DNA from: a virus
Taxonomy: Duplodnaviria > Heunggongvirae > Uroviricota > Caudoviricetes
Length of the DNA stretch: 64,000 nucleotides
Strand: one strand, 5' to 3'
Virus record (IMG/VR): IMGVR_UViG_3300033692_000022
The stretch's first letter is position 1; every line of letters starts with the position of its first letter. Below, one piece after another: positions 1 through 64,000 of this stretch. The translations under genes and the position numbers were made by a program. The notes under the pieces were generated by a model. That model did no database searches. It was not told where the DNA came from and was given only the letters and a program-made list of their open reading frames with translations.

Positions 1-4
1 AAAC

Positions 5-2392
5 ATGAAGTTTTATTACGGATCAGACGATTCTGAGATAGGAATAAATGTTTATCCTGCACTTCCTGAACCTAGTGAGAATGAAGACCACAAACTTGTA
101 AGTCTTGCAAGAACATTTCTTCTTGGCCAACCAACAACAGATGAACCAAATATGAGTTTCTATTTATTTAACCAGACTCCGTGGGATATATTCAATAAGC
201 TGGCCCTTGCGGTAGAGGATTTCGTTGTCAGTGCACAGCCTTTTGAAATGAGAAGTACACTTTACTATGGAAAATATGATTGGCCGTTTACTTATGGATA
301 TGGATACGATGGCGACTGGGTCAGTATAAATTCCGTAAGTGATATAAATACAAACAAAATATTACCAAAAAGAAAGACATTCCAGCAAGCACACTTTATA
401 AGCAGTGATTTAGATATTATTCATAACGGAATAAAAGCAAGCTCAAAAGATGTATATACCTATGCTATTCCCACATTTAAAGATGACTCATTCTTTACAT
501 TGGGACCAGAAAGCGAATCGGCAATGAAAGTGTTTGCAGATACAGATATAGACGAGCAGTACCAGAGACTGCTAAATGTTGAAACAGGTATACTGCATAA
601 AGGGATACTTCCTTATTTTTCAACAGATAAAATAGCAGAAAATATGGCAGCCTGTTCATTGAGGGACAGTCTTAAGGATATGTATAAAGGACAGATAACA
701 ATCATTGGAGATTCAAGTATAAAACCTCACGATTATATTTATCTTAACGACAGCTATAACTTCATGAATGGCCCGGTACTTGCCGAACAGGTTGTACATC
801 ACATGAGTATAGACACAGGTTTTATAACCAATATTACTCCCGACGCAGTAAGCCACGTCTCACCGTCCTCAATCAAGCCATATACAATGCTTGACGGTAT
901 ATTCGGTGTTACAGGCGTAATGACGACAATGGCCGCCTTAAGAGCCGTTTTAAGAGTTACAGACCCGGCCAGTATAGCCGAAAGATTTAGCAGACTGAAA
1001 AAGGGACTTGGTAGTTCTGGAACAGTAAAAAGTGCACTTGGTATAACAAATAGTGTAGGACGGAAAGTCAAGGAAGCTATAGAAGCTGCCGGTGGTAAAT
1101 TAAGCGGAAGTGAGATAGTAGAATCAATAAATAAATCTTTTGCAGATGAAATACTTCAGGCCGCTGAGGAAGGAACAGACCTACACAAAGTAGGCCTCGA
1201 CCTTAAGAAAGGATTAATCAACGTTAAAGAAGCTGGAGTAAAAGTAGCAGAATTTGCAGAGGATATGGATGATCTAAGACACATAAAGAATTTCTCATAC
1301 GCGGCAGAAAATTTGTCTAAGGTTACTTCCAAGGCTGGAGATGTTGCAGATGGAGCGGCAGATGCTGCTAGAATAACAAAGAGTCTATTCAAAGGATTTA
1401 AGTCTTCGACAAAAGTCGCCAAAGCTCTTAAATATATAGGTACATTTGGAATAATGATATTGGTCGAAGGAATGCAGGACTTATTCTTTAGATGGGCTAA
1501 AAACAGACAGCGTTGTATTATAATTCCACTTAAAAAGAACGGTAAAGAATTTAGTGCGGGGATTAAAGGACATCAGGGAATGGTCTGGGGAGAACCAAAA
1601 AGTATCTGGGATAAGGCAGTAAGTATCACAGGTAAGGCGATGGCACTACCTCCATTCTTCAATTTAAAAGGTTGGACTAATGATTATTACTCCCCTGGCA
1701 ATACTGAAGATGATAAAGATATAAGCGACATGTTTGGGGCGATCAAGGAATTCTTTAGGGACGATAAAAAGACCGGCGGTTATTACGACCCACCAAAAGA
1801 AGACGGAATAGTCCCTATGAGAAGAGATAGTTATTTTGATAGCGTAAAGGAAAAACAGGACAAAGAAGCTGAAGGATTTGCATTACATGACTATGAAGAA
1901 GTCAGAACAGGCAACTTTTATCAGTTCGAAAATGTAAGCAATAAAAAGGTAACAGCAAGAATGATAGAAGTTATGGATAGATTACAATCAGAACTAAGAC
2001 ATCTAGGGATAGATGAAGTAACAATCGATGCCGTTAATACTGACGATCTCTCATCTAAAATAGGTCATGACCCCTCAGTCTCTGTTGATGATAGTGAAGA
2101 ACCAAACTATACCAGAGGAAGTATAATCGGAGAGAGACCTGCCAGTCGTAATAAAGTTAATACTCATATAATAGGACCACATAAAACAGGGCAGGCTATA
2201 GATATAAAATACAGTACCGAAGAAGAAAAAGAAAGGCTAATAAGGGCTATTGAAAATACAGGTATAGGTAGAAAAGGTAAAAAAGTAGGCTCTTATTTTA
2301 TTAACGAACAGGAAGGTTATATCCAGATAGATTCAACTGGGCTATCTGAAAAAGGTAAGATAATAAACAACGATATAATAAGCGGGGGATGA
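5..2392 (+). CDS. Tail-associated protein (possible tape-measure C-terminal region or baseplate hub) with a putative C-terminal M15-like metallopeptidase motif. It may be 5'-partial: the reading frame is open to the window edge.
   Basis: 795-aa ORF directly upstream of the baseplate genes. It has a central coiled and hydrophobic segment (IGTFGIMILVEG). Near the C-terminus, THIIGPHKTGQAIDI fits the SxHxxGxAxD zinc-binding signature of VanY/M15 peptidases. Confidence 0.4.
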   Translation: MKFYYGSDDSEIGINVYPALPEPSENEDHKLVSLARTFLLGQPTTDEPNMSFYLFNQTPWDIFNKLALAVEDFVVSAQPFEMRSTLYYGKYDWPFTYGYGYDGDWVSINSVSDINTNKILPKRKTFQQAHFISSDLDIIHNGIKASSKDVYTYAIPTFKDDSFFTLGPESESAMKVFADTDIDEQYQRLLNVETGILHKGILPYFSTDKIAENMAACSLRDSLKDMYKGQITIIGDSSIKPHDYIYLNDSYNFMNGPVLAEQVVHHMSIDTGFITNITPDAVSHVSPSSIKPYTMLDGIFGVTGVMTTMAALRAVLRVTDPASIAERFSRLKKGLGSSGTVKSALGITNSVGRKVKEAIEAAGGKLSGSEIVESINKSFADEILQAAEEGTDLHKVGLDLKKGLINVKEAGVKVAEFAEDMDDLRHIKNFSYAAENLSKVTSKAGDVADGAADAARITKSLFKGFKSSTKVAKALKYIGTFGIMILVEGMQDLFFRWAKNRQRCIIIPLKKNGKEFSAGIKGHQGMVWGEPKSIWDKAVSITGKAMALPPFFNLKGWTNDYYSPGNTEDDKDISDMFGAIKEFFRDDKKTGGYYDPPKEDGIVPMRRDSYFDSVKEKQDKEAEGFALHDYEEVRTGNFYQFENVSNKKVTARMIEVMDRLQSELRHLGIDEVTIDAVNTDDLSSKIGHDPSVSVDDSEEPNYTRGSIIGERPASRNKVNTHIIGPHKTGQAIDIKYSTEEEKERLIRAIENTGIGRKGKKVGSYFINEQEGYIQIDSTGLSEKGKIINNDIISGG

Positions 2393-2396
2393 TAAA

Positions 2397-3263
2397 ATGG
2401 CAGATAATCCTTTAAGACAGGCAGTTAGAGATGTAATACGAGAAGAAATGAATAAAAATCTTGAGCCTCAGCTTGGAGTAATAAAAGAATACGACAATGA
2501 AGAAAATACTGCTGTTGTTAGTATTAGAGATACCAAAGCTAAAGGAGTTCGAGTTGCAAAAAATGTACCAGTAAGAATAATGAATGGAGTAGTAGATTAT
2601 GATCTAAAATCTGGAGACCAGGTGTTAGTAGAGTTTCATTCTGGTTCTCCAGATGCCCCCTATGTCTCTCAGATATTTGATGAAGATTATGCAACGAACA
2701 CGAGAGAAAATAGAAAGGCACCAGAAGATGCACCCAAGACAGATAGCAGCTTAAACTCTGGCAGTTATGAAGACAAAGAAGAAAAAAGATATATGGAAAA
2801 TGGACGGGTGGGGATAATCCACCCACAGCATAAATCTACCTACAGAATAGATAATACAAGCGGAGATGCCGAGATAATAGCCTCTAAAAATATTACCGAT
2901 CAGGAAGACTCAATAGCAAGAGCTGTAATGAGAGTTATGTCTAAAGGAACAATAGAATCTATAGCAGGCAGAGTAACAAATCACACAGCAGAATATAACA
3001 TCTATACAGACGAAAATAAATTTCACATAAATGACTACCCAATCAATGAAAAGATGGCTGAGGAGAACAACAAGTTCAGAGAAAGCATACTGATAAATAG
3101 GTTAGAAATAGACAGGCTAGAGGCAGCCATACAGGAGCTTCCAGGTGCTCAAGGTATAAAACTATACTCAGAAGCTACCTACGGGAGAAAGCGTACTGGA
3201 GACCTTAGAGACCTTGCTAAAAGAGCAGAAGAAATAGTATCAAAATACTTACCAGAATTGTAG
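2397..3263 (+). CDS. Putative baseplate spike / assembly protein (gpV-like position)
   Basis: 288-aa ORF immediately 5' of the gp25-like and J-like genes, with an AGGGGGATGA ribosome-binding site context. An OB-like N-terminal stretch (VVSIRDTKAKGVRVAKNVPVRIMNG) is typical of P2 gpV-type spikes. The call rests on position and weak motif only. Confidence 0.3.
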   Translation: MADNPLRQAVRDVIREEMNKNLEPQLGVIKEYDNEENTAVVSIRDTKAKGVRVAKNVPVRIMNGVVDYDLKSGDQVLVEFHSGSPDAPYVSQIFDEDYATNTRENRKAPEDAPKTDSSLNSGSYEDKEEKRYMENGRVGIIHPQHKSTYRIDNTSGDAEIIASKNITDQEDSIARAVMRVMSKGTIESIAGRVTNHTAEYNIYTDENKFHINDYPINEKMAEENNKFRESILINRLEIDRLEAAIQELPGAQGIKLYSEATYGRKRTGDLRDLAKRAEEIVSKYLPEL

Positions 3264-3272
3264 GTGAAGTAA

Positions 3273-3707
3273 ATGGGAGAATACAACAAAAAAGATATCA
3301 AGTTAAGTAAAGCTGGCGATATAGAACTTGAGGCTACAGCAGAAGATGAAGATGGTAACCCTCTCTATGATTTTAAGATGACCTCTGATACTGAGTCTTT
3401 AGAGCAGGATATATACAATAGAATAAAAACAAACTCTCCAGACTGGGAACTACACCCAGAAATAGGTGGGAACCTTGAAGATATAATAGGAGAAAAGAAC
3501 ACACAGGAAGTAGCACAGATTGCCGAGGACCAGCTAAGAAAGACTCTAACCTATGATAACAGAATAAAAACAGATGACCTTGAGGTATATGGAATCCCAA
3601 CCGACTACGATGAAGTAACATTTTATATAAAAGTACAGGTAGATAGTGTAAGTGAGCCTATAGTTATTCCAATACCATTCAACTTTATCAGGGGAATGTT
3701 AGAATAA
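3273..3707 (+). CDS. Baseplate wedge protein, gp25 / GPW-like
   Basis: 144 aa, matching the size and conserved pattern of the GPW_gp25 family (DIYNRIKTNSPDWELHPEIGGNLEDII...DQLRKTLTYDNRIKTDDLEV). It sits between the spike-like and J-like genes. Confidence 0.55.
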   Translation: MGEYNKKDIKLSKAGDIELEATAEDEDGNPLYDFKMTSDTESLEQDIYNRIKTNSPDWELHPEIGGNLEDIIGEKNTQEVAQIAEDQLRKTLTYDNRIKTDDLEVYGIPTDYDEVTFYIKVQVDSVSEPIVIPIPFNFIRGMLE

Positions 3708-3720
3708 AAGGAGGAAGAAA

Positions 3721-4539
3721 ATGCTAGAAAAAAAGACATATAATGAATTAATGGATGAAGCCCTTTATCTTATTCCTAGAAATACTGATATTACAAATGT
3801 GAACCCGGGCGGAATAGCAAGAAGTCTTTTAGAGATACAAAATAGACAGCTTGCTAAATACTATGACACTCTTGAGGTAAATCATGCTTTGGGATTCCTT
3901 TCAGAAACTAAGGGTGAATACCTTGATCTGATAGGTCAAATGATGGACTGTCAAAGAGAGCCAGAAGAGGGCGACGAAAATTACAGGTACAGGATAAGCC
4001 AGAAGGTAAATACAGCAGCTAAAGCAAATAAGATGGCTATTAGACTTGGATGTTTAAGTGTAGATGGAGTAAGAGATATAAAGATGAAACGATGGGTGCA
4101 GGGCACGGGTTCTTTTGCAGTTTATGTAATATCTGAAGAAGGAATAGTATCAGACGAGCTATTAGAGAGAGTACAGAAAAAGATAGATGAAGTACAGGCC
4201 TATGGCAACAAGGGTATAGCCGTCAAGCCCAATGAAATAAAACTTGAGATGAAAGTGCGTATAACCTATTCTTCAGATACCACTGAGGTAGAAAAAAGAA
4301 ATGTGGCCCTAGATGCAAGAAGAAACTTAAGAAAGTATATACAGAACTTAAGTATAGGTGAGGACTTAATAATAAACGAAGCCATAGAACGTGTAATGAA
4401 CACCAGTAATCAGATTAAAAATATGAATATCTACCATTTATCACTTAGAGGTAGGCCAGTATTGCTCAGTGATCAGACAGTTTACTGGGATGAGATAATA
4501 GTAGAATCAGATAAACCCAATTCAGTATATGTAAGCTAA
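3721..4539 (+). CDS. Baseplate J-like protein
   Basis: The N-terminal region (DEALYLIPRNTDITNVNPGGIARSLLEIQNRQLAKYYDTLEVNHALGFLSETKGEYLDLIG) matches the Baseplate_J family signature. Strong ribosome-binding site AAGGAGGAAGAAAATG. Confidence 0.6.
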   Translation: MLEKKTYNELMDEALYLIPRNTDITNVNPGGIARSLLEIQNRQLAKYYDTLEVNHALGFLSETKGEYLDLIGQMMDCQREPEEGDENYRYRISQKVNTAAKANKMAIRLGCLSVDGVRDIKMKRWVQGTGSFAVYVISEEGIVSDELLERVQKKIDEVQAYGNKGIAVKPNEIKLEMKVRITYSSDTTEVEKRNVALDARRNLRKYIQNLSIGEDLIINEAIERVMNTSNQIKNMNIYHLSLRGRPVLLSDQTVYWDEIIVESDKPNSVYVS

Positions 4540-4634
4540 TTTTAGAATAGATGAAAATTATTAGGGAAATAGGGTAAATCACTGTCAAAAAGACCCTTAA
4601 AACAGGTATTATATATATAGAGGTACTTTTAATA

Positions 4635-6035
4635 GTGCGTAACTTAAAGGAGAGGTATATCTTGTCTTATAATATTAATTATCCTTATTCAGATAAAACT
4701 CAAGAGATGTTCGATTATCTACCCAGCTGGATGGAGATGGCCAAAGAAAAAGAGTCTTCCGCACAGCAATTTATGAATTTCTTTGGGTTGAAATTTGAAG
4801 AGATGGATGAAATTTTAGAAGAATTATTAAATAATAGAATACTTGTTACAAATAGCACCGAACAGCCCGACATTATATACAAGATCGACCTCCCTTCGAT
4901 ATATATTGAAAGTAGCGAGGTTGAGATAAAAGGGGCTGGAAGAATATTAGAAGAAAAGAATGAGCTCAAAGAATTTTATAATACTGACGACTCATATATT
5001 ATAGATACGGAAAAGAATATAGCATACATCAGAAATTCTTATGGCGGCGAAGATACAGGTAAAGTAAATGTAAGCATATACAATAAATCAGAACTGGTCT
5101 TTGAAGAAGAAATAGAACTGAGAGTACACCATGTATGGAACTCATTAGACGAGTTCGGATTACTGCTTAACTTACCAAGAAACCACAATGAAGATAATGT
5201 ATCCTACAAAAAGAGACTGCTAAATGTATTTAGGTACCTGCCTAATTCGACAAAAAGCGGATTAACATATGGTATTTCAAATTCACTCGAGCTTATTAAA
5301 ACTATAGAGTGGCCAAATGATGATGTTGCTATTGAGATACAGGGAACACAGATACTTAAAAGTACCATAAAAGTAAATGGCAAAAATGTAGAAGAAGAAA
5401 ATATAACTAAGCTGGATAATGATAGATACAAGATAGACCCAGTTAATACTGGTTCAGAAAGTATTGTAACATATATCTGCGGAGTAGAGCTGCATTCACT
5501 CAGTGATAAAAAAGACGAAAAGTTCCAGAACCAACTCTATAAGACAAATAAGACGGCCACAAATAAATTAAAGTATTATGTAAATAGAATTACTGATGAT
5601 ATCCCTATTATGTGGGGATCGTTCTTATGGGACAGGGGCTGGTGGGACCCAGCAGAAAAGAACCTATTCGGTATAGATTTTCTACCGTCAATCTGGGATC
5701 CAAATGTAGAGAACTGGAAATACTTCGAAGAAGATGAAAAACAGCCTCTCGACGTAGAAGGCATGGAACACTTTATGTTCTCAAGTTACTGGGACGAAAG
5801 CCAGTACAACGGCAGACTGGGATTCAATAAAGGTAAACTATATGGTATACCTGTAGGAGAATTTACTTTTTCGGACGATGGTGGAAAAACTGATTACGAT
5901 TTAACTTCTGGCTTTGACAAGGGAGAACTTACAGATACTGAAGTAGAAGAGTTTTCTTTTTCAGATGATATAGCAGAAGTCCAATACAGCATGAAAAAAG
6001 GATTTAACTATGGATACTTCAGAGAGGAGGATTAG
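4635..6035 (+). CDS. Baseplate / tail-fiber-associated protein (gpI-position)
   Basis: 466-aa ORF between baseplate J and the first giant fiber. No recognisable catalytic motif; assignment is by synteny only. Confidence 0.3.
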   Translation: MRNLKERYILSYNINYPYSDKTQEMFDYLPSWMEMAKEKESSAQQFMNFFGLKFEEMDEILEELLNNRILVTNSTEQPDIIYKIDLPSIYIESSEVEIKGAGRILEEKNELKEFYNTDDSYIIDTEKNIAYIRNSYGGEDTGKVNVSIYNKSELVFEEEIELRVHHVWNSLDEFGLLLNLPRNHNEDNVSYKKRLLNVFRYLPNSTKSGLTYGISNSLELIKTIEWPNDDVAIEIQGTQILKSTIKVNGKNVEEENITKLDNDRYKIDPVNTGSESIVTYICGVELHSLSDKKDEKFQNQLYKTNKTATNKLKYYVNRITDDIPIMWGSFLWDRGWWDPAEKNLFGIDFLPSIWDPNVENWKYFEEDEKQPLDVEGMEHFMFSSYWDESQYNGRLGFNKGKLYGIPVGEFTFSDDGGKTDYDLTSGFDKGELTDTEVEEFSFSDDIAEVQYSMKKGFNYGYFREED

Positions 6036-6040
6036 CATAG

Positions 6041-9000
6041 ATGACAAAACGACTTAAGGCTTTTCAGTCAGGAATAGGAGACAATGAAGATCTATTCCCA
6101 AAAGCACCAGAAAGCTCAAATATTGTAGAAGAATTTAGTTACTATTTAAGATTAAAAGGAACAAAAATAAATAATAGGGCAACGTTCCCTGAAGCAGAAT
6201 TCAACGCTATGCTAACTCTCCATGCAAATCAAAAACAGGCTAATCACCCAGAAGAAAGTTATAATATTTTACTTAAGGGATATCCTGTTTTTAGAGTAGA
6301 CTATGAGGTAAAAGCTAAGGCAAGGCATAATCCTGCTACTTTTAAGTATAAAATTGGAGTTAAAACTGGCCAATGGTACAGGGAAACAGGAGAAAAGACC
6401 GGGCAGACAGTAAAAGATGGTCATTTTTATAAGTCTTCTAATAGTAGGGTAGAAGATATAATAACTTCAGATTCCAATATCCCCTCTGATGTATTCGGAG
6501 GTTCTTATACCGTTAAGAGCATAGCAATTATGGAATCAGGAACCAATAATACAAGCATCATAATATTCAGCCAAGATGGTGAGAATAAAATAGATAGTTC
6601 GGACACTAACGCTATCAGAGATAGTTATGTATATTCAAAGGGAAGTGTATATACTGGAGATATATATGAGCACAAGGGCTCATTCACGAGATCAGTAACC
6701 AAAAGAGATGGCCAGATTGATCTAGGTACTATTTTAAATCACAGCTTCCCAGAGCCGCCGGCCGGACAAACAGTAGACTACGAGATAATAGATAACTCCT
6801 TCCACAGAAATCACATCAACTTAAGATTCTCAAACGGCAGCAGCCAAACAACCAACCACAACAACAATATATTACTGGATACAGATTATTACATGACTAA
6901 AAGAATAACAGGAGACGTTAAATACGGAGAGCCAGCTTCTATAAAAATAGATTCAAAAAATGGATGGAACAGGTCTATACCTAATCCTAGTGGATTAAGC
7001 AGGCCAGATAGATTTTTGATAGAAAAAGACGACCAGTCAAGTAGTGGCTATATAAAAAGTAACTTTGGATTATCATCTTCTGCTTCCATCACAAAATTTT
7101 CGACATACAACGATGACGTTGATGATAGGTTTACTGATACAGACTACAAAATAGATGACTCACTGATAATAAAATCTACTCATGAAAACTATGTAGATGG
7201 AGCCTGGGTATCTAACCCTAGATTCTTTAATGGATTTGTAAACGGAGATGGACCATTGTGGATGAGAAAACCATATAAAGCAACGATAGAAATAAGCAGA
7301 CCGAAAAAAGTCGCAGAAGAAGATAAAGAATACTATATTATCGATTACGATATAATTAGTCTTGATTATTACAATTATAGGGGCAGCTACAAAATACCGG
7401 CCAGTATATATCCTGAGACCATAAAAGTCAAGTTGGAAATTATTTCCTATGAATATGACTATGATGGGGCACTAGATGATGACGGTGTTGATATTTACTT
7501 CGATGATCTAACAACAGAAAGAGACTTAGATAACGGGATACACGAAAATATAACTGTAAAATCTCAAACCTCGATAGAGGAAAATATTGAAAGAGAATGG
7601 ATATCTCCTGCTTTAAGTTATGACAAAATAAATATCAGACAGGGCGAGTCATATGATAGAGACTTACCAGATTACGGAGAATTCAATATACCAGATGATG
7701 TTGAACCTCCTTTCGATTATATTCTTGATTATGATAATCAAAACATCAATGCTGAAATAAATAATGGCGTGGTTTCCGCTTATGTTAGGAAATCAAACAA
7801 CTGGCCACTCAATATCCATAACGGTTATTATTATTTAAACCAAAAAGAAAATTACCTATATGCTAATAAAAAAGAAGTAGAGGTAAAAGATGTTGGTACA
7901 GACGTAGAAGATAGATATGAATTCAAACTCTCTTCTACTTGCGAAAGATCATTTAATGTACCAGAAAGTAAAGTAATAGAAGTAGATAGCAAGAGTGACT
8001 TCGAAAACAACAAAATAGCATCGAATATAGATCTAAAAACAGAAGAGGGAATAGCAAAATTAGCTGTAAATCCTTCTAGTAATGTTAAATATAGTTTCGC
8101 AGATGGCATGGATATAATTGACATGGCCATAGATTATGAAAGAAGCCAGATCATAGCAGGAACAGGTTTAAGCGGTTTAATAATATATGACTATTACAAT
8201 AAGGAAAAAGTTGCTCAATTAGATCATACTAACAGTCCTTTAAAAGATAGGCCAATATCTTCAGTAGCATACAGCAACGGTAGAATAGCAGTAGGTTATG
8301 AAGAAGATGGAGTAATTGTTATAGGCTCAGAAAATTATAGCAAGCTGGCAGAATATACCGATGAATCAGAGTTGAATCTTTACTGGCGTAATGGTAACAA
8401 AATAAGAGATTTATATTTAACTGACCAGTATTTGATTATAGGTAGTGGATACGGCGGCGGAATAGCCGTAATAGACTTCTCTACTAATATGATTGAATAC
8501 TACAGGACAAATGGTTATGAGGACTATATAACATCAATAGACTTTGATGGTGAATACATCTATGCTTCTTATAGTTACAGCTCTGGATTCAATAGTGGGA
8601 TAATTAAATGGACCTTTAAAGATGTCGATCCAGATAACACAGAAGAAATATATAGAGATACATCTACCTATCCTATAGTAGTAGATATCAAAGCTAAAGA
8701 CGGCAAGATATATGCAGCAAAAAGAGACGACAAGAAAGCACTAATAATAGATGAAAACGGAGAGATAGAAGAAATAGCAAGTCCAGATGGTACTCATTTA
8801 ATATGCGTAGATGTAGACAGTGATTACCTGTATCTTGGAACAATGTCCGGTGTTTACTTATATAATTTCGAGCACCAGGTAATAGAACAGGAAATAAATA
8901 ATATAGTAGATTTCGGTCTTGGTAATAATGCAAACTCCATAATCAAAGAAAAGGACAAGCTATTCGTTGGTACTGTAAATGGTATTGCAGAGTTAGGAAA

Positions 9001-10666
9001 GAAATATGAAAGTTACGGAGAGATGTTATCAGAAATCTATGACCTAAGTAGTGATGTTGCCGATATAGATGCAATAACATTTGATTCTATAGAGGAAGGT
9101 GGCACAAGGATAGTAGTTACAGCAAGAACTTCAGATGATATGGAGAACTGGTCTAACTGGGAGCTAAAGCCCCCTAAAAATAGATACTACCAGTTTAAAG
9201 TTGAAATGTGGAGTGATGATGCTTTAGATAACAGAATAACTCCTAAGCTGGATAAAATAACTATTCAGTATTACAAATCAGAAGACCGTACAGAAATGGT
9301 TGATATAGATACTGATCCTATTAAGTTTATAATCAGGCAGGACTCAAGATACCATCAGCTATTTAATGATACAGCAGAAGAAATATTAAAAGAACACATA
9401 GAAAATAAAACTGACTACTCTATTGATAAACTCGTTATTAAAGATATTAGAGCGGAAGAAATAAGCCCAAATATAGAGGTTGAAATACAGGATAATATAA
9501 TCTATGCAAAAACAATCTTTAACCAGGACGACAGTAATATTGACTTCATATTAAATGAGGTGCCACAACAGGGTAGCCCTATAATAGTAACAGACCTTGA
9601 GACCGGTAATAAACTTAGAGCTGTAAAATTCCAGAACGAATTCGGACAGTACTCAATAATGAAAACTGAAACCCTTGAAATAACAAAAAATAGTACTGTA
9701 ATCGCCTCGTTTACTGACATAAAAGATGTTGTAGCTTACGACCTTGATGGTGATTTACTGGATGTATCTGGTGTAGATGAAAATGAAGTTACTGTATACA
9801 AGGGAAGAGACAGCCTACCAAAAGGACAAAAAATAGAGCTATCATATATCTTGAGAGATTCATTCATAGCAGATCAAAACTTCGGAGAAGAACAGACGAG
9901 GTTTACCTTTTCAAGAAAGTACGAGAATATAAAAATCGAATATGAAGGAAGTAAATTTAGTAAATTCTACAGCGCCGAAGAGGTAGAGTTAAACCCGATA
10001 TTCAGTCCTTATGTCAATGGATTTAGTTATATAAGCGAAGATAAAAAAGACCCATTCTATTTAAAGTTGGAAGTGTCTCCAGAATGGACATTCTTCGGAG
10101 TAGAAGAAAACATATCAGTATTCTGTATGATAACAGACATATTGGGTAACCCTATACAAAACCACGGCATAGAATTATTCACAAATACCGGCAGCATAGA
10201 AGTAGAAAATGAGAGTAAGACAGATCAATACGGAGTCGTTAGGGGCATATTAAAACCAGACGATGAAGCCAGACGAATTACAGTAACAGCAAGAGTAGAC
10301 GGTACAACACTAACTGAAAGCAAAAGTGTTAACGTAATCGAGGATAAGACCCCTGATTATTACTTGTTCGTAAACTCAGATACAGACCTTCTTGCTACTA
10401 CCGATGGTGATGACCTACAGGAAACACTGGTCAAGGCAAGGCTTGTTGATGAGAAATGGAACCCAGTATATGATGAAGAGATAATGTTTAATATAGTAAG
10501 CGGAAGAGGCTCAATATCTGGGAGGAAAAGAACAAATAATGCTGGAGTTGCTACTGCAGTTTACACATCGGGAAGCAATAGCGGAATATCAACTATAAAG
10601 GCAACAGCAGAAATAAACACAAAATACTATTCTGACACAAAAGAGATAGAAGTAATAGATATATAA
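6041..10666 (+). CDS. Giant tail fiber / adhesin (1541 aa) with beta-propeller-like repeats and a C-terminal bacterial Ig-like (Big_1-type) domain
   Basis: Sits in the P2 gpH position. The central region carries repeated strand motifs (IAVGYEEDGVIVIG, YLIIGSGYGGGIAVIDF, YIYASYSYSSG). The C-terminus (ARLVDEKWNPVYDEEIMFNIVSGRGSISGRKRTNNAGVATAVYTSGSNSGISTIKATAEI) resembles invasin/intimin Ig-like domains. Confidence 0.5.
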   Translation: MTKRLKAFQSGIGDNEDLFPKAPESSNIVEEFSYYLRLKGTKINNRATFPEAEFNAMLTLHANQKQANHPEESYNILLKGYPVFRVDYEVKAKARHNPATFKYKIGVKTGQWYRETGEKTGQTVKDGHFYKSSNSRVEDIITSDSNIPSDVFGGSYTVKSIAIMESGTNNTSIIIFSQDGENKIDSSDTNAIRDSYVYSKGSVYTGDIYEHKGSFTRSVTKRDGQIDLGTILNHSFPEPPAGQTVDYEIIDNSFHRNHINLRFSNGSSQTTNHNNNILLDTDYYMTKRITGDVKYGEPASIKIDSKNGWNRSIPNPSGLSRPDRFLIEKDDQSSSGYIKSNFGLSSSASITKFSTYNDDVDDRFTDTDYKIDDSLIIKSTHENYVDGAWVSNPRFFNGFVNGDGPLWMRKPYKATIEISRPKKVAEEDKEYYIIDYDIISLDYYNYRGSYKIPASIYPETIKVKLEIISYEYDYDGALDDDGVDIYFDDLTTERDLDNGIHENITVKSQTSIEENIEREWISPALSYDKINIRQGESYDRDLPDYGEFNIPDDVEPPFDYILDYDNQNINAEINNGVVSAYVRKSNNWPLNIHNGYYYLNQKENYLYANKKEVEVKDVGTDVEDRYEFKLSSTCERSFNVPESKVIEVDSKSDFENNKIASNIDLKTEEGIAKLAVNPSSNVKYSFADGMDIIDMAIDYERSQIIAGTGLSGLIIYDYYNKEKVAQLDHTNSPLKDRPISSVAYSNGRIAVGYEEDGVIVIGSENYSKLAEYTDESELNLYWRNGNKIRDLYLTDQYLIIGSGYGGGIAVIDFSTNMIEYYRTNGYEDYITSIDFDGEYIYASYSYSSGFNSGIIKWTFKDVDPDNTEEIYRDTSTYPIVVDIKAKDGKIYAAKRDDKKALIIDENGEIEEIASPDGTHLICVDVDSDYLYLGTMSGVYLYNFEHQVIEQEINNIVDFGLGNNANSIIKEKDKLFVGTVNGIAELGKKYESYGEMLSEIYDLSSDVADIDAITFDSIEEGGTRIVVTARTSDDMENWSNWELKPPKNRYYQFKVEMWSDDALDNRITPKLDKITIQYYKSEDRTEMVDIDTDPIKFIIRQDSRYHQLFNDTAEEILKEHIENKTDYSIDKLVIKDIRAEEISPNIEVEIQDNIIYAKTIFNQDDSNIDFILNEVPQQGSPIIVTDLETGNKLRAVKFQNEFGQYSIMKTETLEITKNSTVIASFTDIKDVVAYDLDGDLLDVSGVDENEVTVYKGRDSLPKGQKIELSYILRDSFIADQNFGEEQTRFTFSRKYENIKIEYEGSKFSKFYSAEEVELNPIFSPYVNGFSYISEDKKDPFYLKLEVSPEWTFFGVEENISVFCMITDILGNPIQNHGIELFTNTGSIEVENESKTDQYGVVRGILKPDDEARRITVTARVDGTTLTESKSVNVIEDKTPDYYLFVNSDTDLLATTDGDDLQETLVKARLVDEKWNPVYDEEIMFNIVSGRGSISGRKRTNNAGVATAVYTSGSNSGISTIKATAEINTKYYSDTKEIEVIDI

Positions 10667-10678
10667 GGAGGGAAGTAG

Positions 10679-11464
10679 ATGACAGAATCTTTTAAGAAAG
10701 AAATTGAAGACGGAAAATACAGATTAAAGATTGGAAAGCAGGTTCCAGAAGACGATGTTAATATATGTTATCTTGATACCCCTCCTTTAAAATCTACCGA
10801 GAATGTGTATCTTACTGATCTGTCCGAAGGGATAGCAGAAAACAGCTGGGGCGCAAGCAGCAAAGAAAGAACAATGTATTCTGGAGAAGATGGTAAGTTA
10901 TATAATGAATCATTTACAGTAGACAGTGTACCAACTGAAGATGTGCTTGTAACAGATATCTATATGGATCAAGATAACCTTAATGGCCCACTATATTATA
11001 AATACAACCTCTTATATGAACACAGAGACTACACCACAGAGGTTACAGACAATATCAACATACTAAAAGAAGATGGGTCAAAAGTAAGTAAGGAAAGATA
11101 CAAAATTGAATACACCAAAACAGCAGAGGCGACTTACGAGGTCACTCTCTTTTTGTCGTTTAACTCAGATGAAAATAACACATACAGAGTAGAGTACGAC
11201 GCCTTAAATTTCGACAAAATAGTTAAAAGAGACCATACTGAAATACTTAATGCTGAAAAGATATTTAAAGAAACATCTATCAGTGAGGTAAGAGACCATA
11301 GTAATATAGGTAAGAAAATATACGCCAAGAAGGTAGACCAGGAAACAAACGGTTATAATATTTATGTTCCAGTTAAATCTTCAGAGACAGAAGGATCACT
11401 TCACAATAAAGAGATAAATGCTGACCTTCCATTACCATTTAAGTATGAGCAGTTCATTTTGTAA
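10679..11464 (+). CDS. N-terminal segment of a split vWA-domain structural protein (continues in the −1 frame at 11449)
   Basis: 261-aa ORF ending FIL*. The downstream vWA beta-1/MIDAS motif begins in the −1 frame with no start codon (see finding). Confidence 0.5.
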   Translation: MTESFKKEIEDGKYRLKIGKQVPEDDVNICYLDTPPLKSTENVYLTDLSEGIAENSWGASSKERTMYSGEDGKLYNESFTVDSVPTEDVLVTDIYMDQDNLNGPLYYKYNLLYEHRDYTTEVTDNINILKEDGSKVSKERYKIEYTKTAEATYEVTLFLSFNSDENNTYRVEYDALNFDKIVKRDHTEILNAEKIFKETSISEVRDHSNIGKKIYAKKVDQETNGYNIYVPVKSSETEGSLHNKEINADLPLPFKYEQFIL

Positions 11465-13407
11465 TAGATAAGTCTGGTTCTATGAGAGGGGAAGACCCCT
11501 GGAACCCTATGAGAAATGCTGTCAGATACTTTAGAGATTTAGAGAATGTAGACTGTAAGTTTAATGTTACCTATTTCGATAATGATGTTCGTACTGTTTA
11601 CGGTGGTTATGTTAGCCCTTCAACAATACTAGGCTGGAATAACCCTGGTATGGGAGGATCAACAGCTTTCTATGATGCGACCAATGCTGCAGTAAGTAAG
11701 ATGATAAATTATAATAACCTACCAGAAGACCATTCCAAAACTCTTAAAGGATGGAAAAAGGTAATAATAACCATGACTGACGGTCACGACAATGCAAGCA
11801 GCTGGAGACCGCATGATGTAAAAAATAGAGCAGATAAAAACATGGACTCATTAATCTATGGAATTGCCTTTGGTGGCGGGGCGGATACAGGTGCTGTTAA
11901 TGCCATATCACACAAACACAGAAGCGACTCCTCATTGGAGCAGGCTTTTATAGAGATAAGTGAAGAAGTTAAACCGGTACCATTTTCAGACAGGATACTT
12001 GTAGGTTCTGGTCTTGTATCGGAGAACAACAGCCCACTCAAACTAAGACAGTTGATGCTCAATATAACTGATGATATGATGATCGATTCTGTAGAGATAA
12101 CAATGAATGACACCAGTAATGACGTTCACACATTCTTCATGAATGAAAATAACGGCAATAGAGTGGGTACAAGTTTTGACGGCGAGGACCACAGTAAAAT
12201 ATACGCTAAAGACCTCTTGTTTTTCAATGACTCTAAAAGTAGTTGGGAATATGACACAGACAATAGAATATATGTTTACGCCGAGACTGACAAAAAGACA
12301 AGAATATACTCAAGGCAGTATGATGTAAAGATGAAGGAAAGCAAGGGTATATATGCAAGAATGCCAGACATAGATAACATATTCAAAAACTGGTATTTAG
12401 AAGTTCATAACGGCAGGTTCAATACTGAAGTAGTATCTGGAGATGAGATATACAGCTATAATTACTACCTACCAGAATACGAAAGACAATTAAGTGTTAC
12501 CGATGGCAACAACTCTATTAGGGTAAACCAAGAGATTCCAGAAATAATTGATAGAAACCAGCTAAAGCTGGCCCATAAGCCACTTGAAGTAATATCTGAA
12601 AGAGTAGACGGAAAAAGAAATATAAAAAATATAACAGTTAAGCAGGACGAACAGGAGATAGAAATTGAAGACTTCAATGCTGAAGGCGGAATACTGTTCT
12701 TAAAAGATAATATAGATCATACCAAAGATGTCAGAGTTAGTTATTCATACACTAATGAGTGGTATACCTATAAAGGATACTACGATGAAAAGAGAGATAA
12801 ATTTGTATCACTTGACTTAAATCCATTTAATGGTCATAAATACACCAAGAAGTTAGGTAACAATACTTATGTTGAAGAAGACACAAGAGACTTATTCAAT
12901 AAAGTTATCTACCTATATTTAAGACCCGCAGATACAACCAAGAAAAGACCAGGCCGGCCTTATGAAATAGTTTTAGGTAGTAAAAATGATTACACTATAT
13001 TCCATACAATAGGACATAAGTTAAGCGAGTCTGACAGTATGTATTCTGAAAATGTAAAAGAATTAGCCATGATATATCTAAAACCAAACTCTACACAGGA
13101 AGATATATCAGTCATAGATGGCAGAAAAAGAGGCGGCGGCCTAAAGGAAACCATAAACCAGGAGATTATCGAACAGATTAATCCAGAGTCTAATTACTAT
13201 TGGGATATCGGATACTTAGACGGTAAAGCATACCCTGGCAACTCTGTAATAATAGTCAAGCTACCCAAAGAGATATTAAAAGATTATGGAGGCAAATTTG
13301 AAACACAGGAAGTAGAAGAAATAATAGATGAACACATAGCTTATGGATCTTACTTTATCATTGAATATATAGATGACGAAGACTTCATAAGTGATTACGA
13401 GCTCTAG
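11449..13407 (+). CDS. von Willebrand factor A (vWA/MIDAS) domain virion protein. The frame is open from 11449, and the ORF track starts it at ATG 11482, which lies inside the domain.
   Basis: Translation from 11449 gives AVHFVIDKSGSMRGED...GGSTAFYDATNAAVSKM...KKVIITMTDGHDNAS. This contains the DxSxS, T and D residues of a MIDAS site. No ATG/GTG/TTG precedes the DKSGSM motif in this frame. Confidence 0.6.
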   Translation, partial: AVHFVIDKSGSMRGEDPWNPMRNAVRYFRDLENVDCKFNVTYFDNDVRTVYGGYVSPSTILGWNNPGMGGSTAFYDATNAAVSKMINYNNLPEDHSKTLKGWKKVIITMTDGHDNASSWRPHDVKNRADKNMDSLIYGIAFGGGADTGAVNAISHKHRSDSSLEQAFIEISEEVKPVPFSDRILVGSGLVSENNSPLKLRQLMLNITDDMMIDSVEITMNDTSNDVHTFFMNENNGNRVGTSFDGEDHSKIYAKDLLFFNDSKSSWEYDTDNRIYVYAETDKKTRIYSRQYDVKMKESKGIYARMPDIDNIFKNWYLEVHNGRFNTEVVSGDEIYSYNYYLPEYERQLSVTDGNNSIRVNQEIPEIIDRNQLKLAHKPLEVISERVDGKRNIKNITVKQDEQEIEIEDFNAEGGILFLKDNIDHTKDVRVSYSYTNEWYTYKGYYDEKRDKFVSLDLNPFNGHKYTKKLGNNTYVEEDTRDLFNKVIYLYLRPADTTKKRPGRPYEIVLGSKNDYTIFHTIGHKLSESDSMYSENVKELAMIYLKPNSTQEDISVIDGRKRGGGLKETINQEIIEQINPESNYYWDIGYLDGKAYPGNSVIIVKLPKEILKDYGGKFETQEVEEIIDEHIAYGSYFIIEYIDDEDFISDYEL

Positions 13408-13810
13408 AAAGGAGGATTCAATGCCTAAAAGCGACTATCCAAACAATATAGATAGATTCCCTAAAGCGATAGCAAATTCTGATGGGGTGGTCGATTTAAC
13501 CCCTGAAAACTTAAATAAAATACAGGAAGCTATAATGTCAGTACAAAATGAGTTAGGGGTAGAACCAAGTAAAGATAAAGAAGATGTCAGGTCAGTGCTC
13601 GAAAATATAATAGATACTAAAGTAACTAAAGGCACTCCGATGAATCTGAATATGGAGTTAGTTGAAGATGAGAACGGAGATCAGGTTATAGATTTATCAT
13701 TTTCATACGTAGACAACAAAAATTTAGAGTATTTTATTCTGGAAGTATGGGATGAAGAACGACAAAAATACGTACCCTATGATAATAAATTAGGGGTAAT
13801 AAGAAAGTAG
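13391..13810 (+). CDS. Hypothetical virion protein
   Basis: 139-aa ORF with ribosome-binding site AAGGAGGATTCAATG. No recognisable motif. Confidence 0.3.
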   Translation: MITSSRKEDSMPKSDYPNNIDRFPKAIANSDGVVDLTPENLNKIQEAIMSVQNELGVEPSKDKEDVRSVLENIIDTKVTKGTPMNLNMELVEDENGDQVIDLSFSYVDNKNLEYFILEVWDEERQKYVPYDNKLGVIRK

Positions 13811-13818
13811 GTGCTTAC

Positions 13819-14241
13819 ATGGAAGATTTAACTATTAAAAATCTGGATGCTAAAAAAATAAGGTTAAAATTTGGTGATGAAGCTATAGTAGCAACCAGGA
13901 AAAAATTAAATACAAAGCATGTAGGTGCCAAAAGGGTACGCATAAGAGCAGTAATCAATGGAGACAAAAAAGAATTTTGTTATTTTGGGAGGTTCAAACT
14001 CCCTGTAAAGGATAAAAACAAAGTTAGAATCAAAGGCAACAATGGTCAGTGGGTTGAAGGAAAAACGATCAACCTGCTCAAACCACCTACTATATCTTCT
14101 TCTACAGTAAGAAAACCATATTCTCCAAATCTTCAAGTGGAGGTGATTAATACTCCAATAAGGCCAGACACCCTATCTGTTTATAATGAAAAAGTATTGC
14201 AGCACCCCAGAAAAATAGAAACAAGTACCAAAAAAATATAA
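13819..14241 (+). CDS. Hypothetical basic virion protein
   Basis: 140-aa ORF, Lys/Arg-rich, with a TACATGG start context. Confidence 0.3.
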   Translation: MEDLTIKNLDAKKIRLKFGDEAIVATRKKLNTKHVGAKRVRIRAVINGDKKEFCYFGRFKLPVKDKNKVRIKGNNGQWVEGKTINLLKPPTISSSTVRKPYSPNLQVEVINTPIRPDTLSVYNEKVLQHPRKIETSTKKI

Positions 14242-14253
14242 GGAGTTGGTAAT

Positions 14254-15459
14254 ATGCCAAAAAGAACAAAATTAGTATTTGATAGAAACAGTGATGACAC
14301 ACAAAAGTACAATGTCTACAGAGGCAACCAGACAGGAGTTACAAGTTCTTCTGAGCTTGTAATGGAAATTTCCCAGCCAGCAGCACAGTCTGTTATTAAA
14401 GATGTAGTTGGAGAAACTCTTAGTGCAGACGCAGAATTTTTAGTCTATACAGCTGGTCACAAAAATATAATAAACGATGGAACAAATTATCCAGTTACAG
14501 TTTATGTTAATGGGACAGAACAAACAACAGGATTCACCATTAACTATTTACTCGGTAAAGTTACATTTGATGTAGCTTTAACAGTAAATGATGTAATTAC
14601 AATGGATTACAGTTATGACGCGGTAGAGGTTTTAGATGATGACGGTACACAGACTAATGTAACATTCTTAGGAACAGTAGCACAAGACTTAGCTGCTCCA
14701 GATATTCCTGCAAACCCAGGCATAGTTGGAGACGACGCCAATAACAAAGCGATAGTATCATGGGATGGAGTATTAGCAGATAACGGAAGTCAGTACTTTT
14801 ACAAAGTAGAAGCAGAAGATGAGGTAGGAAATAAATCTACATTAACTGCAGAAGTAGCAGCAGTATTAACTGAGGGACTTCATGCAAACCCTTATGTTCT
14901 TGAGAAATCAGAAGACGGAGGAAACACCTGGAGTATAGTAGGAGAATTTAGTACTACTTCCTATGAGGAGACAGGAGTAGATACTACTGCACCAGATGGA
15001 GTGGCTTCTTTAGTATCTACAGTTACAGAAGTTGGAGATCCATTAAAACCAGCTGTTCAGCTTACATGGCAAAACCCTGCTGATGACAATGAAACAATGT
15101 CTCTGACTTATAGAGTTAAATCACAGGATGCTAATGGGAATGTTTCTAGTCCAGGAGCTGCAGTTGGACCGGTTCCAGTATCAACAGGACTTAAAAGAGT
15201 ATTCATTAAGCGTAAGGTAGATGACGGAACTTACCCAACTAATAACGATACCTCTCTTGTAGTATTCGATTCTACAGATTTCACAAATCAATCTTTTGTT
15301 GATTTAGATGTAGCAGAAGATACAATATACAACTACTCAGTTTTTGTTGAAGATAATGCAGCGAACGTATCGGTTGCGGCTACAGTTCAGGCTTCAGTTG
15401 GAGACTTCACTGCTCCTGAAACAGTAACTGGATTAGCAGCTGAGGAAGTAACTATATAA
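14254..15459 (+). CDS. FN3/Ig-like repeat structural protein, possibly an abundant tail or decoration protein
   Basis: It carries several fibronectin-III-like modules (QYFYKVEAEDEVGNKSTL; LTYRVKSQDANGNVSSPG). A strong GC hairpin terminator follows, and its N-terminus is paralogous to the next gene. Ribosome-binding site AAGGAGTTGGTAATATG. Confidence 0.4.
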   Translation: MPKRTKLVFDRNSDDTQKYNVYRGNQTGVTSSSELVMEISQPAAQSVIKDVVGETLSADAEFLVYTAGHKNIINDGTNYPVTVYVNGTEQTTGFTINYLLGKVTFDVALTVNDVITMDYSYDAVEVLDDDGTQTNVTFLGTVAQDLAAPDIPANPGIVGDDANNKAIVSWDGVLADNGSQYFYKVEAEDEVGNKSTLTAEVAAVLTEGLHANPYVLEKSEDGGNTWSIVGEFSTTSYEETGVDTTAPDGVASLVSTVTEVGDPLKPAVQLTWQNPADDNETMSLTYRVKSQDANGNVSSPGAAVGPVPVSTGLKRVFIKRKVDDGTYPTNNDTSLVVFDSTDFTNQSFVDLDVAEDTIYNYSVFVEDNAANVSVAATVQASVGDFTAPETVTGLAAEEVTI

Positions 15460-15472
15460 TACTAAATAAATA

Positions 15473-15492
15473 GGCGGGGGCTTCCCCGCCTT
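15473..15492 (+). terminator. Rho-independent-like terminator hairpin (GGCGGGG-gctt-CCCCGCC)
   Basis: A 7–8 bp all-GC stem directly after the stop of the FN3-repeat gene, followed by a short TT. Confidence 0.5.
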
Positions 15493-15515
15493 AAGATACA
15501 TAAAGGAGTGATAAA

Positions 15516-16055
15516 ATGCCACTAGGTATAAGAATTTCATGGAATAAAAACAATGATGACACAGTAGAATACGGAGTCTGGAGGAGAACAGAGTCAACAG
15601 AACTCTCAGAAATAACAAGAGTGCCTCAACCTACAGATCAAACTAGCCCATCTTATAACGATGAAAATATAGATATAGCGGATCCAACAGCGCCTGGTAT
15701 TACAATAAATAGACCAACGACCACAAGTGCAACTGTAGAGATAACAACAGTATCTACAGATGCAGCAAATCCTGTTTATTACTATTCAATAAAATCATAT
15801 GATGAGGCCGGCAACAGCTCACCATTGTGTCCAGAGGTAAGTCTGCAGCCTTCAAATGCAATAGATAGATATGAATGGACACTAATAAATGATGCAGATT
15901 CAAGCACAGTAGACAGTGGAGTAATAGACCCACTTAATCCAGTATCAGCAGAGACAACACTAACAGCTGGAGAAACTTATCATTACGAAGTTAAAGCTGT
16001 AGATCTTGACGGAAACGAAAGTACATTAACTTCATCCGAGCCATTTACAGTATAA
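15516..16055 (+). CDS. FN3-like structural protein, paralog of the 14254 gene N-terminus
   Basis: ISWNKNNDDTVEYGVWRR aligns with FDRNSDDTQKYNVYRG of the upstream gene. YYYSIKSYDEAGNSSPL is an FN3-like strand motif. Confidence 0.4.
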   Translation: MPLGIRISWNKNNDDTVEYGVWRRTESTELSEITRVPQPTDQTSPSYNDENIDIADPTAPGITINRPTTTSATVEITTVSTDAANPVYYYSIKSYDEAGNSSPLCPEVSLQPSNAIDRYEWTLINDADSSTVDSGVIDPLNPVSAETTLTAGETYHYEVKAVDLDGNESTLTSSEPFTV

Positions 16056-16069
16056 GAGAGGTGAAATAA

Positions 16070-16615
16070 TTGACTACAGAATTTGAAAGACACTATGATA
16101 ATATAGGAGAAATTATAGATGCTCAAGACGTCAATGAGCTGCAAGATGTAATAAATATCAATGAACAAAATATCCAGATGTTAAGAGATGTTGATTTCGA
16201 AGATTTTTCCCTTTGGCTACTTAAAAACAGGGAGGAATTCAATCGTTTATGGATAGATACATTCAATGACAAGACTAAGATAGATGAAGTTGAAAGCTCA
16301 AAATTAATATACCTACCTAAAGATAGAATGGTAAAAGTCAGGAGAGATCAGGATTTTGCAGAGCTTTATTCTAAAGCCTATAATGATGATGAAAATATAA
16401 ATAGAGCTATCCTGCTAACACAGACCGCGGTGCATAATAGTGAAGATTTAATAAAATTTCAAATATCTATTAATGGTATGTCTTTTGAGGATATACAACC
16501 TAACGAGTTATTCGAGCCTGATAATATAGGTAATAGTTTTAAGTTAAAAGCGCTGTTTAACAAAGATAGTGAGAAAGGACCAGAGCTCTACAGATGGGCT
16601 TTGCTCTGGGGATAA
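16070..16615 (+). CDS. Hypothetical protein (TTG start)
   Basis: 181-aa ORF with GAGGTGAAATAATTG ribosome-binding site spacing. Confidence 0.3.
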   Translation: MTTEFERHYDNIGEIIDAQDVNELQDVININEQNIQMLRDVDFEDFSLWLLKNREEFNRLWIDTFNDKTKIDEVESSKLIYLPKDRMVKVRRDQDFAELYSKAYNDDENINRAILLTQTAVHNSEDLIKFQISINGMSFEDIQPNELFEPDNIGNSFKLKALFNKDSEKGPELYRWALLWG

Positions 16616-16638
16616 TATATTAAGGAAGGAGTGAAGGA

Positions 16639-17529
16639 ATGCCTCGGATACAAAAACTTATAGATGGTACATTTAAAAAAGTTGACAATAAAAGAGAAAG
16701 AGAACTACATGAAAAAATCGACCAGGAGATATTAGAAAGAATATCTGAAGATGATCGGATAGAGGATAAATTCACTAAAATAACAAATGATTTAGAGATA
16801 GATATAGATAATGTAGAAGAAGCACTTAACCAATTTATAATTGAACAAAATAATATAAATGATGAACTTAAAGATGAAATAGATACAGAAAGAAGTCAAA
16901 GACTTGAGGCAGATGACACACTCCAGTCCAATATAGATTCTGAAGAGAATGCTCGTAAATCAGAAGATCAAGCAATAAGGAATGCGATACAGAACGAAGC
17001 AGAAGAAAGAGCCTACGAAGACCAAAAACTTCATAATAAAATAGATGATGAGATATATGACAGAGAACAGGCAGATATAGAACTCAATGAAGTTATCAAC
17101 ACTGAAAGGTCCGAAAGAATAGAAGCTATAAACGATCTCGATTCCAGGCTAAGGCAGGAGATTGTTGATAGAGAAGACGCTGATAATTCTTTAGAGAAAA
17201 AAATAGAGCGCGAGACAAACGAAAGAAAACTTGATGTTAGAATCCTTAATCATAGAACAGATGAAGATACCATTCTTACAAATATGATAATGGATCTTGA
17301 CAGTGAGCTCCAATCTGAGACTAATGCAAGAGAAGCAGAAGACCAAGCACTGCATGCTAAGATAAACCAAGAAATAGCCGATAGAGAAAGTGATGTCTCA
17401 ACTCTTACAACAAATCTCGACAATGAAATACAAACTAGAGTGTCTGAAGTTAATAGACTTGATCAGAGAATAGATGATCATACTGATTCCAACAACTCAG
17501 ATCCGACAATAATCTACAGACTCAAATAG
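16639..17529 (+). CDS. Tail fiber coiled-coil repeat protein, N-terminal part of a split gene
   Basis: Acidic heptad-like repeats (LQSNIDSEENARKSEDQAIRNAIQNEAEERAYEDQ...). The same repeat continues in the −1 frame from 17487. Confidence 0.5.
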   Translation: MPRIQKLIDGTFKKVDNKRERELHEKIDQEILERISEDDRIEDKFTKITNDLEIDIDNVEEALNQFIIEQNNINDELKDEIDTERSQRLEADDTLQSNIDSEENARKSEDQAIRNAIQNEAEERAYEDQKLHNKIDDEIYDREQADIELNEVINTERSERIEAINDLDSRLRQEIVDREDADNSLEKKIERETNERKLDVRILNHRTDEDTILTNMIMDLDSELQSETNAREAEDQALHAKINQEIADRESDVSTLTTNLDNEIQTRVSEVNRLDQRIDDHTDSNNSDPTIIYRLK

Positions 17530-19064
17530 ATGAACTTGATACTATGCTATCGGATGAAGAAACTACAAGGTTTAATGCCGATAAGGCCTTGAGGGATGAC
17601 CTTGACGCTGAAGAGGCAGCAAGAATAGCCGGGGACAACAACCTACAGAACACAATAGACCAGTCAATAGATAATCTTCTGGCCAGAGAATTCTACGGGG
17701 TCGCAGAAGAGACACTCGGAACAGTAACTACTACAACATATGACTTAAATACATCTCAGGAAATAGTACAGGATGTAAGATATTTTGTAGTAATGAATAA
17801 TGACGGCACAGAGGTTATTGGAGATAGCGGCAGTCCAGTTAGTGTTGTAGACATATCTAATAAAACTATCACTTTTAGTGAAACTCCTAATCAAGATGTT
17901 GTTGTTCAGTTCGCAATCAAAAAAACATTAGGCACACTGCCTGCGGACGCACTAATAACTTATGATACCGTAGGTACTAAATTAGATGCAGATATTACCG
18001 AAGTTATAGGGGCCGCGTATTATGATGGGCGAAAGAATGTAGCAGATAACTTCTCACTGGATGTAAGAATAGAAAACGAGATAGAAGATAGAACCAACGC
18101 TGATAATTCTCTCCAAAGCAATATAGACTCTGAAGAGGCGGCAAGAATAGCAGCTGATAATACACTGCAGGATAATATAGATGCAGAAGAGGCGGCTAGG
18201 ATAGCAGCAGATAACGCCTTAGAGCAGACTATTGAAGACGAGGTACAAACAGCAATCACTCAGCTTCAGGCAGATATAGCGGCGGAAGAACAGGCCAGAA
18301 TAGATGCCGATAATGAACTGCGTAACACTATAGAAAATGAAGTCCAAACTGCAATAACACAAATGGAAGAAGACCTTGCGGCGGAAACAGCAGCCAGACA
18401 GCAGCAGATAGCAGACCTACAGGAACAAATAGATAATGATATACAGATAGCCATTGACCAGATGCAGTCAGATCTACAGGCCGAAAAGACAGCCAGACAA
18501 AATGCCGACGACGCATTACAGGCTCAAATAGATACACTTAATACTGAAGTAGCTTCTAAGTTTGATGACCTATATGATGACTTCTATGCTCACCACCACG
18601 ATTCTCAGTACGTAAATCAAGACGGAGACGAAATGACAGGAGACTTAAGTTTCTCTGCCGGTAAAGGAATAGAGTGGTATGAGAATACTGATGGGGCTGA
18701 AATCAAGTTTAACAGTGATAGCGATAGCGCCCAACAGTCTAATCTTGAGTTTAGAGTAAGAGACAACATGGATGAAGGCTTTAAGTTTATAGCATATAAC
18801 GATGGTGTAGACGTAGACGGCATAGAGCTAATGTATATGAATAAAGATAACTTTGATTATCGCGGCCATGAAATCTGGCATGCAGGAAACGATAGCCACA
18901 ACTCAGGTTTAAATGCAGATATGGTCGACGGAGAACACAAAACAGAAGTTAAAGATAATGCTAGAAAACAAACAAATGAATTGAGATTAGAGACTAGAAC
19001 TTCTGATCCAGCAAATGCTGAGGTGGGTAGAATATGGTTAAGAACAGACTTAGTACCAGAGTAA
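17487..19064 (+). CDS. Tail fiber coiled-coil repeat protein, C-terminal part, ending in a DGDEMTGDL-type fiber tip domain. The frame is open from 17487 and the track ATG is at 17544.
   Basis: Repeats DNSLQSNIDSEEAARIAADNTLQDNIDAEEAARIAADNALEQ are followed by HHHDSQYVNQDGDEMTGDLSF, a motif recurrent in phage fiber distal domains. Confidence 0.5.
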   Translation, partial: FQQLRSDNNLQTQIDELDTMLSDEETTRFNADKALRDDLDAEEAARIAGDNNLQNTIDQSIDNLLAREFYGVAEETLGTVTTTTYDLNTSQEIVQDVRYFVVMNNDGTEVIGDSGSPVSVVDISNKTITFSETPNQDVVVQFAIKKTLGTLPADALITYDTVGTKLDADITEVIGAAYYDGRKNVADNFSLDVRIENEIEDRTNADNSLQSNIDSEEAARIAADNTLQDNIDAEEAARIAADNALEQTIEDEVQTAITQLQADIAAEEQARIDADNELRNTIENEVQTAITQMEEDLAAETAARQQQIADLQEQIDNDIQIAIDQMQSDLQAEKTARQNADDALQAQIDTLNTEVASKFDDLYDDFYAHHHDSQYVNQDGDEMTGDLSFSAGKGIEWYENTDGAEIKFNSDSDSAQQSNLEFRVRDNMDEGFKFIAYNDGVDVDGIELMYMNKDNFDYRGHEIWHAGNDSHNSGLNADMVDGEHKTEVKDNARKQTNELRLETRTSDPANAEVGRIWLRTDLVPE

Positions 19065-19080
19065 TGGAGGTGAATTATAG

Positions 19081-22000
19081 ATGGCAGGACAAAAGTTAGT
19101 ATATGATTACTATAGAGAAAGAAGAGGTAGCTGGTACTGGCTTAGCTCAAATCTAAGAGAATGGCTAAATAGCGACCAGGAAAATGTAGGATATACTAAT
19201 GAACCTCCAAATAGTAGCAACCTAGGTTCTGATAGTTATGCGGATGAAGCCGGATTTTTAACTAACTTTACAACAGCAGAAAAAAATGCTATAGCAGTAA
19301 CAAGACACAGAGGGTATACCAGAGGTGTTGATAGTTCCGTAAAGGATGGTGGGAGTACTGATTTAAACTTTTCTTCGTCTTTTGATACTCCATTTGCTAA
19401 CTATTATTGCTCGGGTGTTGAAGATAATTGGGGCTCTTTTAATTATAAAATTTCAGATGATAAAGTATTTTTATTTTCTCCAGTAGAAATTCACCATTAC
19501 TCACAAAGTAGAAATTTCAACATAAAAAAAGCGCCTTCCCAGTATATAAGAAATAAATATAATATATCTTCAAATTATATAAAGTATACCGTTCAGAATG
19601 GGGAGCACTACGACAGACTTTGCGCAATTAGCGATGAAGGAACATTCTCTTCTACTAACTCTGACTCTACAACAGGAATAGCACCTGCTATACATCTCAA
19701 ACCCGATTATACGTTGGATAGTGGGAAAAAAGTATCAAATTTAAAAGTTGGAGAAGAAGTCGTATTTGGTAATTATGGTGGACACCAAATATCGTGGATA
19801 GTAGTTAATAAAACTCCAGATGACTTTGCATTGCTCTGGTCAAAAGAAGTAATAACTTTAAAAGCATACGATTCTCCTAATGATGACTTCTCCTGGGAGT
19901 ATTCAGACCATATAAATTTCAGCAACTATGATGTAAATATAATTAACGACCTTCAAAAATGGTATCCAACAAATGATAAAACTTTACCGAGACTTTATCT
20001 TCTCAATGAAGACGATCTAAATTCAAGACAAGACGGCGGATGGACCTTAAAATTACAGGCAGAAGATACAGGGTCCGGCATAGAAAAGATAGTATTACCT
20101 GATGGTACCGAAGTTTATGATAACTACGCTGAATATTATATTACTGAAAATAAAAGATATTTCATGCACACTGTAGACAATGCTGGGAATAGAAATAATC
20201 TAACTATTCCAGTAAGTAATATAAACCCACCTTCTTCTGTGGACATCAACTCATCATCTGATGGATGGACTAATTCAGACGTAAATGTAGAGATAAAAGC
20301 ATCTAATGACGTAAATGATTATTATGCAAATGAAATAATAACAAATAGTAGAGACTGGTATGGTCCAGCTTGGCCGAATTCTATATCTTACACTGGAAAA
20401 ACCTTCAGAGTGACAGGTAATATAGAATTAATAGATCACAGCGCAGATTTAGGTAATGTAAGAGCAAATGTGGGTTTTAGATATATAAGAAGATATAATA
20501 AAAACGATGGGTACGACATATCGAATAGTTGGCCCACAATAGAACATTTTTATCTTAGGGATATTAACGGAACACAGGCTAGTTTTGATTTTGAATACAC
20601 AGTACCTGGGGATTATTATAAAGATATAAGGCCATTTTTACAGATTGGAGTAGCACATCATAATCATAATTATACAGTAAAATACACTAATGTTAAATAC
20701 GAATTACTTGATAAAAGTGACTTTGGTATAGATTACATCAAACTACCAAATGGTCAGAAAATATATCAAGACACTTATACAACCACAATCACAGAAGAGG
20801 GAACGTATACTTTTGAGGTTATGGATAATAGAGGCGTAGTTACATCAAGAACTATAGAGGTGCTGATAGAAACTAACCCTCCAGATCTAAATATAAGTCA
20901 GGAAGTAACCAAGAAAACCAATCAAAGTTATGACCTCATTGTAAATGCTTCAGATTCCGAAAGCGGAGTTAAAAGAATACTGCAGCCCAACGGCGAATGG
21001 GTTGAATCTGATTCTTTAAGGTATAATATTTATCAAAATGGAACCTATGAGTTTACAGCAGAAGATAATGCTGGTAATAGAAAAACTAAATCAATAACAG
21101 TATCAAATATAGACAAGACTAGCCCAGTAGACCCCAATATCCATGTAGTTGATAAAGGAGAAAATCACGTAACACTTAATTGGATAGCAGATGATACAGA
21201 GTCAGATATAGATTCAATCAGGTTATATTTCCAAGAATCAGACAGTGATGGTAATCATCTGAAAGATATAGATATCAACGGAGATGGAAACACAGAATAC
21301 GACGTTGATGTTACTGGCCAGGAATCATATACGATTAATGGATTAAATGATTACACATACTACAGATATTATTTAAGAGTGATAGATTCAGTAGACAATG
21401 TAAGAAATGACGGCTATCATACCGTAAGAACTCAAGACACTACGGGGCCAATAGTAGATATAACATCGCACAACGATAATACTAATATCGGATATATCGA
21501 CGGCAATCAACTCACTTTAAGCGGAACAGCAGATGACAATGGAGAGGTTGATAGAGTAATCTTAAACGCTTCGGGCGCAGTCACACTTAATGACTTAGTT
21601 ATAGACGACAGCTCACCAGAAAACTGGAGTTATACAAGATCATATCCCGAAGGTCATACAAGACTAGAAGTTAAAGCAATAGACAAAGCCGGCAACGAAT
21701 CGGATGCCAAGTATATAGAATTTGATGTAGATACTGAAGCTCCTCAGATTGTATGGAATAATCACACAGATAAGAGCTGGCGCAACACTGTACCTGATGT
21801 CCACACTAATAATATAGATATAAACTCTGGTATTAGCACCTCAAAACTAGCAGTAACCTCAAATACAACTAAACCTTCCGACTGGATTAATGACTCCTCA
21901 CCTAGTAACACATACTTCCAAAACACATTAGAAGGAAAACCAGATGGTGAATGGTACTGTCATGTTGAAGTAACAGACAACAACGGCAACAGTACTTATA

Positions 22001-22830
22001 GTTACCAGGGACCATTTAAGATAGACAGAAGTGAGCCTACACATGTGTCACATTCCATATCTGGAGCAGATTATGTAAGAGATAATAATTACTATGTTAA
22101 ACCTAATAGGGAATTTTATATAGAAGTAGAGGGAGAAGAAAACACACTCCTTTCTCATAACTACCTAAATCTAAATGGTGACAACGTTGATATAAGAGCA
22201 TATCAGGTACTATCAGACGAATCATTTAATGAGTACAGAACAGGAAACTATGCTGAGATAATATCGGCTGAGAAGGTAAATTCAACAACTACAAAATTTA
22301 AAGTAAGAATAAAAGATAATGCACCTAACGGATTTATTTTCAATGTAAACGGATGGCACAAAAACGAGGCCGGCACATTAAGCAGATTCACTACTGATAT
22401 AGATATAATAGTAGATGCTAATCCTGCTCAAATGAATGGGTGGGAGATAAAGAACGCACCCTATTTCGATGGCAACACTTATTGGGGTAAACAGGGTGAT
22501 CAGATGACTTTTAACCTCAAGGGCTATGACGACGTAAGCGGGGCAAAAAGAGGTTACATTCAATTAGTTAACAAAGAGACCGGCGACGCCGAACACGCCT
22601 CATACAATAGGGATGAGGGCTATCTCAGCGATTCTAGGGAAGAGCCTAATGTAGATGTAACAACTGGTAGACTAATAAGCAGCGATGATAAAAATATGGA
22701 GATAGAGTTTGATTTTACTCTAGGTAATCAGCCGACAAATTATGACTTATGCTGGTACTGGTACGATAATGTTAAGAACACAATGGATTATACAGATACC
22801 GGCAAAGATATAGGAATAGAAATATCATAG
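19081..22830 (+). CDS. Giant Ig-like/FN3-rich tail fiber (1249 aa), truncated by a frame break
   Basis: It carries three copies of an approximately 90-aa Ig-like module (DSGSGIEKIVLPDGTEV...VDNAGNR; DSESGVKRILQPNGEWV...AEDNAGNRKTKSITV) and an FN3 module with a DINGDG loop. Confidence 0.5.
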   Translation: MAGQKLVYDYYRERRGSWYWLSSNLREWLNSDQENVGYTNEPPNSSNLGSDSYADEAGFLTNFTTAEKNAIAVTRHRGYTRGVDSSVKDGGSTDLNFSSSFDTPFANYYCSGVEDNWGSFNYKISDDKVFLFSPVEIHHYSQSRNFNIKKAPSQYIRNKYNISSNYIKYTVQNGEHYDRLCAISDEGTFSSTNSDSTTGIAPAIHLKPDYTLDSGKKVSNLKVGEEVVFGNYGGHQISWIVVNKTPDDFALLWSKEVITLKAYDSPNDDFSWEYSDHINFSNYDVNIINDLQKWYPTNDKTLPRLYLLNEDDLNSRQDGGWTLKLQAEDTGSGIEKIVLPDGTEVYDNYAEYYITENKRYFMHTVDNAGNRNNLTIPVSNINPPSSVDINSSSDGWTNSDVNVEIKASNDVNDYYANEIITNSRDWYGPAWPNSISYTGKTFRVTGNIELIDHSADLGNVRANVGFRYIRRYNKNDGYDISNSWPTIEHFYLRDINGTQASFDFEYTVPGDYYKDIRPFLQIGVAHHNHNYTVKYTNVKYELLDKSDFGIDYIKLPNGQKIYQDTYTTTITEEGTYTFEVMDNRGVVTSRTIEVLIETNPPDLNISQEVTKKTNQSYDLIVNASDSESGVKRILQPNGEWVESDSLRYNIYQNGTYEFTAEDNAGNRKTKSITVSNIDKTSPVDPNIHVVDKGENHVTLNWIADDTESDIDSIRLYFQESDSDGNHLKDIDINGDGNTEYDVDVTGQESYTINGLNDYTYYRYYLRVIDSVDNVRNDGYHTVRTQDTTGPIVDITSHNDNTNIGYIDGNQLTLSGTADDNGEVDRVILNASGAVTLNDLVIDDSSPENWSYTRSYPEGHTRLEVKAIDKAGNESDAKYIEFDVDTEAPQIVWNNHTDKSWRNTVPDVHTNNIDINSGISTSKLAVTSNTTKPSDWINDSSPSNTYFQNTLEGKPDGEWYCHVEVTDNNGNSTYSYQGPFKIDRSEPTHVSHSISGADYVRDNNYYVKPNREFYIEVEGEENTLLSHNYLNLNGDNVDIRAYQVLSDESFNEYRTGNYAEIISAEKVNSTTTKFKVRIKDNAPNGFIFNVNGWHKNEAGTLSRFTTDIDIIVDANPAQMNGWEIKNAPYFDGNTYWGKQGDQMTFNLKGYDDVSGAKRGYIQLVNKETGDAEHASYNRDEGYLSDSREEPNVDVTTGRLISSDDKNMEIEFDFTLGNQPTNYDLCWYWYDNVKNTMDYTDTGKDIGIEIS

Positions 22831-23369
22831 AGATAGATATTAATGTCGAGGACAGTCAGTCAGGAGTAAAAAGTGTCGAATACAAATTCGACCACAGCAC
22901 TCATTACTCTGGAGACAACTTAAGAACTACTGGTACTCAGGATACCCTCTTTATAGAAGCCCACGGTGAATGGTATCTTCATATAAGAGCAGAGGACAAT
23001 GCCGGGAATGTTGTAAGACAGACATTCGGTCCTTATGTTAATTACTCGGACCCTAAAAGATATATGAAGATCCAGACACCCGGCGGCGAACAGGAAATAC
23101 CACTATATGAACTCAATCAAAGAGTAGACAACAGGCTGAGAATAAAAGCAGCAGATGAAGTGGTATGTATAGGATTAGTCCCACCAGATGATAAGAGGGC
23201 AACAGAAATAAGAGTTAAGATGCCTGAAGCAATATATGCAGTAGAAGGGAACAGAAATGTATTCAGATTCTCAGAGATCGATCCTAACTTAAGTAATGAC
23301 TTTACTCTTGGGGAAGATGAAATAACAATAGATACTCAAAGAGGATTCGACGGTGGAGAATTAGTATAA
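22776..23369 (+). CDS. C-terminal continuation of the 19081 fiber in the −1 frame. It includes a fourth Ig-like module, and there is no start codon before 23064.
   Basis: The frame is open from 22776. It encodes DINVEDSQSGVKSVEYKF...HGEWYLHIRAEDNAGNVVRQTF, the same module as in the upstream ORF, with 290 nt lacking ATG/GTG/TTG. Confidence 0.5.
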   Translation, partial: EHNGLYRYRQRYRNRNIIEIDINVEDSQSGVKSVEYKFDHSTHYSGDNLRTTGTQDTLFIEAHGEWYLHIRAEDNAGNVVRQTFGPYVNYSDPKRYMKIQTPGGEQEIPLYELNQRVDNRLRIKAADEVVCIGLVPPDDKRATEIRVKMPEAIYAVEGNRNVFRFSEIDPNLSNDFTLGEDEITIDTQRGFDGGELV

Positions 23370-23383
23370 ACTAGGAGGCAGAA

Positions 23384-23791
23384 ATGAGTATATTAAATAA
23401 CTTACCCAACTGGAATGCACAGTCAGATAGGGTTGTAGAACCAGATAACGATAAGAAAGCAGCTGGGTGGAGGCTCGGTGAAGAGCCACCTCCTGGTTAC
23501 TTTAACTGGTTCTGGAATCTCGTATCCGATTCATTAAATATTTTAGATACACATAATCACGATGATAGATATTACACCAAAGGTTACTTTGATTCTCACG
23601 ATCATGACAGTTTATATTACAGAAAAGATTACATCGATTCTCACGAGCACGACGACAGATATTACACAAAAAATGATGTTAATAGTATGCTCGGGGCCAC
23701 CTATATTGAAAGCCCAACTGTTGGTAATATATTAGTATCAGACACCGAGCCAACTAATGCAGAAGAAAACGACATATGGATAAAGTTATAA
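23384..23791 (+). CDS. Short tail fiber protein: conserved N-terminal anchor domain plus HxHD-RYY histidine repeats
   Basis: LPNWNAQSDRVVEPDNDKKAAGWRLGEEPPPGYFNWFWNLVSDSLNILDTHNHDDRYYTK is shared with five other fiber genes. It also has repeats SHDHDSLYYRK and SHEHDDRYYTK. Confidence 0.45.
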   Translation: MSILNNLPNWNAQSDRVVEPDNDKKAAGWRLGEEPPPGYFNWFWNLVSDSLNILDTHNHDDRYYTKGYFDSHDHDSLYYRKDYIDSHEHDDRYYTKNDVNSMLGATYIESPTVGNILVSDTEPTNAEENDIWIKL

Positions 23792-23804
23792 AGGAGGCAG
23801 TAAA

Positions 23805-25667
23805 TTGGGATATATAACACCAGATAAATCACCGGGTATATACATGGACCCGATTACTGTCAACTTTAGTGTTGATAGCAGGGTAGTAAATATAGCAGAA
23901 ACTCAGGATGGCAGCAACCCAACAATAGCAAAATATATAGCATATGATAATCTAAACCCACCTAATCCATTCATAGCGACCGTACAGGACGGCAGGGGTA
24001 ATGTTCTGTTCGATGGTGGATTTCCAAAATACTACAATATGAGAGTAAATTCTTCCTGGACTTCATTTTCTCAACTTAATGATACATTTAAGTATTTTCA
24101 TAATGCTTTAGATTGGATAGCAAACGATGATAAGGTATCAGAAGGTAATCGTAAGATGTTATTTCTTGGTGATTCAAACCCTGGAGAATCTTACAACATC
24201 AAACAAACAGGCGGCAGTGATTTTAAAACATCTATAGAAACAATGTGTACTACTGGTAACTGGGACCCTACCTATCTGACAAGAGAAGATTTCAGCGGCG
24301 GCCAAATCGATTTAAGTTATGCTGATTTAGAGCCTTATGTTGGCGTATTCCTGATGTCGAGTAGGCATACATCTAATAGATATATAACTCAATCAACTGT
24401 AGATAATCTATTGGCTTTTAGAGAAGCCGGTAACGGTATGTTTATCATAACAGACCATGGTTCTAGTGCAGACAACGGTTTTTATAGAACTGCTAATTTC
24501 ATAGCTGAAGAACTTGGGGCTCAATTTTTAGGATATTATAATAGATCACCTGTTAATGTTGGTTTCTTAATAGATAACTACGGTAATCATCCTTTATGGT
24601 CTGGTATGGATAGGAGTGGATATGTCCACGCTGGAAGTTCGGAGTCTGAAATAATTGTAGATGAAACACCAACTACTACAACAGCAGACTCTCTTACTGT
24701 AAGTGAACAGGGTTTTAAGACAGCAAGATTCTTAATAGAGCTCGATACAGGAGAAAAGGTATTTGAAACATATTCCTACGGATTGAATGCTGGAGACCCT
24801 ATTACTTTCAATAACGATATTCAAAATGGAGAGCTTAAAATAGGATTCGGCAGAACTATAGATTTAGATTTCGATATAAATTTAGGAATAATGGACAGCG
24901 CTTCAGGGCTAGTAAGAAGGAACAGCGATGTAATAGCTCAGTGGTCAAAAGACAGCGGCGGAATGACAACAGAATGGTTTACCGAAAGTGGTAACAGTAC
25001 CATTAAGGTAGATGATGGGGACTCAATAAAGGTAGCCTTACAGTCTCCAGTCTATTATGCAGAGTCTTTTACTATTAATGCAGCACCTCGAACTTCGACA
25101 GCCATCGACATAAACCTCGAAGATAAGACAAGTAAATACATTTCACTAAGCTGGACCTATGATAGCAGGATAGAACTAGACCATCTCGAGCTTATCTTTT
25201 TAAAAAGCGACGGATCACAGATAGATATAGATGATGACGGTACATTAGAAGATAGGTTAAACCTCAATAAAAGCCTATCATTTAGTGCAAGTAATCTTGA
25301 GCCGGCAACAGAATATAAGTTCAAACTAAGAGTATATGATGTTAACGGCGGCAGTTTAGACAGCAGCTATTATACAGCTAAAACAAACGGAGTACTTAAG
25401 ATACTTGTCGATAATACCTACAAGATACCACGCAACGCTCTAGTAAAAAAAGGAACAGGCTGGTCGAATTTTACAACTCAAATAAAGAATAACGGAGAGT
25501 TTGAGGAAATCGACATAGGGCCTACGATACAAACTTCCATGTTTACTACTGACATGTGGACAGAGTTTTCAAAAGAGGTGCGGGCAATCCACCTGTTAGA
25601 TAATGACTCTGATCTATATGGCAGCAGCCTTGATATTATAGATGTAATAGACTCCTATGGAATATAG
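23805..25667 (+). CDS. Tail protein paralog A, part 1: N-terminal hydrolase-like domain (GDS / TDHG motifs), FN3 module, beta-rich region
   Basis: TTG start after ribosome-binding site AAGGAGGCAG. It is approximately 75% identical over its N-terminal 260 aa to the 27431 ORF. It contains LFLGDSNPGES and FIITDHGSSADNGF. Confidence 0.45.
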   Translation: MGYITPDKSPGIYMDPITVNFSVDSRVVNIAETQDGSNPTIAKYIAYDNLNPPNPFIATVQDGRGNVLFDGGFPKYYNMRVNSSWTSFSQLNDTFKYFHNALDWIANDDKVSEGNRKMLFLGDSNPGESYNIKQTGGSDFKTSIETMCTTGNWDPTYLTREDFSGGQIDLSYADLEPYVGVFLMSSRHTSNRYITQSTVDNLLAFREAGNGMFIITDHGSSADNGFYRTANFIAEELGAQFLGYYNRSPVNVGFLIDNYGNHPLWSGMDRSGYVHAGSSESEIIVDETPTTTTADSLTVSEQGFKTARFLIELDTGEKVFETYSYGLNAGDPITFNNDIQNGELKIGFGRTIDLDFDINLGIMDSASGLVRRNSDVIAQWSKDSGGMTTEWFTESGNSTIKVDDGDSIKVALQSPVYYAESFTINAAPRTSTAIDINLEDKTSKYISLSWTYDSRIELDHLELIFLKSDGSQIDIDDDGTLEDRLNLNKSLSFSASNLEPATEYKFKLRVYDVNGGSLDSSYYTAKTNGVLKILVDNTYKIPRNALVKKGTGWSNFTTQIKNNGEFEEIDIGPTIQTSMFTTDMWTEFSKEVRAIHLLDNDSDLYGSSLDIIDVIDSYGI

Positions 25668-26824
25668 GACACTGCAGACTTAATATAACAGAACCACCAC
25701 CTCTTGTAGCAAACGATGACTCATTTGAGATATACGAGGGTGGATATATAAATATTTATAAATCTCAGATGTTAGACAATGATTACGATGAAAGCGGGAA
25801 CGAACCAATCGAAATCATAGGTTTCTCTGGTGTTACTGGAGGAACACTAACCGAGTACGACAACTACATTAGATTCGATGTAACAAGTCAGGTAGGAGAA
25901 CCTGCAGAGTTTAAATATACAATAACTAACGCAGTAGGCATAGAAACTACAGCCTATGTAAAGTTAATTATTAAAAAGGGACTTATTGCAGGAATAGATA
26001 ATACTGATTCATATAAAGATATCGAAAAGACCATTCCTATTTCAACCCTCGACATAACAGACATTTCAGAAAACCCACCAATTAAGTTAATAGGTGTTAC
26101 AGATCCAAGCGGCGGAACAGTAACCTTTGACGATTATAACATCTATCTTACCTCAACAGCTGCGGCTGGCAGTAATATTTCATTCAATTATACAGTGCGA
26201 AATGATATTAATCTTACAGATACAGGAACTGTTAATGTGAAAGTTATGCCTACTCCTCAGATACAAACAGCTGATGATACATTCGAAGTTACCCAGGGTA
26301 ATCAGATATTGATTTCTAAATCTGGACTCACCAATAATGATACAGATGAAGGAGGATATTACCCACTAACAGTAACCAATGTATACAACGTAACAGGTGG
26401 AACACTTGATGTAAGCGGAGATACTATTACATTTACTTCTACAAGTCTTGCGGGAGAAGCCGCAGGTTTTAAGTATGATGTAGAAAACACTCAGGGCGTA
26501 ACTCAGACAGGAAATGTATATATCACTGTTAATCCACTTCCAGCCGTAGACTCCTTAATTTTTAGCGACGCACAAACAACCCAGGATAAGCTAAACGAAT
26601 ATACTCCTGATAGTATGCAGGACGTATTTACAAGCTGGTATAGATTCTCTCATCAAGGCGGGAATATACAGGTCAACCCTCTTACTATGTATGACGGCAC
26701 TACTCAATACGATTTATATAGCGAAAATATATGGAAGTACCACGCCGATGAAGATAGAATAGCCTGTCAGCAGAATACTCCTCAGCATGTTGGCTTTCTT
26801 CGCCGGGTGGAGATGATGACATGA
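25634..26824 (+). CDS. Tail protein paralog A, part 2, continuing part 1 in the −1 frame. The track ATG is at 25769.
   Basis: The frame is open from 25634 and encodes NIGHCRLNITEPPPLVANDDSFEIYEGG. This aligns to YIGHCEIKTSQTPNLVAMDDSFEVYEGG of the 28206 ORF, with no start codon upstream of 25769. Cadherin-like or Ig-like repeats follow. Confidence 0.45.
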   Translation, partial: YYRCNRLLWNIGHCRLNITEPPPLVANDDSFEIYEGGYINIYKSQMLDNDYDESGNEPIEIIGFSGVTGGTLTEYDNYIRFDVTSQVGEPAEFKYTITNAVGIETTAYVKLIIKKGLIAGIDNTDSYKDIEKTIPISTLDITDISENPPIKLIGVTDPSGGTVTFDDYNIYLTSTAAAGSNISFNYTVRNDINLTDTGTVNVKVMPTPQIQTADDTFEVTQGNQILISKSGLTNNDTDEGGYYPLTVTNVYNVTGGTLDVSGDTITFTSTSLAGEAAGFKYDVENTQGVTQTGNVYITVNPLPAVDSLIFSDAQTTQDKLNEYTPDSMQDVFTSWYRFSHQGGNIQVNPLTMYDGTTQYDLYSENIWKYHADEDRIACQQNTPQHVGFLRRVEMMT

Positions 26825-27411
26825 TCGGTATAGTTTTAGCCTATACTGAAACTTCTAATCCTTATGATGAACATACACTCATAGCTCAAAGAACTCACGG
26901 GGGGATAGGCGGAGGCGAATGGGCTATAATTTATAATAAATCAAAATCTGGGGATAGTGTGATAATAAACGATAGCATATCTGGTGATGATATAAGTGGG
27001 GGTTGGAGTGGAGATCGCACAAGAGTAAGAGCTGAGAGAGAAGGAAATATCATAAAAGTATATGCTTCTCCAATGAATTCAACTACTCTTGATCCAAATT
27101 CAATGTTCGAAATAGATTTAAGCTCAGATAGTAGACTCCACAAATTTATGGACGGAGGATCATACGGGTATTGTTGTTTATCACAGGACAGATCAACATT
27201 TACCGATATACAGTTCGAAGGTGGATTAGACAAATCCATAATCTTAGATATTGAAAATAATATAGTCTGGGAATATAGCTTCGAACAAAGCCAATGGATA
27301 GATACAGGAAGAACTATTCAGGACGAAATAGGATATGTAAGAGAGGTATATAATCCAAACACTGGTGATAGATACCTTGTTAAAGAAAACGAAATAATCA
27401 AAATGACTTAA
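26758..27411 (+). CDS. Tail protein paralog A, part 3, continuing part 2 in the −1 frame. The track ATG is at 26821.
   Basis: Upstream in the same frame, SPGGDDDMIGIVLAYTE aligns with SSNGDNDVIGLVIAFDRD of the 28206 ORF. The C-terminal YVREVYNPNTGDRYLVKENEIIKMT is nearly identical to the paralog B C-terminus. Confidence 0.45.
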   Translation, partial: NSLSAEYSSACWLSSPGGDDDMIGIVLAYTETSNPYDEHTLIAQRTHGGIGGGEWAIIYNKSKSGDSVIINDSISGDDISGGWSGDRTRVRAEREGNIIKVYASPMNSTTLDPNSMFEIDLSSDSRLHKFMDGGSYGYCCLSQDRSTFTDIQFEGGLDKSIILDIENNIVWEYSFEQSQWIDTGRTIQDEIGYVREVYNPNTGDRYLVKENEIIKMT

Positions 27412-27430
27412 GGAAAAGGAGGGGAATTTT

Positions 27431-28228
27431 ATGGGATACGTAATACCAGATAAACAACCTGGAATATATAAAGAACCATTTACTGTAGATTTTAATGTAG
27501 ATAGTAGTGTATCAAATGTAGTAGACACTCAAGATGGAAGCAATCCGACCATAGCAAAGTATATAGCATATGACAATTTAAACCCGCCAAATCCATTTAT
27601 AGCAACAGTTCAAGATGGTAAGGGTAATGTATTATTCGATGGTGGCTTCCCTAAGTACTATAATCACAAATGTGATACATCTTGGAGTTCGTTTTCCGAC
27701 CTTAATAACACCTTTAAGTATTTTTATAATGCTTTGAATTGGATAGCAAATGAAGAAAAAGTAGCTGAAGGGAATCGCAAAATACTTTTTATAGGAGATG
27801 CTATTCCAGGCGAGCCTTACAATATAAAAGAAACTGGCGGTAGTGATTTTAAAACATCAATAGAAACAATATGTAGAGTTGGGAATTGGAACCCTACTTA
27901 TAAGATAAGGACTGATTTTCCTAATAATCAAATAGATTTAAGCTATACAGACTTAGAACCTTATGTAGCGGTATTTCTAATGTCAAGTAGACACACTAGC
28001 ACTAAACATATCACAGATAGTACAGTAAATAACATGCTTGCCTTTAGAGAAGCAGGCAACGGTATATTCATGATTACCGATCATGGATCAAGTGCAGATA
28101 ATGGTTTTTATAAAACTGCTAATTACATTGCAGAAGAACTTGGTGCACACTTCATTGGTGATTATGATAGAACTCCAGTTAACGTAGGCTACCTTATCGA
28201 TAATTATGGCAACCATCCATTGTGGTGA
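27431..28228 (+). CDS. Tail protein paralog B, part 1 (hydrolase-like N-terminal domain)
   Basis: Ribosome-binding site AAGGAGGGGAATTTTATG. It matches paralog A residues 1–265 closely (IAKYIAYDNLNPPNPFIATVQDG identical). It ends at NYGNHPLW*, where paralog A continues. Confidence 0.45.
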   Translation: MGYVIPDKQPGIYKEPFTVDFNVDSSVSNVVDTQDGSNPTIAKYIAYDNLNPPNPFIATVQDGKGNVLFDGGFPKYYNHKCDTSWSSFSDLNNTFKYFYNALNWIANEEKVAEGNRKILFIGDAIPGEPYNIKETGGSDFKTSIETICRVGNWNPTYKIRTDFPNNQIDLSYTDLEPYVAVFLMSSRHTSTKHITDSTVNNMLAFREAGNGIFMITDHGSSADNGFYKTANYIAEELGAHFIGDYDRTPVNVGYLIDNYGNHPLW

Positions 28229-31200
28229 GACTCCTATATCTACCAGCACAGACCCTCTGGTAGTTGATCAGTCAGGCTATAAAACAGCAAGGTTTTTGAT
28301 AGAGCTAGACAATGGAGAAACTAAATTCGAAAGTTATTCTTATGGGTTAAATACTGAAGAGCCGATTGTATTTAATCACAGCCTAATAGATAATAAATTG
28401 GATTTAGGACTTAAGCGAGATTTCAATTTAGATTTCAGTATAGTACTAGGAGTGATGGACAGCGCCAACGGGTTTATTAAAAGAAATAACGAAGTAGTTG
28501 GCCAGTGGTCGAAAGACCAGACTTCTTTTGATAAGACCTGGTTTACCGATAGCGGCACCAACAATATTAAAGTAGAACTAGGAGATTTAATAGAAATAAC
28601 ATTAGAAGATCCTTTGTATTACAGTAAATCAATGACAATAGATGGTAAAGAGCCTATCTTAAATACGTCTCCGCAATCTAGTGGTAACTATGTGGCTCTT
28701 GAATGGGATGTTAGTGATGGCTCACAGGATTTCACATATATGCTTCACAAAAAGAAGTCCTCAGATAGTGTATTCCAAACTATACCAGCTAAAGAAAACC
28801 TTAAGATACTTAATGTATATCCAGAAAATGGGGTAAGTGAAACAATAACCTTCACAAACTGGAAAGGAGAAACTACGACAACCTTAAAATCTGCCTCCCT
28901 AAAGAAATGGATGGAAGAACCAAATAACACACATTCAAAAGGATGGGGTAAAGGCCTTATAGATGTCGATATAGTTTCATTACTGGACTTTAATAATTCA
29001 CCAGACAGTTATCTTAAGACTAATGGCAGTTATGACTATGATGTTGTAGTATTTGGAACCTGGGATTGTAATGGAGATTGCTCAAGCGGTGGAGATACTA
29101 GCGCAGCTGCGGCAGCAAGCATAGAAACTTTCATCAAGACGGGCAGGGGTGTTCTACTCGGTCATGATACATTACACAAAAACCATCCTAATTTCAATAG
29201 TCTTGTTAGTTATTTTAATGTTACTTTAGATACAACGGGTATAGGATATACAGAACTTGAAATAACTAAAAAAGGATTACTCACCAACTATCCCTGGTAT
29301 ATAGGAGATATCGGAGATAAACTATCTATTCCCATGGCACATGTAACCAATCAGATGGCGCATGGAGATGTATGGTTTAAATTTACCGATGACACCTGGG
29401 GTGGTTATGACTATGTTGCTAATGACCTAACAAGAAATTTTTATCTTACTACATGGAATAATACTGCCTTAATTCAGACCGGTCACAGTGATGCTCAGGC
29501 GACTTCTGATGAACAGAAACTACTTGCTAACACACTATTTTATCTAGGTCAGGTTACAACCGCAACTAGCTGGAATGATATGTCCGGGCAGGATCTCGCC
29601 GGGCCAGAAAAACCAGTCATAAATAACGTAAAAATAAACCAAGACACTAAGAAAATAGAAATAGATTACAGTTCTCCAAATGATAATGGAACCACATATG
29701 ACTACTACGTTACTGCAAAAGGTAGTGAAGGATTAACAACCCAAACCAACACTTCTACTTGTACTATAAAAACAAATATTGCCGGTTATTCAATATTGGT
29801 AGATGACAGTCCAAGTAGTGTGCCCAATAACGATATAAACACTACAGAAACTTCATATGATTTGGAACATGAAAAATATGATAATTTCTATGTCCATATT
29901 GCAGCAGTAGATAATGCAGGAAACATATCAAAAACCTCACACTATCATTATACAGACAATACCGCTCCTGATTTAGATTTAACACAAAAAATATCAGAGT
30001 GGACACCTACAGAAGAAACTATAGTTGCTGAAGCTACTGATATAGGGTCTGGGGTTAGCAGAATACAACTCCCTAACGGTGAGTGGGTTAATCAATCAAA
30101 AGTAGAATTTAAAGCCACATCAAATGGTGATTATACTTTCACTGCAGAAGATTATACCGGCAACAGAACAACAAAGACTATTACCGTATACGGAGTTGGA
30201 CCAGAAAGTAATCCATTAATAAATTTAAAAATAACAGAAGTTACAAGTAGTACCATAGACCTTAGATGGGAAATATCAGAAACCATAGATGTAGACTATA
30301 TAAATTTAATGTTCCTCAAAAAAGACGGAGAAGAGTTTAAAAATATAGATATTAATGGTGACGGCTCTATAGATGATTATCTAAATATAAACGATGCAAC
30401 TTCATACAGTGTTAATAAACTCGAGCCCAGAACAGAATATTACTTTAAAATAATAGTCTATGACAATGACCAAACTCAGATGAGCAGTGCTTTATTGTCG
30501 GCAAAAACAAAAGGGCTAATAAAGGTAAATAAGAATGGCAGTTTCAAAATAGCAAAAGATGTACTCGTTAAAAAGAATAATGACTGGGAGTCCTTTAGCG
30601 GTAAAATAAAGAAGGACGGTAAACAGGTTAAGGTAGATATAGGTACTACAATTAAAACAAATCTATACGAAGAAGATGTCTGGCCGGGCTTCGAAAAAGA
30701 AATAAGGGCCATTCACTTATTAGAAGATGATAGTGATATATATGGAGATACTGATCTTAATATTGTCGATATCAAAAACGTATACGGAGGGGATGCCGAA
30801 TTCGTAGGAAGCGATTCTCTGGTAGAAACATCAGTAAACTTTAGAAATAATGCTGAGATAGGAGAAACTGCTGGTTTTACTTATGTAGTAGAAAACTCCA
30901 GAGGTAGAAGATATATCGGGCATTGTGAAATAAAGACATCTCAAACTCCAAACTTAGTAGCAATGGATGACTCGTTTGAAGTTTATGAAGGCGGATTTGT
31001 TGATATATATAAGTCGCAAATACTAGCCAATGATTATGATACAGAAAATAATACTCCAATAGAAATAGTAGATGTATTCGATGCAAAAGGTGGGACTCCT
31101 ACTGTATATGATAATTATATTAGATTCCAGGTGAATGATGAAATTGGAGATCCTGCTCAATTTAGATATACAATCAGAAACTCAATAGGTCAAGAAACAA

Positions 31201-32696
31201 CTGCATACGTAAAATTACTAATCAAAAGAGGATTAAAAGCTGAAGATCAAACTCTAACTGGTTATAAAGGAAAGGAAAAATTAATTCCTCTATCGCAGTT
31301 AAATATTACAGACCTATCAGAGTCGCCTCCATTCGAAATCACAGAGATTAAAGATACAGCAAATGGCAGCTTGATAAGTTATAACAAAGATGAAATAAGA
31401 TTTGTACCAACTGGAGAGATCGGCGAGGAAGCTAGTTTCGTATATCAAGTCAAAAATCAAACAGAATTAATTGATGAAGCCAAAATTACTCTAACCATAG
31501 AAGAGCCACCACAGATAACCTGTAATGACGATTTATTTGAAGTCACTCAAGGAAAAGAACTTATAATATCAAAATCAAATTTAAGCGATAATGATACAGA
31601 CTCGAAGGGGTTATACCCTTTAAGTGTAACTTCAGTTAAAGAACCTATTGGATGTAGTTTGAGCACTGATGGAGATACCATAATAGTAACACCAATAGTA
31701 AATGCAATGGAAGAATGTGGGTTCAAATATGAAGTAGAAAATACCGAAGGGATAAAAGGTAGTGGTAATGTGTTTATTAATGTTAAGCCATTACCAGAAA
31801 TAGAAGCTCTAATTTACGAGAATCAAAACGAAATAGATAATGAAATCGAGAATATCGTACCTCCTACAATGAAAAATATATTTAATCAGTGGGATAGATT
31901 CGATGGGGATAATTTATACACAGCAGGCTCTAGTTATGATGGCAACGCCTCATCCTGGCAATTTAGTGAAAACCCGGACAGAGTGATACAACCCGTAAAT
32001 GTGGCGCCCTATAATGGGTTTTTAAGCAACAAAGAAGTAGACTTTTATAGTCACGAAGCAACGCTAACTTCTAGCAATGGGGATAATGATGTTATTGGTC
32101 TTGTTATAGCTTTTGATAGAGATAACAATAAAAATCATACGTTAAGTGTAATAATATCAAAAGGTGATCCTATACCTAAAAGCGGTTACGGTATTGTATA
32201 TGACTATGATTATACTCATGGTGGAAGAATTCATGATAGAGATTGGATTGTTGAAGAAAAAAATGTTATATCTACCGCTGCTGGGTGGAGTGGTAACAAA
32301 ATCAGAGTAAGAGTAGATAGAGATAAAGATATAATAAAGGTATATTGCTCTGGTTGGAATAATTTGTCAAGCTATAAGATAGAGTCAGAGATAGTTATAG
32401 ATTTAAATAGTGATCCAAGACTAGAACGGTTTAAAGGAAAAAAGAAATATGGCTACGGGAACTACTCTCAAGCCAATACCACATATTTAGATATAGATTT
32501 CAAAGGTGGTATTAACTACACTAAGATGTATAACTTCGAAACAGAAACTGTATATAAATATAATATAGATAGCAATTCTTGGGAGGCGACGAATACTACT
32601 ATCCAGGATGAATTAGGGTATGTAAGAGAAGTGGTTAACCCGAAAACAGGAGAAAGATATCTTATCAAAGAAAACGAAATAATTAAAATGACATAG
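28206..32696 (+). CDS. Tail protein paralog B, part 2 (1496 aa): beta-rich region, a ThuA/GATase1-like domain, Ig-like and FN3 modules, cadherin-like repeats and a C-terminal lectin-like domain
   Basis: Contains YDVVVFGTWDC...GRGVLLGHDTLH (GATase1/ThuA-like), EATDIGSGVSRIQLPNGEWV...AEDYTGNRTTKTITV (Ig-like module) and an FN3 module with DINGDGSIDD. The C-terminus matches the 26821 ORF. Confidence 0.5.
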   Translation: MATIHCGETPISTSTDPLVVDQSGYKTARFLIELDNGETKFESYSYGLNTEEPIVFNHSLIDNKLDLGLKRDFNLDFSIVLGVMDSANGFIKRNNEVVGQWSKDQTSFDKTWFTDSGTNNIKVELGDLIEITLEDPLYYSKSMTIDGKEPILNTSPQSSGNYVALEWDVSDGSQDFTYMLHKKKSSDSVFQTIPAKENLKILNVYPENGVSETITFTNWKGETTTTLKSASLKKWMEEPNNTHSKGWGKGLIDVDIVSLLDFNNSPDSYLKTNGSYDYDVVVFGTWDCNGDCSSGGDTSAAAAASIETFIKTGRGVLLGHDTLHKNHPNFNSLVSYFNVTLDTTGIGYTELEITKKGLLTNYPWYIGDIGDKLSIPMAHVTNQMAHGDVWFKFTDDTWGGYDYVANDLTRNFYLTTWNNTALIQTGHSDAQATSDEQKLLANTLFYLGQVTTATSWNDMSGQDLAGPEKPVINNVKINQDTKKIEIDYSSPNDNGTTYDYYVTAKGSEGLTTQTNTSTCTIKTNIAGYSILVDDSPSSVPNNDINTTETSYDLEHEKYDNFYVHIAAVDNAGNISKTSHYHYTDNTAPDLDLTQKISEWTPTEETIVAEATDIGSGVSRIQLPNGEWVNQSKVEFKATSNGDYTFTAEDYTGNRTTKTITVYGVGPESNPLINLKITEVTSSTIDLRWEISETIDVDYINLMFLKKDGEEFKNIDINGDGSIDDYLNINDATSYSVNKLEPRTEYYFKIIVYDNDQTQMSSALLSAKTKGLIKVNKNGSFKIAKDVLVKKNNDWESFSGKIKKDGKQVKVDIGTTIKTNLYEEDVWPGFEKEIRAIHLLEDDSDIYGDTDLNIVDIKNVYGGDAEFVGSDSLVETSVNFRNNAEIGETAGFTYVVENSRGRRYIGHCEIKTSQTPNLVAMDDSFEVYEGGFVDIYKSQILANDYDTENNTPIEIVDVFDAKGGTPTVYDNYIRFQVNDEIGDPAQFRYTIRNSIGQETTAYVKLLIKRGLKAEDQTLTGYKGKEKLIPLSQLNITDLSESPPFEITEIKDTANGSLISYNKDEIRFVPTGEIGEEASFVYQVKNQTELIDEAKITLTIEEPPQITCNDDLFEVTQGKELIISKSNLSDNDTDSKGLYPLSVTSVKEPIGCSLSTDGDTIIVTPIVNAMEECGFKYEVENTEGIKGSGNVFINVKPLPEIEALIYENQNEIDNEIENIVPPTMKNIFNQWDRFDGDNLYTAGSSYDGNASSWQFSENPDRVIQPVNVAPYNGFLSNKEVDFYSHEATLTSSNGDNDVIGLVIAFDRDNNKNHTLSVIISKGDPIPKSGYGIVYDYDYTHGGRIHDRDWIVEEKNVISTAAGWSGNKIRVRVDRDKDIIKVYCSGWNNLSSYKIESEIVIDLNSDPRLERFKGKKKYGYGNYSQANTTYLDIDFKGGINYTKMYNFETETVYKYNIDSNSWEATNTTIQDELGYVREVVNPKTGERYLIKENEIIKMT

Positions 32697-32707
32697 GAGG
32701 TTATTAA

Positions 32708-33325
32708 ATGTCGATACTAGGAGAATTACCAGATTGGGATGCGCCGTCTAATAAAATAATAGAACCAGATATAACTAAAAAAACTAGTGGCTGGAATCCA
32801 GGGGAAAGGCCTCCAGCCTACTATTTTAATTGGTTCTGGACGAGAGTATCAAACGCTCTAAAAATTTTAGACGCACACAATCACGATAGTTTGTATTATA
32901 AAAAATCCGAGATAGACAGCAAAATACAGCAATCAGTAGCAAGCAATGAAGACTTGGTAGAATCAATGTACCCAATAGGATCAATTTATATTAATGCAAC
33001 AAACAATACCAATCCTGGCACTTTATTAGGCTTTGGAACTTGGGAAAGATTTGGTGAAGGTAGAGTATTAGTCAGCCAAGATAGCACAGATGCGGATTTT
33101 GATGCAATTGGCGAAACAGGCGGAGAAAAAACACATCAATTAACTGAATCAGAAATGCCATCGCATAATCACAATTATACCAGAGTATCGGGAGGTTATG
33201 GAGGTGGTGGTCTTAATGTAGATGGCAGCACAAGTACAGTACCTACTAGTCTAGCTGGCGGCGATTCTCCCCATAACAACCTTCAACCATACATCACAGT
33301 TTATATGTGGGTAAGAATATCATAA
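32708..33325 (+). CDS. Tail fiber with conserved N-terminal anchor and a C-terminal phage tail-collar-like domain
   Basis: N-terminal LPDWDAPSNKIIEPD...GWNPGERPPAYYFNWFWTRVSNALKILDAHNHDSLYY. The C-terminal PIGSIYINATNNTNPGTLLGFGTWERFGEGRVLV...GGEKTHQLTESEMPSHNHNY...PHNNLQPYITVYMWVRI fits the Collar (PF07484-like) pattern. Confidence 0.55.
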   Translation: MSILGELPDWDAPSNKIIEPDITKKTSGWNPGERPPAYYFNWFWTRVSNALKILDAHNHDSLYYKKSEIDSKIQQSVASNEDLVESMYPIGSIYINATNNTNPGTLLGFGTWERFGEGRVLVSQDSTDADFDAIGETGGEKTHQLTESEMPSHNHNYTRVSGGYGGGGLNVDGSTSTVPTSLAGGDSPHNNLQPYITVYMWVRIS

Positions 33326-33355
33326 AAACTAAATTAAGAAAGAGGAAGTGATAAA

Positions 33356-34129
33356 ATGGATAGCTTTTATCTTCCAGAATGGACCCCACCAGCCAATATG
33401 CTGGTGGAACCAGAGATTGAAAGAAGAAACCTAGGATGGGGCGCTGGAGAATCACCACCTGCAGGTGTGTTTAACTGGTTTTGGAATAAGACATATAATG
33501 CTTTAAAAGTAATAAGAGACCACGATCATGATGCAAGATATTATACTAGAATGGAAATGGGAAATATTATTTCCAATATGGCCCCAAAGGAACATGAACA
33601 CGAAGGTTCAGATATTATATCTAAAGTATCAGAGGCAGCAAATGCAGACGAGGCAACAAACTCACAAACACTTCAGGGCAGACCACCAGAACAGTTTGCC
33701 GACAATGTACACTACCACGATGATAGATACTACACAGAAGACGAGATCGATCAAAAGCTAGGCTTCAAATCCAACACTGGCCACACTCACAACTACGCGC
33801 CAGCAGAACACATCCATGATGATATATATAAAACTGAATCAGAGATAATTAATCTTGCCAAAGCAGTTAGCGTAGAAGATATATCAATAATCCAGGGGAC
33901 AATAGAAGACGGAGAGAAACTACCATTACCAAACGGCTACACTGAAAGTCAATGCAGTTGGGTAGTATCACCAAGACAGGTGGCCACAACCGGTAGAACT
34001 GACGGATATGACGATGGTAAGGGAATAAGATTCTATGCAGATAATGATCGTAACGTTATTGCTAGATTCGATGGGCTTGGTGAAGTTTCTGGTACTGCTA
34101 ACTTTATAGTTATAGGAGTTAAAAAATAA
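33356..34129 (+). CDS. Tail fiber with conserved N-terminal anchor and His-rich HxHD-RYY repeats
   Basis: N-terminal LPEWTPPANMLVEPE...GWGAGESPPAGVFNWFWNKTYNALKVIRDHDHDARYYTR. Further repeats KEHEHEGSD, VHYHDDRYYTEDEIDQKL, GHTHNYAPAEHIHDDIYKTESEI. Confidence 0.5.
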   Translation: MDSFYLPEWTPPANMLVEPEIERRNLGWGAGESPPAGVFNWFWNKTYNALKVIRDHDHDARYYTRMEMGNIISNMAPKEHEHEGSDIISKVSEAANADEATNSQTLQGRPPEQFADNVHYHDDRYYTEDEIDQKLGFKSNTGHTHNYAPAEHIHDDIYKTESEIINLAKAVSVEDISIIQGTIEDGEKLPLPNGYTESQCSWVVSPRQVATTGRTDGYDDGKGIRFYADNDRNVIARFDGLGEVSGTANFIVIGVKK

Positions 34130-34144
34130 ATAGGGGGAATTAGA

Positions 34145-34582
34145 ATGTATGTACTAATTAATTTAGATAAAAAATCTATATATGGCTTTTCTTCTAGTAA
34201 GCCAAACATAAAAGATCTTATTTCAATCAATAGAACAGCCGTAGAATATACTGGAGAACTCAGTTATGACTCGCTAAGGCCAGTTATTGATAATGGTGAC
34301 GTAATATCGGTAAAAGAAAAGACTAAATATCAGTTAAGTGCGTCTACAACTCAAATAAATGCTGGCGGCGAAGATAGAACATTTGTAAACATCAAAGTAG
34401 ATGATGGAGACGAAGATCAGGTAATGTTTAAAGTAAATGATGAAAAAGTAGGTACTGTATATACTGAGGGAGGCACAACCGAACTCGAATTTACAGCTGA
34501 TAGTCCCGGTATCTACACAATAACAGCAGAAAGTATTAATAAAAGGTATATCAGTAACTCAATAGACATAGAGGTGATATAA
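34145..34582 (+). CDS. Small Ig-like (Big_2-type) domain protein
   Basis: TFVNIKVDDGDEDQVMFKVNDEKVGTVYTEGGTTELEFTADSPGIYTITAES is a Big_2-like beta-sandwich pattern. Confidence 0.35.
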   Translation: MYVLINLDKKSIYGFSSSKPNIKDLISINRTAVEYTGELSYDSLRPVIDNGDVISVKEKTKYQLSASTTQINAGGEDRTFVNIKVDDGDEDQVMFKVNDEKVGTVYTEGGTTELEFTADSPGIYTITAESINKRYISNSIDIEVI

Positions 34583-34704
34583 TGAGCGGCCTTAAATTTA
34601 ATGGCAAGAATCCTAAAGAAAAGACCGACAAAGAAAGAATAACTGAACTCGAAGAAAAGATAGCAAAATTGGAAAAAATCATAGAAGAAAATACAACTAA
34701 TTAG
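34582..34704 (+). CDS. Small coiled-coil protein (40 aa), absent from the ORF track
   Basis: The ATG overlaps the upstream stop (TAATG) and is preceded by GAGGTGA. The product is MSGLKFNGKNPKEKTDKERITELEEKIAKLEKIIEENTTN. Confidence 0.25.
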   Translation: MSGLKFNGKNPKEKTDKERITELEEKIAKLEKIIEENTTN

Positions 34705-34715
34705 GAGGTTTTTAG

Positions 34716-35543
34716 ATGTCTTTTTTAGACCAACTACCAGAATGGAATGCACCAACAATGAAAATTCACACCCCAACTCCCAAGAAACAGGAAGAGGGTT
34801 GGAATATAGATGAAAGACCTCCTGCCGGTTATTTTAACTGGTTTTGGACAACTGTGTCTGACGCATTAAGAATCTTAGATACTCACAATCATGACTACAA
34901 GTATGTAATTAGAGGGGAAGACAATGTAATATCTTCTGAGATGATACAAAAAAACATCATCAATGAAGAACATTTTAGAGAAAATATAGACTTTAAACAG
35001 TTTATACCAGAAATAGACAGCCACCAGCATGATAACTATTTACAAAAAGACGGAGACACCATGAGTGGCCCTCTAAGACTTGGCGATAATTCAACACTAG
35101 TTAAAGAAACACCAAATGGAGATCACATTATAATAGATGAAAACGGTAGAGTATGGAACTCTGTTTACAATGATATCGCAGAACTTTATGAAGCTGACCC
35201 AAAAGTCAAAGAAGGCCAGGTACTAATCTGGGACGGAGAAAAAGTAAGAACAACATTTAAAGCAGAAGACGAGAGAGTTATAGGAGTATATTCAAATACA
35301 TTTGGATACTGTCTTGGAGGACAGCCAACTACTATTAATAAAGTTCCTATAGGTATTAGCGGTAAAGTCAAGACAAAGGTTAAAGGCCCAGTTAGACCAG
35401 GAGACCTCCTGACTACTTCAGAAATACCCGGGGTTGCTAAAAAGTCCGAGAATAAAAAACTTGGAACAATATTTGGTAAAGCCATGGAAGACATAGAAAA
35501 AGATAAGATTAAGACAATCTGGGTATTCATTGCGGTGATATAA
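34716..35543 (+). CDS. Tail fiber with conserved N-terminal anchor and a DGDTMSGPL fiber motif
   Basis: N-terminal LPEWNAPTMKIHTP...GWNIDERPPAGYFNWFWTTVSDALRILDTHNHDYKY. SHQHDNYLQKDGDTMSGPLRLGD is a recurrent phage fiber motif. Confidence 0.5.
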   Translation: MSFLDQLPEWNAPTMKIHTPTPKKQEEGWNIDERPPAGYFNWFWTTVSDALRILDTHNHDYKYVIRGEDNVISSEMIQKNIINEEHFRENIDFKQFIPEIDSHQHDNYLQKDGDTMSGPLRLGDNSTLVKETPNGDHIIIDENGRVWNSVYNDIAELYEADPKVKEGQVLIWDGEKVRTTFKAEDERVIGVYSNTFGYCLGGQPTTINKVPIGISGKVKTKVKGPVRPGDLLTTSEIPGVAKKSENKKLGTIFGKAMEDIEKDKIKTIWVFIAVI

Positions 35544-36374
35544 ATGGGATTATTAAATAATATACCGGGCTGGAATGCCCCAGAAGAAAAAGTAGTAGAG
35601 CCAAAACAGGTAAAAAAAGATAGCGGCTGGAATCCAGGAGAAAGACCACCCGCATATGTATTTAACTGGATGTGGAACATGGTATCAAATGCCCTAGAAA
35701 CACTGAGCAATCACTTACATGATGATAGGTACTCAAAGAAAGACCACACTCACAGCGTGACTGAAGTATCTGGTAAGATAGATAATGCAGCTTATGCTGA
35801 TAACGCAGACAAGTTAGATGGTAGAGACGCCTCGGATTTTGCCTCAAGTTCACACTCCCACCCCTACTCTCCAGAAAACCACACCCATGATGGAAGATAC
35901 TATAAAGAATCTGAAGTCAACAACCTTATAAATAACCTACAAAATGAAGTAAACAATCTTAAAAACCAATCTATGGATCTTGAAAATGTTTATCCAGTAG
36001 GATCGCTATATTTTAATGCAGTCAGCGGTCAAAACCCTGAAACTCTTTTAGGTTTTGGTAAGTGGCAGCGCTTTTCTAAAGGTAGAGTATTAGTAGGATT
36101 AGATGAAAGTGATGGTAATTTTAACGGGTTACAGGAAAGAGGAGGAGCAAAAACACACAGACTTACCGATGCAGAAATGCCAAAACACAAACATATCTCG
36201 CCTTATGGTGATACTTGGAACACTCCATGGGGGACATATGGTAACTGGAAAACAGGTTCTGGGGATTCAGATAGTGACAACCACTACCACTGGACAAGTC
36301 CAGCAGGAGGAGATAAGCCACACAACAACCTGCAGCCTTATATCACGGTCTATATTTGGCGCAGAACACAGTAA
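35544..36374 (+). CDS. Tail fiber with conserved N-terminal anchor, HxH repeats and a tail-collar-like C-terminal domain
   Basis: N-terminal IPGWNAPEEKVVEPK...GWNPGERPPAYVFNWMWNMVSNALETLSNHLHDDRYSKKDHTH. The C-terminal PVGSLYFNAVSGQNPETLLGFGKWQRFSKGRVLV...GGAKTHRLTDAEMPKHKHI...PHNNLQPYITVYIWRRT is paralogous to the 32708 C-terminus. Confidence 0.55.
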   Translation: MGLLNNIPGWNAPEEKVVEPKQVKKDSGWNPGERPPAYVFNWMWNMVSNALETLSNHLHDDRYSKKDHTHSVTEVSGKIDNAAYADNADKLDGRDASDFASSSHSHPYSPENHTHDGRYYKESEVNNLINNLQNEVNNLKNQSMDLENVYPVGSLYFNAVSGQNPETLLGFGKWQRFSKGRVLVGLDESDGNFNGLQERGGAKTHRLTDAEMPKHKHISPYGDTWNTPWGTYGNWKTGSGDSDSDNHYHWTSPAGGDKPHNNLQPYITVYIWRRTQ

Positions 36375-36387
36375 AGGAGGTGCTTAG

Positions 36388-38367
36388 ATGCCACTAACAG
36401 AAACAGAAGTAGAAAATAGGATTATAGAGTTAGAGTCGGCTCTCGACTTACACAATCATATAACATCGTTTAGTGATGGTAGTGGTGGCAATCCGATACA
36501 AAGTAACGCATTAGATTCTGAGCTTAAAACAGAGATAGAAACTAATATCTCTCACAGAGATGTAGTCGACGCAAATCCACATCAAACAAAAGCCCACCAG
36601 ATACAGATAACAGCAGGAGATTATGCTTCACATAATATCCAACAGGCACTAGATATAATAAAGTCTAAAAGCAAAAATGACTATAGCGAGTTAGAAGAGT
36701 TAAGCAATGCCCTTGCTAATACGATTAAGACTGGCGATGCAGTAACTGATTGGACAATAGAAGAGTCATCTATTAAAAACAACAGAGCTTTATTTAATAA
36801 GATAGAATCTCATAATCATGATTCAAGATATACGAAACCATTTGAGCTAGAAAATGAGATTAACAGTCACTCTGAAAGCAACGCTCATGATGAAAGATAT
36901 TACACTAAAAACTATTTAGACAGTGAATTTGGAACAAAATCTGATAAGACACATCTTCATGATGCAATCTATCTTAGAAGACCAGAACTTGATGACTTAT
37001 ATTTTAATGTAGCCGATGACGAATTAAATATCGACCTAGAAATCAATAAGACATCTCCTAAGCTGACATTAAATGATGAATCAACCAATGGTAAGCTGGT
37101 AGAGATAACCTCCACAGATGAAAGATTCCTGCTTAAGATGAACGGCAATAATAAGCTGGACCTTCAAAATGATTTAGTAGTGGATATACCTGGTAATATA
37201 ATTCTTAGAGACACTCCAGTATCACTCGAAGGACACGTGCATGATAATAGATATTATCAAAAATATCAGGTAGAAGACTTACTATCAACTAAATCGGAAC
37301 AAGGCCATATTCATGATCATATATATTACAGACAGTCAAAGGTTCATAGCCTATTGGATGAGAAGACAGATTTAGATCATAAACACGAAGATATTTATTA
37401 CAATAAAACAGCAGCAGATAATAGGTTTGTTAATAATACCGTAGACACAATAGATGAATTAACAGTAAATGACAAACTGAACCTTAACGACAGGGCATAT
37501 TTTGATGAAAGTGGTTTGATTTTTAAAAGCTACAATTCAACAATAAGTATCGATAATGATAGTGATAATAATTTAGGTCTCAATATTAGGTCTGGAAACT
37601 TAGATCAAATATATCTCAATACGGATAAAGTAAAAGTAAGAAGTAATCTTGAAGTTGTAGGAGATATTCATCTAGGCCATAAAATAAATGGAGTCAAAAT
37701 AGAAGATTTTAAAGCAGAATATGATTTCCACGCATCAAAAGATGATGCTCACCATGAAAAATATACTGACCGAGAAGCAAGGGTCGCAATATATAATGAT
37801 GGCAACCATTATGAAATGGCAGACCATGTGCATAATCACAACACCCTTTATTATAAAAAAGAGTATATAAATTCAGCTCTATCCCAGAAGGCCGATAAAG
37901 ATCATGACCATGATTCAATGTATATGAGAATAGAAGAGGTAATAGAAAGACTAGATAATAAATCAGACAAGGGTCATCTCCACGATACAAGATACTATAC
38001 TAAAGATGAGATGAATCAACAGATAACCCTAATCGGAGATGAACTCCAGCTTAAGTCTGATAAGGGTCATGATCATAATGAAACATATTATACTCAGGCT
38101 GAAGTGGACCAGGAGATAAAAGATAAGACAGGTAATAGTGCCTATGTTGTAAGTGGTGAAATAATAACAGACATCAATGGTAGAGCAAAATTACCAATAC
38201 CATCCGGCTTTGATAGGCACGAGTGCCATTATATGGCCTCTGCTGGCCAGAATACTTTAGTTCCTTATTCCAGCTCTGGCGTGGAGATAAACAGAAATAC
38301 TGGAGATATACAAGTAAGTCCAAGTAGTGTAGATGCAGTAAACTATATGGTAATTGGAATCAGGTAG
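36388..38367 (+). CDS. Long fiber protein (659 aa) built from approximately 12 HxHD-x-RYY-TK histidine repeats
   Basis: Repeats include SHNHDSRYTK, AHDERYYTKNY, THLHDAIYLRR, GHVHDNRYYQKY, GHIHDHIYYRQS, DHKHEDIYYNK, HVHNHNTLYYKKEY, DHDHDSMYMRIEE, GHLHDTRYYTKDE, GHDHNETYYTQAE. Confidence 0.5.
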   Translation: MPLTETEVENRIIELESALDLHNHITSFSDGSGGNPIQSNALDSELKTEIETNISHRDVVDANPHQTKAHQIQITAGDYASHNIQQALDIIKSKSKNDYSELEELSNALANTIKTGDAVTDWTIEESSIKNNRALFNKIESHNHDSRYTKPFELENEINSHSESNAHDERYYTKNYLDSEFGTKSDKTHLHDAIYLRRPELDDLYFNVADDELNIDLEINKTSPKLTLNDESTNGKLVEITSTDERFLLKMNGNNKLDLQNDLVVDIPGNIILRDTPVSLEGHVHDNRYYQKYQVEDLLSTKSEQGHIHDHIYYRQSKVHSLLDEKTDLDHKHEDIYYNKTAADNRFVNNTVDTIDELTVNDKLNLNDRAYFDESGLIFKSYNSTISIDNDSDNNLGLNIRSGNLDQIYLNTDKVKVRSNLEVVGDIHLGHKINGVKIEDFKAEYDFHASKDDAHHEKYTDREARVAIYNDGNHYEMADHVHNHNTLYYKKEYINSALSQKADKDHDHDSMYMRIEEVIERLDNKSDKGHLHDTRYYTKDEMNQQITLIGDELQLKSDKGHDHNETYYTQAEVDQEIKDKTGNSAYVVSGEIITDINGRAKLPIPSGFDRHECHYMASAGQNTLVPYSSSGVEINRNTGDIQVSPSSVDAVNYMVIGIR

Positions 38368-38385
38368 GAGGAAAGGAGGATTAAT

Positions 38386-38844
38386 ATGTATTACTTATTA
38401 GACAAAGACACATTAGAAATTAAAGCCTCCTTAAGAGGTAAACCAAACATGGAGGAGATTGAAAAAAATAATATAACAGCAATTAATTCATCATATCAAT
38501 ATTCTCCTAGAAAACTTAAGGCCATTGAAAAAGATGGAGAAATAAATATAGAGTTCAGACCAGAAATCAAAGCAAAAATAAAAAATACAGGAAACTATAT
38601 AAAAGTAGATGCAATGGTTAGAAGAGAAGACGGAACGGTTAATCAAGAAATAAATGATGAACTTACTATTACAGTAGAAAAATATGAAGACAAGGAGATA
38701 ATTACAGAAAAAACACTAATCATAAATTCTGGAGAGGGTTTCAAAAACTTTAACATTGGAGAAACTGGAAGATTTGTGGTTAGAGTTAAGCACGATAAGT
38801 TTAGTGAAGCCTCTGATTATATATCTGTTAAGGAGGTTATGTAA
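38386..38844 (+). CDS. Hypothetical virion protein
   Basis: 152-aa ORF with ribosome-binding site GGAGGAAAGGAGGATTAATATG. Confidence 0.3.
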   Translation: MYYLLDKDTLEIKASLRGKPNMEEIEKNNITAINSSYQYSPRKLKAIEKDGEINIEFRPEIKAKIKNTGNYIKVDAMVRREDGTVNQEINDELTITVEKYEDKEIITEKTLIINSGEGFKNFNIGETGRFVVRVKHDKFSEASDYISVKEVM

Positions 38845-39452
38845 TGCCAAAAATAGTAAAAAAAGCAGATGGAACATATGAAATAAGAAAAACTGAATTC
38901 GAGATAGAAGTTGAAAATAATATAAAAAATCTATGGGAAACTGTTGAACTAAATAATGAGGAATCAATAAAAAGAGATGAAGAACTTGAAGAGTTAATAA
39001 TAAAAAACACAGATGAATTAAGAAGCTCATTAGATAAAGAAATAGCAGATAGAGAAGAAGACATATCTGAAATAAATAATAAAATAGATAATCAAACAAA
39101 TACTATAAATGCCGAGATAAACAGAATAGGAATAAAACTTGATAATGAAATAAGAAATAGCCTATCTGAAGCTGAAAGGTTAGACCAAAGGATAACTGAT
39201 GAAGCAAATAAAAGATACAATAGAGACTTAGAGATAGAAGAAAGTATAAATAACTTCAAAAGTCAGTTTGATTATGAAATAGACCGTCTAGATGGAGACA
39301 TAGAAAATATAGATAGGATAAATTCTTCTTTAAATCAAGTTCTCAATGAAAAAATGGAAATAATGGTAGTATCAGAACAAATGAGAAATATAATAGTTTC
39401 ACTAGAAGAACCAGTAGATGCAGAAGAGAATGACCTATGGGTTATAGCTTAA
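38844..39452 (+). CDS. Coiled-coil protein
   Basis: 202 aa, highly charged with heptad periodicity (EELEELIIKNTDELRSSLDKEIADREEDISEINNKIDNQ). Confidence 0.3.
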   Translation: MPKIVKKADGTYEIRKTEFEIEVENNIKNLWETVELNNEESIKRDEELEELIIKNTDELRSSLDKEIADREEDISEINNKIDNQTNTINAEINRIGIKLDNEIRNSLSEAERLDQRITDEANKRYNRDLEIEESINNFKSQFDYEIDRLDGDIENIDRINSSLNQVLNEKMEIMVVSEQMRNIIVSLEEPVDAEENDLWVIA

Positions 39453-39469
39453 AATAAAGGGGCGGTAAA

Positions 39470-39835
39470 GTGAAAAATATCGCCCTAAAAGGAGGTTCCA
39501 ATAATATGTACGAATACAAAGCAGTAGTTACAAGAATCATAGATGGTGACACATTCGAAGCCAACATAGATTTAGGCTTTAAAACCTACCAGCAGCAAAC
39601 ATTTAGGTTAAAAGGAGTAGATACTCCAGAAGTCTACGGCGCAGAAAAGGCAAGAGGGCTTAAGGCTTCAGATGTTGTAGAAAGAATGATACTTGGTAAA
39701 GAAGTAATAATCAGATCAGAAAAGTCTGGCAGCTTCGGCCGCTGGATAGCAGATGTAGATATAGAAACAGACAGAGGAAAAGTAAACTTAAACCAGTTTC
39801 TTTTGGATAATGGGTTAGCAAATAAATATGAATAG
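39470..39835 (+). CDS. Staphylococcal-nuclease (SNase/thermonuclease)-like protein
   Basis: YKAVVTRIIDGDTFEANIDLGFKTYQQQTFRLKGVDTPEVYG...GKEVIIRSEKSGSFGRWIADV matches the SNase core (V.DGDT....RL.G.D.PE...GR). Confidence 0.55.
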   Translation: MKNIALKGGSNNMYEYKAVVTRIIDGDTFEANIDLGFKTYQQQTFRLKGVDTPEVYGAEKARGLKASDVVERMILGKEVIIRSEKSGSFGRWIADVDIETDRGKVNLNQFLLDNGLANKYE

Positions 39836-39847
39836 AGGTGCATAATA

Positions 39848-42334
39848 GTGGCCAATGATTATATAGAAGATTTCATGAGCACACTTCCAAAGTACCAGAG
39901 AAAAGAAATGCACAAGATACTCGGGGAAGAGGAAGAACTCGACCTAATAAAGAGCAAAGAAGAATATGAGTCAGAGCTTGAGAAACTTATAAGTAAGATA
40001 AATGAAGAGTCTCCAGAACCCCTGATGAAGACCAGGGAGCAGAAAAACAAAACCAACTCTGAAGATTTCAACGAAACTTTTAGCGAAGTAAATATAGACC
40101 TCAATTCATTATTTCACCAATCGACAGGTCTCGACAATATAATTTCTAAACATCATCAGCTAAATAAATCGGGACTTATGATGATAAAAGACAATATCAA
40201 ACAAATTGAAAATGAAGTGGAAAGATACATGATGCTGCTTGGGAACAATGAAGGTTTTGTCGATTCCTTCTATGAAACATTTTTGACATCTTCCAATGTT
40301 GAAAAAGACAGCAAGTACTACACGGATCCTGCAAGTGGTGGCATTATAGAAAATGACAGGCGAGCAGAGATAGACCAGACAGGAGAGTCTTTAAAGCTGG
40401 CCACTACAGAAAGCATTGATGCTATCACAAACGATAACGGCTCTAAGATGGCCAAAGTTAATATCTTAAGGCAACCCGGCAGTGGATTTATAGGCGAAGC
40501 CAACAAAACATACGACATAGAAAAAGCGATAGATACTGACCTTGAGAGCTTCTGGGGAGAAGTAATACTATCAGACAAAGAAATGAGAATAGACTTTAGT
40601 GATTTTAATATAACTGAAGGTGCCTTCTGTGAGTTCGAGGTAGTATTTAACTCGTTATCTGTTATATCCGAGATAACAATGGCCCCTTTTACAGAGTTCC
40701 CAATAGATGTGCTTGGCATTAGATCATATGACGGCCTTGAGGATTCTGCAGAGATAACAGAAATAATAACTCCAGATAATTCGATACCAATCGACGAACC
40801 AGAAACTATACAGTTTGAAGCTATAGAGTCGCGAAGATTAGTATTTGTAGTAAACCAGAAACACTACCGAGAAAACAACTATCTTATCAAAAAATCAGAG
40901 AGAAATAATATAGAGATGTGGCAGAAAATAAGCAACAAGGAAAAAGAAGTAACTCTTTCTGGTAACTGGGAGGATGAGGAGAGAGAGAACATCAACCCTA
41001 CAGTAAGTCAGGATTTTCTCAATACAATAAGCGGCTGGGACCTATACGAAAGAAAACTTAAAGAGTTTAATAGAATGGTCGCTAAAAACAGAAGTTCTTC
41101 TAATACCTGGGGTCTTATCGGAGGCATACTAACAGCAGGAGCTGTAGTAATGACCGGCGGCGCACTATCACCAGCATTAACACTGGGAGCATTAGGTGCC
41201 GGGATAGGAGTAGGTAACGCGATCAAAGAAGGACTCTTAGAAGATTACGACTTCAGAAAAGATAAACTTGTAGAAGTAGATAAAAAAGAATACATCTACG
41301 GCCTCTATGACCTTGATATAAGAGGTAATAAATACCTAAACAGTTCGATATATGTATCAAAACCGATCAGTACACCACCAAATCTAGCTCAGGTGGCACT
41401 TGATACAACTGAAGTGCACCCAGATGTTGATGGTAAAGAAGTAACAGATATAGAATTTTATGTTACTAATATGGATGAACCTACAGATGATGACTGGTAT
41501 CCCATACTTCCTAACAATAAAAAAATAATAAAGTCTGAAAGATTATTTTTAGATGCCAGAACAAGTAAGGCCAGGCTTAAATTTGAAGTAGAGAAAATGA
41601 ACAGCATAGAGATATATAAGAATAGCGAAAAACTTCCAGCTTCTAAGTATGATATTAGTAATATCTCAGAGAATGGAAGAGTAATAACAGAAGTTACATT
41701 CCACGACTTCGAGATAAACGCTATCTATTCTGCCTCCTACAGACCTAAAAGTAGTGCACATCTGATTGATTTTACAAGCTCTGAAGACACAACCAAACTC
41801 ACAGCAACAGAGAAGTTCAAGAATGGAGCTGGCAGAAACGGCAGCATAAACTTAAAACACTATCCATATATAGACTACGAGAAAATAAATATGGCCGAGA
41901 AAGCAGAGGAAGATGGTTATGATCCAAATACTAACAATTATCGCCCGATAGAAGTAAAACTTAACGGCGAGTTCGAGGGTATAAACACATCTGTAATTCA
42001 ACCATATCATAAGAATACAGCCGGGCCAGCAACCAAAAACACTACTGATTATACAAGTAAGATACAGACTACTCTTAGAGGTTATGATAAAGATAGCAAT
42101 CCTTATTTCGAGTACAGACAGGATGGCAATAAACTATTTTTTAATGACACATTTAATGAATACGACAATGTAGACAGCATAAGGGCTAATGCAGAAATAG
42201 AGGTAAAGTATTCCTACCTTATCTCAAAGCTAAGAGTAAAAGCCGTAATGAGAAGAAATGTTCCCGGCAATGAATCTGTAACTCCAATACTTGAAGATTA
42301 CACCCTTAAGTTTAAGACAGTTAATATAGGGTAG
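39848..42334 (+). CDS. Large virion-associated protein, paralog family member 1, with discoidin/F5-8-type-C-like domain and a glycine-zipper hydrophobic segment
   Basis: N-terminal coiled region with EDFNETFSEVNIDL. IDTDLESFWGEVIL is an FA58C-like motif. WGLIGGILTAGAVVMTGGALSPALTLGALGAGIGVGNAI is a Gly-zipper TM-like segment. Confidence 0.4.
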   Translation: MANDYIEDFMSTLPKYQRKEMHKILGEEEELDLIKSKEEYESELEKLISKINEESPEPLMKTREQKNKTNSEDFNETFSEVNIDLNSLFHQSTGLDNIISKHHQLNKSGLMMIKDNIKQIENEVERYMMLLGNNEGFVDSFYETFLTSSNVEKDSKYYTDPASGGIIENDRRAEIDQTGESLKLATTESIDAITNDNGSKMAKVNILRQPGSGFIGEANKTYDIEKAIDTDLESFWGEVILSDKEMRIDFSDFNITEGAFCEFEVVFNSLSVISEITMAPFTEFPIDVLGIRSYDGLEDSAEITEIITPDNSIPIDEPETIQFEAIESRRLVFVVNQKHYRENNYLIKKSERNNIEMWQKISNKEKEVTLSGNWEDEERENINPTVSQDFLNTISGWDLYERKLKEFNRMVAKNRSSSNTWGLIGGILTAGAVVMTGGALSPALTLGALGAGIGVGNAIKEGLLEDYDFRKDKLVEVDKKEYIYGLYDLDIRGNKYLNSSIYVSKPISTPPNLAQVALDTTEVHPDVDGKEVTDIEFYVTNMDEPTDDDWYPILPNNKKIIKSERLFLDARTSKARLKFEVEKMNSIEIYKNSEKLPASKYDISNISENGRVITEVTFHDFEINAIYSASYRPKSSAHLIDFTSSEDTTKLTATEKFKNGAGRNGSINLKHYPYIDYEKINMAEKAEEDGYDPNTNNYRPIEVKLNGEFEGINTSVIQPYHKNTAGPATKNTTDYTSKIQTTLRGYDKDSNPYFEYRQDGNKLFFNDTFNEYDNVDSIRANAEIEVKYSYLISKLRVKAVMRRNVPGNESVTPILEDYTLKFKTVNIG

Positions 42335-42344
42335 GAGGTATAAA

Positions 42345-44369
42345 ATGGCGGATAAATATAGAATAAAAAAACACAGCAATATCCTAATCAAGCAAGCTAA
42401 AGACATCATAGATAAGATAGGAAATAAGATAAGAGATAATAACCTATCAGAAGCCTCTAAAGTAACAAGAGAAATGCTTGAAGGATTAAAAGATATGTTT
42501 ACTAATATAGGTAAACCCGTAATGAAAAAGAGATATGCACCGGTTGATGGACCACCTTGGTCTGAGGATTACAATAAGACCATGGAAGAAATTAATGAGG
42601 ATTTATGGACTGCCTATAATGAAATGGAATCACTACAGGACGGAGTTAAAACTGACTTTAACTTTAACAGCACACAGAGAGAGAACCTGAAAAATAGAAT
42701 AAAAGTACTTGAAGAAAGATTAGAAGATTTTGTACTATTTACAAATATAGATAATGACTTAGTGCACGCTAAGGATACTTTTAAAAACTTAAGTAAAGTT
42801 GATGTTCGAGGTACGAGGCTCAAATCAGCAGATGTAGAAACCGAAACAGGTCTTGTTACGCTAGAAAAGTCAGGATCAGAAAACCTATCTAGCAGCTGCA
42901 AGGTAAATATAGTAAGAAGCGACTCCAATGGTTTTCCTGGAAACTTACATCAAGTTAAAAATATAGCTTATGATGGAGCGACTCGTTTTAAACCTATAAA
43001 AAGAAAAGAACCAGAATGGAAGTTCTATGGCGAAGAAGATATGCACATCGTACCCGAGTACATGATAGATGAAAATCCAGATACCTGGTTTGAATATGAA
43101 ACTTGTGACATCCCAGTAGGCAAAAAAAGGCAACAGAAATTTTACGGTTTTGACTATAAGGGAGGAGAACAGTGGAGCAGAGACCCAGTAGAGCCTTACA
43201 AAAGAAGTGGAAACTATCAGGATACAAACAAACCAAACACTGAAAAACCATTAAGGCTTAGTATAGAACTTTCTTTAGAAGAAGCTCAAGTAATAAACTG
43301 GATAAATGTAAATCCTTATATACCGGCATTCGATGGTTCTGCTCCTCCTAAGATAATTGATATCTTAGTGTCAGACGGAGCAGGTTACGAGACTTCAGTA
43401 CTTGATTCAAATCATAAAAACCTAACACTATCAGAAGAACTCAATGAAACAAATCAGACTTATGAAAAAGATGAGGTAACGGGCAACAAAAACTTCGCTG
43501 GACAAGCAGTGTTCACATTCCCACCCACTAAAGCTAAAGTAATATCAATAATAATAGAACAGGAATCGCCTTATAACTGTAGGATAGGACATATTTACTA
43601 TCAGAGAGTAGATAAAATAAAGATTGAAGAAAGCGGCGCCTTTGGAGGTCTATTTGGAGGGGATGAGACCTCATACGAAACTAAAAGAACATATATTGAA
43701 GGGCCGAAAGTAGGATTATCACAATTGTATACAGAATGGGATGATAACTTAGGTATTACAGATTTGGGTGAAGATACATTCTTAGAGCCTATAACAGACA
43801 TATTGGGAGGGATATCAGGGTTCTTATTTGGCAGCACTGAAAAATCTCTTGTTAGCTCAAAGATAGAGTCTGGAATACATGGCTTCGAGGGATGGCGATG
43901 GGCTATAGGCGTTAAAGGAATAAACGTTTATGCTTTTGAGTATGCAGAACAGGGCGAGCTTTTATCAAAGACCCATATAGTTGGAGATAAAATAAAAAGA
44001 GTATCTCTTAATGTAAATGAAGAAATACCTGATATATTCGTCAATAACGAAAACTATGATAGAAGAAATGACTGGATTAAATACTATATATCTATTGACG
44101 GTAATACCTGGCACCGCATAAGCCCAGAAGGGCACGATGAAACAATAGAAAACGATGAGCTGGTACCAGAAGTATACATTATAAATAGTGAGGTTTCAGA
44201 AGAGAATAGAAACCCAAATGCAGGATACATCGAAACCGAAACTGATCCAGTAAACATCAAATTCAAGGCCATACTATCAAGGCCAACTAATATAGAGCAG
44301 GCAGAACATTTTACTCCAGTACTAAGAGGATATGCTCTAAAAATGCAAACTGAAGGTGAGAATGTATGA
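42345..44369 (+). CDS. Large virion-associated protein, paralog family member 2 (discoidin-like domain)
   Basis: The N-terminal block SEDYNKTMEEINEDLWTAYNEMESL is shared. MIDENPDTWFEYETCDIPV is the FA58C-like motif. ILGGISGFLFG is a Gly-rich hydrophobic patch. Confidence 0.4.
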   Translation: MADKYRIKKHSNILIKQAKDIIDKIGNKIRDNNLSEASKVTREMLEGLKDMFTNIGKPVMKKRYAPVDGPPWSEDYNKTMEEINEDLWTAYNEMESLQDGVKTDFNFNSTQRENLKNRIKVLEERLEDFVLFTNIDNDLVHAKDTFKNLSKVDVRGTRLKSADVETETGLVTLEKSGSENLSSSCKVNIVRSDSNGFPGNLHQVKNIAYDGATRFKPIKRKEPEWKFYGEEDMHIVPEYMIDENPDTWFEYETCDIPVGKKRQQKFYGFDYKGGEQWSRDPVEPYKRSGNYQDTNKPNTEKPLRLSIELSLEEAQVINWINVNPYIPAFDGSAPPKIIDILVSDGAGYETSVLDSNHKNLTLSEELNETNQTYEKDEVTGNKNFAGQAVFTFPPTKAKVISIIIEQESPYNCRIGHIYYQRVDKIKIEESGAFGGLFGGDETSYETKRTYIEGPKVGLSQLYTEWDDNLGITDLGEDTFLEPITDILGGISGFLFGSTEKSLVSSKIESGIHGFEGWRWAIGVKGINVYAFEYAEQGELLSKTHIVGDKIKRVSLNVNEEIPDIFVNNENYDRRNDWIKYYISIDGNTWHRISPEGHDETIENDELVPEVYIINSEVSEENRNPNAGYIETETDPVNIKFKAILSRPTNIEQAEHFTPVLRGYALKMQTEGENV

Positions 44370-46393
44370 GCATAAAAAGAAGACACATCAGAGAAAAACT
44401 TGAGAAAGTAATCAAGGAAGAGATACAAAAAGGGAAATATCCGAGCACAGAAACCATAAATAAGAGAATGAGCGATGAATTTGATAAGCATACTCCTGGA
44501 CTACCAAAGTTTAAACCTATAGAGGCCCCCAAAAACGGAGTCTCCGATCCTCACGACTATAACGAAATGATAGATAATATCTATGACGATCTGCATATGG
44601 TATTTTCAGAGACATCATCTCAGGCAAAACGGCTCTTAAAGAACTTCGACTACGGGGAGGTCGAAAGAAATAAGATACTAAAGAGACTCGAGAGATTAAG
44701 TGATAATATAGATAACCTGCTTCTTTTAGCCGAAAACACCGAAGGCTATTTGGAAAGTCTTTATGATAACTTCCACGACTACTCTAAGGTTAATATGGAA
44801 AACACTACAGCAAATGTTGATCTTAGCAGCAGGGAAGTTACTTTAAGCCAGATAAAAAGCGATGGTAAAAAATATTCACTCAGAAACAGAAGGTACAGTA
44901 TAAACACTTTAGATGATGGCAGCAGCATAGAAAATATAGAATCATTTAATAATGCACTCGATGATTATCTCAATACAGCCTGGCTATCTAAGGTAACTAA
45001 GAAAGAAAAGGGGCCAGCCTCAATAGAGGTAGTAATAAACCTAACAGAACTCGATAACGATAAGGATAATCCGCTGGCAGATGAGATACCAGTAAGCTCA
45101 ATAAGTTTTGTAGATTCAAGTCCAGATATCACAAACCTATCTGTTATGTGGTCTAATGATGACATAAATTACTTCTATATAGACGATAACAAAAGAAGTG
45201 TTGATGTAATAGAAAAAGAGACATTTACCTGTGAAGAAACATATATGCAGTACATCAAACTAATCTTAACCAAAGATAAACCAGACGAACAGTTAAGCGA
45301 TGGCCGCTATATATACAGGTTCGGCGCCAAAGGAATAGATGTTAAAAAGGTAGGGTTTAAGGAAGCAGGTAGATTTGAGTCTAAGTATCTTACAATAGAA
45401 AACACAGATGAAACCAATCCTATTAATCAGGTAGCTTTAAATGTTGAAGATGAGACTCCTAAATTCACTTCGATAGATTACTTCCTCCGCTTTCCACAAA
45501 GTAACGGCTTCATTCCAATCAGTCCGATAGATGATCCTAATCCTAAACACCAGAAGGTAATAAACCTCGAAAACATCTCCACACCTAACCCTGTAAATAT
45601 ATCGGGCGGCAAAAACAACTATTTAACCCACAACGGTATAGACTTCTATAAACTTAAGACACTTGAACATACCCCAAGAAAAAATAGCGTAGAGCTATTC
45701 AGGGGTAAAAACATGTGGAAGAAGGAAGAATTTAATACCTCGACTTATGAGGGAATGGATACAAGGCATAACCCGATAGGAAAAGACTGGCTTAACCTAC
45801 CAGAAGATGTATCAGAAAAGGATATTAAAAAGAGCTTCATTAATGCAACTGGCAACCTGAGCAAAGATAGCAGCAAGGGTACGATGACCAGATGGACTAC
45901 TTACCTTTACTGCAGTTCAACTAAGGTAGTAAAAGAAACAATGACAACTGCAGGAGATATAAACTCTAATATTATTCTAAATGGAAGTACTATCAGCATA
46001 GATGAAAACGGAAAGTATGTTTTAAGAATACCAGAAGGCTGGAATAAGATAGAAGTCCTAAATTACAATATAAATGGTCACAGCGGCAACTTAAACATTA
46101 ATTTCAATCCAAAGACTGTAGGGAAGATGATAGCAGAAAATGCTCCACTCCAAGAAGTTAGTCTATATGACTTAAAGAATAATGTTTTGATGAATGACAA
46201 CAATAAGTTTGCTATGGACGAAGATAAAATCATATTAAATTATAATCCAGACGGTATTGGATACGAGGTAAGCTATTCTTACGGGATAGCAAATAACTTC
46301 AATGAAATAAAGTTTGCTGCAGAGTTAAAGAGAGAAAAAGATATAGCAGATCTTACTCCGAGACTCAAAAAGTACAACATAAGGATATCTTAG
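44366..46393 (+). CDS. Large virion-associated protein, paralog family member 3 (discoidin-like domain)
   Basis: PHDYNEMIDNIYDDLHMVFSETSSQ and ALDDYLNTAWLSKV motifs. The start overlaps the upstream stop (ATGA). Confidence 0.4.
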   Translation: MSIKRRHIREKLEKVIKEEIQKGKYPSTETINKRMSDEFDKHTPGLPKFKPIEAPKNGVSDPHDYNEMIDNIYDDLHMVFSETSSQAKRLLKNFDYGEVERNKILKRLERLSDNIDNLLLLAENTEGYLESLYDNFHDYSKVNMENTTANVDLSSREVTLSQIKSDGKKYSLRNRRYSINTLDDGSSIENIESFNNALDDYLNTAWLSKVTKKEKGPASIEVVINLTELDNDKDNPLADEIPVSSISFVDSSPDITNLSVMWSNDDINYFYIDDNKRSVDVIEKETFTCEETYMQYIKLILTKDKPDEQLSDGRYIYRFGAKGIDVKKVGFKEAGRFESKYLTIENTDETNPINQVALNVEDETPKFTSIDYFLRFPQSNGFIPISPIDDPNPKHQKVINLENISTPNPVNISGGKNNYLTHNGIDFYKLKTLEHTPRKNSVELFRGKNMWKKEEFNTSTYEGMDTRHNPIGKDWLNLPEDVSEKDIKKSFINATGNLSKDSSKGTMTRWTTYLYCSSTKVVKETMTTAGDINSNIILNGSTISIDENGKYVLRIPEGWNKIEVLNYNINGHSGNLNINFNPKTVGKMIAENAPLQEVSLYDLKNNVLMNDNNKFAMDEDKIILNYNPDGIGYEVSYSYGIANNFNEIKFAAELKREKDIADLTPRLKKYNIRIS

Positions 46394-46403
46394 GGGGGAT
46401 ATA

Positions 46404-46649
46404 ATGAGCAATTATAATATAGAGATGAAAAAGAGAAATGCCCGTTATCGCGGAGCAACTGAAAGTTATAAGTATTTAATAGATGCTCATGAAAGAATAG
46501 CCGACTTTCAAAACGCCTATGAAAATATAGAAAACACCAGAGAAAGTCTGGGAGATAGGAATAACTTAAGGCAGGAAAAAGATGAAAATGCCGCGCGGAT
46601 TACAGTAGTCAAAAAAGAATTAGATGCAATAATAAAGGAGGTAAGTTAA
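46404..46649 (+). CDS. Small hypothetical protein
   Basis: 81-aa ORF with ribosome-binding site TAGGGGGGATATAATG. Confidence 0.3.
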   Translation: MSNYNIEMKKRNARYRGATESYKYLIDAHERIADFQNAYENIENTRESLGDRNNLRQEKDENAARITVVKKELDAIIKEVS

Positions 46650-47897
46650 ATGGATAACGAGTTTACTCCAAGTTTAAAGAAACCCAATGTGAGATACAGA
46701 GGTAAAACCTCCAGTGAAGAATATAACCAGATGACAGAAGATCTATACTACGATCTGAGCAACATCTTCACTGAGACAAACAAAAACTCAAAGTATGCAA
46801 CCGAGCTAGTAGAACAACTTACACTAGAAAACAATATCTTAAGTAACCAGATAGATGAACTGGAAAGCAAGCTCGAAAACGTAAAGAATCTATTAGTAGA
46901 AATTCAAAAGCGGAATAACCAGTTTAATAAATCGGTATTTGTTGGTGATTTCATAGAGGATCAGGAGCAAAATAACATCAACAAAGCCTTTATAGATAAA
47001 GAACACAGGGTAACTACTCTCCCCATAAGCGGGAAAGGAATAAGTAAGACACATATTTATGATTCATTTAAGGAGGAGGTGTTTATACCAGATGAGCTAA
47101 AGATATATTTCGACAAAGAGATCAACAGCTATCCAGACGCTGAAGAGAACGACCCTAAGAACGCATTTGATGGCCAGGACGAATCAGTGTGGATTAGACA
47201 GATAAGGTATCCAGAAGACGAGCCAAGATCAGAAGAAGAACTGACAATGTATGTCAAACTTCCTGAGAACATCATCAATAATAGACTAATGAATACTATA
47301 GTCGTCCATCCATTTCCTATTAATGGCTTAGATATCTTAAGTATAGAGTACTCAAAAGATGTAACCAATGATATGTCAAAGGCTAACTGGCAGATGATAC
47401 CAGGCTGGCCAAGAGACGAAAAACAGGACCTTACTACAGTTAATGATTCTGGCCCGGTCAAGTTCTGCTTTGAAGATATTAAAGCAAGCTGGATCAAGGT
47501 TAAATTAAGGCAGAAAAACAGTATAGTTAAGGGTAACATGAAGATATTTAACATAGGCTTAAAGCAGTTTGATATCAAATACAACAACTATACTTCAGAA
47601 AAGGCTTCATTTATAGTACCTGTAGACCTAACTGCACCAGAATCAGTACTTTATACAGTAAAAGACATACAAGCTGTAATAGATAATCAAAGCACTATTT
47701 CTAAAGATTATAGGCCTCTAACCTATGAGATATACGGAGTCAACCAGTTCGGAGAATTAGAATACATTGGGGATAACTTACCAATCAAAAACATTAAGTT
47801 TGAGAGGATTCAGATTAAAGCCACGATACATGCAGATAAAAACAAGGAATCAACTCCTGCGGTATCAGCCTTTAAGGTATTTTATGAGTCCATTTAA
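46650..47897 (+). CDS. Virion-associated protein, paralog family member 4 (discoidin-like domain)
   Basis: SEEYNQMTEDLYYDLSNIFTETNKN shared block. NAFDGQDESVWIRQI...VKFCFEDIKASWIKVKL is a galactose-binding-like / FA58C pattern. Confidence 0.4.
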   Translation: MDNEFTPSLKKPNVRYRGKTSSEEYNQMTEDLYYDLSNIFTETNKNSKYATELVEQLTLENNILSNQIDELESKLENVKNLLVEIQKRNNQFNKSVFVGDFIEDQEQNNINKAFIDKEHRVTTLPISGKGISKTHIYDSFKEEVFIPDELKIYFDKEINSYPDAEENDPKNAFDGQDESVWIRQIRYPEDEPRSEEELTMYVKLPENIINNRLMNTIVVHPFPINGLDILSIEYSKDVTNDMSKANWQMIPGWPRDEKQDLTTVNDSGPVKFCFEDIKASWIKVKLRQKNSIVKGNMKIFNIGLKQFDIKYNNYTSEKASFIVPVDLTAPESVLYTVKDIQAVIDNQSTISKDYRPLTYEIYGVNQFGELEYIGDNLPIKNIKFERIQIKATIHADKNKESTPAVSAFKVFYESI

Positions 47898-47924
47898 AAT
47901 CTAACAGTAAAGGAGGAACTAAAT

Positions 47925-48440
47925 GTGGCGATCCCCCAGCGCATCATGCAGGCAGTCTTTGAATTTCTATATGGAAGTATAAATCATACCCTGTCTGCAT
48001 TCTTCCTATTTTCTGTAATAGCAATCATAGTCGCGTATTTCGCAGGAAAGGCAGAAGAGGTCAAGGAACAGTTAAAATTCATAGGGGTATACAACATACT
48101 TATTATAATAGCACACCATATAGATTTAATAATGATAAATAATCTAGCACCAGCTGAAGACACCACACGGATATTAGTTATCATACTGATGTCTGGAAGA
48201 GTATTAAACGAGATCTTTGCTTACCTTAAAGCGGGTGGTATATCAGTTCCCAAAATACTAACACTAAGTGTTGAAAAAATGGAAGAAGTAGACAATCCAA
48301 AAGAAAAAGAGAAAGAATGGGACGAAGAAAAAATTAGCAGACAGATTGAGTATGTCAGCGAGAAGATAAGGAACTTCGAGGAGCTGGAAAAAGAGATATA
48401 CGATAAACTCGATCTGAAGGGAGGCGACGATAAAGAATGA
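47925..48440 (+). CDS. Membrane protein, holin candidate (GTG start)
   Basis: Two or three predicted TM helices (LSAFFLFSVIAIIVAYFAG; IGVYNILIIIAHHIDLIMI) with a charged C-terminal tail. It lies immediately upstream of the endolysin. Confidence 0.3.
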   Translation: MAIPQRIMQAVFEFLYGSINHTLSAFFLFSVIAIIVAYFAGKAEEVKEQLKFIGVYNILIIIAHHIDLIMINNLAPAEDTTRILVIILMSGRVLNEIFAYLKAGGISVPKILTLSVEKMEEVDNPKEKEKEWDEEKISRQIEYVSEKIRNFEELEKEIYDKLDLKGGDDKE

Positions 48441-49162
48441 CATTTGTAAGAATAGCAACTACAATCTTCCTTGAGCTATGTGTCGGATTATTTATCGGTT
48501 TACTAATTAAAGACGGCAAGCAAGAGGAAACAATTCAAGAGATTAAGATTTCAACACTTTTATTTATAGTAGTAATAATTACATGGTATTTTGGGTCTAA
48601 GATACACATTATAGAAACAGTTTATGAGGTAAGCTATCTTTGGGTAGCACTTGTTTTCGGAGTATTTGTGGGGGATTACTTAAAGGGCAGATTCTTCGAG
48701 AAAATAGTGTTTGTTCTAAAGAAAAAAGACGTACAGCTTGCTATCACCGAGTTTGAGATAGTGGCTAATCAGGTTGCAATAATGGATAACCTAAGCAGTC
48801 AGGAGAAGATGTATGCAAAACTCGATGAGATTAACGAATTAATTATAGGATTAGAGGCCTATAAAAAGTATCAGACAGAACAATGGATGGAACATTTAAA
48901 AGAGATAACTCTATTATGCCATGAATATGCTGCTTTAAGTAAATCAATAGGAGAGAAGGAAAGCGACAGAGAACTGAGAGATAAGCTAATGGAAACCGGC
49001 GAGGATCTTTCAGAGATAGTCTATCATACACTAAACCATACTGAAAGAGAGCTTAACACAATAGGACTAATAATAAATAGAGGTGGTCATAATGCGAAAA
49101 GAAGAAGGAAAAAGCCTAAAAGAAAACCTAAACCTGAAAGGAGCTCAAAAGATGAACAATAA
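48437..49162 (+). CDS. Membrane protein with a basic C-terminal tail (lysis-associated candidate)
   Basis: N-terminal TM helices (TIFLELCVGLFIGLLI; LLFIVVIITWYFG; VALVFGVFVGDYL). The C-terminus is RGGHNAKRRRKKPKRKPKPERSS. Overlaps neighbours by 4 nt. Confidence 0.3.
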   Translation: MTFVRIATTIFLELCVGLFIGLLIKDGKQEETIQEIKISTLLFIVVIITWYFGSKIHIIETVYEVSYLWVALVFGVFVGDYLKGRFFEKIVFVLKKKDVQLAITEFEIVANQVAIMDNLSSQEKMYAKLDEINELIIGLEAYKKYQTEQWMEHLKEITLLCHEYAALSKSIGEKESDRELRDKLMETGEDLSEIVYHTLNHTERELNTIGLIINRGGHNAKRRRKKPKRKPKPERSSKDEQ

Positions 49163-49712
49163 GATATTAGAAGGTAAGAAGTTTATAGTGGATGCCGGTC
49201 ACGGCGGAAAAGATCCTGGAGCTGTTGGAGTCAACGGTCTAACCGAATCAGAAACAACTCTTAAAATGGCTTATCTAATAGGATTTAAACTAAAAGAGAT
49301 GGGCGCAGAGGTCGTATTAACCAGACCTACTGAAGAGTTTGTAACATTAAAAGGCAGAGTAATAACTGCTAAAGAGCACAGAGATGCTGATGCCTTCATC
49401 TCGATCCACTGCAATGCCGTAGGCAATAGAGAAGTAGAAGGAATAGAAACTTACTACTACAGAAACAGTACAATAAGCCCAGAGCTTGCAGAAAAGATAC
49501 AGAAATCAATGATGGCAGAGTTTGATGAACACAACGATAGAGGAACAAAAGGAGCAGGCTATTACGTAACAAAGTACACACCAATGGCTGCCGCTTTAGT
49601 CGAAATGGAGTTCATCTCTAACCCAGACATAGAGGAGCAATTAAAAAACCCTACTATTATATATAGGTACGTAAACAGTATCGTAAACGGTATTGTCGAT
49701 TACGTCAACTAG
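49152..49712 (+). CDS. N-acetylmuramoyl-L-alanine amidase (Amidase_3 family) endolysin. The track start 49083 is probably upstream of the true start.
   Basis: FIVDAGHGGKDPGAVG...ADAFISIHCNA...GAGYYV are Amidase_3 (CwlD-like) zinc-ligand motifs. The ribosome-binding site AAGGAGCTCAAAAGATG favours ATG 49152. Confidence 0.7.
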   Translation: MNNKILEGKKFIVDAGHGGKDPGAVGVNGLTESETTLKMAYLIGFKLKEMGAEVVLTRPTEEFVTLKGRVITAKEHRDADAFISIHCNAVGNREVEGIETYYYRNSTISPELAEKIQKSMMAEFDEHNDRGTKGAGYYVTKYTPMAAALVEMEFISNPDIEEQLKNPTIIYRYVNSIVNGIVDYVN

Positions 49713-49723
49713 GAGGTGAAAAG

Positions 49724-50032
49724 ATGTTGGAATTCTTAGGTTTTCTCGGATTACCAGAGATAGGCATTATAGGCTTTATACTCGGGGCAGCTGCTGGGAG
49801 GTACTTTAAGACAGAAGATACAGATACTCTCGTAGAAACTGTATTTAAACTGGCTGAGATTGCTGTCCGTAGCACTGAACAGCAACGAGGTGATGAACCC
49901 GGTGTTACCAAGAAAGAAGTTGCAAAGATGAAACTTAAAACTGAAATGCAGGAAATGGGCTTAAATATAGCTTCTGGCGTGATAGAAGAGGCTATTGAAG
50001 GTGCAGTACAGAAGATGAACTCAGACAAATAA
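49724..50032 (+). CDS. Small single-TM membrane protein (holin- or spanin-like candidate)
   Basis: N-terminal TM (FLGFLGLPEIGIIGFILGAAAG) with a charged helical tail. Ribosome-binding site AGGAGGTGAAAAGATG. Confidence 0.3.
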   Translation: MLEFLGFLGLPEIGIIGFILGAAAGRYFKTEDTDTLVETVFKLAEIAVRSTEQQRGDEPGVTKKEVAKMKLKTEMQEMGLNIASGVIEEAIEGAVQKMNSDK

Positions 50033-50042
50033 TTTTTATTAG

Positions 50043-50098
50043 TCCCCTATTTAACGGCGACCACAAATGGTCATAACCCCGCTAGATAGGGGATTTCT
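50043..50098 (+). terminator. Structured terminator-like element: 8-bp stem TCCCCTAT/ATAGGGGA enclosing an inner GACC-acaaat-GGTC hairpin
   Basis: Inverted repeat directly after the stop of the last late gene, followed by TTTCTAT. It separates the structural and lysis unit from the early promoter. Confidence 0.35.
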
Positions 50099-50162
50099 AT
50101 ACTCTGTTTGTAGTCTCAACTAATTTTATTCTTGCATTTCGCAGTTTTAGCACATTTTTATA

Positions 50163-50191
50163 TTGACAGTGTTTCATCTCTATGGTATAAT
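50163..50191 (+). promoter_or_regulatory. Consensus sigma-70-type promoter (TTGACA–17 nt–TATAAT) for the replication and recombination module
   Basis: ttgacaGTGTTTCATCTCTATGGtataat, with a perfect −35 and −10 and a 17-nt spacer, 65 nt upstream of the Rad52-like gene ribosome-binding site. Confidence 0.6.
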
Positions 50192-50255
50192 TAATTTGCA
50201 GTCGAAAGAAGTCGGCGTTACGCAGTTTATTAGTCAAAACTAAAAGGAGGTAGCG

Positions 50256-51080
50256 TTGATGAATATTAAAGAAGTTATGATGGCAGAACAGCCAGAAAAC
50301 GCAAAAGAGGTTATTGAGAGGAAATTGGACCCGAATTGGATTAAGCAAAGAAAGGGTAGAGGCGGAATTATGCTCGACTACCTAGAGGGGCACAGAGTAA
50401 TTGCTATTTTAAATGAGGCCTTTGATTACAAGTGGAGTTTCCAAGTTTTAAAAAAAGAAACAATCTCCCCGGGCAAAGGTAAAGAATTTGTAGAAGTCAT
50501 GGGTAGACTTACAATTCCAGGTGTCGGTGTTAAAGAGGCATACGGAACAAAAGAGCTTTACGGTGATCAGTCACAAGCGGCTAAAGCAGCAGCAACTGAC
50601 GCACTGAAAAAAGCAGCCAGTATGGCAGGAATTGGACTAGAACTTTGGAACGATGATGACGATTATAACTCCAACAATAGTTATGGTGGTAATAACAGTT
50701 ATGGAAATAATAACAGCTATAATAACAATAACTACAATAATAATAATGGTGGCAGTACTAATACTGGTACTAATACCAATACTGGTACTAATACTGGTAC
50801 CAAAAATGGTGGTAATAATGGTGGTAATAGTCAGCAGTCTAGTCAGGCCAACAACTCTAGAGGCGGAAAAACATGGGCGCAACCAGAAATAGTACAGGCG
50901 GCCAACAACCTAAAGACTAATAAACAGGCTTTAGGAGTCAAAAAGAACGAAGAGTTAAATGAGTACGTTAAGGAATGGTCTAATAACGACCTGAACTCAT
51001 GGCAGGATATTACTCCAGATAACATTCAAGATTTCAACAGCTGGCTACAGAACAATAAAATAGCAAAGCTATCAGCATAA
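50256..51080 (+). CDS. Rad52-family single-strand annealing protein with a low-complexity N/G/T/S-rich C-terminal tail
   Basis: GHRVIAILNEAFDYKWSFQV...VMGRLTIPGVGVKEAYG...AAKAAATDALKKAASMAGIGLELW matches the Rad52/Rad22/Sak N-terminal annealing domain. The tail is NNSYGGNNSYGNNNSYNN...TNTGTNTNTGTNTGT. Confidence 0.6.
   Translation: MMNIKEVMMAEQPENAKEVIERKLDPNWIKQRKGRGGIMLDYLEGHRVIAILNEAFDYKWSFQVLKKETISPGKGKEFVEVMGRLTIPGVGVKEAYGTKELYGDQSQAAKAAATDALKKAASMAGIGLELWNDDDDYNSNNSYGGNNSYGNNNSYNNNNYNNNNGGSTNTGTNTNTGTNTGTKNGGNNGGNSQQSSQANNSRGGKTWAQPEIVQAANNLKTNKQALGVKKNEELNEYVKEWSNNDLNSWQDITPDNIQDFNSWLQNNKIAKLSA
50690..50860 (+). repeat. Short tandem codon repeats (AAT-AAC-AGT-TAT-GGT; ACT-AAT-ACT-GGT) encoding the low-complexity tail of the Rad52-like protein
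   Basis: aatagttatggtggtaataacagttatggaaataataacagctat... and actaatactggtactaataccaatactggtactaatactggtacc. Confidence 0.6.
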
Positions 51081-51162
51081 AAAGTTCACTGAAGTCCCTG
51101 TCGGTATAAAACCCGATGGGGACTAAACTCTTGAAAAGCACAAAAAGAATGGAGGTAATCCT

Positions 51163-51840
51163 ATGGGTTCAAGAATAGATTTAATGGTTTATTATGTAAA
51201 GAAGATGTATACAAAAAAGCCCAACGATGTTCAGAGGAATCAAATAATTACTACTATTACTAATGCACTAGACAATGGGTATTCAGAAAGAGATATAAAG
51301 CTGATAATAGATAAGCACGGAAGAAATTACGGTAGAGAAACTGATATAACAAAAGTAATCCAGATGGAAGGTAAGAAACCTACCGATGATGTAAACTTAC
51401 TCAAGCAGGATAAGTTCTATTATCACTCCGAGCTTAGAATAGTCCCTGGTCCTCCAGTAACAAAGTATAATCCAGAGACTAAAGACTTCACAAGAAAGCA
51501 GGAGGATTATTACTTAGAGCTTAAAGCAAGTTTCACTATGAGTGAATTAATAGATTACTACTGTGACACTATGAAAATAAAAAAGAATGACGCTAATATA
51601 AAAAGGTTTGAGGCAGTATTTAAGAGTCTCTTGGGTTCTTACAAGCTGGATCTTATACTATTTACGATAGATGCAGCTGCTGATATAAGAACAGAAAACC
51701 ACTTAAATCCCCTAATAAATCCGTTTAATCTTACAGACTATATGAATGTTGGAGAACAAAACTTTAATTTAAAAGTTAGCTTAAGTAAGCAGGAAGGTGT
51801 TGATCAAATTGTCTACAAAAAAAGAGAAGCTCTTTTCTAA
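51163..51840 (+). CDS. Hypothetical replication-associated protein
   Basis: 225-aa ORF between the annealing protein and primase genes. No recognisable motif. Confidence 0.3.
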   Translation: MGSRIDLMVYYVKKMYTKKPNDVQRNQIITTITNALDNGYSERDIKLIIDKHGRNYGRETDITKVIQMEGKKPTDDVNLLKQDKFYYHSELRIVPGPPVTKYNPETKDFTRKQEDYYLELKASFTMSELIDYYCDTMKIKKNDANIKRFEAVFKSLLGSYKLDLILFTIDAAADIRTENHLNPLINPFNLTDYMNVGEQNFNLKVSLSKQEGVDQIVYKKREALF

Positions 51841-52855
51841 AATAGAATTTGGTTGCCACTTACCTAATGGATACTTTAAAAGGGGAATGTTTATTGACGA
51901 AGGTGATTTACTTGAAAAGAGAAAAGAATTTTCAAACACTGGAATCTATAAAACAATATATTCTTACCAGAGTAAAGAGGTTGAGGGTAATCCAATCTAC
52001 GGTCCCTTTTATTTAGATTTTGATGCTGAGATGTGGGATGTTGACCCCAAAACAGCAGCCAAAAACTTAAAGAAAGTACAGGAAGATTTTAAGCAGGCGA
52101 TAACTTTCTTTGAGGTAATCTACAATATACCAAGAGAATATGCAAGAACATATTACTCAGGCAAAAAGGGCCTACATCTTATCTATCCGCCAGAGCTTTT
52201 TGCGATAGAACCCAGAGAAGACCTAAACAGAATCTTTAAATTAATCAAAGATGATGTCTGTAAGTATACAAAGAATGATACAGTAGACCAGAGAATTTAT
52301 GATAATAAGAGATTATTTCGAGTCACAAACTCGAGACACCAGGATACAGGATTATATAAGGTGCCGGCAGAGCCAGAGTTCTTACTTAATGCAACAGTTA
52401 AGGAATTACATGAGTATGCTAAAACACCAAAGGTAGTCGAATTTAAAGAGCCAAGAACGATAAGGAAAACCGCAAAGCATTATCGATCAGTAGTTGATAA
52501 ATTCGAATACAAAAAGAAGGAGCGGCAAAAGAGGTTGGAAAGATACAAGGACAAACCTCTAAAACACACTCCACCCTGTATAGACCACTTATTAAAAGAA
52601 GGGGCCAGAAAAGGATACAGAAATAACTCAATGGCCGCACTCACAAGTTTCTTAAAACAAAAAGGCTTAACAGAAGATGAGGTATTCATGAAGATTAAAA
52701 AATGGGGTAAAGAACAGTGCGTCCCACCAATACCTACCAATGAGATAAGGGCAACGGTGCCTTCTGTATATAGCAGTAATAAAAACTATGGATGTGCAGC
52801 ACTAAAAGAGTTATCAGAATGCGATATAGATAATTGCAAACTGGTTAAGAATTAA
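51797..52855 (+). CDS. Archaeo-eukaryotic-type primase (AEP / PrimPol-like) domain protein
   Basis: YLDFDAE (DxD metal site), SGKKGLHLIY (motif II) and LFRVTNSRHQDTGLYK (motif III-like) occur in the expected order and spacing. Confidence 0.5.
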   Translation: MLIKLSTKKEKLFSKIEFGCHLPNGYFKRGMFIDEGDLLEKRKEFSNTGIYKTIYSYQSKEVEGNPIYGPFYLDFDAEMWDVDPKTAAKNLKKVQEDFKQAITFFEVIYNIPREYARTYYSGKKGLHLIYPPELFAIEPREDLNRIFKLIKDDVCKYTKNDTVDQRIYDNKRLFRVTNSRHQDTGLYKVPAEPEFLLNATVKELHEYAKTPKVVEFKEPRTIRKTAKHYRSVVDKFEYKKKERQKRLERYKDKPLKHTPPCIDHLLKEGARKGYRNNSMAALTSFLKQKGLTEDEVFMKIKKWGKEQCVPPIPTNEIRATVPSVYSSNKNYGCAALKELSECDIDNCKLVKN

Positions 52856-53762
52856 AGGGGTCTTTTTCATTAACTTCCTTTTCTAAGACAGAATCAACAA
52901 CATGAGTATATATCTCAGTAGTGCCAAGATTAGAGTGGCCAAGTAACTGCTGAAGATGTCTAATATCCATCCCGGCTGAATGATAGAGCGTAGCGAATGT
53001 ATGTCGCAATGTGTGGCTAGAAACTTTCTTATTTAAGTCTAAATTTTTAACTAACTTTTTAACTATCCAGTGGATAGTATGTCGGGATATACGATTCTTT
53101 TTCTTAGAAACGAAGAGAGCATCAAGTTTAGTTCTAGGACGCTTATCGAGATAATCTGTTAACAGCGAATATGAGACACTATTTAGATAAGCATAGCGTT
53201 CCTTATTACCCTTACCCAAGAGTTTTATTCGTTTCTCTTTTAAGTTCAAATCCTGAATATCAATTCCAGTAACTTCGCTTACACGAAGTCCGGCCATTGC
53301 CATCAGAGCAAGCATAGCCTTGTTTCTCGCATAAAATTCTGTAAAGGTATTATCTACGCCGTCCAAAATTAGCTTAACTTGATCAGAACCCAAGTAAAGA
53401 GGTAACTTTTTGCTTCTAGGGGCATCGTAGTCAATCTTTTCCATAGGATTAAAATTTATCATGCCCTTATTGGCAACGAAGTTAAAGAAGGAATTGAGAG
53501 AAGAAACCTTCCTCGATACTGTTGTGGCGGCGTTCTCTCTGTCATCACTACAGTAATGAAGAAAGGATCTGACATGTTCTGGTGTAATTTCATCGAAAGT
53601 TTTAGGACCCGAATCGAGCTTTAATTCAAAGAAAAAAAGCAAAACTTCGATATCTCGAAGGTATTCTTCGATAGTTGTAAGGGATTTGTTCTTTTCGATT
53701 CTAAGATGATTACGCCAGGAGTTGAGTATTTCTTTTTCATTTTTCACAGTAGATTCCTCCAA
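52845..53762 (-). CDS. Tyrosine site-specific recombinase (phage integrase / XerC-D family)
   Basis: MAGLRVSEVTGIDIQDL...SHTLRHTFATLYHSAGMDIRHLQQLLGHSNLGTTEIYTHV gives the R..H..R..Y catalytic tetrad and LGH motif. It is the only sizeable minus-strand gene. Confidence 0.8.
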   Translation of the reverse strand: MEESTVKNEKEILNSWRNHLRIEKNKSLTTIEEYLRDIEVLLFFFELKLDSGPKTFDEITPEHVRSFLHYCSDDRENAATTVSRKVSSLNSFFNFVANKGMINFNPMEKIDYDAPRSKKLPLYLGSDQVKLILDGVDNTFTEFYARNKAMLALMAMAGLRVSEVTGIDIQDLNLKEKRIKLLGKGNKERYAYLNSVSYSLLTDYLDKRPRTKLDALFVSKKKNRISRHTIHWIVKKLVKNLDLNKKVSSHTLRHTFATLYHSAGMDIRHLQQLLGHSNLGTTEIYTHVVDSVLEKEVNEKDPFNS

Positions 53763-53910
53763 TTCAACAAAATGTGTATTTTGTTTAGTTAGACCTTATA
53801 TTATATATTATTGTACATTTATCATGAAAATCCTTTATTTATATAGATAATCCCATTCTGCCAAGTTACCTTTGGATTTTGGGACAGAAGAAAAAATTAG
53901 GAGGCAGACT

Positions 53911-55047
53911 ATGAGCGCAAATCCTCAGACTGAATATCATCCACTGGCTGAAGATGATATCGACGAAATAAATAATAATAGCGATTCTGACGCAATGGCG
54001 CCACCACCAATGGTGGAAAACTATGATGACCCAAACGCGGGTAGTAACTTACCGCCTATTCAATCAATGACTCAGGATCAGTTAGACAGCATGCCAGAGT
54101 ATATGAGGAATACGGCAATGCTGATAGAAGAATTTGATAGATATTGTAAAGAAAATCCCGACGGCGGGTATATGACAGGTATGGAGCAGTTAGACGACGC
54201 GATAATCGGATTCCAGCCGGGACTTCACTTTGTTGCTGGAATGAGTAATGCAGGTAAATCCTCCTTTCTTTTAAATCTAGCGTGGAAAGTAGCACATAAT
54301 AACGATGACGCCTATGCTCTTTACATCACTCTTGATGATGGTACTAATGACCTTCTACCCCGTATAGTCGCTATGGAGCAGCAGGTTCCAATTAATACTG
54401 CTCGTTATCCTGGTCGTTATACAGATTTTGATGACTTAATAGAAACTCGTGAGGAAGGTATTAGAATACTCTACGACAATGTAGATAAATTTGGAATAAT
54501 GAATAAAGATTACGGCTGGCCGGCAGAAAATTTAGAAGAACTCGTAAAAGAGTACAGAATGCAGTTAGCCGCAAGTGGATCAGACAGAGACCTTTGTATC
54601 TTTATTGATAACTTTCACGACCTCTCCTCTGAAAAAGTCTCAATCGGTACCGACCAGAATGCTAGATTTGAGCAGGCAGGTGGAGCACTAAAGAATATTT
54701 CAGAAACATACGACGTACCAATAATCGCAACAGCAGAATACAAAAAGCTCGAAGGTAAATCAAGGCCCGTTATCTCTGATATTAAGCAGACTGGTAAAAC
54801 AATCTATCAGGCTAAAACAGTTATGCTCTGCTATAACGAAGTTGGAGTTAAAGACGAAATGGCCAAAGTATATTTTGCCCGAGAAGAAAGAGACAGAAAA
54901 AGCCCAATATTTGAAGTACACATCGCAAAAAATAAGAGTTCAGACATGAAGTCTCGTCTCTTCTACGAATTCTATGAGGAAATGGCAAGGTTCGAAGAAG
55001 TACCAAAGACTCAATCTGGACACTATCTCAATATGCTAGGAGGTTAA
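53911..55047 (+). CDS. DnaB-like / RecA-fold replicative helicase. The track start 53872 is probably spurious; a ribosome-binding site supports ATG 53911.
   Basis: Walker A GMSNAGKSSFLLNLAWKVA, followed by YITLDD and FIDNFHDL (Walker B-like), and a C-terminal TGKTIYQAKTVMLCY typical of DnaB C-terminal domain helicases. AGGAGGCAGACTATG. Confidence 0.55.
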   Translation: MSANPQTEYHPLAEDDIDEINNNSDSDAMAPPPMVENYDDPNAGSNLPPIQSMTQDQLDSMPEYMRNTAMLIEEFDRYCKENPDGGYMTGMEQLDDAIIGFQPGLHFVAGMSNAGKSSFLLNLAWKVAHNNDDAYALYITLDDGTNDLLPRIVAMEQQVPINTARYPGRYTDFDDLIETREEGIRILYDNVDKFGIMNKDYGWPAENLEELVKEYRMQLAASGSDRDLCIFIDNFHDLSSEKVSIGTDQNARFEQAGGALKNISETYDVPIIATAEYKKLEGKSRPVISDIKQTGKTIYQAKTVMLCYNEVGVKDEMAKVYFAREERDRKSPIFEVHIAKNKSSDMKSRLFYEFYEEMARFEEVPKTQSGHYLNMLGG

Positions 55048-55049
55048 TT

Positions 55050-55439
55050 ATGAACGATCAAGTTATTATAGGCAGTATGCTTCACTCTAAAATGGAGCAG
55101 CTGCTGATACCATATAAGACAGTTAAAATGATATCCGATAAAGTAACACTACCCAAACAGGTGGTTAAGGATAAGGAAAATGAATATATTAAAAAGAATA
55201 TGAAAAAGTGGAATATGTTTTCTAAAGAAGAAAAATCATATATGAGAGAAACCTGGTATGAAGAAGCTGCCGTATTAGATTACCTAAGAGAAAAAGGAGT
55301 CATTGATAAAACACCTCCCGGTGATGTTGAGATGCTCTGGCAGGAAGATCAGGACGGTAACATAATCAGCTGTGACATTAGACTCTATTATAACAGCACC
55401 GGGCAGTTAGGAGGCACCAGACAAAATGTTCAAAAGTAA
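55050..55439 (+). CDS. Hypothetical protein
   Basis: 129-aa ORF with ribosome-binding site GGAGGTTAATTATG. Confidence 0.3.
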   Translation: MNDQVIIGSMLHSKMEQLLIPYKTVKMISDKVTLPKQVVKDKENEYIKKNMKKWNMFSKEEKSYMRETWYEEAAVLDYLREKGVIDKTPPGDVEMLWQEDQDGNIISCDIRLYYNSTGQLGGTRQNVQK

Positions 55440-55674
55440 TAAAAAGATACTGAAGAAAAAAGCTAAATGTGACGAATACTTCCCCTGCCCTCTCTGCTAT
55501 CGCTGTATGGCAGAAAGCTCTCACAATCCTAAATGTAAGGACTGCAAAGCCGGTAACTGCAAGCATAATGACGAGCAGCGGGCAAAGCTAATTAAAAGAG
55601 AAAACTTTAGACTAAATGTTAACGATGATGTTAAAGAAGCTATCAAAAATATGGAGGGTGAGCAATGTACGTAA
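55426..55674 (+). CDS. Cys-rich zinc-ribbon-like small protein
   Basis: CDEYFPCPLCYRCMAESSHNPKCKDCKAGNCKHND has 8 Cys in 35 residues. Confidence 0.3.
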   Translation: MFKSNKKILKKKAKCDEYFPCPLCYRCMAESSHNPKCKDCKAGNCKHNDEQRAKLIKRENFRLNVNDDVKEAIKNMEGEQCT

Positions 55675-56222
55675 GAAATTTAGGAACTAAAGGAAACTGG
55701 CGTGAAGTAGCAGATGCCGCAAGGACTACAATAGGTATGGAAGCAGGTTCTGGTGAACCGTCTTCTGAATGGAAAAGAAGGATTTTAAAAGCAGAACACT
55801 CTCCTATTCGCTTACTTAAATTTAAGTGGCAGTGGGTAGACCTAAAAAGCTGGATCTCTGTTCACTTTGTCAGACATAAGTTTGGCATAGAACACTTCGT
55901 AAGAAGTCAGCGCAATGACAGACAGGATGAATATGACAGGGACTCTGCTCCTCAATCGACTCTTATAACACACGAGGCCGAAGCTAATGCTCAGGCTATT
56001 ATAAACATCTCTCGTAAAAGACTCTGCGGGCAAAGCCATGCAGAAACAGCTAGCGCCTGGATAGAATTTTTAGAGACAGTTATTAAACCAAATGAGCCAG
56101 AGCTATATGATGTTTGTGTTAGGGAATGTATATACCGTGGAACATGTACTGAAATGGAATCTTGTGGTTATGATATGAGTACTGATTATTTAAGGGAAGT
56201 CGAAAGATATCAAATGTATTAA
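55665..56222 (+). CDS. thyX: Flavin-dependent thymidylate synthase ThyX-like (short form)
   Basis: EHSPIRLLKFKWQWVDLKSWISVHFVRHKFGIEHFVRSQR gives the ThyX H-E-S and RHR-x7-8-S-x-R signature with K replacing the third R. At 185 aa it is shorter than typical ThyX (approximately 220 aa). Confidence 0.5.
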   Translation: MYVRNLGTKGNWREVADAARTTIGMEAGSGEPSSEWKRRILKAEHSPIRLLKFKWQWVDLKSWISVHFVRHKFGIEHFVRSQRNDRQDEYDRDSAPQSTLITHEAEANAQAIINISRKRLCGQSHAETASAWIEFLETVIKPNEPELYDVCVRECIYRGTCTEMESCGYDMSTDYLREVERYQMY

Positions 56223-56256
56223 ATAATAGGAGTTGAACTAATTGGAAGACAAGAAA

Positions 56257-56421
56257 ATGATTGTTAAGACTTATGATTATAAACGAGTTAAGGAAAATGC
56301 TGAAAAGTATCATGATGCCAGAGATCTCTTAACTGAGATTAAGGAATATATAGATGCAGGAACTATTGAAATAGAACAGGATAGAATAGTTTCCGAAATA
56401 GACAGATTAATCAAAAATTAA
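56257..56421 (+). CDS. Small hypothetical protein (54 aa), absent from the ORF track
   Basis: Ribosome-binding site AGGAG upstream. MIVKTYDYKRVKENAEKYHDARDLLTEIKEYIDAGTIEIEQDRIVSEIDRLIKN. Alternative TTG start at 56243. Confidence 0.25.
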   Translation: MIVKTYDYKRVKENAEKYHDARDLLTEIKEYIDAGTIEIEQDRIVSEIDRLIKN

Positions 56422-56439
56422 AGGAGGAATTTATTAATT

Positions 56440-56655
56440 ATGACATTAGAAGATATTGTAGGAAAGAAAGTTGAGACTATTACTAAGGGACAAAACGGTG
56501 GATACTGGGTTGTATTAGAAGACGGAAGTGCAGTAGGCTTCTCCCCTTCTATGCGTCAGATCGACAATAACACATTTAATCTAGCTTTAGATATTAACTC
56601 TCTGCCTGCAAAAGGTACTACTCCAGATGCTAATGCAGAAAAAGCTGATATCTAA
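56440..56655 (+). CDS. Small hypothetical protein
   Basis: 71-aa ORF with ribosome-binding site AAGGAGGAATTTATTAATTATG. Confidence 0.3.
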   Translation: MTLEDIVGKKVETITKGQNGGYWVVLEDGSAVGFSPSMRQIDNNTFNLALDINSLPAKGTTPDANAEKADI

Positions 56656-57062
56656 TGAGAATACTACATGTTAAGGTTGACAGCAACCTGCCCTCGGACA
56701 TCAAAGAAACAGTAAGGTCCGGGGTGCAGGAAATGTTTAATGGTAAGAATGTAAAGTCAATGATAACTCAGGATGATGATGTTGAGATCTCTTTTTTAGA
56801 TACCAACGTCCTCTCCGAGATTAAATCAGAGCTCGAGGAAATAAAGGAGCTCTTAAAATATCCACCTATTGTCGTAAACGATAACCCTAACCGCAAAGAT
56901 GATTTTCCGCCTGATTTCAGCAAGGAATTACAGAGGCAGCTTAAAGAACTTGAAAAATTGGATGAAGGTGAGGTTCCAGTTGATCCTCTTCCCAGGCAAC
57001 CTTTTAAGGAAAACGACATGATGTATTTCCATAATGAAGTAACAAGTGATGGAGGTGAGTAA
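56655..57062 (+). CDS. Hypothetical acidic protein
   Basis: 135-aa ORF whose start overlaps the upstream stop (TAATG). Confidence 0.3.
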   Translation: MRILHVKVDSNLPSDIKETVRSGVQEMFNGKNVKSMITQDDDVEISFLDTNVLSEIKSELEEIKELLKYPPIVVNDNPNRKDDFPPDFSKELQRQLKELEKLDEGEVPVDPLPRQPFKENDMMYFHNEVTSDGGE

Positions 57063-57326
57063 ATGAAAAAATTCGAAGATGTAGTTGGCAAATCAGTACA
57101 GACTAAATTAGATAGAGATGCAGCTTACGGAGAAAGCGATTTAAAACCAACACAGGGTAACCTTGAGGAAGGCCCACTACCGCCAAGCGGTGCTATTAAA
57201 TGCAGGTTATGTGGGGAGCCTATTTATATTAAACCGAAAGCACCTGTTTATAGATGGGAAGTAGCAAACGCTGCTCATGTTACATGTGCTAAGAAGTATG
57301 CTGATGAACAAAATAAAGGGGACTAA
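57063..57326 (+). CDS. Small Cys-containing (zinc-ribbon-like) protein
   Basis: KCRLCGEPIYIKPKAPVYRWEVANAAHVTCAKKY. Ribosome-binding site GGAGGTGAGTAAATG. Confidence 0.3.
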   Translation: MKKFEDVVGKSVQTKLDRDAAYGESDLKPTQGNLEEGPLPPSGAIKCRLCGEPIYIKPKAPVYRWEVANAAHVTCAKKYADEQNKGD

Positions 57327-57356
57327 GAGGCAATGCCTCTCCCCTTTTAAGGGGGA
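57327..57356 (+). terminator. Tandem hairpins GAGGC-aat-GCCTC and CCCCtttaGGGG after the zinc-ribbon gene (terminator candidate)
   Basis: Perfect 5-bp GC stem immediately after the stop, then a CCCCTTTTAAGGGG stem-loop with a T tract. Confidence 0.4.
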
Positions 57357-57361
57357 ATTAC

Positions 57362-57754
57362 ATGAAGGAACTAGTTTATAAATACCTAAAAGAGGTAGAG
57401 GAATATACGAAGACAATGGCCAGATTTGGTTTTAATAGCTTAAATGTTTTAAACTTACCGGGTCTACATAATCATCCCGGCCCTCTTGATAATCAGGGTA
57501 GTTATGAAGTCTTTTATTTGAGAAGAAGAGCAGGCAAACTCGAGGCAATAGCTTTCGTAAGTGATAAAAAAATTAAATACAATATAGAAGATATTTATGT
57601 TATTGATATTATGGCTCAGGATAAAGGGATACATGTAGTCTCTGGACTTATAGATCAGTACAACGACCCGTCAGTTTTAGGAAACAGTATTCATTTTGAT
57701 GTGGTAAGTGATAGAGATACTCTGGAGGAATTATTTGATATAGAGATAGTATAG
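57362..57754 (+). CDS. Hypothetical early protein, KYLxEVE N-terminal family member
   Basis: MKELVYKYLKEVEEYTK shares the N-terminal motif with the 57754, 58415 and 61747 genes. Confidence 0.3.
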   Translation: MKELVYKYLKEVEEYTKTMARFGFNSLNVLNLPGLHNHPGPLDNQGSYEVFYLRRRAGKLEAIAFVSDKKIKYNIEDIYVIDIMAQDKGIHVVSGLIDQYNDPSVLGNSIHFDVVSDRDTLEELFDIEIV

Positions 57755-58434
57755 TGGGGGTGTATGTTATGGATAAAGATTTAATAAAAAAATATTTAGA
57801 AGAAGTAGAAGGATTAGATTACGAAAATGTTAAGGCTGATAGGTACTTTATTTTCCACGATAAGAGATTTAAGCTCAGAGAAATAGAAACAGTAACTACA
57901 GATAACAGGCGACAACGGGCAGAATATAACGCTCTATTCGGTACTATGGGGTACCACGAACCAATGGTGAGTTTTACCATGAACTTTACCTTTACCGAAG
58001 AAGGCACAAGGGATAGATACGAAATAGAAGTCTCTTTTGATAATGAAAGACTATACGAGAGAGTAATGAATATCTTAAACGAGTATTATGCTGGTGAGAT
58101 TACAAAGTTAGGTAGCGACATAGACCTAAGTCCATATGTAAGACAGATTAATGTAGCACCTTATTGCACTGTTGATACAATCTGGACTACTCCTTCTATT
58201 GATGATAGCTCAGTTCATACGGGAGAAATAAGTGTCGGTGAACCATTAACACGAGAAAACATAATGGCACATACACATATAGACGAAGATAACTTCAATC
58301 CCGATGTCTATGTTGCTGGTGGTGCTAATGTAAGTATGGAAGCCCCAATAGAGGAAGATTTAAGAGTGGATTTAGAAGAGTTTCAACGACAGATAATGGG
58401 GTCTTTTACAGTGCGTGGTGATAATATTGAATAG
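57754..58434 (+). CDS. Hypothetical early protein, KYLxEVE N-terminal family member
   Basis: DLIKKYLEEVEGLDYENV. 226 aa. Confidence 0.3.
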   Translation: MGVYVMDKDLIKKYLEEVEGLDYENVKADRYFIFHDKRFKLREIETVTTDNRRQRAEYNALFGTMGYHEPMVSFTMNFTFTEEGTRDRYEIEVSFDNERLYERVMNILNEYYAGEITKLGSDIDLSPYVRQINVAPYCTVDTIWTTPSIDDSSVHTGEISVGEPLTRENIMAHTHIDEDNFNPDVYVAGGANVSMEAPIEEDLRVDLEEFQRQIMGSFTVRGDNIE

Positions 58435-58876
58435 CTTAATAGATAAATACTTAATAGAAGTAGAAAAAAAGAACCCCGGTAAAGTTTATGCTCAAATGAA
58501 TATGCCGCTTAAAGCAAGAGATGTAAGATTCAGTCCTGGAGATATAAAAGAGATATATGCTAACTTTGATTGCGATATAAGTGGGATGGCCCAGATAGAA
58601 TTTGAGGTAGTCAGGGATAGTAAAAAGTACAACATATTACTTCAAATTAGCCAGCCACCTATAGAAAACGAGGAACTGGTAATACAGGAATTAACAAACA
58701 GAAAATTCTTCGACCAGCCGACAATGGAATTAAGTATTGAAGTAGTTTTAGATAACTATGTAACTCAGATATATGAATCCGAAGTAGAAACAAATGAAAA
58801 ACAAGAAAATATAACAGAAAAAACTATCAGAGAGATAGTAGAGGAAATTTTCGATGAGGCAAGGGAGCAATTATAA
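58415..58876 (+). CDS. Hypothetical early protein, KYLxEVE N-terminal family member
   Basis: LIDKYLIEVEKKNPGKVY. 153 aa. Confidence 0.3.
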   Translation: MVIILNSLIDKYLIEVEKKNPGKVYAQMNMPLKARDVRFSPGDIKEIYANFDCDISGMAQIEFEVVRDSKKYNILLQISQPPIENEELVIQELTNRKFFDQPTMELSIEVVLDNYVTQIYESEVETNEKQENITEKTIREIVEEIFDEAREQL

Positions 58877-59370
58877 TGAAAAGATCTCTTATAAAAGCCT
58901 ACAAAGAAGTATTCAATGAGGACGAAGGAGTATTTATCGACGATATCTTTTATAAATATGAGGATATGCACATCGATTCTTATGAACTTGTTTTAATAAG
59001 AAATCCAAAGGAAATAAAACACCACATAGACCTTGCTATTTATAGAGGTGGCAACGAATACTTTGTGGTTGAGCTCTTACTTAAAACTGTTAAGTTTATC
59101 AAACTTTTAGACAGACTGGAAAATACAGATGAACTCTTAAATAATATAGCTTACGAACTTGAGCACACTGGCCGCAGCTTGTATTCAGAAAGAAACTATA
59201 CAAGAACGGTAGACAGGATTTATGATAAATGTTTGAAACAAGAAATAGACTTCAGTATCAGGTTCAATCAGGATGAAATCAGAGATAGAAACTTAATACA
59301 CCAGCTTAATATTAAATTCGATATGGAATACTCAACAGACAATCAAAATTACTATACTTACACATACTAA
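58876..59370 (+). CDS. Hypothetical early protein
   Basis: 164-aa ORF overlapping the upstream stop by 1 nt (TAATG). LIKAYKEVFNEDEG is a weak family match. Confidence 0.3.
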   Translation: MKRSLIKAYKEVFNEDEGVFIDDIFYKYEDMHIDSYELVLIRNPKEIKHHIDLAIYRGGNEYFVVELLLKTVKFIKLLDRLENTDELLNNIAYELEHTGRSLYSERNYTRTVDRIYDKCLKQEIDFSIRFNQDEIRDRNLIHQLNIKFDMEYSTDNQNYYTYTY

Positions 59371-59382
59371 AGAGGTGCAGAT

Positions 59383-60144
59383 ATGGAGTTTACAGTCAAA
59401 CAATTACAGGAATTTGGAAGATGCCCGTTAAAATATAAGTTCGGATTTGCTGATGATTTAAGATACCGCAAAGACAGAGATGAAGAACTTGCCGACTCTC
59501 TAAAATCAGCCACTACCTGGTTTTTCGATAAGGTAGAGATGGGAGTACCGCCCACAAAGAGAATGCTCAGACAAAAGTGGGGGAAGATATGGCATGACGG
59601 GAAGAATGTATACGACATATTATTTGACACCTCTTATAAATATGAAAGGCGCCGCAACATCAAGGGTATTAAAGTATTAGACAAGTTTTATGACAGATTC
59701 ATAGAAGATCCCGGGATAATAATCCTCAACAACTATCCCTTTGAGGTCCCAATAAAAGGGGGACATATCCTAAAGGGTAGGTTTGATGTGGTTAGAGAGA
59801 TAGATGACGGGACAAATAAGAAGTTAGAACTAATGAACTTCAGAAGTGATAAATATGCCCCACAGCTTAGAGTTAAAGAAAGAGATTTACTGCTTACAAT
59901 GCACGATTATGCCTTTAGGAAGACATTCGAACAAATCCCCGATCAACTAGCTTATTATGCTTTTAAAAACGACAGGCTCGAAGCGATAAGCCCAATGGAT
60001 GAAAAAAGATTCGCTCGTATGGAGGCTATGGTTAACAACATTGCTTCTATTGTAGAGCAGGAACTCTACTATCCGCGCTTCGACGAAAAACACTACATGT
60101 GCCGGCACTGTGATTATTCAACACTGTGCTCAAGATGGCGCTAA
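59383..60144 (+). CDS. Cas4-like PD-(D/E)XK nuclease with Fe-S-type Cys cluster (phage exonuclease)
   Basis: N-terminal Cys (EFGRCPLKYKF), core GRFDVVREIDDG...LELMNFRSDK (D-x-n-E-x-K), and C-terminal CRHCDYSTLC. One N-terminal plus three C-terminal Cys is the Cas4/RecB-family arrangement. Confidence 0.5.
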   Translation: MEFTVKQLQEFGRCPLKYKFGFADDLRYRKDRDEELADSLKSATTWFFDKVEMGVPPTKRMLRQKWGKIWHDGKNVYDILFDTSYKYERRRNIKGIKVLDKFYDRFIEDPGIIILNNYPFEVPIKGGHILKGRFDVVREIDDGTNKKLELMNFRSDKYAPQLRVKERDLLLTMHDYAFRKTFEQIPDQLAYYAFKNDRLEAISPMDEKRFARMEAMVNNIASIVEQELYYPRFDEKHYMCRHCDYSTLCSRWR

Positions 60145-60159
60145 TACGGAGGTGACACA

Positions 60160-60324
60160 ATGATTGAATTTAAGAATCCAGATGGTAAGAAAGTCATGGA
60201 AATGAATGATGAAGGCGAGAACAAAATTGTTGACCCAGAATACTTTAATGAAATAAGCGAAGAAAATGAAGGAAAATACAGAGTTGATGAAAGCGGGGAA
60301 ATCAAAGAAGTAGAATCTGAATAA
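60160..60324 (+). CDS. Small acidic protein (54 aa), absent from the ORF track
   Basis: Ribosome-binding site GGAGGTGACACAATG. MIEFKNPDGKKVMEMNDEGENKIVDPEYFNEISEENEGKYRVDESGEIKEVESE. Confidence 0.3.
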   Translation: MIEFKNPDGKKVMEMNDEGENKIVDPEYFNEISEENEGKYRVDESGEIKEVESE

Positions 60325-60337
60325 GGAGCTGAACTAA

Positions 60338-60850
60338 TTGATTATACTAGGGATTGACCCATCTACAGTCGCAACAGGATACTCAGTAATGGAGATAGAG
60401 GATCCAGGGGATCACTTCTCTCCTCTGGTCTTTTCTCCTACTGTTATTGAATACGGAGCTATTAAAACAAAAAGAAGTAACAGAATGTCTGATAGAATCA
60501 CAAAGATATACGATAACCTAGAGGATTTAATAGAGAAATACGAACCAGATATCGTAGTCTCTGAAGATCAGTACGGAGGCCGCGTAAACGCAGTAAAAGC
60601 CCTAAGTCACGTAAGAGGAGCAATCATGGTCTTATGTTCTAAGAGAGAACTTCCCCTCTATTTACTGGCACCAAGCCGCGTTAAAAAGACTATGACCGGC
60701 AAGGGTAACTGCAACAAACAGAAAGTAATAGAACATGTAAGCAGCAAATTTGGAATAGACGAAGATGATTTAACAAGCGATATGGCAGACGCTATAGCAA
60801 TAGCATATACCTACCTCTTTTTCGAAGACGATAAGCTACGCACCGCATAA
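60338..60850 (+). CDS. ruvC: RuvC-family Holliday junction resolvase
   Basis: MIILGIDPSTVATGYSVMEIED...DIVVSEDQYGG...DAIAIAYT matches the RuvC catalytic acidic residues and N-terminal signature. TTG start with AGGAGCTGAACTAATTG. Confidence 0.7.
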   Translation: MIILGIDPSTVATGYSVMEIEDPGDHFSPLVFSPTVIEYGAIKTKRSNRMSDRITKIYDNLEDLIEKYEPDIVVSEDQYGGRVNAVKALSHVRGAIMVLCSKRELPLYLLAPSRVKKTMTGKGNCNKQKVIEHVSSKFGIDEDDLTSDMADAIAIAYTYLFFEDDKLRTA

Positions 60851-60878
60851 CACAATACTCAAGGAGGCATATTTTAAA

Positions 60879-61670
60879 TTGGACGACAAAACATACACTT
60901 CAGAAGAAATCGAAGAACTAGTCTTTAATTATAAAGAGAGTGGGGAAAAGCAGAAGGCAGCTAAGGAGCTGCTGGACGCCTTCTTTCCTCTTCATAATAA
61001 ATACGTCAAGATACTAAAGAAAGGTACATGTAATGTTACAGACTCAGACACCAGAGGATTTCTGCACTTATGGATTGAAGATACTACAGAAAAGTACAAA
61101 TTCTTAAATAACTATAATACAGACTGGGCCAGAAGCTACGGAGCTAACATAGCCTCTTTCCTTACTGACCTATGTAAAACATTAAGTTATGATGACTTGT
61201 ACCAGGAACTCAGACTGATCACCCTAAAACTAGCAGATAGATATGAAGATATGGGTAAGTCTTTTCTTGCCTACATCAGTAAATCTTTTAAGTATGAGCT
61301 AAGAAGGAGCCTTAAGACTTTAATCGAGGACCCAGTTATTTATCTTCAAAACTATAATATGTATTATGATGATGAAGATGTTGAGTCTGGATTAAACGAT
61401 AGCTTTAACTCGGATACAAGACTTCAGTATAACGAGAAAGCATTCAGTATGGAATATAAACATCTGGGCCCTATGTGGCTGAAAGGTAAAACCTGCTCTG
61501 AAAAGTTTAAAGAACTCACTTTAGTGGAACGCAAGATTATTAAAATGTATTATTTAGATGGATTGCCAGATAAAGATATTGCAGAGGAGCTGGGCTATAG
61601 CCGCTCTTGGGTTAACTCTCTTCGCAAAGATATCGTAGAGAAATTAGAAGATGAAGAAAAAGTTTCTTAA
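60879..61670 (+). CDS. Phage-encoded sigma-70-family sigma factor
   Basis: Region 2-like LYQELRLITLKLADRYEDMGKSFLAYISKSFKYELRR and a region 4 HTH DKDIAEELGYSRSWVNSLRKDIVEKL. Confidence 0.5.
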   Translation: MDDKTYTSEEIEELVFNYKESGEKQKAAKELLDAFFPLHNKYVKILKKGTCNVTDSDTRGFLHLWIEDTTEKYKFLNNYNTDWARSYGANIASFLTDLCKTLSYDDLYQELRLITLKLADRYEDMGKSFLAYISKSFKYELRRSLKTLIEDPVIYLQNYNMYYDDEDVESGLNDSFNSDTRLQYNEKAFSMEYKHLGPMWLKGKTCSEKFKELTLVERKIIKMYYLDGLPDKDIAEELGYSRSWVNSLRKDIVEKLEDEEKVS

Positions 61671-61706
61671 TTTAGTAAATGAAATATAAAAATGTAATAA
61701 AAACGT

Positions 61707-61735
61707 TTGACATCTATGTTTCATTATGCTATAAT
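61707..61735 (+). promoter_or_regulatory. Second consensus sigma-70-type promoter (TTGACA–17 nt–TATAAT)
   Basis: ttgacaTCTATGTTTCATTATGCtataat, sharing the GTTTCAT spacer core with the 50163 promoter, 12 nt upstream of the nuclease gene ribosome-binding site region. Confidence 0.6.
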
Positions 61736-61746
61736 AAATATATCAG

Positions 61747-62472
61747 ATGGAAGGGGGAGACAAAATGCCTACAGAATTAGTTAGAGGTTATCTTGAAAAA
61801 GTAGAAGGATACGGCGAAGATTACAGTCTTGCTGATTTAATAAATAATAAACTCAGACAGGAAGAAATCTTTTCAGAACGCGATATGACGGTTTTCCACC
61901 CCTCTTCTGTTGGGTACTGCGCGAGAAAGGTGGCTGCCGACATGATCGGTACCTACCCTAAAGAACAGATTGAAGAAAGAATCTTAAGGGTATTTCAAAA
62001 CGGCCACTCTTCTCACGAAAGAATACAGAACTGGTTTAATGAGATGGGAATCATGGTCGAGGAAGAAAAGCGACTTACTGATGACGAACTCAATATAAAG
62101 GGTAACTGCGATGGGGTGCTTGAACTTGGTGATGATGGCCTATTTGTCTTAGAAATTAAGACTATAAGTGCCAAAGGCTATAGATACATTAAGGAGCCAA
62201 AACCAAAGCACTACGCACAGATACAGCTTTATATGCACCTTGCAGAAATCCATAAGGGGATTCTCTTTTACGAGTGCAAGGATGACCAGAGAATAAAAGA
62301 ATTTAAAGTCGAATATGACGAAGAATTTGTTGAAGAACTGATAGAAAAGATAAAATATATAAATGAATGTGTGGCTAACCGAGAGCTACCAGAAAGACAG
62401 TATGAGAAAAACAGCTTTGACTGCCGCTATTGTGAATACAGAGAAACAATATGCTGGCCAGACGAAGACTAA
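61747..62472 (+). CDS. Second Cas4-like PD-(D/E)XK nuclease with C-terminal Cys cluster. It also carries the YLEKVEG N-terminal motif.
   Basis: Core GNCDGVLELGDDGLFVLEIKTIS (D..E.K) with Q-h-x-x-Y (HYAQIQLYMH), CARKVAAD N-terminal Cys, and a C-terminal CRYCEYRETICW. Confidence 0.5.
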   Translation: MEGGDKMPTELVRGYLEKVEGYGEDYSLADLINNKLRQEEIFSERDMTVFHPSSVGYCARKVAADMIGTYPKEQIEERILRVFQNGHSSHERIQNWFNEMGIMVEEEKRLTDDELNIKGNCDGVLELGDDGLFVLEIKTISAKGYRYIKEPKPKHYAQIQLYMHLAEIHKGILFYECKDDQRIKEFKVEYDEEFVEELIEKIKYINECVANRELPERQYEKNSFDCRYCEYRETICWPDED

Positions 62473-62795
62473 CAAATTTACCAACACACATACCATGACA
62501 ATAAATCCTCGAAATAGGGAGTACCGACAATTAGCTTACCAGCTGGGTACTCCAAAAACTTAGCCGGGTCAACAATTAAATGGCTCAATGTTTGGTAAGC
62601 ACAAAGCCAGCCCGGTATTTTGTCGAAGAAGTTAGTAAGTCCACAGAACAAGTGGCATTGCTCAGAGAGCTATGGGGTTTACAATCGACTAAATATCGTA
62701 TCCTGCATATTGGGTTTTATTTAATTTTCCCCTCTATGCAGGACGATATAATACTTTCTTTATTCGTTATTGAATAAATTAGTTTGTTTCATATT

Positions 62796-63137
62796 GGGAA
62801 GGTGTGATGAGCCTTCCCTCTCCTTTCAAAATGGGATTAAGTAGTAGGAGGAGGTCTTGAAGGGTCCTCCTCCCTACGTAAACAACAGACTATACCAGTC
62901 TGCTGACATAGATTTATTGAATATATTTACTTATCCATTATTAGGGGAGGTCTATCCTCCCCACTCCTTAAGAAATCAACGGGCCTTGTAGTCCGATGAT
63001 ATAGATTTTCCTGAAAAGTTATTTTATATATGGGGGGGGGAGCTAATCTCTCCCTTCCTACAACAGCCACAGACCTTATGGTCTGTTGACATACATCTCC
63101 TAATTCCGCCCCTGAAATATTGGGGCGGTAATTTTAT
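62796..63137. repeat. GC-hairpin-rich intergenic region: five purine/pyrimidine (SD/anti-SD-like) hairpins plus two copies of a approximately 35-nt element containing a CAGAC-loop-GTCTG hairpin and TGACATA
   Basis: Hairpins at 62796–62818 (GGGAAGG/CCTTCCC), 62847–62873 (GGAGGAGG/CCTCCTCC), 62944–62962 (GGGGAGG/CCTCCCC), 63038–63054 (GGGAG/CTCCC) and 63106–63128 (CCGCCCC/GGGGCGG + TAATTTTAT). Repeat copies at 62882–62913 and 63062–63096. Confidence 0.5.
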
Positions 63138-63165
63138 CCCTAAAATATGAGAAAGAGGTGATTTA

Positions 63166-63372
63166 ATGGGATGGGGCGCAATGTTCATCTTCTTTATCTT
63201 ACTTATAATAATTGCAATATTACTACTTCTATTTGGCATAATGCCTAAGATCGGTGCAAAGTTTACTAAATATTTTAAGTGGGAAGAAGAGGATGTCGAT
63301 TACAACAAAGAACCAGACAATGCTGAGAAACCAGACACAGAAAAAGAAAATATCAAGGGGGAAACAATTTAA
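63166..63372 (+). CDS. Small membrane protein with an acidic C-terminal tail
   Basis: WGAMFIFFILLIIIAILLLLFGIM is a TM helix. Ribosome-binding site AGAGGTGATTTAATG. It lies directly upstream of, and abuts, the SPFH gene. Confidence 0.4.
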   Translation: MGWGAMFIFFILLIIIAILLLLFGIMPKIGAKFTKYFKWEEEDVDYNKEPDNAEKPDTEKENIKGETI

Positions 63373-64000
63373 ATGACAAACAAAGAAAAAGGAATTTTAG
63401 GACTAGTTATAGCAGGAGCAGTACTACTGTTAGCACTAATCGGTTTTTTCATGATTACGGAAAATATCGAACCAGGGTTTGTAGGATACGTCTATGATAG
63501 AACAATCGATCCAGACAGTCCCGAAGATAATGTAGTACCAGTATTACAAGGTACTTCTGTAATCGATAAGCCAAGATATGGTCTTGTATTTTTAAATCCA
63601 TTCACTCAGGAAATGTATATCTCTCCTACTACAGTGGTAAGTCGAAGCTGGACCAGGACAACCCAAGAAGGATCTAACCAAGATGATTCTATAGCAGCAG
63701 GAACAATCGAATCAAAAAATGTACCAGTAGATATTTATTTATCAGTACAGCCTTCAGATGTAGGTAAGATTATTAAAAACTGGGGTGTTGATAGAAGTTT
63801 CGAATCTATTGTTGATGATGAACTTTACGGAGTTATGAAGGGTGAGGTTAAGAAAGTAACCAGAAAAGTATCTGTTTATAACTTCCAGGCTAAAGTAGAA
63901 GAAATGCAGAAAGAAATATTTGAGAACTTAGACAAAGTACTCCAAACAAGATATGGTATTAAACTTGTTAGATTTGAGTTTGGTAATGTTCATATTCCAC
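63373..64000 (+). CDS. SPFH / band-7 (prohibitin-HflKC-like) membrane protein, 3'-partial at the window edge
   Basis: N-terminal TM (GILGLVIAGAVLLLALIGFFMI) followed by GFVGYVYDRT...VPVLQGTSVIDKPRYGLVFLNPFTQEMYISPTTV...DIYLSVQPSDV, typical of the SPFH domain start. No stop codon before the window end. Confidence 0.5.
   Translation, partial: MTNKEKGILGLVIAGAVLLLALIGFFMITENIEPGFVGYVYDRTIDPDSPEDNVVPVLQGTSVIDKPRYGLVFLNPFTQEMYISPTTVVSRSWTRTTQEGSNQDDSIAAGTIESKNVPVDIYLSVQPSDVGKIIKNWGVDRSFESIVDDELYGVMKGEVKKVTRKVSVYNFQAKVEEMQKEIFENLDKVLQTRYGIKLVRFEFGNVHIP

What the first reader, a model, noticed from the sequence alone, without database searches (positions are those of the whole stretch)
23805..32696. 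Tandem ~4–5 kb segmental duplication of a tail protein carrying enzyme-like domains (SGNH/GATase1-like)
**What the sequence shows**
- 23805–27411 and 27431–32696 are paralogous end to end: same N-terminal domain, FN3 module and cadherin-like repeat block, and a near-identical C-terminal 25 aa.
- Paralog B is about 330 aa longer, with an extra ThuA/GATase1-like domain and an Ig module.
- The shared N-terminal domain has GDS and TDHG motifs reminiscent of SGNH hydrolases (possible esterase or deacetylase).

**Interpretation**
- Such a domain would be expected if the phage removes acetyl or ester decorations from surface polysaccharide.
Basis: partly seen in the sequence, partly recalled or inferred. 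Interest (0 to 1): 0.55.

Follow-up and report, generated by a model that had tools for sequence, protein, structure and literature searches.

The report
Paralogous jumbo-phage fibre genes, broken here
Two neighbouring, anciently duplicated genes of an uncultivated ~200-kb phage encode very large modular virion proteins that are probably host-binding fibres; the proposed esterase domain is not one, and the genes look broken in this window only because short pieces of sequence are missing from this copy of the genome.

Summary
The paralogy is real. 23805-27411 (A) and 27431-32696 (B) align end to end. The duplication is ancient: synonymous sites are saturated.

In this window neither copy is one ORF. 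A is three ORFs and B is two, because of three blunt frame-shifting deletions of 124, 46 and 62 nt. A public contig identical at every aligned base (ENA k141_29228) carries both genes intact, at 1258 and 1775 aa. The window lacks eight such segments, all in the strain-variable fibre region. I read this as most likely an assembly artefact.

The SGNH idea fails. The N-terminal module models confidently (pLDDT 93) as a class-I glutamine-amidotransferase-like (GATase1-like) fold plus Ig-like sandwiches. The 'GDS' serine is kept in only 7 of 57 homologues. The module belongs to the uncharacterised phiKZ gp201 / PhiPA3 gp235 family of virion proteins.

The C-terminal domain sits in the same ORF as the N-module in 25 of 84 relatives.

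Verdict: an expanded member of a known but uncharacterised family of jumbo-phage virion proteins. Moderate interest.

The parts
23805..25667 (+). Paralog A, fragment 1 (620 aa). TTG start with an AAGGAGG Shine-Dalgarno sequence. Contains the N-module, FN3, a beta-rich linker and the start of cadherin-like repeat 1.
   Evidence: ORF list; SD; identical to residues 1-619 of the intact 1258-aa gene, L086 6205-9981
23805..25097 (+). gp201/gp235-type N-module of A (aa 1-431). N-terminal beta strands, a GATase1-like alpha/beta domain (about aa 60-265, 23982-24599) and two Ig-like beta-sandwiches (aa 287-431, 24663-25097).
25107..25367 (+). FN3 domain of A
   Evidence: Pfam fn3, 24.3 bits, just under the 25-bit cut-off; aligns to the FN3 of B, which scores 29.8 bits
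25661..25662 (.). Blunt junction. 124 nt present in the intact contig (L086 8062-8185, second half of cadherin-like repeat 1) are missing here, which shifts the frame.
25667..26824 (+). Paralog A, fragment 2 (frame open from 25634; first ATG at 25769, no SD). Contains the rest of the four Big_9/cadherin-like repeats and the start of the C-domain.
   Evidence: Pfam Big_9 5.5e-17, Cadherin_4, Cadherin_5; 99.7% identical to intact A residues 650-1027
26793..26794 (.). Blunt junction. 46 nt (L086 9318-9363) are missing, which shifts the frame.
26788..27411 (+). Paralog A, fragment 3: the C-terminal domain (ORF call 26821-27411, 196 aa).
   Evidence: phrog_36886, phrog_33406 and phrog_21285; 100% identical to intact A residues 1041-1245
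27431..28228 (+). Paralog B, fragment 1 (265 aa; ATG with AAGGAGG SD): the GATase1-like part of the N-module.
   Evidence: phrog_11065 E 9e-91; 100% identical to residues 1-265 of intact B, P0242
28226..28227 (.). Blunt junction. 62 nt (L086 about 10797-10857) are missing. This removes 21 codons that include the family's conserved AGGSES motif, and it shifts the frame.
28206..32696 (+). Paralog B, fragment 2 (1496 aa as called; no SD). From 28227 it equals residues 287-1775 of intact B.
28659..29948 (+). Captured module in B (intact B aa 431-860): a small beta domain, a ThuA-like alpha/beta domain (about 28800-29552) and an FN3. 50% identical to Ethanoligenens P0129 aa 37-470.
30015..30185 (+). 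Ig/OmpL47-type beta domain at the end of B's extra segment. It has 39%-identical relatives in the upstream 1464-aa gene (20044-20214 and 20818-21102).
   Evidence: NCBIfam barrel_OmpL47, sub-threshold; tblastn
30213..30488 (+). FN3 domain of B, orthologous to the FN3 of A
   Evidence: Pfam fn3, 29.8 bits; alignment
30798..31790 (+). Big_9/cadherin-like repeat block of B (about four repeats of roughly 95 aa)
   Evidence: Pfam Big_9 1.4e-14, Cadherin_5 1.6e-7; internal repeats
31803..32696 (+). C-terminal domain of B. The family has no Pfam model and no solved structure. It also occurs in the 0305phi8-36 gp163 tail fibre and in PhiPA3 gp235.
   Evidence: BLASTP 2e-18 to gp163 residues 857-1087; 1102 library representatives; found in the same ORF as the N-module in 25 of 84 relatives

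Best explanation
A and B are two anciently duplicated, co-oriented genes in the baseplate/fibre module of an uncultivated ~200-kb myophage. The phage is a distant relative of Bacillus phage 0305phi8-36, and its strong AGGAGG ribosome-binding sites and low G+C suggest a Bacillota host.

Both genes are expanded members of the phiKZ gp201 / PhiPA3 gp235 family of virion proteins. Each has a conserved N-module (a GATase1-like alpha/beta domain plus two Ig-like sandwiches) and a conserved C-terminal domain. Between these two ends, this lineage has inserted an FN3, a linker and four cadherin-like/Big_9 repeats. B additionally carries a module of about 430 aa captured from exported Bacillota ThuA-like proteins (which NCBI names DUF5057), plus an Ig-type domain.

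Inferred mechanism:
- The proteins sit at the virion periphery as extended fibres or adhesins.
- The Ig, FN3 and cadherin-like repeats act as a stalk and as weak glycan binders.
- The C-domain, and in B the ThuA-like module, engage or process host surface polymers.
- Having two diverged paralogs broadens host-surface recognition.

The frame breaks seen in this window are not biology of the gene family. They are three of eight blunt losses of 43-124 nt that are peculiar to this contig. They most likely arose where strain microdiversity fragmented the assembly.
For: Shown:
- End-to-end paralogy. pS is 0.67-0.78 in all segments, while pN is 0.13 in the N-domain and 0.08 in the last 32 codons. So the duplication is ancient and the conserved ends are held by selection, not by gene conversion.
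- Family membership of the N-module: phrog_11065 at 9e-109, tblastn hits to phiKZ gp201, PhiPA3 gp235, 201phi2-1, RP12, Psa21, SCTP-2 gp99 and PaBG gp238 'putative tail fiber', and 138 metagenomic homologues on 200-320-kb contigs.
- Folds.
- The captured module is 50% identical to chromosomal Bacillota proteins and keeps all 48 invariant residues of that family.
- The C-domain is shared with the mass-spectrometry-verified virion protein gp163 of 0305phi8-36. It lies in the same ORF as the N-module in 25 of 84 relatives, and 10 more keep only its last ~55 aa.
- Context in the intact contig: sheath-initiator, Baseplate_J, VWA and Gp10_C genes nearby, and four small fibre genes with a shared N-terminal motif.
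- Window 1-57897 matches ENA k141_29228 with a single mismatch across all aligned blocks. The differences are eight blunt deletions, all between 11448 and 28226.
- Intact B also occurs in two other strains.
- Strain divergence is about 0% in most flanking 1-kb bins but reaches 9-19% per kb in parts of the fibre region.

Inferred: virion location, the binding role and the artefact origin of the deletions.
Against: - No experiment or solved structure places this family in a tail. The 2026 phiKZ structural atlas (40 proteins) does not mention gp201 (PMC13250141). In phiKZ and PhiPA3 the gene lies beside a helicase gene, not in the tail module.
- The N-module is internal, not N-terminal, in some relatives, so a simple role as an N-terminal anchor is not secure.
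- The many invariant polar residues suggest a catalytic or ligand site that this explanation leaves undefined.
- The deletion junctions show no k-mer overlap or microhomology, so the way an assembler would have produced them is not demonstrated.
- The fragmented gene calls exist in a public JGI/IMG contig, so a real deletion variant cannot be excluded.
Confidence: 0.65

Rival explanations
1. One reading: the shared N-terminal domain is an SGNH-type esterase or deacetylase that strips acetyl or ester decorations from host surface polysaccharide.
For: GDS and TDHG strings are present in A. GDS follows a beta strand, as block I does in SGNH enzymes. Deacetylating tail proteins are known in other phages (my own knowledge).
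Against: - The Ser of GDS is present in 7 of 57 members, Ala in 27 of 57, and B has GDA.
- There is no DxxH block.
- There is no Pfam or NCBIfam lipase/GDSL hit.
Confidence: 0.03
2. The deletions are real. This contig represents a defective or host-range-shifted subpopulation in which five fibre or baseplate-periphery genes, including A and B, were recently inactivated. The lambda PaPa stf frameshift is a comparable case.
For: - The same fragmented ORFs are called on a public 134.5-kb JGI/IMG contig.
- The downstream frames are still fully open, as expected for very recent events.
- The deletions cluster in host-range genes.
Against: - Eight independent blunt deletions with no microhomology, plus a single mismatch over about 58 kb, is an odd mutational spectrum.
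- At least five of the eight lengths are not multiples of three, and the deletions disrupt several large structural genes at once. One of them removes a conserved family motif.
- Four other assemblies, including a 100%-identical one, are intact.
Confidence: 0.2
3. The breaks are functional. Either programmed ribosomal frameshifting is at work, or the genes are deliberately split and make separate N-domain and fibre polypeptides.
For: There is an ATGA stop/start overlap with a GGTGGAG motif at 26821. The B2 ATG lies 21 nt before the B1 stop, which could allow coupling.
Against: - No slippery heptamer or prfB-like site at any break.
- Starts 25769 and 28206 lack the strong SD used by other genes.
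- In 84 relatives the module always lies in one frame.
- Intact genes exist in identical and sibling genomes.
- The breaks coincide with missing coding sequence.
Confidence: 0.02
4. This is compatible with the best explanation. The gp201-type N-module is itself an enzyme, for example a Ser/Asp-His hydrolase built on the GATase1-like fold, as in S51 peptidases. With the ThuA-like module, B would then carry two catalytic domains, and the proteins would act as surface-polymer-processing fibres.
For: - D62, D70, K75, R206, T216, D217, N231 and R247 are invariant (57 of 57). D123 and H218 are in 56 of 57. S279-E280-S281 is in all 54 members that have a residue there. This holds across homologues that are only about 30% identical.
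- D123, S185 and T216-D217-H218 sit at the C-terminal ends of the parallel strands, the usual active-site edge.
- The ThuA-like module has invariant H166, D167, H225, D234, H273, D281 and E282. Some of its bacterial relatives carry weak, sub-threshold Pfam matches to dockerin and source names such as cohesin or OmpL47-type.
Against:
- S185 is not invariant (47 of 57).
- Many GATase1-like and ThuA-like domains are non-catalytic.
- There is no biochemical precedent for either family.
Confidence: 0.22

Closest known systems
phiKZ gp201 / PhiPA3 gp235 / 201phi2-1 gp298 family of jumbo-phage virion structural proteins (phrog_11065)
   Same: The N-module of about 430 aa is homologous: 30-41% identity by tblastn and 9e-109 to the PHROG. 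PhiPA3 gp235 also has the same C-terminal domain, at 1e-94 to the profile. Members are annotated as virion proteins.
   Different: Typical members are 400-1000 aa, single-copy within the 10 kb on either side that was examined, and have no FN3, cadherin or ThuA insertions. Here there are two tandem copies of 1258 and 1775 aa. The host lineage also differs (Bacillota-type phage rather than Pseudomonas or Ralstonia chimalliviruses). The function of the family is unknown.
Bacillus phage 0305phi8-36 gp163 (2143-aa tail fibre protein, detected in virions by mass spectrometry)
   Same: It shares the C-domain (29% identity, E 2e-18), has FN3 repeats, and lies in the same kind of late structural gene cluster. 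The phages are distant relatives.
   Different: gp163 lacks the gp201-type N-module. Its copy of the domain is internal (residues 857-1087), not C-terminal.
Exported Bacillota proteins that NCBI names 'DUF5057 domain-containing' (for example Ethanoligenens harbinense, 620 aa)
   Same: 50% identity over 430 aa with B residues 431-860. All invariant residues are retained. The core has a ThuA-like fold.
   Different: The bacterial proteins are free-standing secreted or cell-surface proteins. In B the module is embedded in a phage virion protein. Neither the phage segment nor the bacterial homologue reaches the Pfam DUF5057 cut-off.
ThuA-like / class-I glutamine-amidotransferase-like fold (PDB 1t0b, 4jqs, 2gk3, 3rht)
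   Different: Sequence identity is 10-18%. Neither alignment has an invariant Cys, so the canonical Cys-His-Glu amidotransferase triad is absent. The N-domain and insert profiles are not detectably homologous to each other (hhalign probability 1%).
SGNH/GDSL hydrolases
   Same: Only a GDS string after a beta strand and a three-layer alpha/beta architecture.
   Different: The fold neighbours are GATase1-like, the Ser is not conserved, and blocks III and V are absent.

Membership tests
SGNH/GDSL hydrolase | Block I: GDS(L) with a conserved nucleophilic Ser | tested here: not met
   Ser124 is present in 7 of 57 homologues, Ala in 27 of 57, and paralog B has GDA
SGNH/GDSL hydrolase | Block V: DxxH catalytic pair (and block III GxND) | tested here: not met
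   The only conserved D/H pair is the adjacent T216-D217-H218-G219. There is no conserved GxND.
SGNH/GDSL hydrolase | SGNH fold | tested here: not met
phiKZ gp201 / PhiPA3 gp235 virion protein family (phrog_11065) | Full-length match of the ~430-aa N-module to the family profile | tested here: met
   A aa 1-431 at E 9e-109 and B aa 1-265 at E 9e-91. All invariant residues are present in A and in intact B.
phiKZ gp201 / PhiPA3 gp235 virion protein family (phrog_11065) | Module encoded in one continuous ORF | tested here: inconclusive
   Met for A in the window. Not met for B in the window (split at residue 265). Met for both in the identical contig L086.
phiKZ gp201 / PhiPA3 gp235 virion protein family (phrog_11065) | Physical presence in virions | not testable with these tools
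   Only the annotations of homologues are available. The phiKZ atlas does not mention gp201.
ThuA-like / GATase1-like fold (insert of B) | Structural match to ThuA-like proteins | tested here: met
Class-I glutamine amidotransferase (catalytic) | Cys-His-Glu triad with a nucleophile-elbow Cys | tested here: not met
   Neither family alignment has an invariant or near-invariant Cys
Pfam DUF5057 (PF16480) | Score above the gathering threshold | tested here: not met
   The phage segment gives no hit at E<=1. The bacterial homologue P0129 scores 23.0 bits against a cut-off of 27.9. The name comes from NCBI annotations of the homologues.
Phage tail fibre C-domain (phrog_33406 / phrog_36886; 0305phi8-36 gp163) | Profile and pairwise match of the C-terminal ~290 aa | tested here: met
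   7e-24 and 4e-23; BLASTP 2e-18; all 30 sampled homologues hit both PHROGs
Bacterial Ig / cadherin-like repeats (Big_9, Cadherin_4, Cadherin_5) | Pfam score above the gathering threshold | tested here: met
   Big_9 scores 62.9 bits in A and 55.2 bits in B against a cut-off of 23.6. Cadherin_5 scores 36.8 and 31.5 bits against 26.5.
Programmed ribosomal frameshift site | Slippery heptamer, or stop-adjacent shift site with a stimulator, conserved in relatives | tested here: not met
   No such motif at 25634-25667, 26758-26824 or 28188-28228. Relatives and the identical contig are in frame.

The most novel reading that the evidence does not exclude
The gp201/gp235-type N-module, conserved from Pseudomonas chimalliviruses to this Bacillota-type jumbo phage, may be a virion-borne enzyme of a new kind. 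It would be built on a GATase1-like scaffold, with an active site formed by conserved D123, T216-D217-H218 and S279-E280-S281. Paralog B would then be a fibre with two different enzyme-like modules, the second captured from host-type exported ThuA-like proteins. That would assign a function to a conserved virion protein that the phiKZ structural atlas does not mention.
Probability: 0.2. Interest if true: 0.6.

Novelty: new member of a known kind. Interest (0 to 1): 0.32.

Why it matters
- It shows that the phiKZ gp201 / PhiPA3 gp235 family has two conserved ends: a GATase1-like N-module and a C-terminal domain that is also found in a verified virion fibre protein of 0305phi8-36. These two ends tolerate very large adhesin-type insertions between them. 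This is indirect evidence that the still-unplaced family is a peripheral, host-facing virion component.
- It documents in-frame capture of a near-complete bacterial exported ThuA-like protein by a phage fibre gene.
- It is a caution for genome scans. The apparent pseudogenes or frameshifts here are peculiar to one public contig, and they disappear in an identical assembly.

Tried and rejected
- Megablast of the region against 50,697 phage records gave no match.
- Sequence or profile searches of the PDB found nothing for the N-module, the insert, the whole of B fragment 2 or the C-domain.
- hhalign of the N-module family against the insert family gave a topologically sensible alignment around GxG-hhhh-(T/G)(D/H)(H/D), but a probability of only 1%. 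No homology is claimed.
- I searched for slippery sites and Shine-Dalgarno sequences at the fragment starts, and rejected programmed frameshifting.
- The short homologues P0029 and P0115 are cut short within the N-module (they end at ...HPLWDNMS and ...RSPVNV). I take them for contig-end fragments, not evidence of a conserved split.
- An exact look-up of the 265-aa B1 protein was not on record in that index. It was later found as a JGI/IMG gene call.
- I tested gene conversion as the cause of the conserved N-domain and C-terminal tail, and rejected it because synonymous sites are saturated there too.
- I tested whether the deleted stretches are hypervariable patches. In B, the strain substitutions lie elsewhere.
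- Literature searches for gp201, gp298, PHIKZ201 and DUF5057 found no functional information. Thomas et al. 2012 is not held.

Full report
**1. What is in the window**

- 23805-27411 is three same-strand ORFs of 620, 351 and 196 aa.
- 27431-32696 is two ORFs of 265 and 1496 aa.

Despite this, the two intervals are homologous from end to end.
- blastn gives an ungapped 795-nt match at 74% identity at the 5' ends. It stops exactly at the stop codon of the 265-aa ORF.
- Further matches at 66-67% follow, and the last 98 nt match at 81%.
- When the fragments are joined conceptually, the two proteins align throughout.

The three frame changes coincide with places where one copy lacks sequence that the other copy has. 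A lacks about 43 aa of a cadherin-like repeat and about 13 aa at the start of the C-terminal domain. B lacks 21 aa after residue 265.

None of the break sites has a slippery heptamer or a prfB-like site. The internal starts at 25769 and 28206 lack the strong AGGAGG Shine-Dalgarno sequence that nearly every other gene in the window has.

**2. The breaks are peculiar to this copy of the genome**

A profile search with the C-terminal domain returned two proteins that settle the matter.
- P0242 (1775 aa) is 100% identical to both B fragments.
- P0244 (1245 aa) is 99.7-100% identical to the three A fragments.
- Each carries extra residues exactly at the break points.

P0242 is encoded on ENA ERZ27245728 contig k141_29228 (202,621 bp). 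On that contig A is one gene of 1258 aa and B is one gene of 1775 aa.

Window 1-57897 matches that contig with a single mismatch across all aligned blocks. The differences are eight blunt deletions, all lying between window positions 11448 and 28226:

| Length | Window junction |
|---|---|
| 43 nt | 11448/9 |
| ~78 nt | ~17254 |
| 52 nt | 17501/2 |
| 52 nt | 22820/1 |
| 54 nt | 23276/7 |
| 124 nt | 25661/2 |
| 46 nt | 26793/4 |
| 62 nt | 28226 |

The five junctions I inspected have no flanking microhomology and no shared motif.

The deletions also split three upstream genes: a 923-aa VWA-domain gene, an 851-aa gene and a 1464-aa gene.

The fragmented products (265, 1496, 351, 607 and 196 aa) are exactly the gene calls on a 134,508-bp JGI/IMG contig. 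So the window is a public assembly and was not altered afterwards.

Intact B also occurs in two sibling strains that differ by 15-17 substitutions. None of those substitutions lies in the deleted stretch.

Divergence between strains is about 0% in most flanking 1-kb bins but is mosaic in the fibre region, where it reaches 9-19% per kb.

My reading is that microdiversity fragmented the assembly graph in this region and that sequence was lost when the pieces were joined. I hold this as an inference, at roughly 2 to 1 over a real, very recent deletion variant. Only the reads can decide between the two.

**3. Age of the duplication**

Synonymous differences are saturated in every segment (pS 0.67-0.78). 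Non-synonymous divergence is low in the first 265 codons (pN 0.13, 77% amino-acid identity) and in the last 32 codons (pN 0.08). It is 0.32-0.39 elsewhere.

The duplication is therefore old. The conserved N-domain and C-terminal tail are maintained by purifying selection, not by recent gene conversion.

**4. The N-terminal module**

It has no Pfam or NCBIfam hit. It matches phrog_11065 'virion structural protein' at 9e-109.

tblastn finds it in 78 phage records, all of them jumbo phages of Pseudomonas, Ralstonia or Salicola. Examples are phiKZ gp201, PhiPA3 gp235, 201phi2-1, RP12, Psa21, SCTP-2 gp99 and PaBG gp238, which is annotated 'putative tail fiber'. There are also 138 metagenomic homologues, mostly on contigs of 200-320 kb.

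In 84 relatives the module is always in one reading frame and is single-copy within the 10 kb on either side that was examined. Tandem duplication is therefore unusual for this family.

No SGNH hydrolase appears among the 60 matches listed. The Ser of 'GDS' is present in 7 of 57 members, Ala in 27 of 57, and B has GDA. The SGNH esterase interpretation is therefore rejected.

What is conserved is the following:
- D62, D70-G-G-F-P-K75, R206, T216-D217, G219, N231 and R247 are in 57 of 57 members. D123 and H218 are in 56 of 57.
- A-G-x-S279-E280-S281 is nearly invariant. The Ser-Glu-Ser part is in all 54 members that have a residue there.
- Several of these residues sit at the C-terminal ends of the parallel strands.

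This pattern is compatible with an unrecognised catalytic or ligand-binding site. I could not check the geometry.

No function is reported for the family. The 2026 phiKZ structural atlas (40 proteins) never mentions gp201 (PMC13250141).

**5. The extra segment of B**

B residues 431-860 are 50% identical (E 6e-132) to residues 37-470 of a 620-aa exported protein of Ethanoligenens harbinense. There are 206 homologues. Those that carry a source name are mostly chromosomal proteins of Bacillota, which NCBI names 'DUF5057 domain-containing'. A few carry source names such as cohesin or OmpL47-type, or weak sub-threshold Pfam matches to dockerin.

The length difference is not as stated. B is 517 aa longer than A, not about 330.

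The phage copy keeps all 48 invariant residues of the family, including H166, D167, H225, D234, H273, D281 and E282.

The family is widespread in bacterial chromosomes, whereas none of the other gp201-type relatives examined carries the module. The parsimonious direction of transfer is therefore from bacterium to phage. This is an inference.

The Ig/OmpL47-type domain that ends the segment has 39%-identical copies in the upstream 1464-aa gene. This indicates domain shuffling within the gene cluster.

**6. The C-terminal domain**

It has no Pfam model and no relative in the PDB by profile search. It matches phrog_33406 'tail fiber protein', phrog_36886 and phrog_21285.

It is 29% identical (E 2e-18) to residues 857-1087 of 0305phi8-36 gp163, a 2143-aa fibre protein detected in virions by mass spectrometry. 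The family has 1102 representatives, and the domain usually lies at the C-terminus of proteins of 300-3000 aa.

It occurs in the same ORF as the gp201-type N-module in 25 of 84 relatives, including PhiPA3 gp235, SCTP-2 gp99 and PaBG gp238. Ten further relatives keep only its last ~55 aa.

A and B are thus family members in which adhesin-type domains have been inserted between two conserved ends. The inserted domains are an FN3, a linker and about four Big_9/cadherin-like repeats, plus the ThuA-like module in B.

**7. Context**

The window's phage is a distant relative of Bacillus phage 0305phi8-36, of KLEB27-3 and of Moorella phage MTATph1, at about 30% amino-acid identity.

The surrounding genes are a baseplate and fibre module:
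- sheath initiator and Baseplate_J genes;
- large Ig, VWA and FN3 proteins;
- four small fibre genes with a shared N-terminal motif;
- two proteins with a Gp10_C domain.

**8. Verdict**

The most likely biology is a pair of old, diverged, host-facing fibre or adhesin proteins of a jumbo phage. The virion location and the binding role are inferred, not shown.

An enzymatic role for the GATase1-like N-module and for the captured ThuA-like module remains possible and is the most interesting open reading.

The apparent fragmentation should not be interpreted biologically until it has been checked against reads.

Noticed in passing
window 11448-28226 (junctions 11448/9, ~17254, 17501/2, 22820/1, 23276/7, 25661/2, 26793/4, 28226): Eight blunt losses of 43-124 nt relative to ENA contig k141_29228, which is otherwise identical apart from a single mismatch. 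They also split a 923-aa VWA-domain gene (10679-13407), an 851-aa gene (16639-19064) and a 1464-aa gene (19081-23369). There is no microhomology at the five junctions inspected. The origin (assembly artefact or real variant) is unresolved.
   Followed up: partly
window 23384-23791, 32708-33325, 33356-34129, 34716-35543: Four small fibre-type genes share an N-terminal motif (LPxW..EP..K..GW..GE.PP..FNWFW...L..H.HD). They flank the A/B pair and match the N-termini of tail-fibre PHROGs. The 32708 gene and the neighbouring gene at 35544-36374 both end in a Gp10_C domain.
   Followed up: partly
window about 12000-35000, compared with L088, L089 and L092: Contigs of the same phage from sibling samples are almost identical in most flanking 1-kb bins. 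In the fibre genes they show mosaic blocks of 1-19% divergence per kb, including 16-19% within gene A. This is typical of recombination in host-range genes.
   Followed up: partly
window 52845-53762 (- strand): A tyrosine recombinase/integrase (Phage_integrase and SAM-like domains) is the only sizeable minus-strand gene. It lies between primase-like and DnaB-like genes in a ~200-kb phage genome. This could mean a temperate or plasmid-like lifestyle, or a mobile insertion.
   Followed up: no
window 20044-20214 and 20818-21102: The upstream 1464-aa protein (weak DUF6273, Big_13 and fn3 matches) carries Ig/OmpL47-type domains that are 39% identical to the one at the end of B's captured segment. 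This indicates domain exchange among the fibre genes.
   Followed up: no
loci L036, L040, L042, L044, L045, L047 and others (IMG/VR relatives): In one subgroup of the gp201-type family, an in-frame insertion of about 170 aa follows residue ~78 of the N-module. In tblastn it shows up as a two-piece match.
   Followed up: no
window 49083-49712 and the contig genes just downstream (L090 12503-13383): A lysis cassette (an Amidase_3 endolysin followed by a Phage_holin_6_1 holin) sits between the structural and replication modules.
   Followed up: no

Follow-up and report, generated by a model that had tools for sequence, protein, structure and literature searches.

Positions 28223-28229 of the window, by which we mean the whole 64,000-nt stretch of viral DNA that was analyzed, are on balance probably the scar of a recent 62-bp out-of-frame deletion in a dispensable, redundant tail-fibre-like gene, paralog B. 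The preliminary description of this junction had noted a deletion relative to paralog A and offered three possible explanations: a two-gene arrangement created by the deletion, with reinitiation at ATG 28206; a +1 frameshift at UGG-UGA; or a 1-nt insertion error. The deletion origin was supported, as 62 nt are absent from B in comparison with both paralog A and the related metagenomic phage L086, while the functional roles, reinitiation and programmed frameshifting, were not.

The phage is an uncharacterized, low-GC (36.6%) phage of the jumbo type that carries two tandem tail-fibre-like genes, paralogs A and B (Table 1). Our translations of B agreed with those given previously over 28195-28235: the upstream ORF (27431-28228) ends in NYGNHPLW and a stop, a second ORF (28206-32696; 1,496 aa, beginning MATIHCGETPISTSTDPLVVDQSGYKTARF) lies in the +1 frame relative to it, and the junction coincides with a loss of about 20 residues relative to paralog A, which DNA alignment places at 62 nt, or 21 residues (A residues 266-286). 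The 3' end of the upstream piece, B1, reads ...aat tat ggc aac cat cca ttg tgg, followed by TGA (28226-28228) and gac..., while the +1 frame from 28206 reads ATG gca acc atc cat tgt ggt gag act cct...; positions 28215-28232 read ccattgtggtgagact. This frame is open already from 28188, and ATG 28206 is the first that it contains. The open frame at 28188-32696 is evidently not due to chance, because 1,496 codons stay open at this GC content and homology to A and to the intact gene of the relative extends throughout. The downstream piece, B2, encodes a DUF5057-like insert, FN3, repeats of the Big_9/cadherin-like type and, at the C-terminus, a tail-fibre domain.

Table 1. Features of the paralog A and B region and other frame breaks of the window
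Feature	Coordinates	Strand	Remarks
Paralog A	23805-27411	+	Continuous across the B junction point; itself broken twice (25667, 26824), giving three frames
62 nt of paralog A without counterpart in B	24600-24661	+	Encode SGMDRSGYVHAGSSESEIIVD; carry the family-wide AG-x-SES motif
SD of paralog B, aaggagggg	27416-27424	+	6 nt before ATG 27431; 6/6 SD core match class
B1, N-terminal piece of paralog B	27431-28228	+	265 aa, HPLW-TGA end; Ig-like + GATase1/ThuA-like module, phrog_11065
B2, rest of paralog B in the +1 frame	28188-32696	+	1,496 codons from ATG 28206
First ATG of the +1 frame	28206-28208	+	Within B1 Tyr-Gly codons (TAT GGC); no SD; 20 nt upstream of the B1 stop
Putative deletion scar/frame junction	28223-28229	+	TGG (Trp265), T, GAG; GAG is the first codon realigning with A and L086
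Other frame break	11449-11464		
Other frame break	17487-17529		
Other frame break	22776-22830		
Other frame break	25634-25667		
Other frame break	26758-26824		

Two genes intact at this point were at hand for comparison: paralog A, whose first ORF (23805-25667) reads ...NYGNHPLWSGMDRSGYVHAGSSESEIIVDETPTTTTADSLTVSEQGFKTARF across the junction point, and the A-like gene of L086, a phage about 75% identical in nucleotide sequence, which is a single intact ORF of 1,266 aa and reads HPLWNGMARSDSISAGGSESEIIVDETPTTTTADSL. DNA alignments with each showed the same 62 nt to be absent from B, and since 62 is not a multiple of three, the frame shifts. The upstream 265 codons of B align with A without gaps at 76.6% identity, so the first A/B indel is the frame break itself. 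B1 matches residues 1-265 of both A and the L086 protein, while B2 matches A residues 283-619 and then the second and third frames of A (A2 and A3), as well as L086 residues 283-1266; two adjacent ORFs in different frames are thus colinear with one ORF in relatives. Identity among A, B and the relative is 77-84% in the N-module versus 40-45% in the remainder. Between B and A, the dN/dS of the N-module is 0.05 (at a saturated pS of 0.735), and the most conserved stretch is the last 53 codons ahead of the break (pN 0.083).

No ortholog of B was found: the best matches in a protein search with B1 reached at most 57% identity, and a search with the first 400 residues past the junction returned only bacterial DUF5057 proteins, which cover the insert and not the junction. 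We infer the ancestral state of the B junction from the paralog and the A-like relative. Near-identical strains were likewise not found, whether by exact protein match among contigs, by exact match of a junction 33-mer in viral contigs or of a 46-mer in genome contigs, and megablast against phages returned no near-identical sequence. A single-protein search for related loci in viral contigs gave none, but alignment-based scans did find loci. Local repeats were not found around the junction. The sequence ATTGTGG of B resembles the A flanks TTTATGG (5') and ATTGTAG (3') at the deletion ends; that slippage between these 7-nt repeats might have produced the deletion is speculation, as it predicts a loss of 61 nt versus the 62 seen, and identity between the two paralogs is only about 74%.

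The 21 missing residues constitute the last conserved block of the N-module, HPL[YW]-x8-10-AG-x-SE[SGA]-x-V/I. Every one of the 80 IMG/VR and 67 metagenome loci (about 147 in total) reads in frame and free of stops through the junction point, for at least 66 codons past it or up to the contig end. The motif occurs in 107 of the 108 genuine sites identified by a regex scan (107 of 110 sites in all, the misses being two spurious off-frame matches and one ASASES) and can be seen on inspection of the tails listed for the loci outside this set. The window holds one copy, in A; that of B is deleted rather than misplaced elsewhere. B1 matches the phrog_11065 profile with E = 9.1e-91, its residues 1-265 falling on profile positions 1-297 of 631. 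The profile extends beyond the break, with A covering positions 1-467. By tblastn, 78 phage records matched at 31-49% identity; a PDB sequence search gave no match. The fold of B1 comprises an Ig-like domain and a GATase1/ThuA/IFT52-like alpha/beta domain. In phiKZ-like phages the module lies within single genes of 600-1,735 aa. B1 shares profile and fold with phrog_11065 (‘virion structural protein’ of phiKZ-like and other jumbo phages, including PhiPA3 gp235, RP12 gp285 and SCTP-2 gp99). However, in the members examined the module runs in frame through HPL[YW]...AG-x-SE[SGA] into more domains, whereas B ends at HPLW and the block is gone.

These comparisons are consistent with a model in which paralog B was originally one long tail-fibre-like gene of about 1,780 codons. 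Ribosomes entering from the strong SD and ATG 27431 would now stop at UGA 28226-28228, yielding a 265-aa truncated N-module. Because B2 has no ribosome-binding site of its own, its 1,496 codons would be silent or would give a trace product through reinitiation at AUG 28206 or spontaneous slippage at the stop. The lesion would be evolutionarily recent, or the gene dispensable, because strong purifying selection has acted on the N-module as far as the junction, and no secondary stop has appeared in the downstream 1,496 codons. That a frame of this length stays completely open past a lesion presumed to be inactivating is also compatible with continued expression. In the deletion model, the B lesion would be one of several comparable lesions within a redundant cluster of fibre genes.

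A precedent is found in laboratory lambda (lambda PaPa), whose side-tail-fibre gene stf, intact in Ur-lambda, is split by a frameshift into orf401 and orf314, according to PMC12617516 (citing Hendrix & Duda 1992). Paralog B resembles stf in several respects: a fibre gene is spread over two neighbouring ORFs, each in its own frame, and relatives hold one ORF with which both are colinear; the downstream piece lacks translation signals, B2 having neither a ribosome-binding site nor a start of its own; the pieces are otherwise intact, so the lesion would be recent; and the presence of other fibres in the phage makes it plausible that the gene is dispensable. The two differ in that the lambda lesion is reportedly a single-base frameshift, whereas B carries a 62-nt deletion that removes a conserved motif as well. 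Further, no intact allele of B is on record, and several adjoining fibre genes carry similar lesions. For annotation, both ORFs are best regarded as a single disrupted fibre gene (pseudogene or split gene) rather than as two genes or a recoding site, and the family should not be credited with the 265-aa product as a natural form.

The same deletion could instead have created two working genes, one for a 265-aa N-module protein and one for a 1,496-aa fibre protein, an outcome we regard as improbable. Ribosomes ending at UGA 28226 would then scan back 20 nt to AUG 28206 and produce a protein with an N-terminal MATIHCGETPISTSTDPLVVDQSGYK peptide, (M)ATIHCGETPISTSTDPLVVDQSGYK. Bacterial ribosomes are able to reinitiate at nearby starts after termination, as in the scanning model of Adhin and van Duin, and near the beginning of the +1 frame AUG 28206 is the sole start codon, about 20 nt from the stop; the downstream frame is intact over its 1,496 codons and the cut lies close to where the conserved N-module ends. 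However, ATG 28206 matches the SD core at 3 of 6 positions, that is, it has no SD, while among 37 normal gene starts the match was 6/6 in 27, 5/6 in nine and 4/6 in one, and no in-frame start with a well-spaced SD was found in the first 380 codons of B2. The 23-nt overlap is also unlike the coupled genes of the window, which use ATGA or 1-nt overlaps together with an SD. Translationally coupled overlapping genes have a start a few nucleotides from the stop and an SD within the upstream gene, an arrangement that B1 and B2 do not show. The ATG itself is an accidental by-product of the conserved Tyr-Gly codons. Reinitiation at this ATG, one of the explanations offered previously, is therefore not supported, given the atypical overlap and an SD match of 3/6, where 36 of 37 normal genes reach 5/6 or better. 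Functional fission meets further difficulties in the protein family. In none of the approximately 147 loci does the N-module end at HPLW or the AG-x-SES block go missing, which means that a 265-aa product on its own is not a natural form; the cut takes out a conserved strand (A residues 280-285) rather than falling in a linker; and B2 alone would lose the shared N-module, the only part strongly conserved among A, B and the relative.

The position of the stop, exactly at the junction, raises the question of recoding. Here some ribosomes at UGG-UGA would shift by +1 or −2 to make a full-length N-module-fibre fusion beside the short product, so that a UGA at the end of the N-module would yield much free N-module and little full-length fibre; we hold this to be highly improbable. 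In a +1 shift GAG would be read next, while in a −2 shift tRNA-Trp would re-pair on UGU, followed by GGU. The fusion would carry the junction peptide ...GYLIDNYGNHPLW(G)ETPISTSTDPLVVDQSGYK, that is, HPLW(G)ETPISTSTDPLVVDQSGYK, without the G after a +1 shift and with it after a −2 shift, and this product, ...HPLW(G)ETPISTSTD, would be colinear with A. UGA 28226-28228 directly follows UGG and supplies the slow A-site codon of a shifty stop, and for the −2 shift codon positions 1-2 (U, G) would still pair with the anticodon CCA. In addition, the closest database homolog covering the junction after L086, the L004/L005 locus of a biogas metagenome, is interrupted five codons from the same point by an in-frame UGA that is also followed by GA. 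This could hint at something site-specific, with a +1 or −2 shift at UGG-UGA-GA in B and read-through of UGA-GA five codons on in L004/L005. Were it so, the other breaks of the fibre cluster would hint at unusually shift-tolerant translation. The L004 stop, however, is an ordinary AGA-to-TGA nonsense change in a gene with a further −1 break after codon 8.

The remaining features of the junction argue against recoding. Re-pairing in the +1 direction would move the P-site from UGG to GGU, with which the CCA anticodon of tRNA-Trp pairs at the middle position only. The upstream sequence ggcaaccatccattgtgg contains no SD-like hexamer to act as a stimulator, and the downstream RNA is unstructured (the fold of 28223-28330 has z = +0.37, and 118 of 200 shuffles fold equally well or better); an Rfam search gave no match at the junction. 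The site is conserved in none of the 80 IMG/VR and none of the 67 metagenome loci, paralog A and L086 being continuous. A fusion made by shifting would remain without the conserved AG-x-SES block, and the other five breaks have no slippery motif in common. The +1 frameshift at UGG-UGA suggested in the preliminary description is thus not supported as a programmed event: only the A-site stop is present. In structural genes of Listeria phage PSA, +1 frameshifting reportedly occurs beside a stop codon (Zimmer et al. 2003, among the references of PMC4598591), and B resembles this case and that of prfB (RF2; CUU-UGA-C) in having an A-site UGA where the frame goes +1 and a shared N-terminus of short and long products. 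Unlike the prfB/PSA type, B has a P-site UGG that cannot re-pair in +1, no SD-like stimulator, no pseudoknot or hairpin, and no conservation.

Other candidates were considered and rejected. Reassignment of TGA as a sense codon was discarded as the B1 frame meets more stops within 14 codons. Translational bypassing of the T4 gene 60 type involves matched take-off and landing codons separated by a non-coding gap, which is extra sequence relative to homologs; this, an intron and an intein were set aside since at the junction B has 62 nt fewer, rather than more, than its homologs. A promoter/terminator scan showed no promoter enrichment.

All six frame breaks found in the window fall within 11.4-28.2 kb, five of them in fibre-like genes. 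Apparent overlaps at 13391, 49083, 51797 and 58415 were dismissed as breaks, as the ORF listing had taken the most upstream start and the real SD and ATG lie downstream. The number of breaks, six in about 17 kb, brings up an artefact of assembly, sequencing or amplification, in which the true B would be intact, either retaining the 62-63 nt or lacking 63 nt in frame. We consider this unlikely, though at least one break is a classic homopolymer lesion: an extra T in the T4 run at 11449-11464 restores ...KYEQFIFVIDKSGSM, a perfect VWA beta1 strand with the start of the MIDAS. Moreover, all the broken pieces are otherwise fully open, as expected of non-biological lesions. The context of the B junction, ttgtggtgag, holds no homopolymer, and 62 missing bases are beyond what a single-base error explains; the 1-nt insertion error previously put forward may be present but would not by itself account for the junction, as B minus one base is still without the 21-residue block, a motif not found elsewhere in the window beyond the copy in A. 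The breaks at 22830, 25667 and 26824 also coincide with missing segments, not multiples of three, relative to intact relatives. Four breaks accordingly match missing segments of 55-125 nt versus intact homologs, which is not a base-calling pattern. For spontaneous mutation, too, the lesion spectrum, four deletions of 55-125 nt and about two single-base changes, is odd.

The genome or its assembly carries six frame breaks in the virion/fibre region, and a read-level check is due before biological claims are made. No break was detected in the remaining ~47 kb, and this clustering is as expected if real lesions survive only where genes are dispensable, and does not fit random errors. Should the lesions be real, they would record the recent loss of several redundant fibres and bear on host-range evolution in an uncultured jumbo-type phage of Clostridia.

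The ORF at 27431–28228 (B1), the N-terminal piece of the tail-fibre-like gene B, is preceded by a strong Shine-Dalgarno (SD) sequence, aaggagggg, and yields 265 aa with the C-terminus NYGNHPLW. At the junction the sequence is aat tat ggc aac cat cca ttg tgg TGA, with the stop at 28226–28228. The +1 frame (B2) is open from 28188 and extends from its first ATG at 28206, which arises from the TAT GGC codons of Tyr-Gly in B1, through 1,496 codons to 32696. The tandem paralog A (23805–25667) is uninterrupted at the corresponding point (...NYGNHPLWSGMDRSGYVHAGSSESEIIVDETPTTTTADSLTVSEQGFKTARF), and B continues downstream in the +1 frame as ETPISTSTDPLVVDQSGYKTARF. DNA alignment revealed that 62 nt of A (24600–24661) are absent from B and that the identical 62 nt are also missing relative to a related metagenomic phage. 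Since codons 1–265 of B align to A without gaps up to the junction, a single event accounts for both the frame change and the indel. The preliminary description had reported this coincidence of a +1 junction with a deletion, and all its factual statements on the junction were confirmed against the sequence, the ORFs and the A/B alignments.

In annotated jumbo phages, the conserved N-terminal module of A and B (N-module) sits within single genes of 600–1,735 aa. Comparison with 80 IMG/VR loci and 67 junction-covering JGI/ENA metagenome loci showed one continuous frame across the junction in 80/80 and 67/67, extending for at least 66 more codons or up to the contig end. A regex scan found HPL[YW]-x8-10-AG-x-SE[SGA] in 107 of 110 sites; of the three misses, two were spurious off-frame matches and one carried ASASES. 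The block lost from B is the most conserved one at the C-terminal end of the N-module, and its motif occurs in a single copy in the window, within A. The best relative (contigs L086/L087, about 72–77% DNA identity to the window) has an N-module 84% identical to that of B and an intact A-like gene of 1,266 aa, with HPLWNGMARSDSISAGGSESEIIVDETPTTTTADSL at the junction point; the B copy is absent from it. Read-through in the homologous loci and in this intact gene argues that the 62-nt deletion in B is derived. No ortholog of B was found in the viral contig, genome contig, phage and protein collections searched.

The N-modules of A and B differ with pN 0.135 and pS 0.735 (saturated), and the resulting dN/dS of ~0.05 indicates that the N-module of B has been functional over essentially all its history. 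Conservation is highest in the last 53 codons ahead of the break (pN 0.083), and no secondary stop occurs in the 1,496 codons downstream of the junction. Given a selected N-module and stop-free downstream codons, the lesion is either recent, tolerated, or not real. We favor, with moderate confidence, a genuine and recent 62-bp out-of-frame deletion that would divide a redundant fibre gene in two, leaving a truncated N-module of 265 aa and a remainder of 1,496 codons that is probably silent. The closest precedent is stf of laboratory lambda, described as split by a frameshift (PMC12617516, citing Hendrix & Duda 1992), and we regard the split of B as an ordinary finding.

The intact downstream frame could be expressed if B had split into two functional genes, the second translated by reinitiation at AUG 28206, which we consider improbable. 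Of 37 ordinary gene starts in the window, 36 match the SD core at 5/6 or better (27 of these at 6/6); the match at ATG 28206 is 3/6, and the first 380 codons of B2 contain no in-frame start led by a well-spaced SD. Where genes of the window genuinely overlap, they do so by ATGA or 1 nt, and an SD is present. A leaky or programmed +1/−2 shift at the junction is very improbable: a stop codon does occupy the A site, as in +1 frameshifting, but UGG cannot re-pair as GGU. An SD-like stimulator is lacking upstream of UGG-UGA, the downstream 108 nt are no more stably folded than shuffled sequences (z = +0.37), an Rfam search at the junction gave no match, and the site is conserved in no homolog. A −2 slip (UGG to UGU), in which two base pairs are kept, is conceivable only as low-level noise. 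TGA reassignment was excluded because more stops follow in the B1 frame, and bypassing because B, compared with its homologs, is shortened and not extended.

Six frame breaks, all within 11.4–28.2 kb, were identified in the window; a coding-potential and SD scan detected none in the other ~47 kb.

Coordinates of the six frame breaks and of the small-protein family
Feature	Coordinates	Frame change	Description
Break i	10679–11464 / 11449–13407	−1	at T4 run (cagttcattttgtaa)
Break ii	16639–17529 / 17487–19064	−1	coiled-coil fibre-like gene
Break iii	19081–22830 / 22776–23369	−1	~17 codons (NPPAIEVSPETVMYKP) absent relative to continuous gene of relative
Break iv	25634–25667 (A)	−1	41 residues of relative (L086 318–4118) missing
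Break v	26758–26824 (A)	−1	~17 residues of relative (L086 318–4118) missing
Break vi	28226 (B)		62 nt missing
Small-protein family	23384–23791, 32708–33325, 33356–34129, 34716–35543, 35544–36374		common N-terminal MSIL..LP.W.A....V.EP tail-fibre motif (phrog_7389/2126)

At break i, one added T restores ...FIFVIDKSGSM (...KYEQFIFVIDKSGSM). The VWA domain (PF00092, from profile position 2) and the MIDAS DKSGS begin before any start codon, and the first ATG of the downstream piece, at 11482, lacks an SD. Either a mutation or a single-base error in the homopolymer accounts for this break; FILVIDKSGSM would also result if tRNA-Leu slipped back by one base (−1), UUG to UUU, at the UAA stop. Because break i is a single-base lesion in a T run, the sequence quality of the window is not to be taken for granted. 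An assembly artefact as the source of the break in B is unlikely. Four of the breaks fall exactly at missing segments of 55–125 nt, none divisible by 3, which is the signature of deletion events, not base-calling errors. Only fibre-like genes and one VWA gene are broken, which fits survival of lesions in dispensable genes only. No slippery motif is common to the six junctions, and an SD-led start is absent from every downstream piece, including that of break ii. There, the gene appears to be split between ...HTDSNNSDPTIIYRLK, followed by the stop, and ...RSDNNLQTQIDELDTML... At break iii, the 1,249-aa fibre-like ORF and ORF 23064–23369 form a single gene in L087 (310–1986), and the 233 nt that separate them as an apparent "intergenic gap" are coding. 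The residues absent at breaks iv and v are present in both the intact L086 gene and B; the damage in A and that in B affect complementary regions.

This gene family is damaged in a second phage as well, with one lesion almost at the site in B. The gene for the closest protein-database homolog (P0001, 57% identity) was found on a pair of almost identical biogas-fermenter contigs (Illumina; L004 1498–2942, and L005). It contains an in-frame TGA five codons past HPLW (HPLWDNMS-stop-DGYVYAGGSEAEVV), after which the frame is open for ~210 codons more, and, following a perfect SD and ATG, an additional −1 break after codon 8. Alignment of the TGA with Arg codons AGG (A) and AGA (L086) identifies it as a simple nonsense change, and we interpret this gene as another damaged copy. 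A lesion would fall within ~6 codons of the B site by chance with a probability of roughly 2–3%. This coincidence is the basis of a very improbable reading, in which the end of the N-module would serve as a recoding point.

None of 50,697 deposited phages is a near relative of the window (36.6% GC). Its tail-fibre-like gene cluster spans 16.6 to 38 kb. The B1 module matches profile phrog_11065 and is 31–49% identical by tblastn to "virion structural proteins" of phiKZ-like, Ralstonia and Salicola jumbo phages. A and B share 76.6% identity in this module and just 40–45% in the remainder. B2 contains FN3, Big_9 and cadherin-like repeats, a C-terminal tail-fibre domain, and an insert (window ~28650–29430, B2 residues ~150–400) with 53% identity to bacterial DUF5057 proteins of Caproiciproducens, Ethanoligenens, Faecalispora, Ruminococcaceae CPB6 and related Oscillospiraceae. 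This insert suggests a host-derived adhesin domain and Oscillospiraceae (Clostridia) as the probable host group. Two members of the small-protein family have Gp10_C-like C-termini. The gene order in L086/L087 is a 120-aa protein, the A-like gene and a 257-aa protein, without B and without the 205-aa gene, so that B plus 32708–33325 looks like an added module. Elsewhere in the window, a near-consensus sigma-70-like promoter (61670–61747; ttgaca, 17-nt spacer, tataat) precedes a gene starting at ~61747–61765, for which the ORF listing takes an upstream ATG and the SD-led ATG comes after it (gggggagacaaaATG).

What the first reader, a model, noticed from the sequence alone, without database searches (positions are those of the whole stretch)
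39470..39835. A compact SNase-like nuclease is encoded inside the tail fiber module
**What the sequence shows**
- A 121-aa ORF with the staphylococcal nuclease core (DGDT...RL.G.D.PE...GR).
- It sits between a coiled-coil structural gene and four large discoidin-domain proteins.
- It is far from the DNA metabolism genes.
- It is shorter than canonical thermonuclease (about 150 aa) and lacks a signal peptide.

**Interpretation**
- Candidate roles:
 - a virion-associated nuclease that degrades extracellular DNA, biofilm matrix or NETs;
 - a moron gene;
 - an inactive SNase-fold OB module used structurally.
Basis: partly seen in the sequence, partly recalled or inferred. Interest (0 to 1): 0.6.

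Follow-up and report, generated by a model that had tools for sequence, protein, structure and literature searches.

The report
Minimal SNase nuclease in tail operon
A jumbo phage related to Bacillus phage 0305phi8-36 carries a small, apparently active staphylococcal-nuclease-type gene wedged between its tail-fibre genes and a conserved block of virion genes; the enzyme type is common in phages, and only its position is unusual.

Summary
The ORF is real, but it most likely starts at ATG 39506 (109 aa) rather than GTG 39470. It is a clear SNase-family protein: Pfam E 6e-10, PHROG 452 E 1e-29, AlphaFold pLDDT 91, and S. aureus nuclease as the top PDB fold match. All six catalytic and Ca-binding residues are present (D21, R35, D40, T41, E43, R87 in S. 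aureus numbering), so the "inactive OB module" reading fails.

The short length is normal for this subfamily. About 9,000 cluster representatives match, most of the best are 105-125 aa, and 625 phage records carry a homologue.

The window is a 0305phi8-36-like jumbo phage. The gene sits between a hairpin that ends the variable fibre block and the gp171-175 virion-protein block, 12 nt upstream of the gp171 homologue. One related lineage has it at the same spot (75% identity, dN/dS 0.15). A third close lineage and four more distant relatives lack it. It is therefore an accessory gene, probably transcribed late.

The "discoidin" label for the downstream proteins is not supported. Virion association is untested; the only hint is that tail-hub proteins of relatives often carry fused nuclease domains.

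Verdict: a new member of a known kind, of modest interest.

The parts
39506..39835 (+). CDS of the compact SNase-family nuclease: 109 aa plus the TAG stop at 39833-39835.
   Evidence: Pfam SNase E 6.4e-10. PHROG 452 E 1e-29. Public gene calls give 109 aa. AF2 pLDDT 91. Foldseek top hits are S. aureus nuclease, TM 0.73-0.78. Catalytic residues are conserved. dN/dS is 0.145.
39470..39505 (+). Probably not translated.
   Evidence: The GTG lies in the hairpin loop. A strong RBS precedes ATG 39506. The orthologue in L040 starts at the equivalent ATG.
39488..39495 (+). Ribosome-binding site AAAGGAGG, 10 nt upstream of ATG 39506.
   Evidence: Read directly from the sequence. The same arrangement (hairpin, AGGAGG, ATG) occurs in L040.
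39459..39486 (+). Hairpin with a 9-bp stem and 10-nt loop, just after the stop codon of the last fibre-block gene. It marks the boundary where the nuclease gene is inserted.
   Evidence: RNA fold. Hairpins at the equivalent position in L040 (dG -17.9, z -4.5) and in the SNase-less L039. No T-run follows, and the consensus scan does not call it a terminator.
39835..39840 (+). RBS (GAGGTG) of the downstream gp171-like gene. It overlaps the last base of the nuclease stop codon, and only 12 nt separate the two genes.
   Evidence: Read directly from the sequence. The same TAGAGGTG junction is conserved in L040. This implies co-transcription with the gp171-175 block.
38844..39452 (+). Upstream neighbour: a 202-aa Glu/Lys/Ile-rich protein, the last gene of the variable fibre block.
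   Evidence: No Pfam or PHROG hit. Weak similarity to the 536-aa fibre-block protein of L040 (23% identity, E 1e-6).
39848..42334 (+). Downstream neighbour: an 828-aa homologue of the 0305phi8-36 virion protein gp171.
   Evidence: PHROG 20243 E 3e-132. tblastn and blastp matches to ORF171. gp171 was identified in virions by mass spectrometry, according to the GenBank note.
42345..47897 (+). Rest of the conserved block: gp172-like (42345-44369), gp173-like (44366-46393), an 81-aa gene (46404-46649) and gp175-like (46650-47897).
   Evidence: PHROGs 21108, 19683 and 19670. Collinear blastp matches to gp172, gp173 and gp175.

Best explanation
The gene encodes a catalytically competent, minimal member of the staphylococcal (micrococcal) nuclease family: an OB-fold barrel plus two helices, 109 aa, free-standing and cytoplasmic.

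**Chemistry (inferred from the conserved residues)**
- Asp15, Asp39 and the Thr40 backbone bind Ca2+.
- Glu42 activates the attacking water.
- Arg34 and Arg79 stabilise the phosphate transition state.
- The expected result is sequence-nonspecific cleavage of DNA or RNA to 3'-phosphorylated products.

**Evolution (shown)**
- It is an accessory gene that entered one sublineage of 0305phi8-36-like jumbo phages.
- It sits at the junction between the variable tail-fibre block and the conserved gp171-175 virion-protein block.
- It has since been inherited vertically under purifying selection.

**Expression (inferred from anatomy)**
- It has its own strong RBS.
- It lies 12 nt upstream of the gp171-like gene, with no terminator between them.
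- It is therefore probably made late, together with the structural proteins.

**Biological role (inferred, the weakest step)**
- It has no signal peptide, no adjacent inhibitor gene and a Ca2+-dependent active site.
- It would therefore accumulate almost inactive at the sub-micromolar free Ca2+ expected in the cytoplasm.
- It would become active when lysis exposes it to external Ca2+.
- It would then degrade released host DNA, unpackaged DNA and matrix DNA, so that progeny are not trapped, while packaged genomes stay protected.
For: **Family membership and fold**
- Pfam SNase and PHROG 452 hits.
- AF2 pLDDT 91.
- Foldseek probability 1.00 to many S. aureus nuclease structures and to stand-alone viral TNase-like proteins.

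**Active site**
- Residue-by-residue alignment to S. aureus nuclease.
- D13, G14, D15, T16, R34, E42, G78 and R79 are invariant in 53 homologues. D39, T40, P41 and W80 are at least 90% conserved.

**A self-sufficient short core**
- The best PDB sequence match is 1RKN, a 110-residue chain that reads GRW where the full-length chains read GRG.
- The query and its relatives also have W at that position.

**Accessory status and vertical descent**
- L040, L041 and L042 have a 75%-identical copy upstream of a 71%-identical gp171 homologue.
- L039 and L051 (gp171 homologue 52% identical) go straight from the hairpin to the gp171 homologue.
- There is no SNase in the equivalent regions of 0305phi8-36, KLEB27-3, MTATph1 or L043.
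- dN/dS is 0.145.
- GC content (0.38-0.39) matches the downstream genes.

**Operon integration**
- The hairpin-RBS-ATG arrangement and the TAGAGGTG junction are conserved in L040.
- No terminator-like site lies nearby.

**No secretion signal or partner gene**
- Read directly from the sequence and the neighbours.

**Ca2+/Mg2+ dependence of SNase used together with lysis**
- PMC5362813 describes this, citing Haidinger 2003.
Against: - No activity, expression or localisation data exist.
- Most homologues sit in early or DNA/nucleotide-metabolism regions. That fits an intracellular role in DNA degradation or salvage, which this copy may have kept.
- The Ca2+ requirement is extrapolated from the S. 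aureus enzyme. This subfamily lacks the Y113/Y115 loop and helix 3 and has F for Y85 and S for K84, so substrate range and metal needs may differ.
- The promoter scan says nothing about phage late promoters, so late timing is inferred only from position.
- Fused nuclease domains on tail hubs of relatives leave room for a virion-linked role.
Confidence: 0.5

Rival explanations
1. Intracellular host-DNA degradation or nucleotide salvage. The enzyme works inside the infected cell, as its homologues encoded next to thymidylate synthase, dNMP kinase, ligase and polymerase genes presumably do. Its position in the structural region is then only an accident of where the cassette landed.
For: Homologue contexts:
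- NCTB, next to thymidylate synthase and dCMP deaminase.
- L011, among ligase-like, phosphoesterase, dNMP kinase and DNA polymerase genes.
- L054, next to a PDDEXK nuclease and AAA_24.
- Staphylococcus phage Southeast, near a Holliday-junction resolvase and a methyltransferase.

The protein has no signal peptide.
Against: - Tight coupling to late virion genes (12 nt, shared junction) implies late synthesis. That is late for salvage, and risky for replicating and packaging phage DNA unless the enzyme is held inactive.
- No inhibitor gene is adjacent.
Confidence: 0.2
2. Virion-associated (tail or baseplate) nuclease. The free-standing protein docks non-covalently on the baseplate or fibre apparatus. 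It supplies in trans the nuclease that relatives carry as a domain fused to the tail hub protein. It would cut matrix DNA on the way in, or be delivered into the host.
For: - The gene lies inside the baseplate/fibre gene array and is translationally close to gp171-like virion genes.
- Hardies et al. 2007 reported an SNase-related domain on the hub homologue of the related BtI1 element.
- Among the 120 listed hub homologues, 28 carry Endonuclea_NS_2 (PF13930) and 2 carry an SNase-like domain with the same FGRW motif.
- This phage's own 1786-aa hub lacks any nuclease domain.
Against: - The protein is a bare 109-aa catalytic core with no extra segment for docking.
- The close relative L039/L051 has the same structural genes, no SNase gene at this site and no Pfam-detectable nuclease domain in its hub protein (P0129), yet is presumably viable.
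- The small ORFs at this position in 0305phi8-36 (ORF169, ORF170) carry no virion-protein annotation, unlike their neighbours, which were identified in virions by mass spectrometry.
Confidence: 0.15
3. Selfish, homing-like nuclease gene. The cassette spreads between co-infecting phages by cutting SNase-less genomes near the fibre/gp171 junction, like the free-standing homing endonuclease genes of T4-like phages.
For: - Presence/absence polymorphism exactly between two conserved genes.
- Homologues in other phages also sit at module borders:
  - just upstream of the gp17 gene (T4 nomenclature: large terminase) in cyanophage S-RIM8;
  - just downstream of the large terminase in Flavobacterium phage Fpv7;
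  - just after the invertible tail-fibre segment in phiH.
- Hardies et al. describe orfs 166-170, which end at this junction, as a swapped module.
Against: - SNase is not a recognised homing-endonuclease family.
- The protein has no DNA-recognition module beyond the catalytic core.
- Divergence of the gene (75%) tracks that of its neighbour (71%), with strong purifying selection. That indicates vertical inheritance and a function useful to the phage.
Confidence: 0.05
4. Counter-defence enzyme. The nuclease destroys a host nucleic-acid component or signal, for example defence RNAs or oligonucleotide messengers.
For: Only generic evidence. It is a small accessory phage gene with a patchy distribution.
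Against: - It has no association with known anti-defence loci.
- Late-operon placement is the wrong timing for counter-defence.
- The PADLOC and anti-defence libraries were not searched.
Confidence: 0.05
5. Catalytically dead SNase-fold (OB) module used as a structural or binding protein.
For: It is located among structural genes.
Against: All Ca2+-binding and catalytic residues are present and conserved family-wide.
Confidence: 0.02

Closest known systems
Staphylococcus aureus nuclease A (thermonuclease / micrococcal nuclease; Pfam PF00565)
   Same: - The same OB-fold core: Foldseek probability 1.00, TM 0.73-0.78 normalised to the query.
- The same Ca2+ ligands and catalytic residues: D21, D40, T41, R35, E43, R87.
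   Different: - About 27% identity.
- No signal peptide or propeptide.
- It ends at about SNase residue 113, so the Y113/Y115 loop, helix 3 and the W140 tail are missing.
- Trp at position 88, Phe for Y85 and Ser for K84.
- A short insertion carrying an invariant D-L-G in the beta2-beta3 hairpin.
PHROG 452 'endonuclease': compact stand-alone TNase-like proteins of phages (Staphylococcus SEP1-like and phiIPLA5-like phages, T4-like cyanophages, haloviruses phiH and HRTV-17, and others)
   Same: - The same size class, 105-125 aa, and the same motifs.
- HMM E 1e-29.
- 625 phage records carry a homologue.
- About 9,256 cluster representatives match at E <= 1e-3.
   Different: - At most 45% identity to any GenBank phage copy.
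- Most homologues lie among early or DNA-metabolism genes. This copy lies inside the late baseplate/fibre array.
- To my knowledge none of these phage copies has been characterised biochemically. This is from memory, and my literature searches found nothing.
SNase-like domain fused to the tail hub protein in the same phage lineage (BtI1 hub homologue of 0305phi8-36 gp147; Moorella thermoacetica MTAT_04800, P0132; P0133)
   Same: - The same phage lineage and the same tail context.
- The same compact 'FGRW' type of SNase core.
   Different: - The domain is covalently fused near the N-terminus of a protein of about 2,200 aa.
- It has Asn and Ala at the D40 and T41 positions.
- The window's protein is free-standing, with canonical D and T.
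Engineered SNase fragment 1-110 with G88W (PDB 1RKN)
   Same: - It is the best PDB sequence match.
- Almost the same length (110 vs 109 residues) and the same Trp after the catalytic Arg87.
   Different: - 1RKN is a laboratory truncation of the S. aureus enzyme.
- That G88W rescues folding of the truncated protein is recalled from the literature. I did not verify it here (one search found no held paper).
Phage morons (extra genes between conserved late genes, as in lambda and HK97)
   Same: It is an extra gene between two genes that are adjacent in a related phage.
   Different: - No promoter or terminator of its own was detected.
- Base composition is not deviant.
- It appears to be translationally linked to the downstream gene.

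Membership tests
Staphylococcal nuclease family (Pfam PF00565, SNase / TNase-like) | Sequence match to the family profile above the curated threshold. | tested here: met
   39.9 bits against a gathering score of 21, E 6.4e-10. A precomputed PF00565 hit is also recorded on the public gene calls.
Staphylococcal nuclease family (Pfam PF00565, SNase / TNase-like) | OB-fold five-stranded barrel with flanking helices. | tested here: met
   AF2 model pLDDT 91, pTM 0.82, with strands 2-11, 16-24, 27-35, 66-74 and 80-88 and helices 45-62 and 95-101. Foldseek top 50 PDB hits are all S. aureus nuclease, probability 1.00.
Staphylococcal nuclease family (Pfam PF00565, SNase / TNase-like) | Ca2+-binding residues Asp21, Asp40 and Thr41. 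| tested here: met
   D15, D39 and T40 align to these positions. D15 is invariant, and D39 and T40 are at least 90% conserved in 53 homologues.
Staphylococcal nuclease family (Pfam PF00565, SNase / TNase-like) | Catalytic residues Arg35, Glu43 and Arg87. | tested here: met
   R34, E42 and R79 align to these positions and are invariant in the family alignment.
Staphylococcal nuclease family (Pfam PF00565, SNase / TNase-like) | C-terminal substrate loop (Tyr113, Tyr115) and helix 3 of the canonical 149-aa enzyme. | tested here: not met
   The protein ends at about SNase residue 113, with no counterpart of residues 114-149. This is a feature of the canonical enzyme rather than of the Pfam family. 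Most close relatives also lack it.
Staphylococcal nuclease family (Pfam PF00565, SNase / TNase-like) | Ca2+-dependent hydrolysis of DNA and RNA to 3'-phosphate products. | not testable with these tools
   This needs a biochemical assay.
Secreted thermonucleases (S. aureus Nuc type) | N-terminal signal peptide or lipoprotein signal. | tested here: not met
   The N-terminus MYEYKAVVTR is beta-strand 1 itself. The alternative GTG extension, MKNIALKGGSNN, is not hydrophobic.
Virion-borne (tail hub) nucleases of the 0305phi8-36-like lineage | Nuclease domain covalently part of a structural protein, or carrying an anchoring domain. | tested here: not met
   It is a free-standing 109-aa core with no extra domain. 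The phage's hub protein (P0128) has no nuclease domain.
Virion-borne (tail hub) nucleases of the 0305phi8-36-like lineage | Presence in purified virions. | not testable with these tools
   This needs virion proteomics.
Virion-borne (tail hub) nucleases of the 0305phi8-36-like lineage | Co-conservation with the structural gene set. | tested here: not met
   It is absent from L039/L051, 0305phi8-36, KLEB27-3, MTATph1 and L043, all of which keep the gp171-like block.
Moron (autonomous extra gene in a late operon) | An extra gene between genes that are adjacent in related phages. | tested here: met
   In L039 the hairpin is followed directly by the gp171-like gene. In the window and in L040 the SNase gene lies between them.
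Moron (autonomous extra gene in a late operon) | Its own promoter and terminator, and a deviant base composition. | tested here: not met
   No promoter-like or terminator-like site flanks the gene, and the number of sites in the region is not above shuffled expectation. There are 12 nt to the next gene. GC is 0.38-0.39, like the downstream genes. Phage-specific late promoters could not be assessed.
Free-standing homing endonuclease genes | Membership of a recognised homing-endonuclease family plus a DNA-recognition module. | tested here: not met
   The only Pfam hit is SNase. The protein consists of the catalytic core alone.
Free-standing homing endonuclease genes | Sporadic presence between conserved genes. 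| tested here: met

The most novel reading that the evidence does not exclude
The free-standing SNase is the 'split' form of a nuclease-armed tail tip.

- In this jumbo-phage lineage the tail hub protein repeatedly acquires a non-specific nuclease domain. Two of the 120 listed hub homologues, plus the BtI1 element reported by Hardies et al., carry an SNase type. Twenty-eight of the 120 carry Endonuclea_NS_2.
- This phage's shorter hub lacks such a domain.
- The idea is that the phage instead encodes the nuclease as a separate subunit inside the baseplate/fibre operon.
- That subunit would assemble on the virion, or be delivered with it, and act on matrix or host DNA at the start of infection.
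Probability: 0.12. Interest if true: 0.55.

Novelty: new member of a known kind. Interest (0 to 1): 0.25.

Why it matters
On the best-supported reading this is an ordinary accessory nuclease of a very large, already catalogued phage family. It mainly corrects the annotation: the start codon, an active enzyme rather than a structural module, and no discoidin neighbours.

Two points have some wider value.

1. It is a clean natural example of a gene gained at the seam between a fast-swapping fibre module and a conserved virion block in the little-studied 0305phi8-36-like jumbo phages, with SNase-plus and SNase-minus relatives available for comparison.
2. Together with the nuclease domains fused to hub proteins in many relatives, it points to a testable idea: DNA degradation at the cell surface, or at lysis, may be a recurrent need of these phages.

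The family is also a natural 'minimal SNase', with about 110 residues and Trp at position 88. That could interest protein-folding and enzyme-engineering groups.

Tried and rejected
**Searches for relatives**
- Megablast of 38000-42500 against GenBank phages gave no match.
- An IMG/VR scan with the gp171-like protein found no relative.
- The metagenome scan with a gp171-like alignment returned only two loci, both from lineages already in hand. L051 is 99.8% identical to L039, and L052 is L040. The presence/absence history therefore rests on three close lineages and four distant ones.

**Literature**
- Searches for a studied function of phage SNase homologues, tail-associated SNases or the G88W fragment found nothing directly relevant.
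- GBSV1-NSN is unrelated, at 10% identity to SNase.
- 'Nuclease genes occupy boundaries...' concerns classical homing-endonuclease genes (HEGs) in ICP1.
- Haidinger 2003 is not held.

**Structure**
- AlphaFold of the 828-aa gp171-like protein from a 7-sequence alignment gave pLDDT 46. That is unusable, so no fold test of the 'discoidin' claim was possible.
- Pfam at E up to 10 gave only one faint F5_F8_type_C hit.

**Regulatory and RNA scans**
- The sigma-70 promoter and intrinsic-terminator scan found no more sites than in shuffled sequence, and nothing flanking the gene.
- Rfam and tRNA scans of the window were empty.

**Readings rejected**
- Rejected: an inactive OB module, because the residues are conserved.
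- Rejected: a recent horizontal import, because composition is normal and divergence tracks the neighbouring gene.
- Rejected: a toxin-immunity pair, because there is no SNase-specific partner gene. The 96/97-aa gene upstream in L040 also exists in the SNase-less L039.

**Weak hit disregarded**
- The BFVD hits to 'baseplate hub protein' (E 5e-5 and 0.03) probably reflect the generic OB domain of gp5-like hubs. I did not count them as evidence.
Full report
**1. What is at the coordinates**

An ORF runs from GTG 39470 to TAG 39835 on the + strand, 121 aa. The annotated start is probably wrong, for three reasons.
- The upstream gene stops at 39452. A hairpin with a 9-bp stem follows at 39459-39486, and GTG 39470 lies in its loop.
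- AAAGGAGG lies at 39488-39495, and ATG 39506 follows 10 nt later.
- The orthologue in a related phage and all public gene calls start at that ATG and give 109 aa.

The protein is MYEYKAVVTRIIDGDTFEANIDLGFKTYQQQTFRLKGVDTPEVYGAEKARGLKASDVVERMILGKEVIIRSEKSGSFGRWIADVDIETDRGKVNLNQFLLDNGLANKYE.

**2. Is it a staphylococcal-nuclease homologue, and is it likely active?**

Family and fold:
- It matches Pfam SNase (PF00565) at 39.9 bits against a curated cut-off of 21, E 6.4e-10.
- It matches PHROG 452 'endonuclease' at E 1e-29.
- An AlphaFold2 model built from 53 homologues has mean pLDDT 91 and pTM 0.82. It shows a five-stranded barrel with helices at 45-62 and 95-101.
- Foldseek against the PDB returns only S. 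aureus nuclease structures in its top 50, with probability 1.00 and TM 0.73-0.78 normalised to the query.
- Against BFVD the best hits are stand-alone viral 'TNase-like' proteins.

Active site:
- HMMER alignment to PDB chains and a MAFFT alignment that includes mature S. aureus nuclease A agree on the mapping.
- D15 = D21, R34 = R35, D39 = D40, T40 = T41, E42 = E43 and R79 = R87.
- D15, R34, E42 and R79 are invariant in the 53-sequence alignment. D39 and T40 are conserved in at least 90% of sequences.
The 'inactive structural OB module' option is rejected.

Differences from the canonical enzyme:
- There is no signal peptide or propeptide.
- The chain ends at about SNase residue 113, so the Tyr113/Tyr115 loop, helix 3 and the C-terminal tail are absent.
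- Y85 is Phe and K84 is Ser.
- The residue after the catalytic Arg is Trp (G88 in S. aureus).
- The best PDB sequence match is 1RKN, a 110-residue SNase chain that also reads GRW.
- From memory, not verified here: G88W is the substitution that lets the truncated 1-110 fragment fold. That would explain how a natural 109-aa SNase can be stable.

**3. Is the short length unusual?**

No.
- An exhaustive HMMER search of 1.84 billion cluster representatives finds 9,256 relatives at E <= 1e-3 and 1,744 at E <= 1e-10. Most of the best 150 are 105-125 aa and match end to end.
- tblastn finds a homologue in 625 GenBank phage records, all below 60% identity and at most 45% among those listed. They include Synechococcus and Prochlorococcus myoviruses, Staphylococcus phages, Flavobacterium, Arthrobacter and Streptomyces phages and haloviruses.
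- They are annotated 'endonuclease', 'nuclease' or 'thermonuclease'.

**4. What genome is this, and what surrounds the gene?**

- The window is identical to part of a 202,621-bp ENA metagenome contig.
- Its gene order matches Bacillus phage 0305phi8-36 and its relatives KLEB27-3 and Moorella phage MTATph1. The order is hub, baseplate, long Ig/FN3 proteins, fibre genes, gp171-175, holin/amidase, Rad52, primase, DnaB.
- The four large downstream proteins (828, 674, 675 and 415 aa) are collinear homologues of 0305phi8-36 gp171, gp172, gp173 and gp175.
  - According to the GenBank notes, gp171 and gp175 were identified in virions by mass spectrometry. gp172 and gp173 are listed as low-copy virion proteins, each detected from a single peptide.
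  - They are not demonstrable discoidin proteins. Pfam gives no hit at threshold, only one faint F5_F8_type_C match on the 674-aa protein at 15 bits against a cut-off of 28.
  - A structure prediction of the 828-aa protein failed, with pLDDT 46.
- Upstream lie tail-fibre paralogues with T4 Gp10 C-terminal domains and shared fibre N-termini. A 659-aa and a 152-aa protein follow, and then the 202-aa Glu/Lys-rich protein.
- The nearest DNA-metabolism gene, Rad52-like, starts 10.4 kb downstream.

**5. Evolutionary status**

- Three short contigs from other samples (L040-L042) carry a 75%-identical, 109-aa orthologue at the same spot.
  - It lies after a strong GC hairpin and directly upstream of a gp171 homologue that is 71% identical.
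  - The hairpin-RBS-ATG layout and the TAGAGGTG junction to the next gene are conserved there.
  - Nei-Gojobori dN/dS between the two copies is 0.145, with dS 1.33, near saturation.
- A third close lineage (L039, equivalent to L051, NCBI LSQX01184065.1) has a gp171 homologue that is 52% identical.
  - It has the same flanking genes and a hairpin at the same place.
  - It goes straight from the hairpin to the gp171 homologue. An HMM built from the family finds no SNase there.
- The same HMM finds none in the equivalent regions of 0305phi8-36, KLEB27-3, MTATph1 or L043.
- GC content of the gene (0.38-0.39) matches the downstream block.
- The simplest history is a single gain in the common ancestor of the window and L040 lineages, followed by vertical descent under selection.
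- The insertion point coincides with the border of the module (orfs 166-170) that Hardies et al. found swapped between 0305phi8-36 and BtI1.

**6. Where do homologues sit in other phages?**

Mostly among early or DNA and nucleotide-metabolism genes:
- next to thymidylate synthase and dCMP deaminase in phage NCTB;
- among ligase-like, phosphoesterase, dNMP kinase and DNA polymerase genes in the closest IMG/VR relative, L011;
- next to a PDDEXK nuclease and AAA_24 in L054;
- among small early-type genes in L053 and L055;
- near a Holliday-junction resolvase and a methyltransferase in Staphylococcus phage Southeast.

Some lie at structural-module borders:
- after the invertible tail-fibre segment of phiH;
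- upstream of the gp17 gene (T4 nomenclature: large terminase) in cyanophage S-RIM8;
- downstream of the large terminase in Flavobacterium phage Fpv7.

The position in this window is therefore atypical but not unique.

**7. A lead towards the virion**

- Hardies et al. (PMC2147016) reported that the hub-protein homologue of the related BtI1 element carries an SNase-related domain. They suggested that such domains come from stand-alone phage genes.
- I found the same pattern more broadly. The window's first ORF (5-2392) is the C-terminal part of a 1786-aa hub-region protein with DUF6046.
- Among its 120 best homologues:
  - 28 carry Endonuclea_NS_2 (PF13930). In P0150 it lies at residues 742-893, just N-terminal to DUF6046.
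  - 2 carry an N-terminal SNase-like domain with the same FGRW motif but Asn and Ala at the D40 and T41 positions. These are P0132, Moorella thermoacetica MTAT_04800, named 'TNase-like domain-containing protein' by UniRef, and P0133.
  - Others carry peptidoglycan hydrolase domains.
- PHROG 8809, a 2317-position profile, matches the nuclease at positions 1098-1204 and the window's hub fragment at 1726-1957.
- This phage's hub has no nuclease domain.
- This makes a trans-acting tail nuclease conceivable. Three points argue against it:
  - The 109-aa protein has no docking segment.
  - The SNase-less relative L039/L051 also has no Pfam-detectable nuclease domain in its hub protein, P0129.
  - The small ORFs at this site in 0305phi8-36 are not annotated as virion proteins.

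**8. Most likely mechanism**

Shown:
- SNase-family fold and a complete active site.
- Accessory status, with purifying selection.
- Tight physical integration upstream of the gp171-175 genes.
- No secretion signal and no partner gene.

Inferred:
- Ca2+-dependent, sequence-nonspecific cleavage by the SNase mechanism.
- Late co-transcription with the virion genes.
- Latency in the low-Ca2+ cytoplasm and activation when lysis exposes the enzyme to external Ca2+. It would then clear host DNA, unpackaged DNA and matrix DNA around the progeny.

The last step borrows from the known Ca2+/Mg2+ dependence of SNase and its use together with lysis genes in bacterial-ghost production. It is the weakest link. 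I give the whole statement a confidence of about 0.5.

Rivals:

| Rival reading | Confidence |
|---|---|
| Intracellular host-DNA degradation or salvage | 0.2 |
| Virion-associated tail nuclease | 0.15 |
| Homing-like selfish gene | 0.05 |
| Counter-defence enzyme | 0.05 |
| Dead structural module | 0.02 |

**9. Novelty and score**

The enzyme type, its compact form and its presence in phages are all catalogued (Pfam, PHROG 452 and hundreds of GenBank annotations). This is a new member of a known kind, in an unusual but explicable position. Interest is 0.25. The most novel reading still open is that it is a split, trans-acting version of the nuclease-armed tail hubs of this lineage. I give that a probability of about 0.12 and an interest of about 0.55 if true.

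Noticed in passing
window 5-2392 (C-terminal part of a 1786-aa protein; full gene at L044 4636-9996): Homologues of this tail-hub-region protein (DUF6046) form a large family of 1,775-3,093-aa proteins from jumbo-phage-sized contigs. They carry swappable enzymatic domains. Of the 120 listed, 28 have Endonuclea_NS_2 (PF13930) and 2 have an SNase-like domain. Others have LysM, NLPC_P60, Amidase_2, Amidase_3 or glucosaminidase domains. Nuclease-armed tail hubs seem common here, and apart from one remark in Hardies et al. 2007 I found no description of them.
   Followed up: partly
window 39459-39486; L040 1930-1949; L039 8183-8208; also window 15472-15491: A GC-rich hairpin without a T-run sits at the same position in three lineages, just after the last fibre-block gene, although its sequence differs in each. 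A similar strong intergenic hairpin, AGGCGGGG-GCTT-CCCCGCCT, lies between the genes ending at 15459 and starting at 15516. These may be RNA-stability or processing elements, or attenuators that punctuate the late operon.
   Followed up: partly
window 62796-63128: Four GC-rich hairpins (stems of 7-8 bp) cluster in an apparently non-coding stretch near the right end of the window, downstream of the replication genes. There is no Rfam or tRNA match.
   Followed up: no
window 32708-36374; L005 3037-3822: The window has a set of short tail-fibre paralogues. Two have T4 Gp10 C-terminal domains (32708-33325 and 35544-36374), and several share a fibre N-terminus (33356, 34716 and 35544). A near-identical phage from another sample (L005) has a 261-aa version of the first Gp10_C protein instead of the 205-aa version, while its nuclease is identical. 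This is strain-level variation in the likely receptor-binding genes.
   Followed up: no
window 27431-28228 and 28206-32696: The public gene call for the identical contig lists one 1775-aa product ending at 32696. The window shows two ORFs in different frames, of 265 aa and 1496 aa, overlapping by 23 nt. The 1775-aa length does not fit a simple continuous reading. It may be a frameshift or a quirk of the record. This remains unexplained.
   Followed up: partly
L040 1625-1918; L039 7866-8156: A 96/97-aa gene (39% identical between the two lineages) lies just before the hairpin in both the SNase-plus L040 and the SNase-minus L039. It is missing from the window phage, whose last fibre-block protein is also much shorter (202 aa against 531 and 536 aa).
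   Followed up: no
window 51797-52855: The primase-like protein combines weak matches to the eukaryotic/archaeal primase large subunit (PF04104) and to PriCT_1. This is an unusual pairing for a phage primase region. It is conserved in position with 0305phi8-36 ORF181.
   Followed up: no
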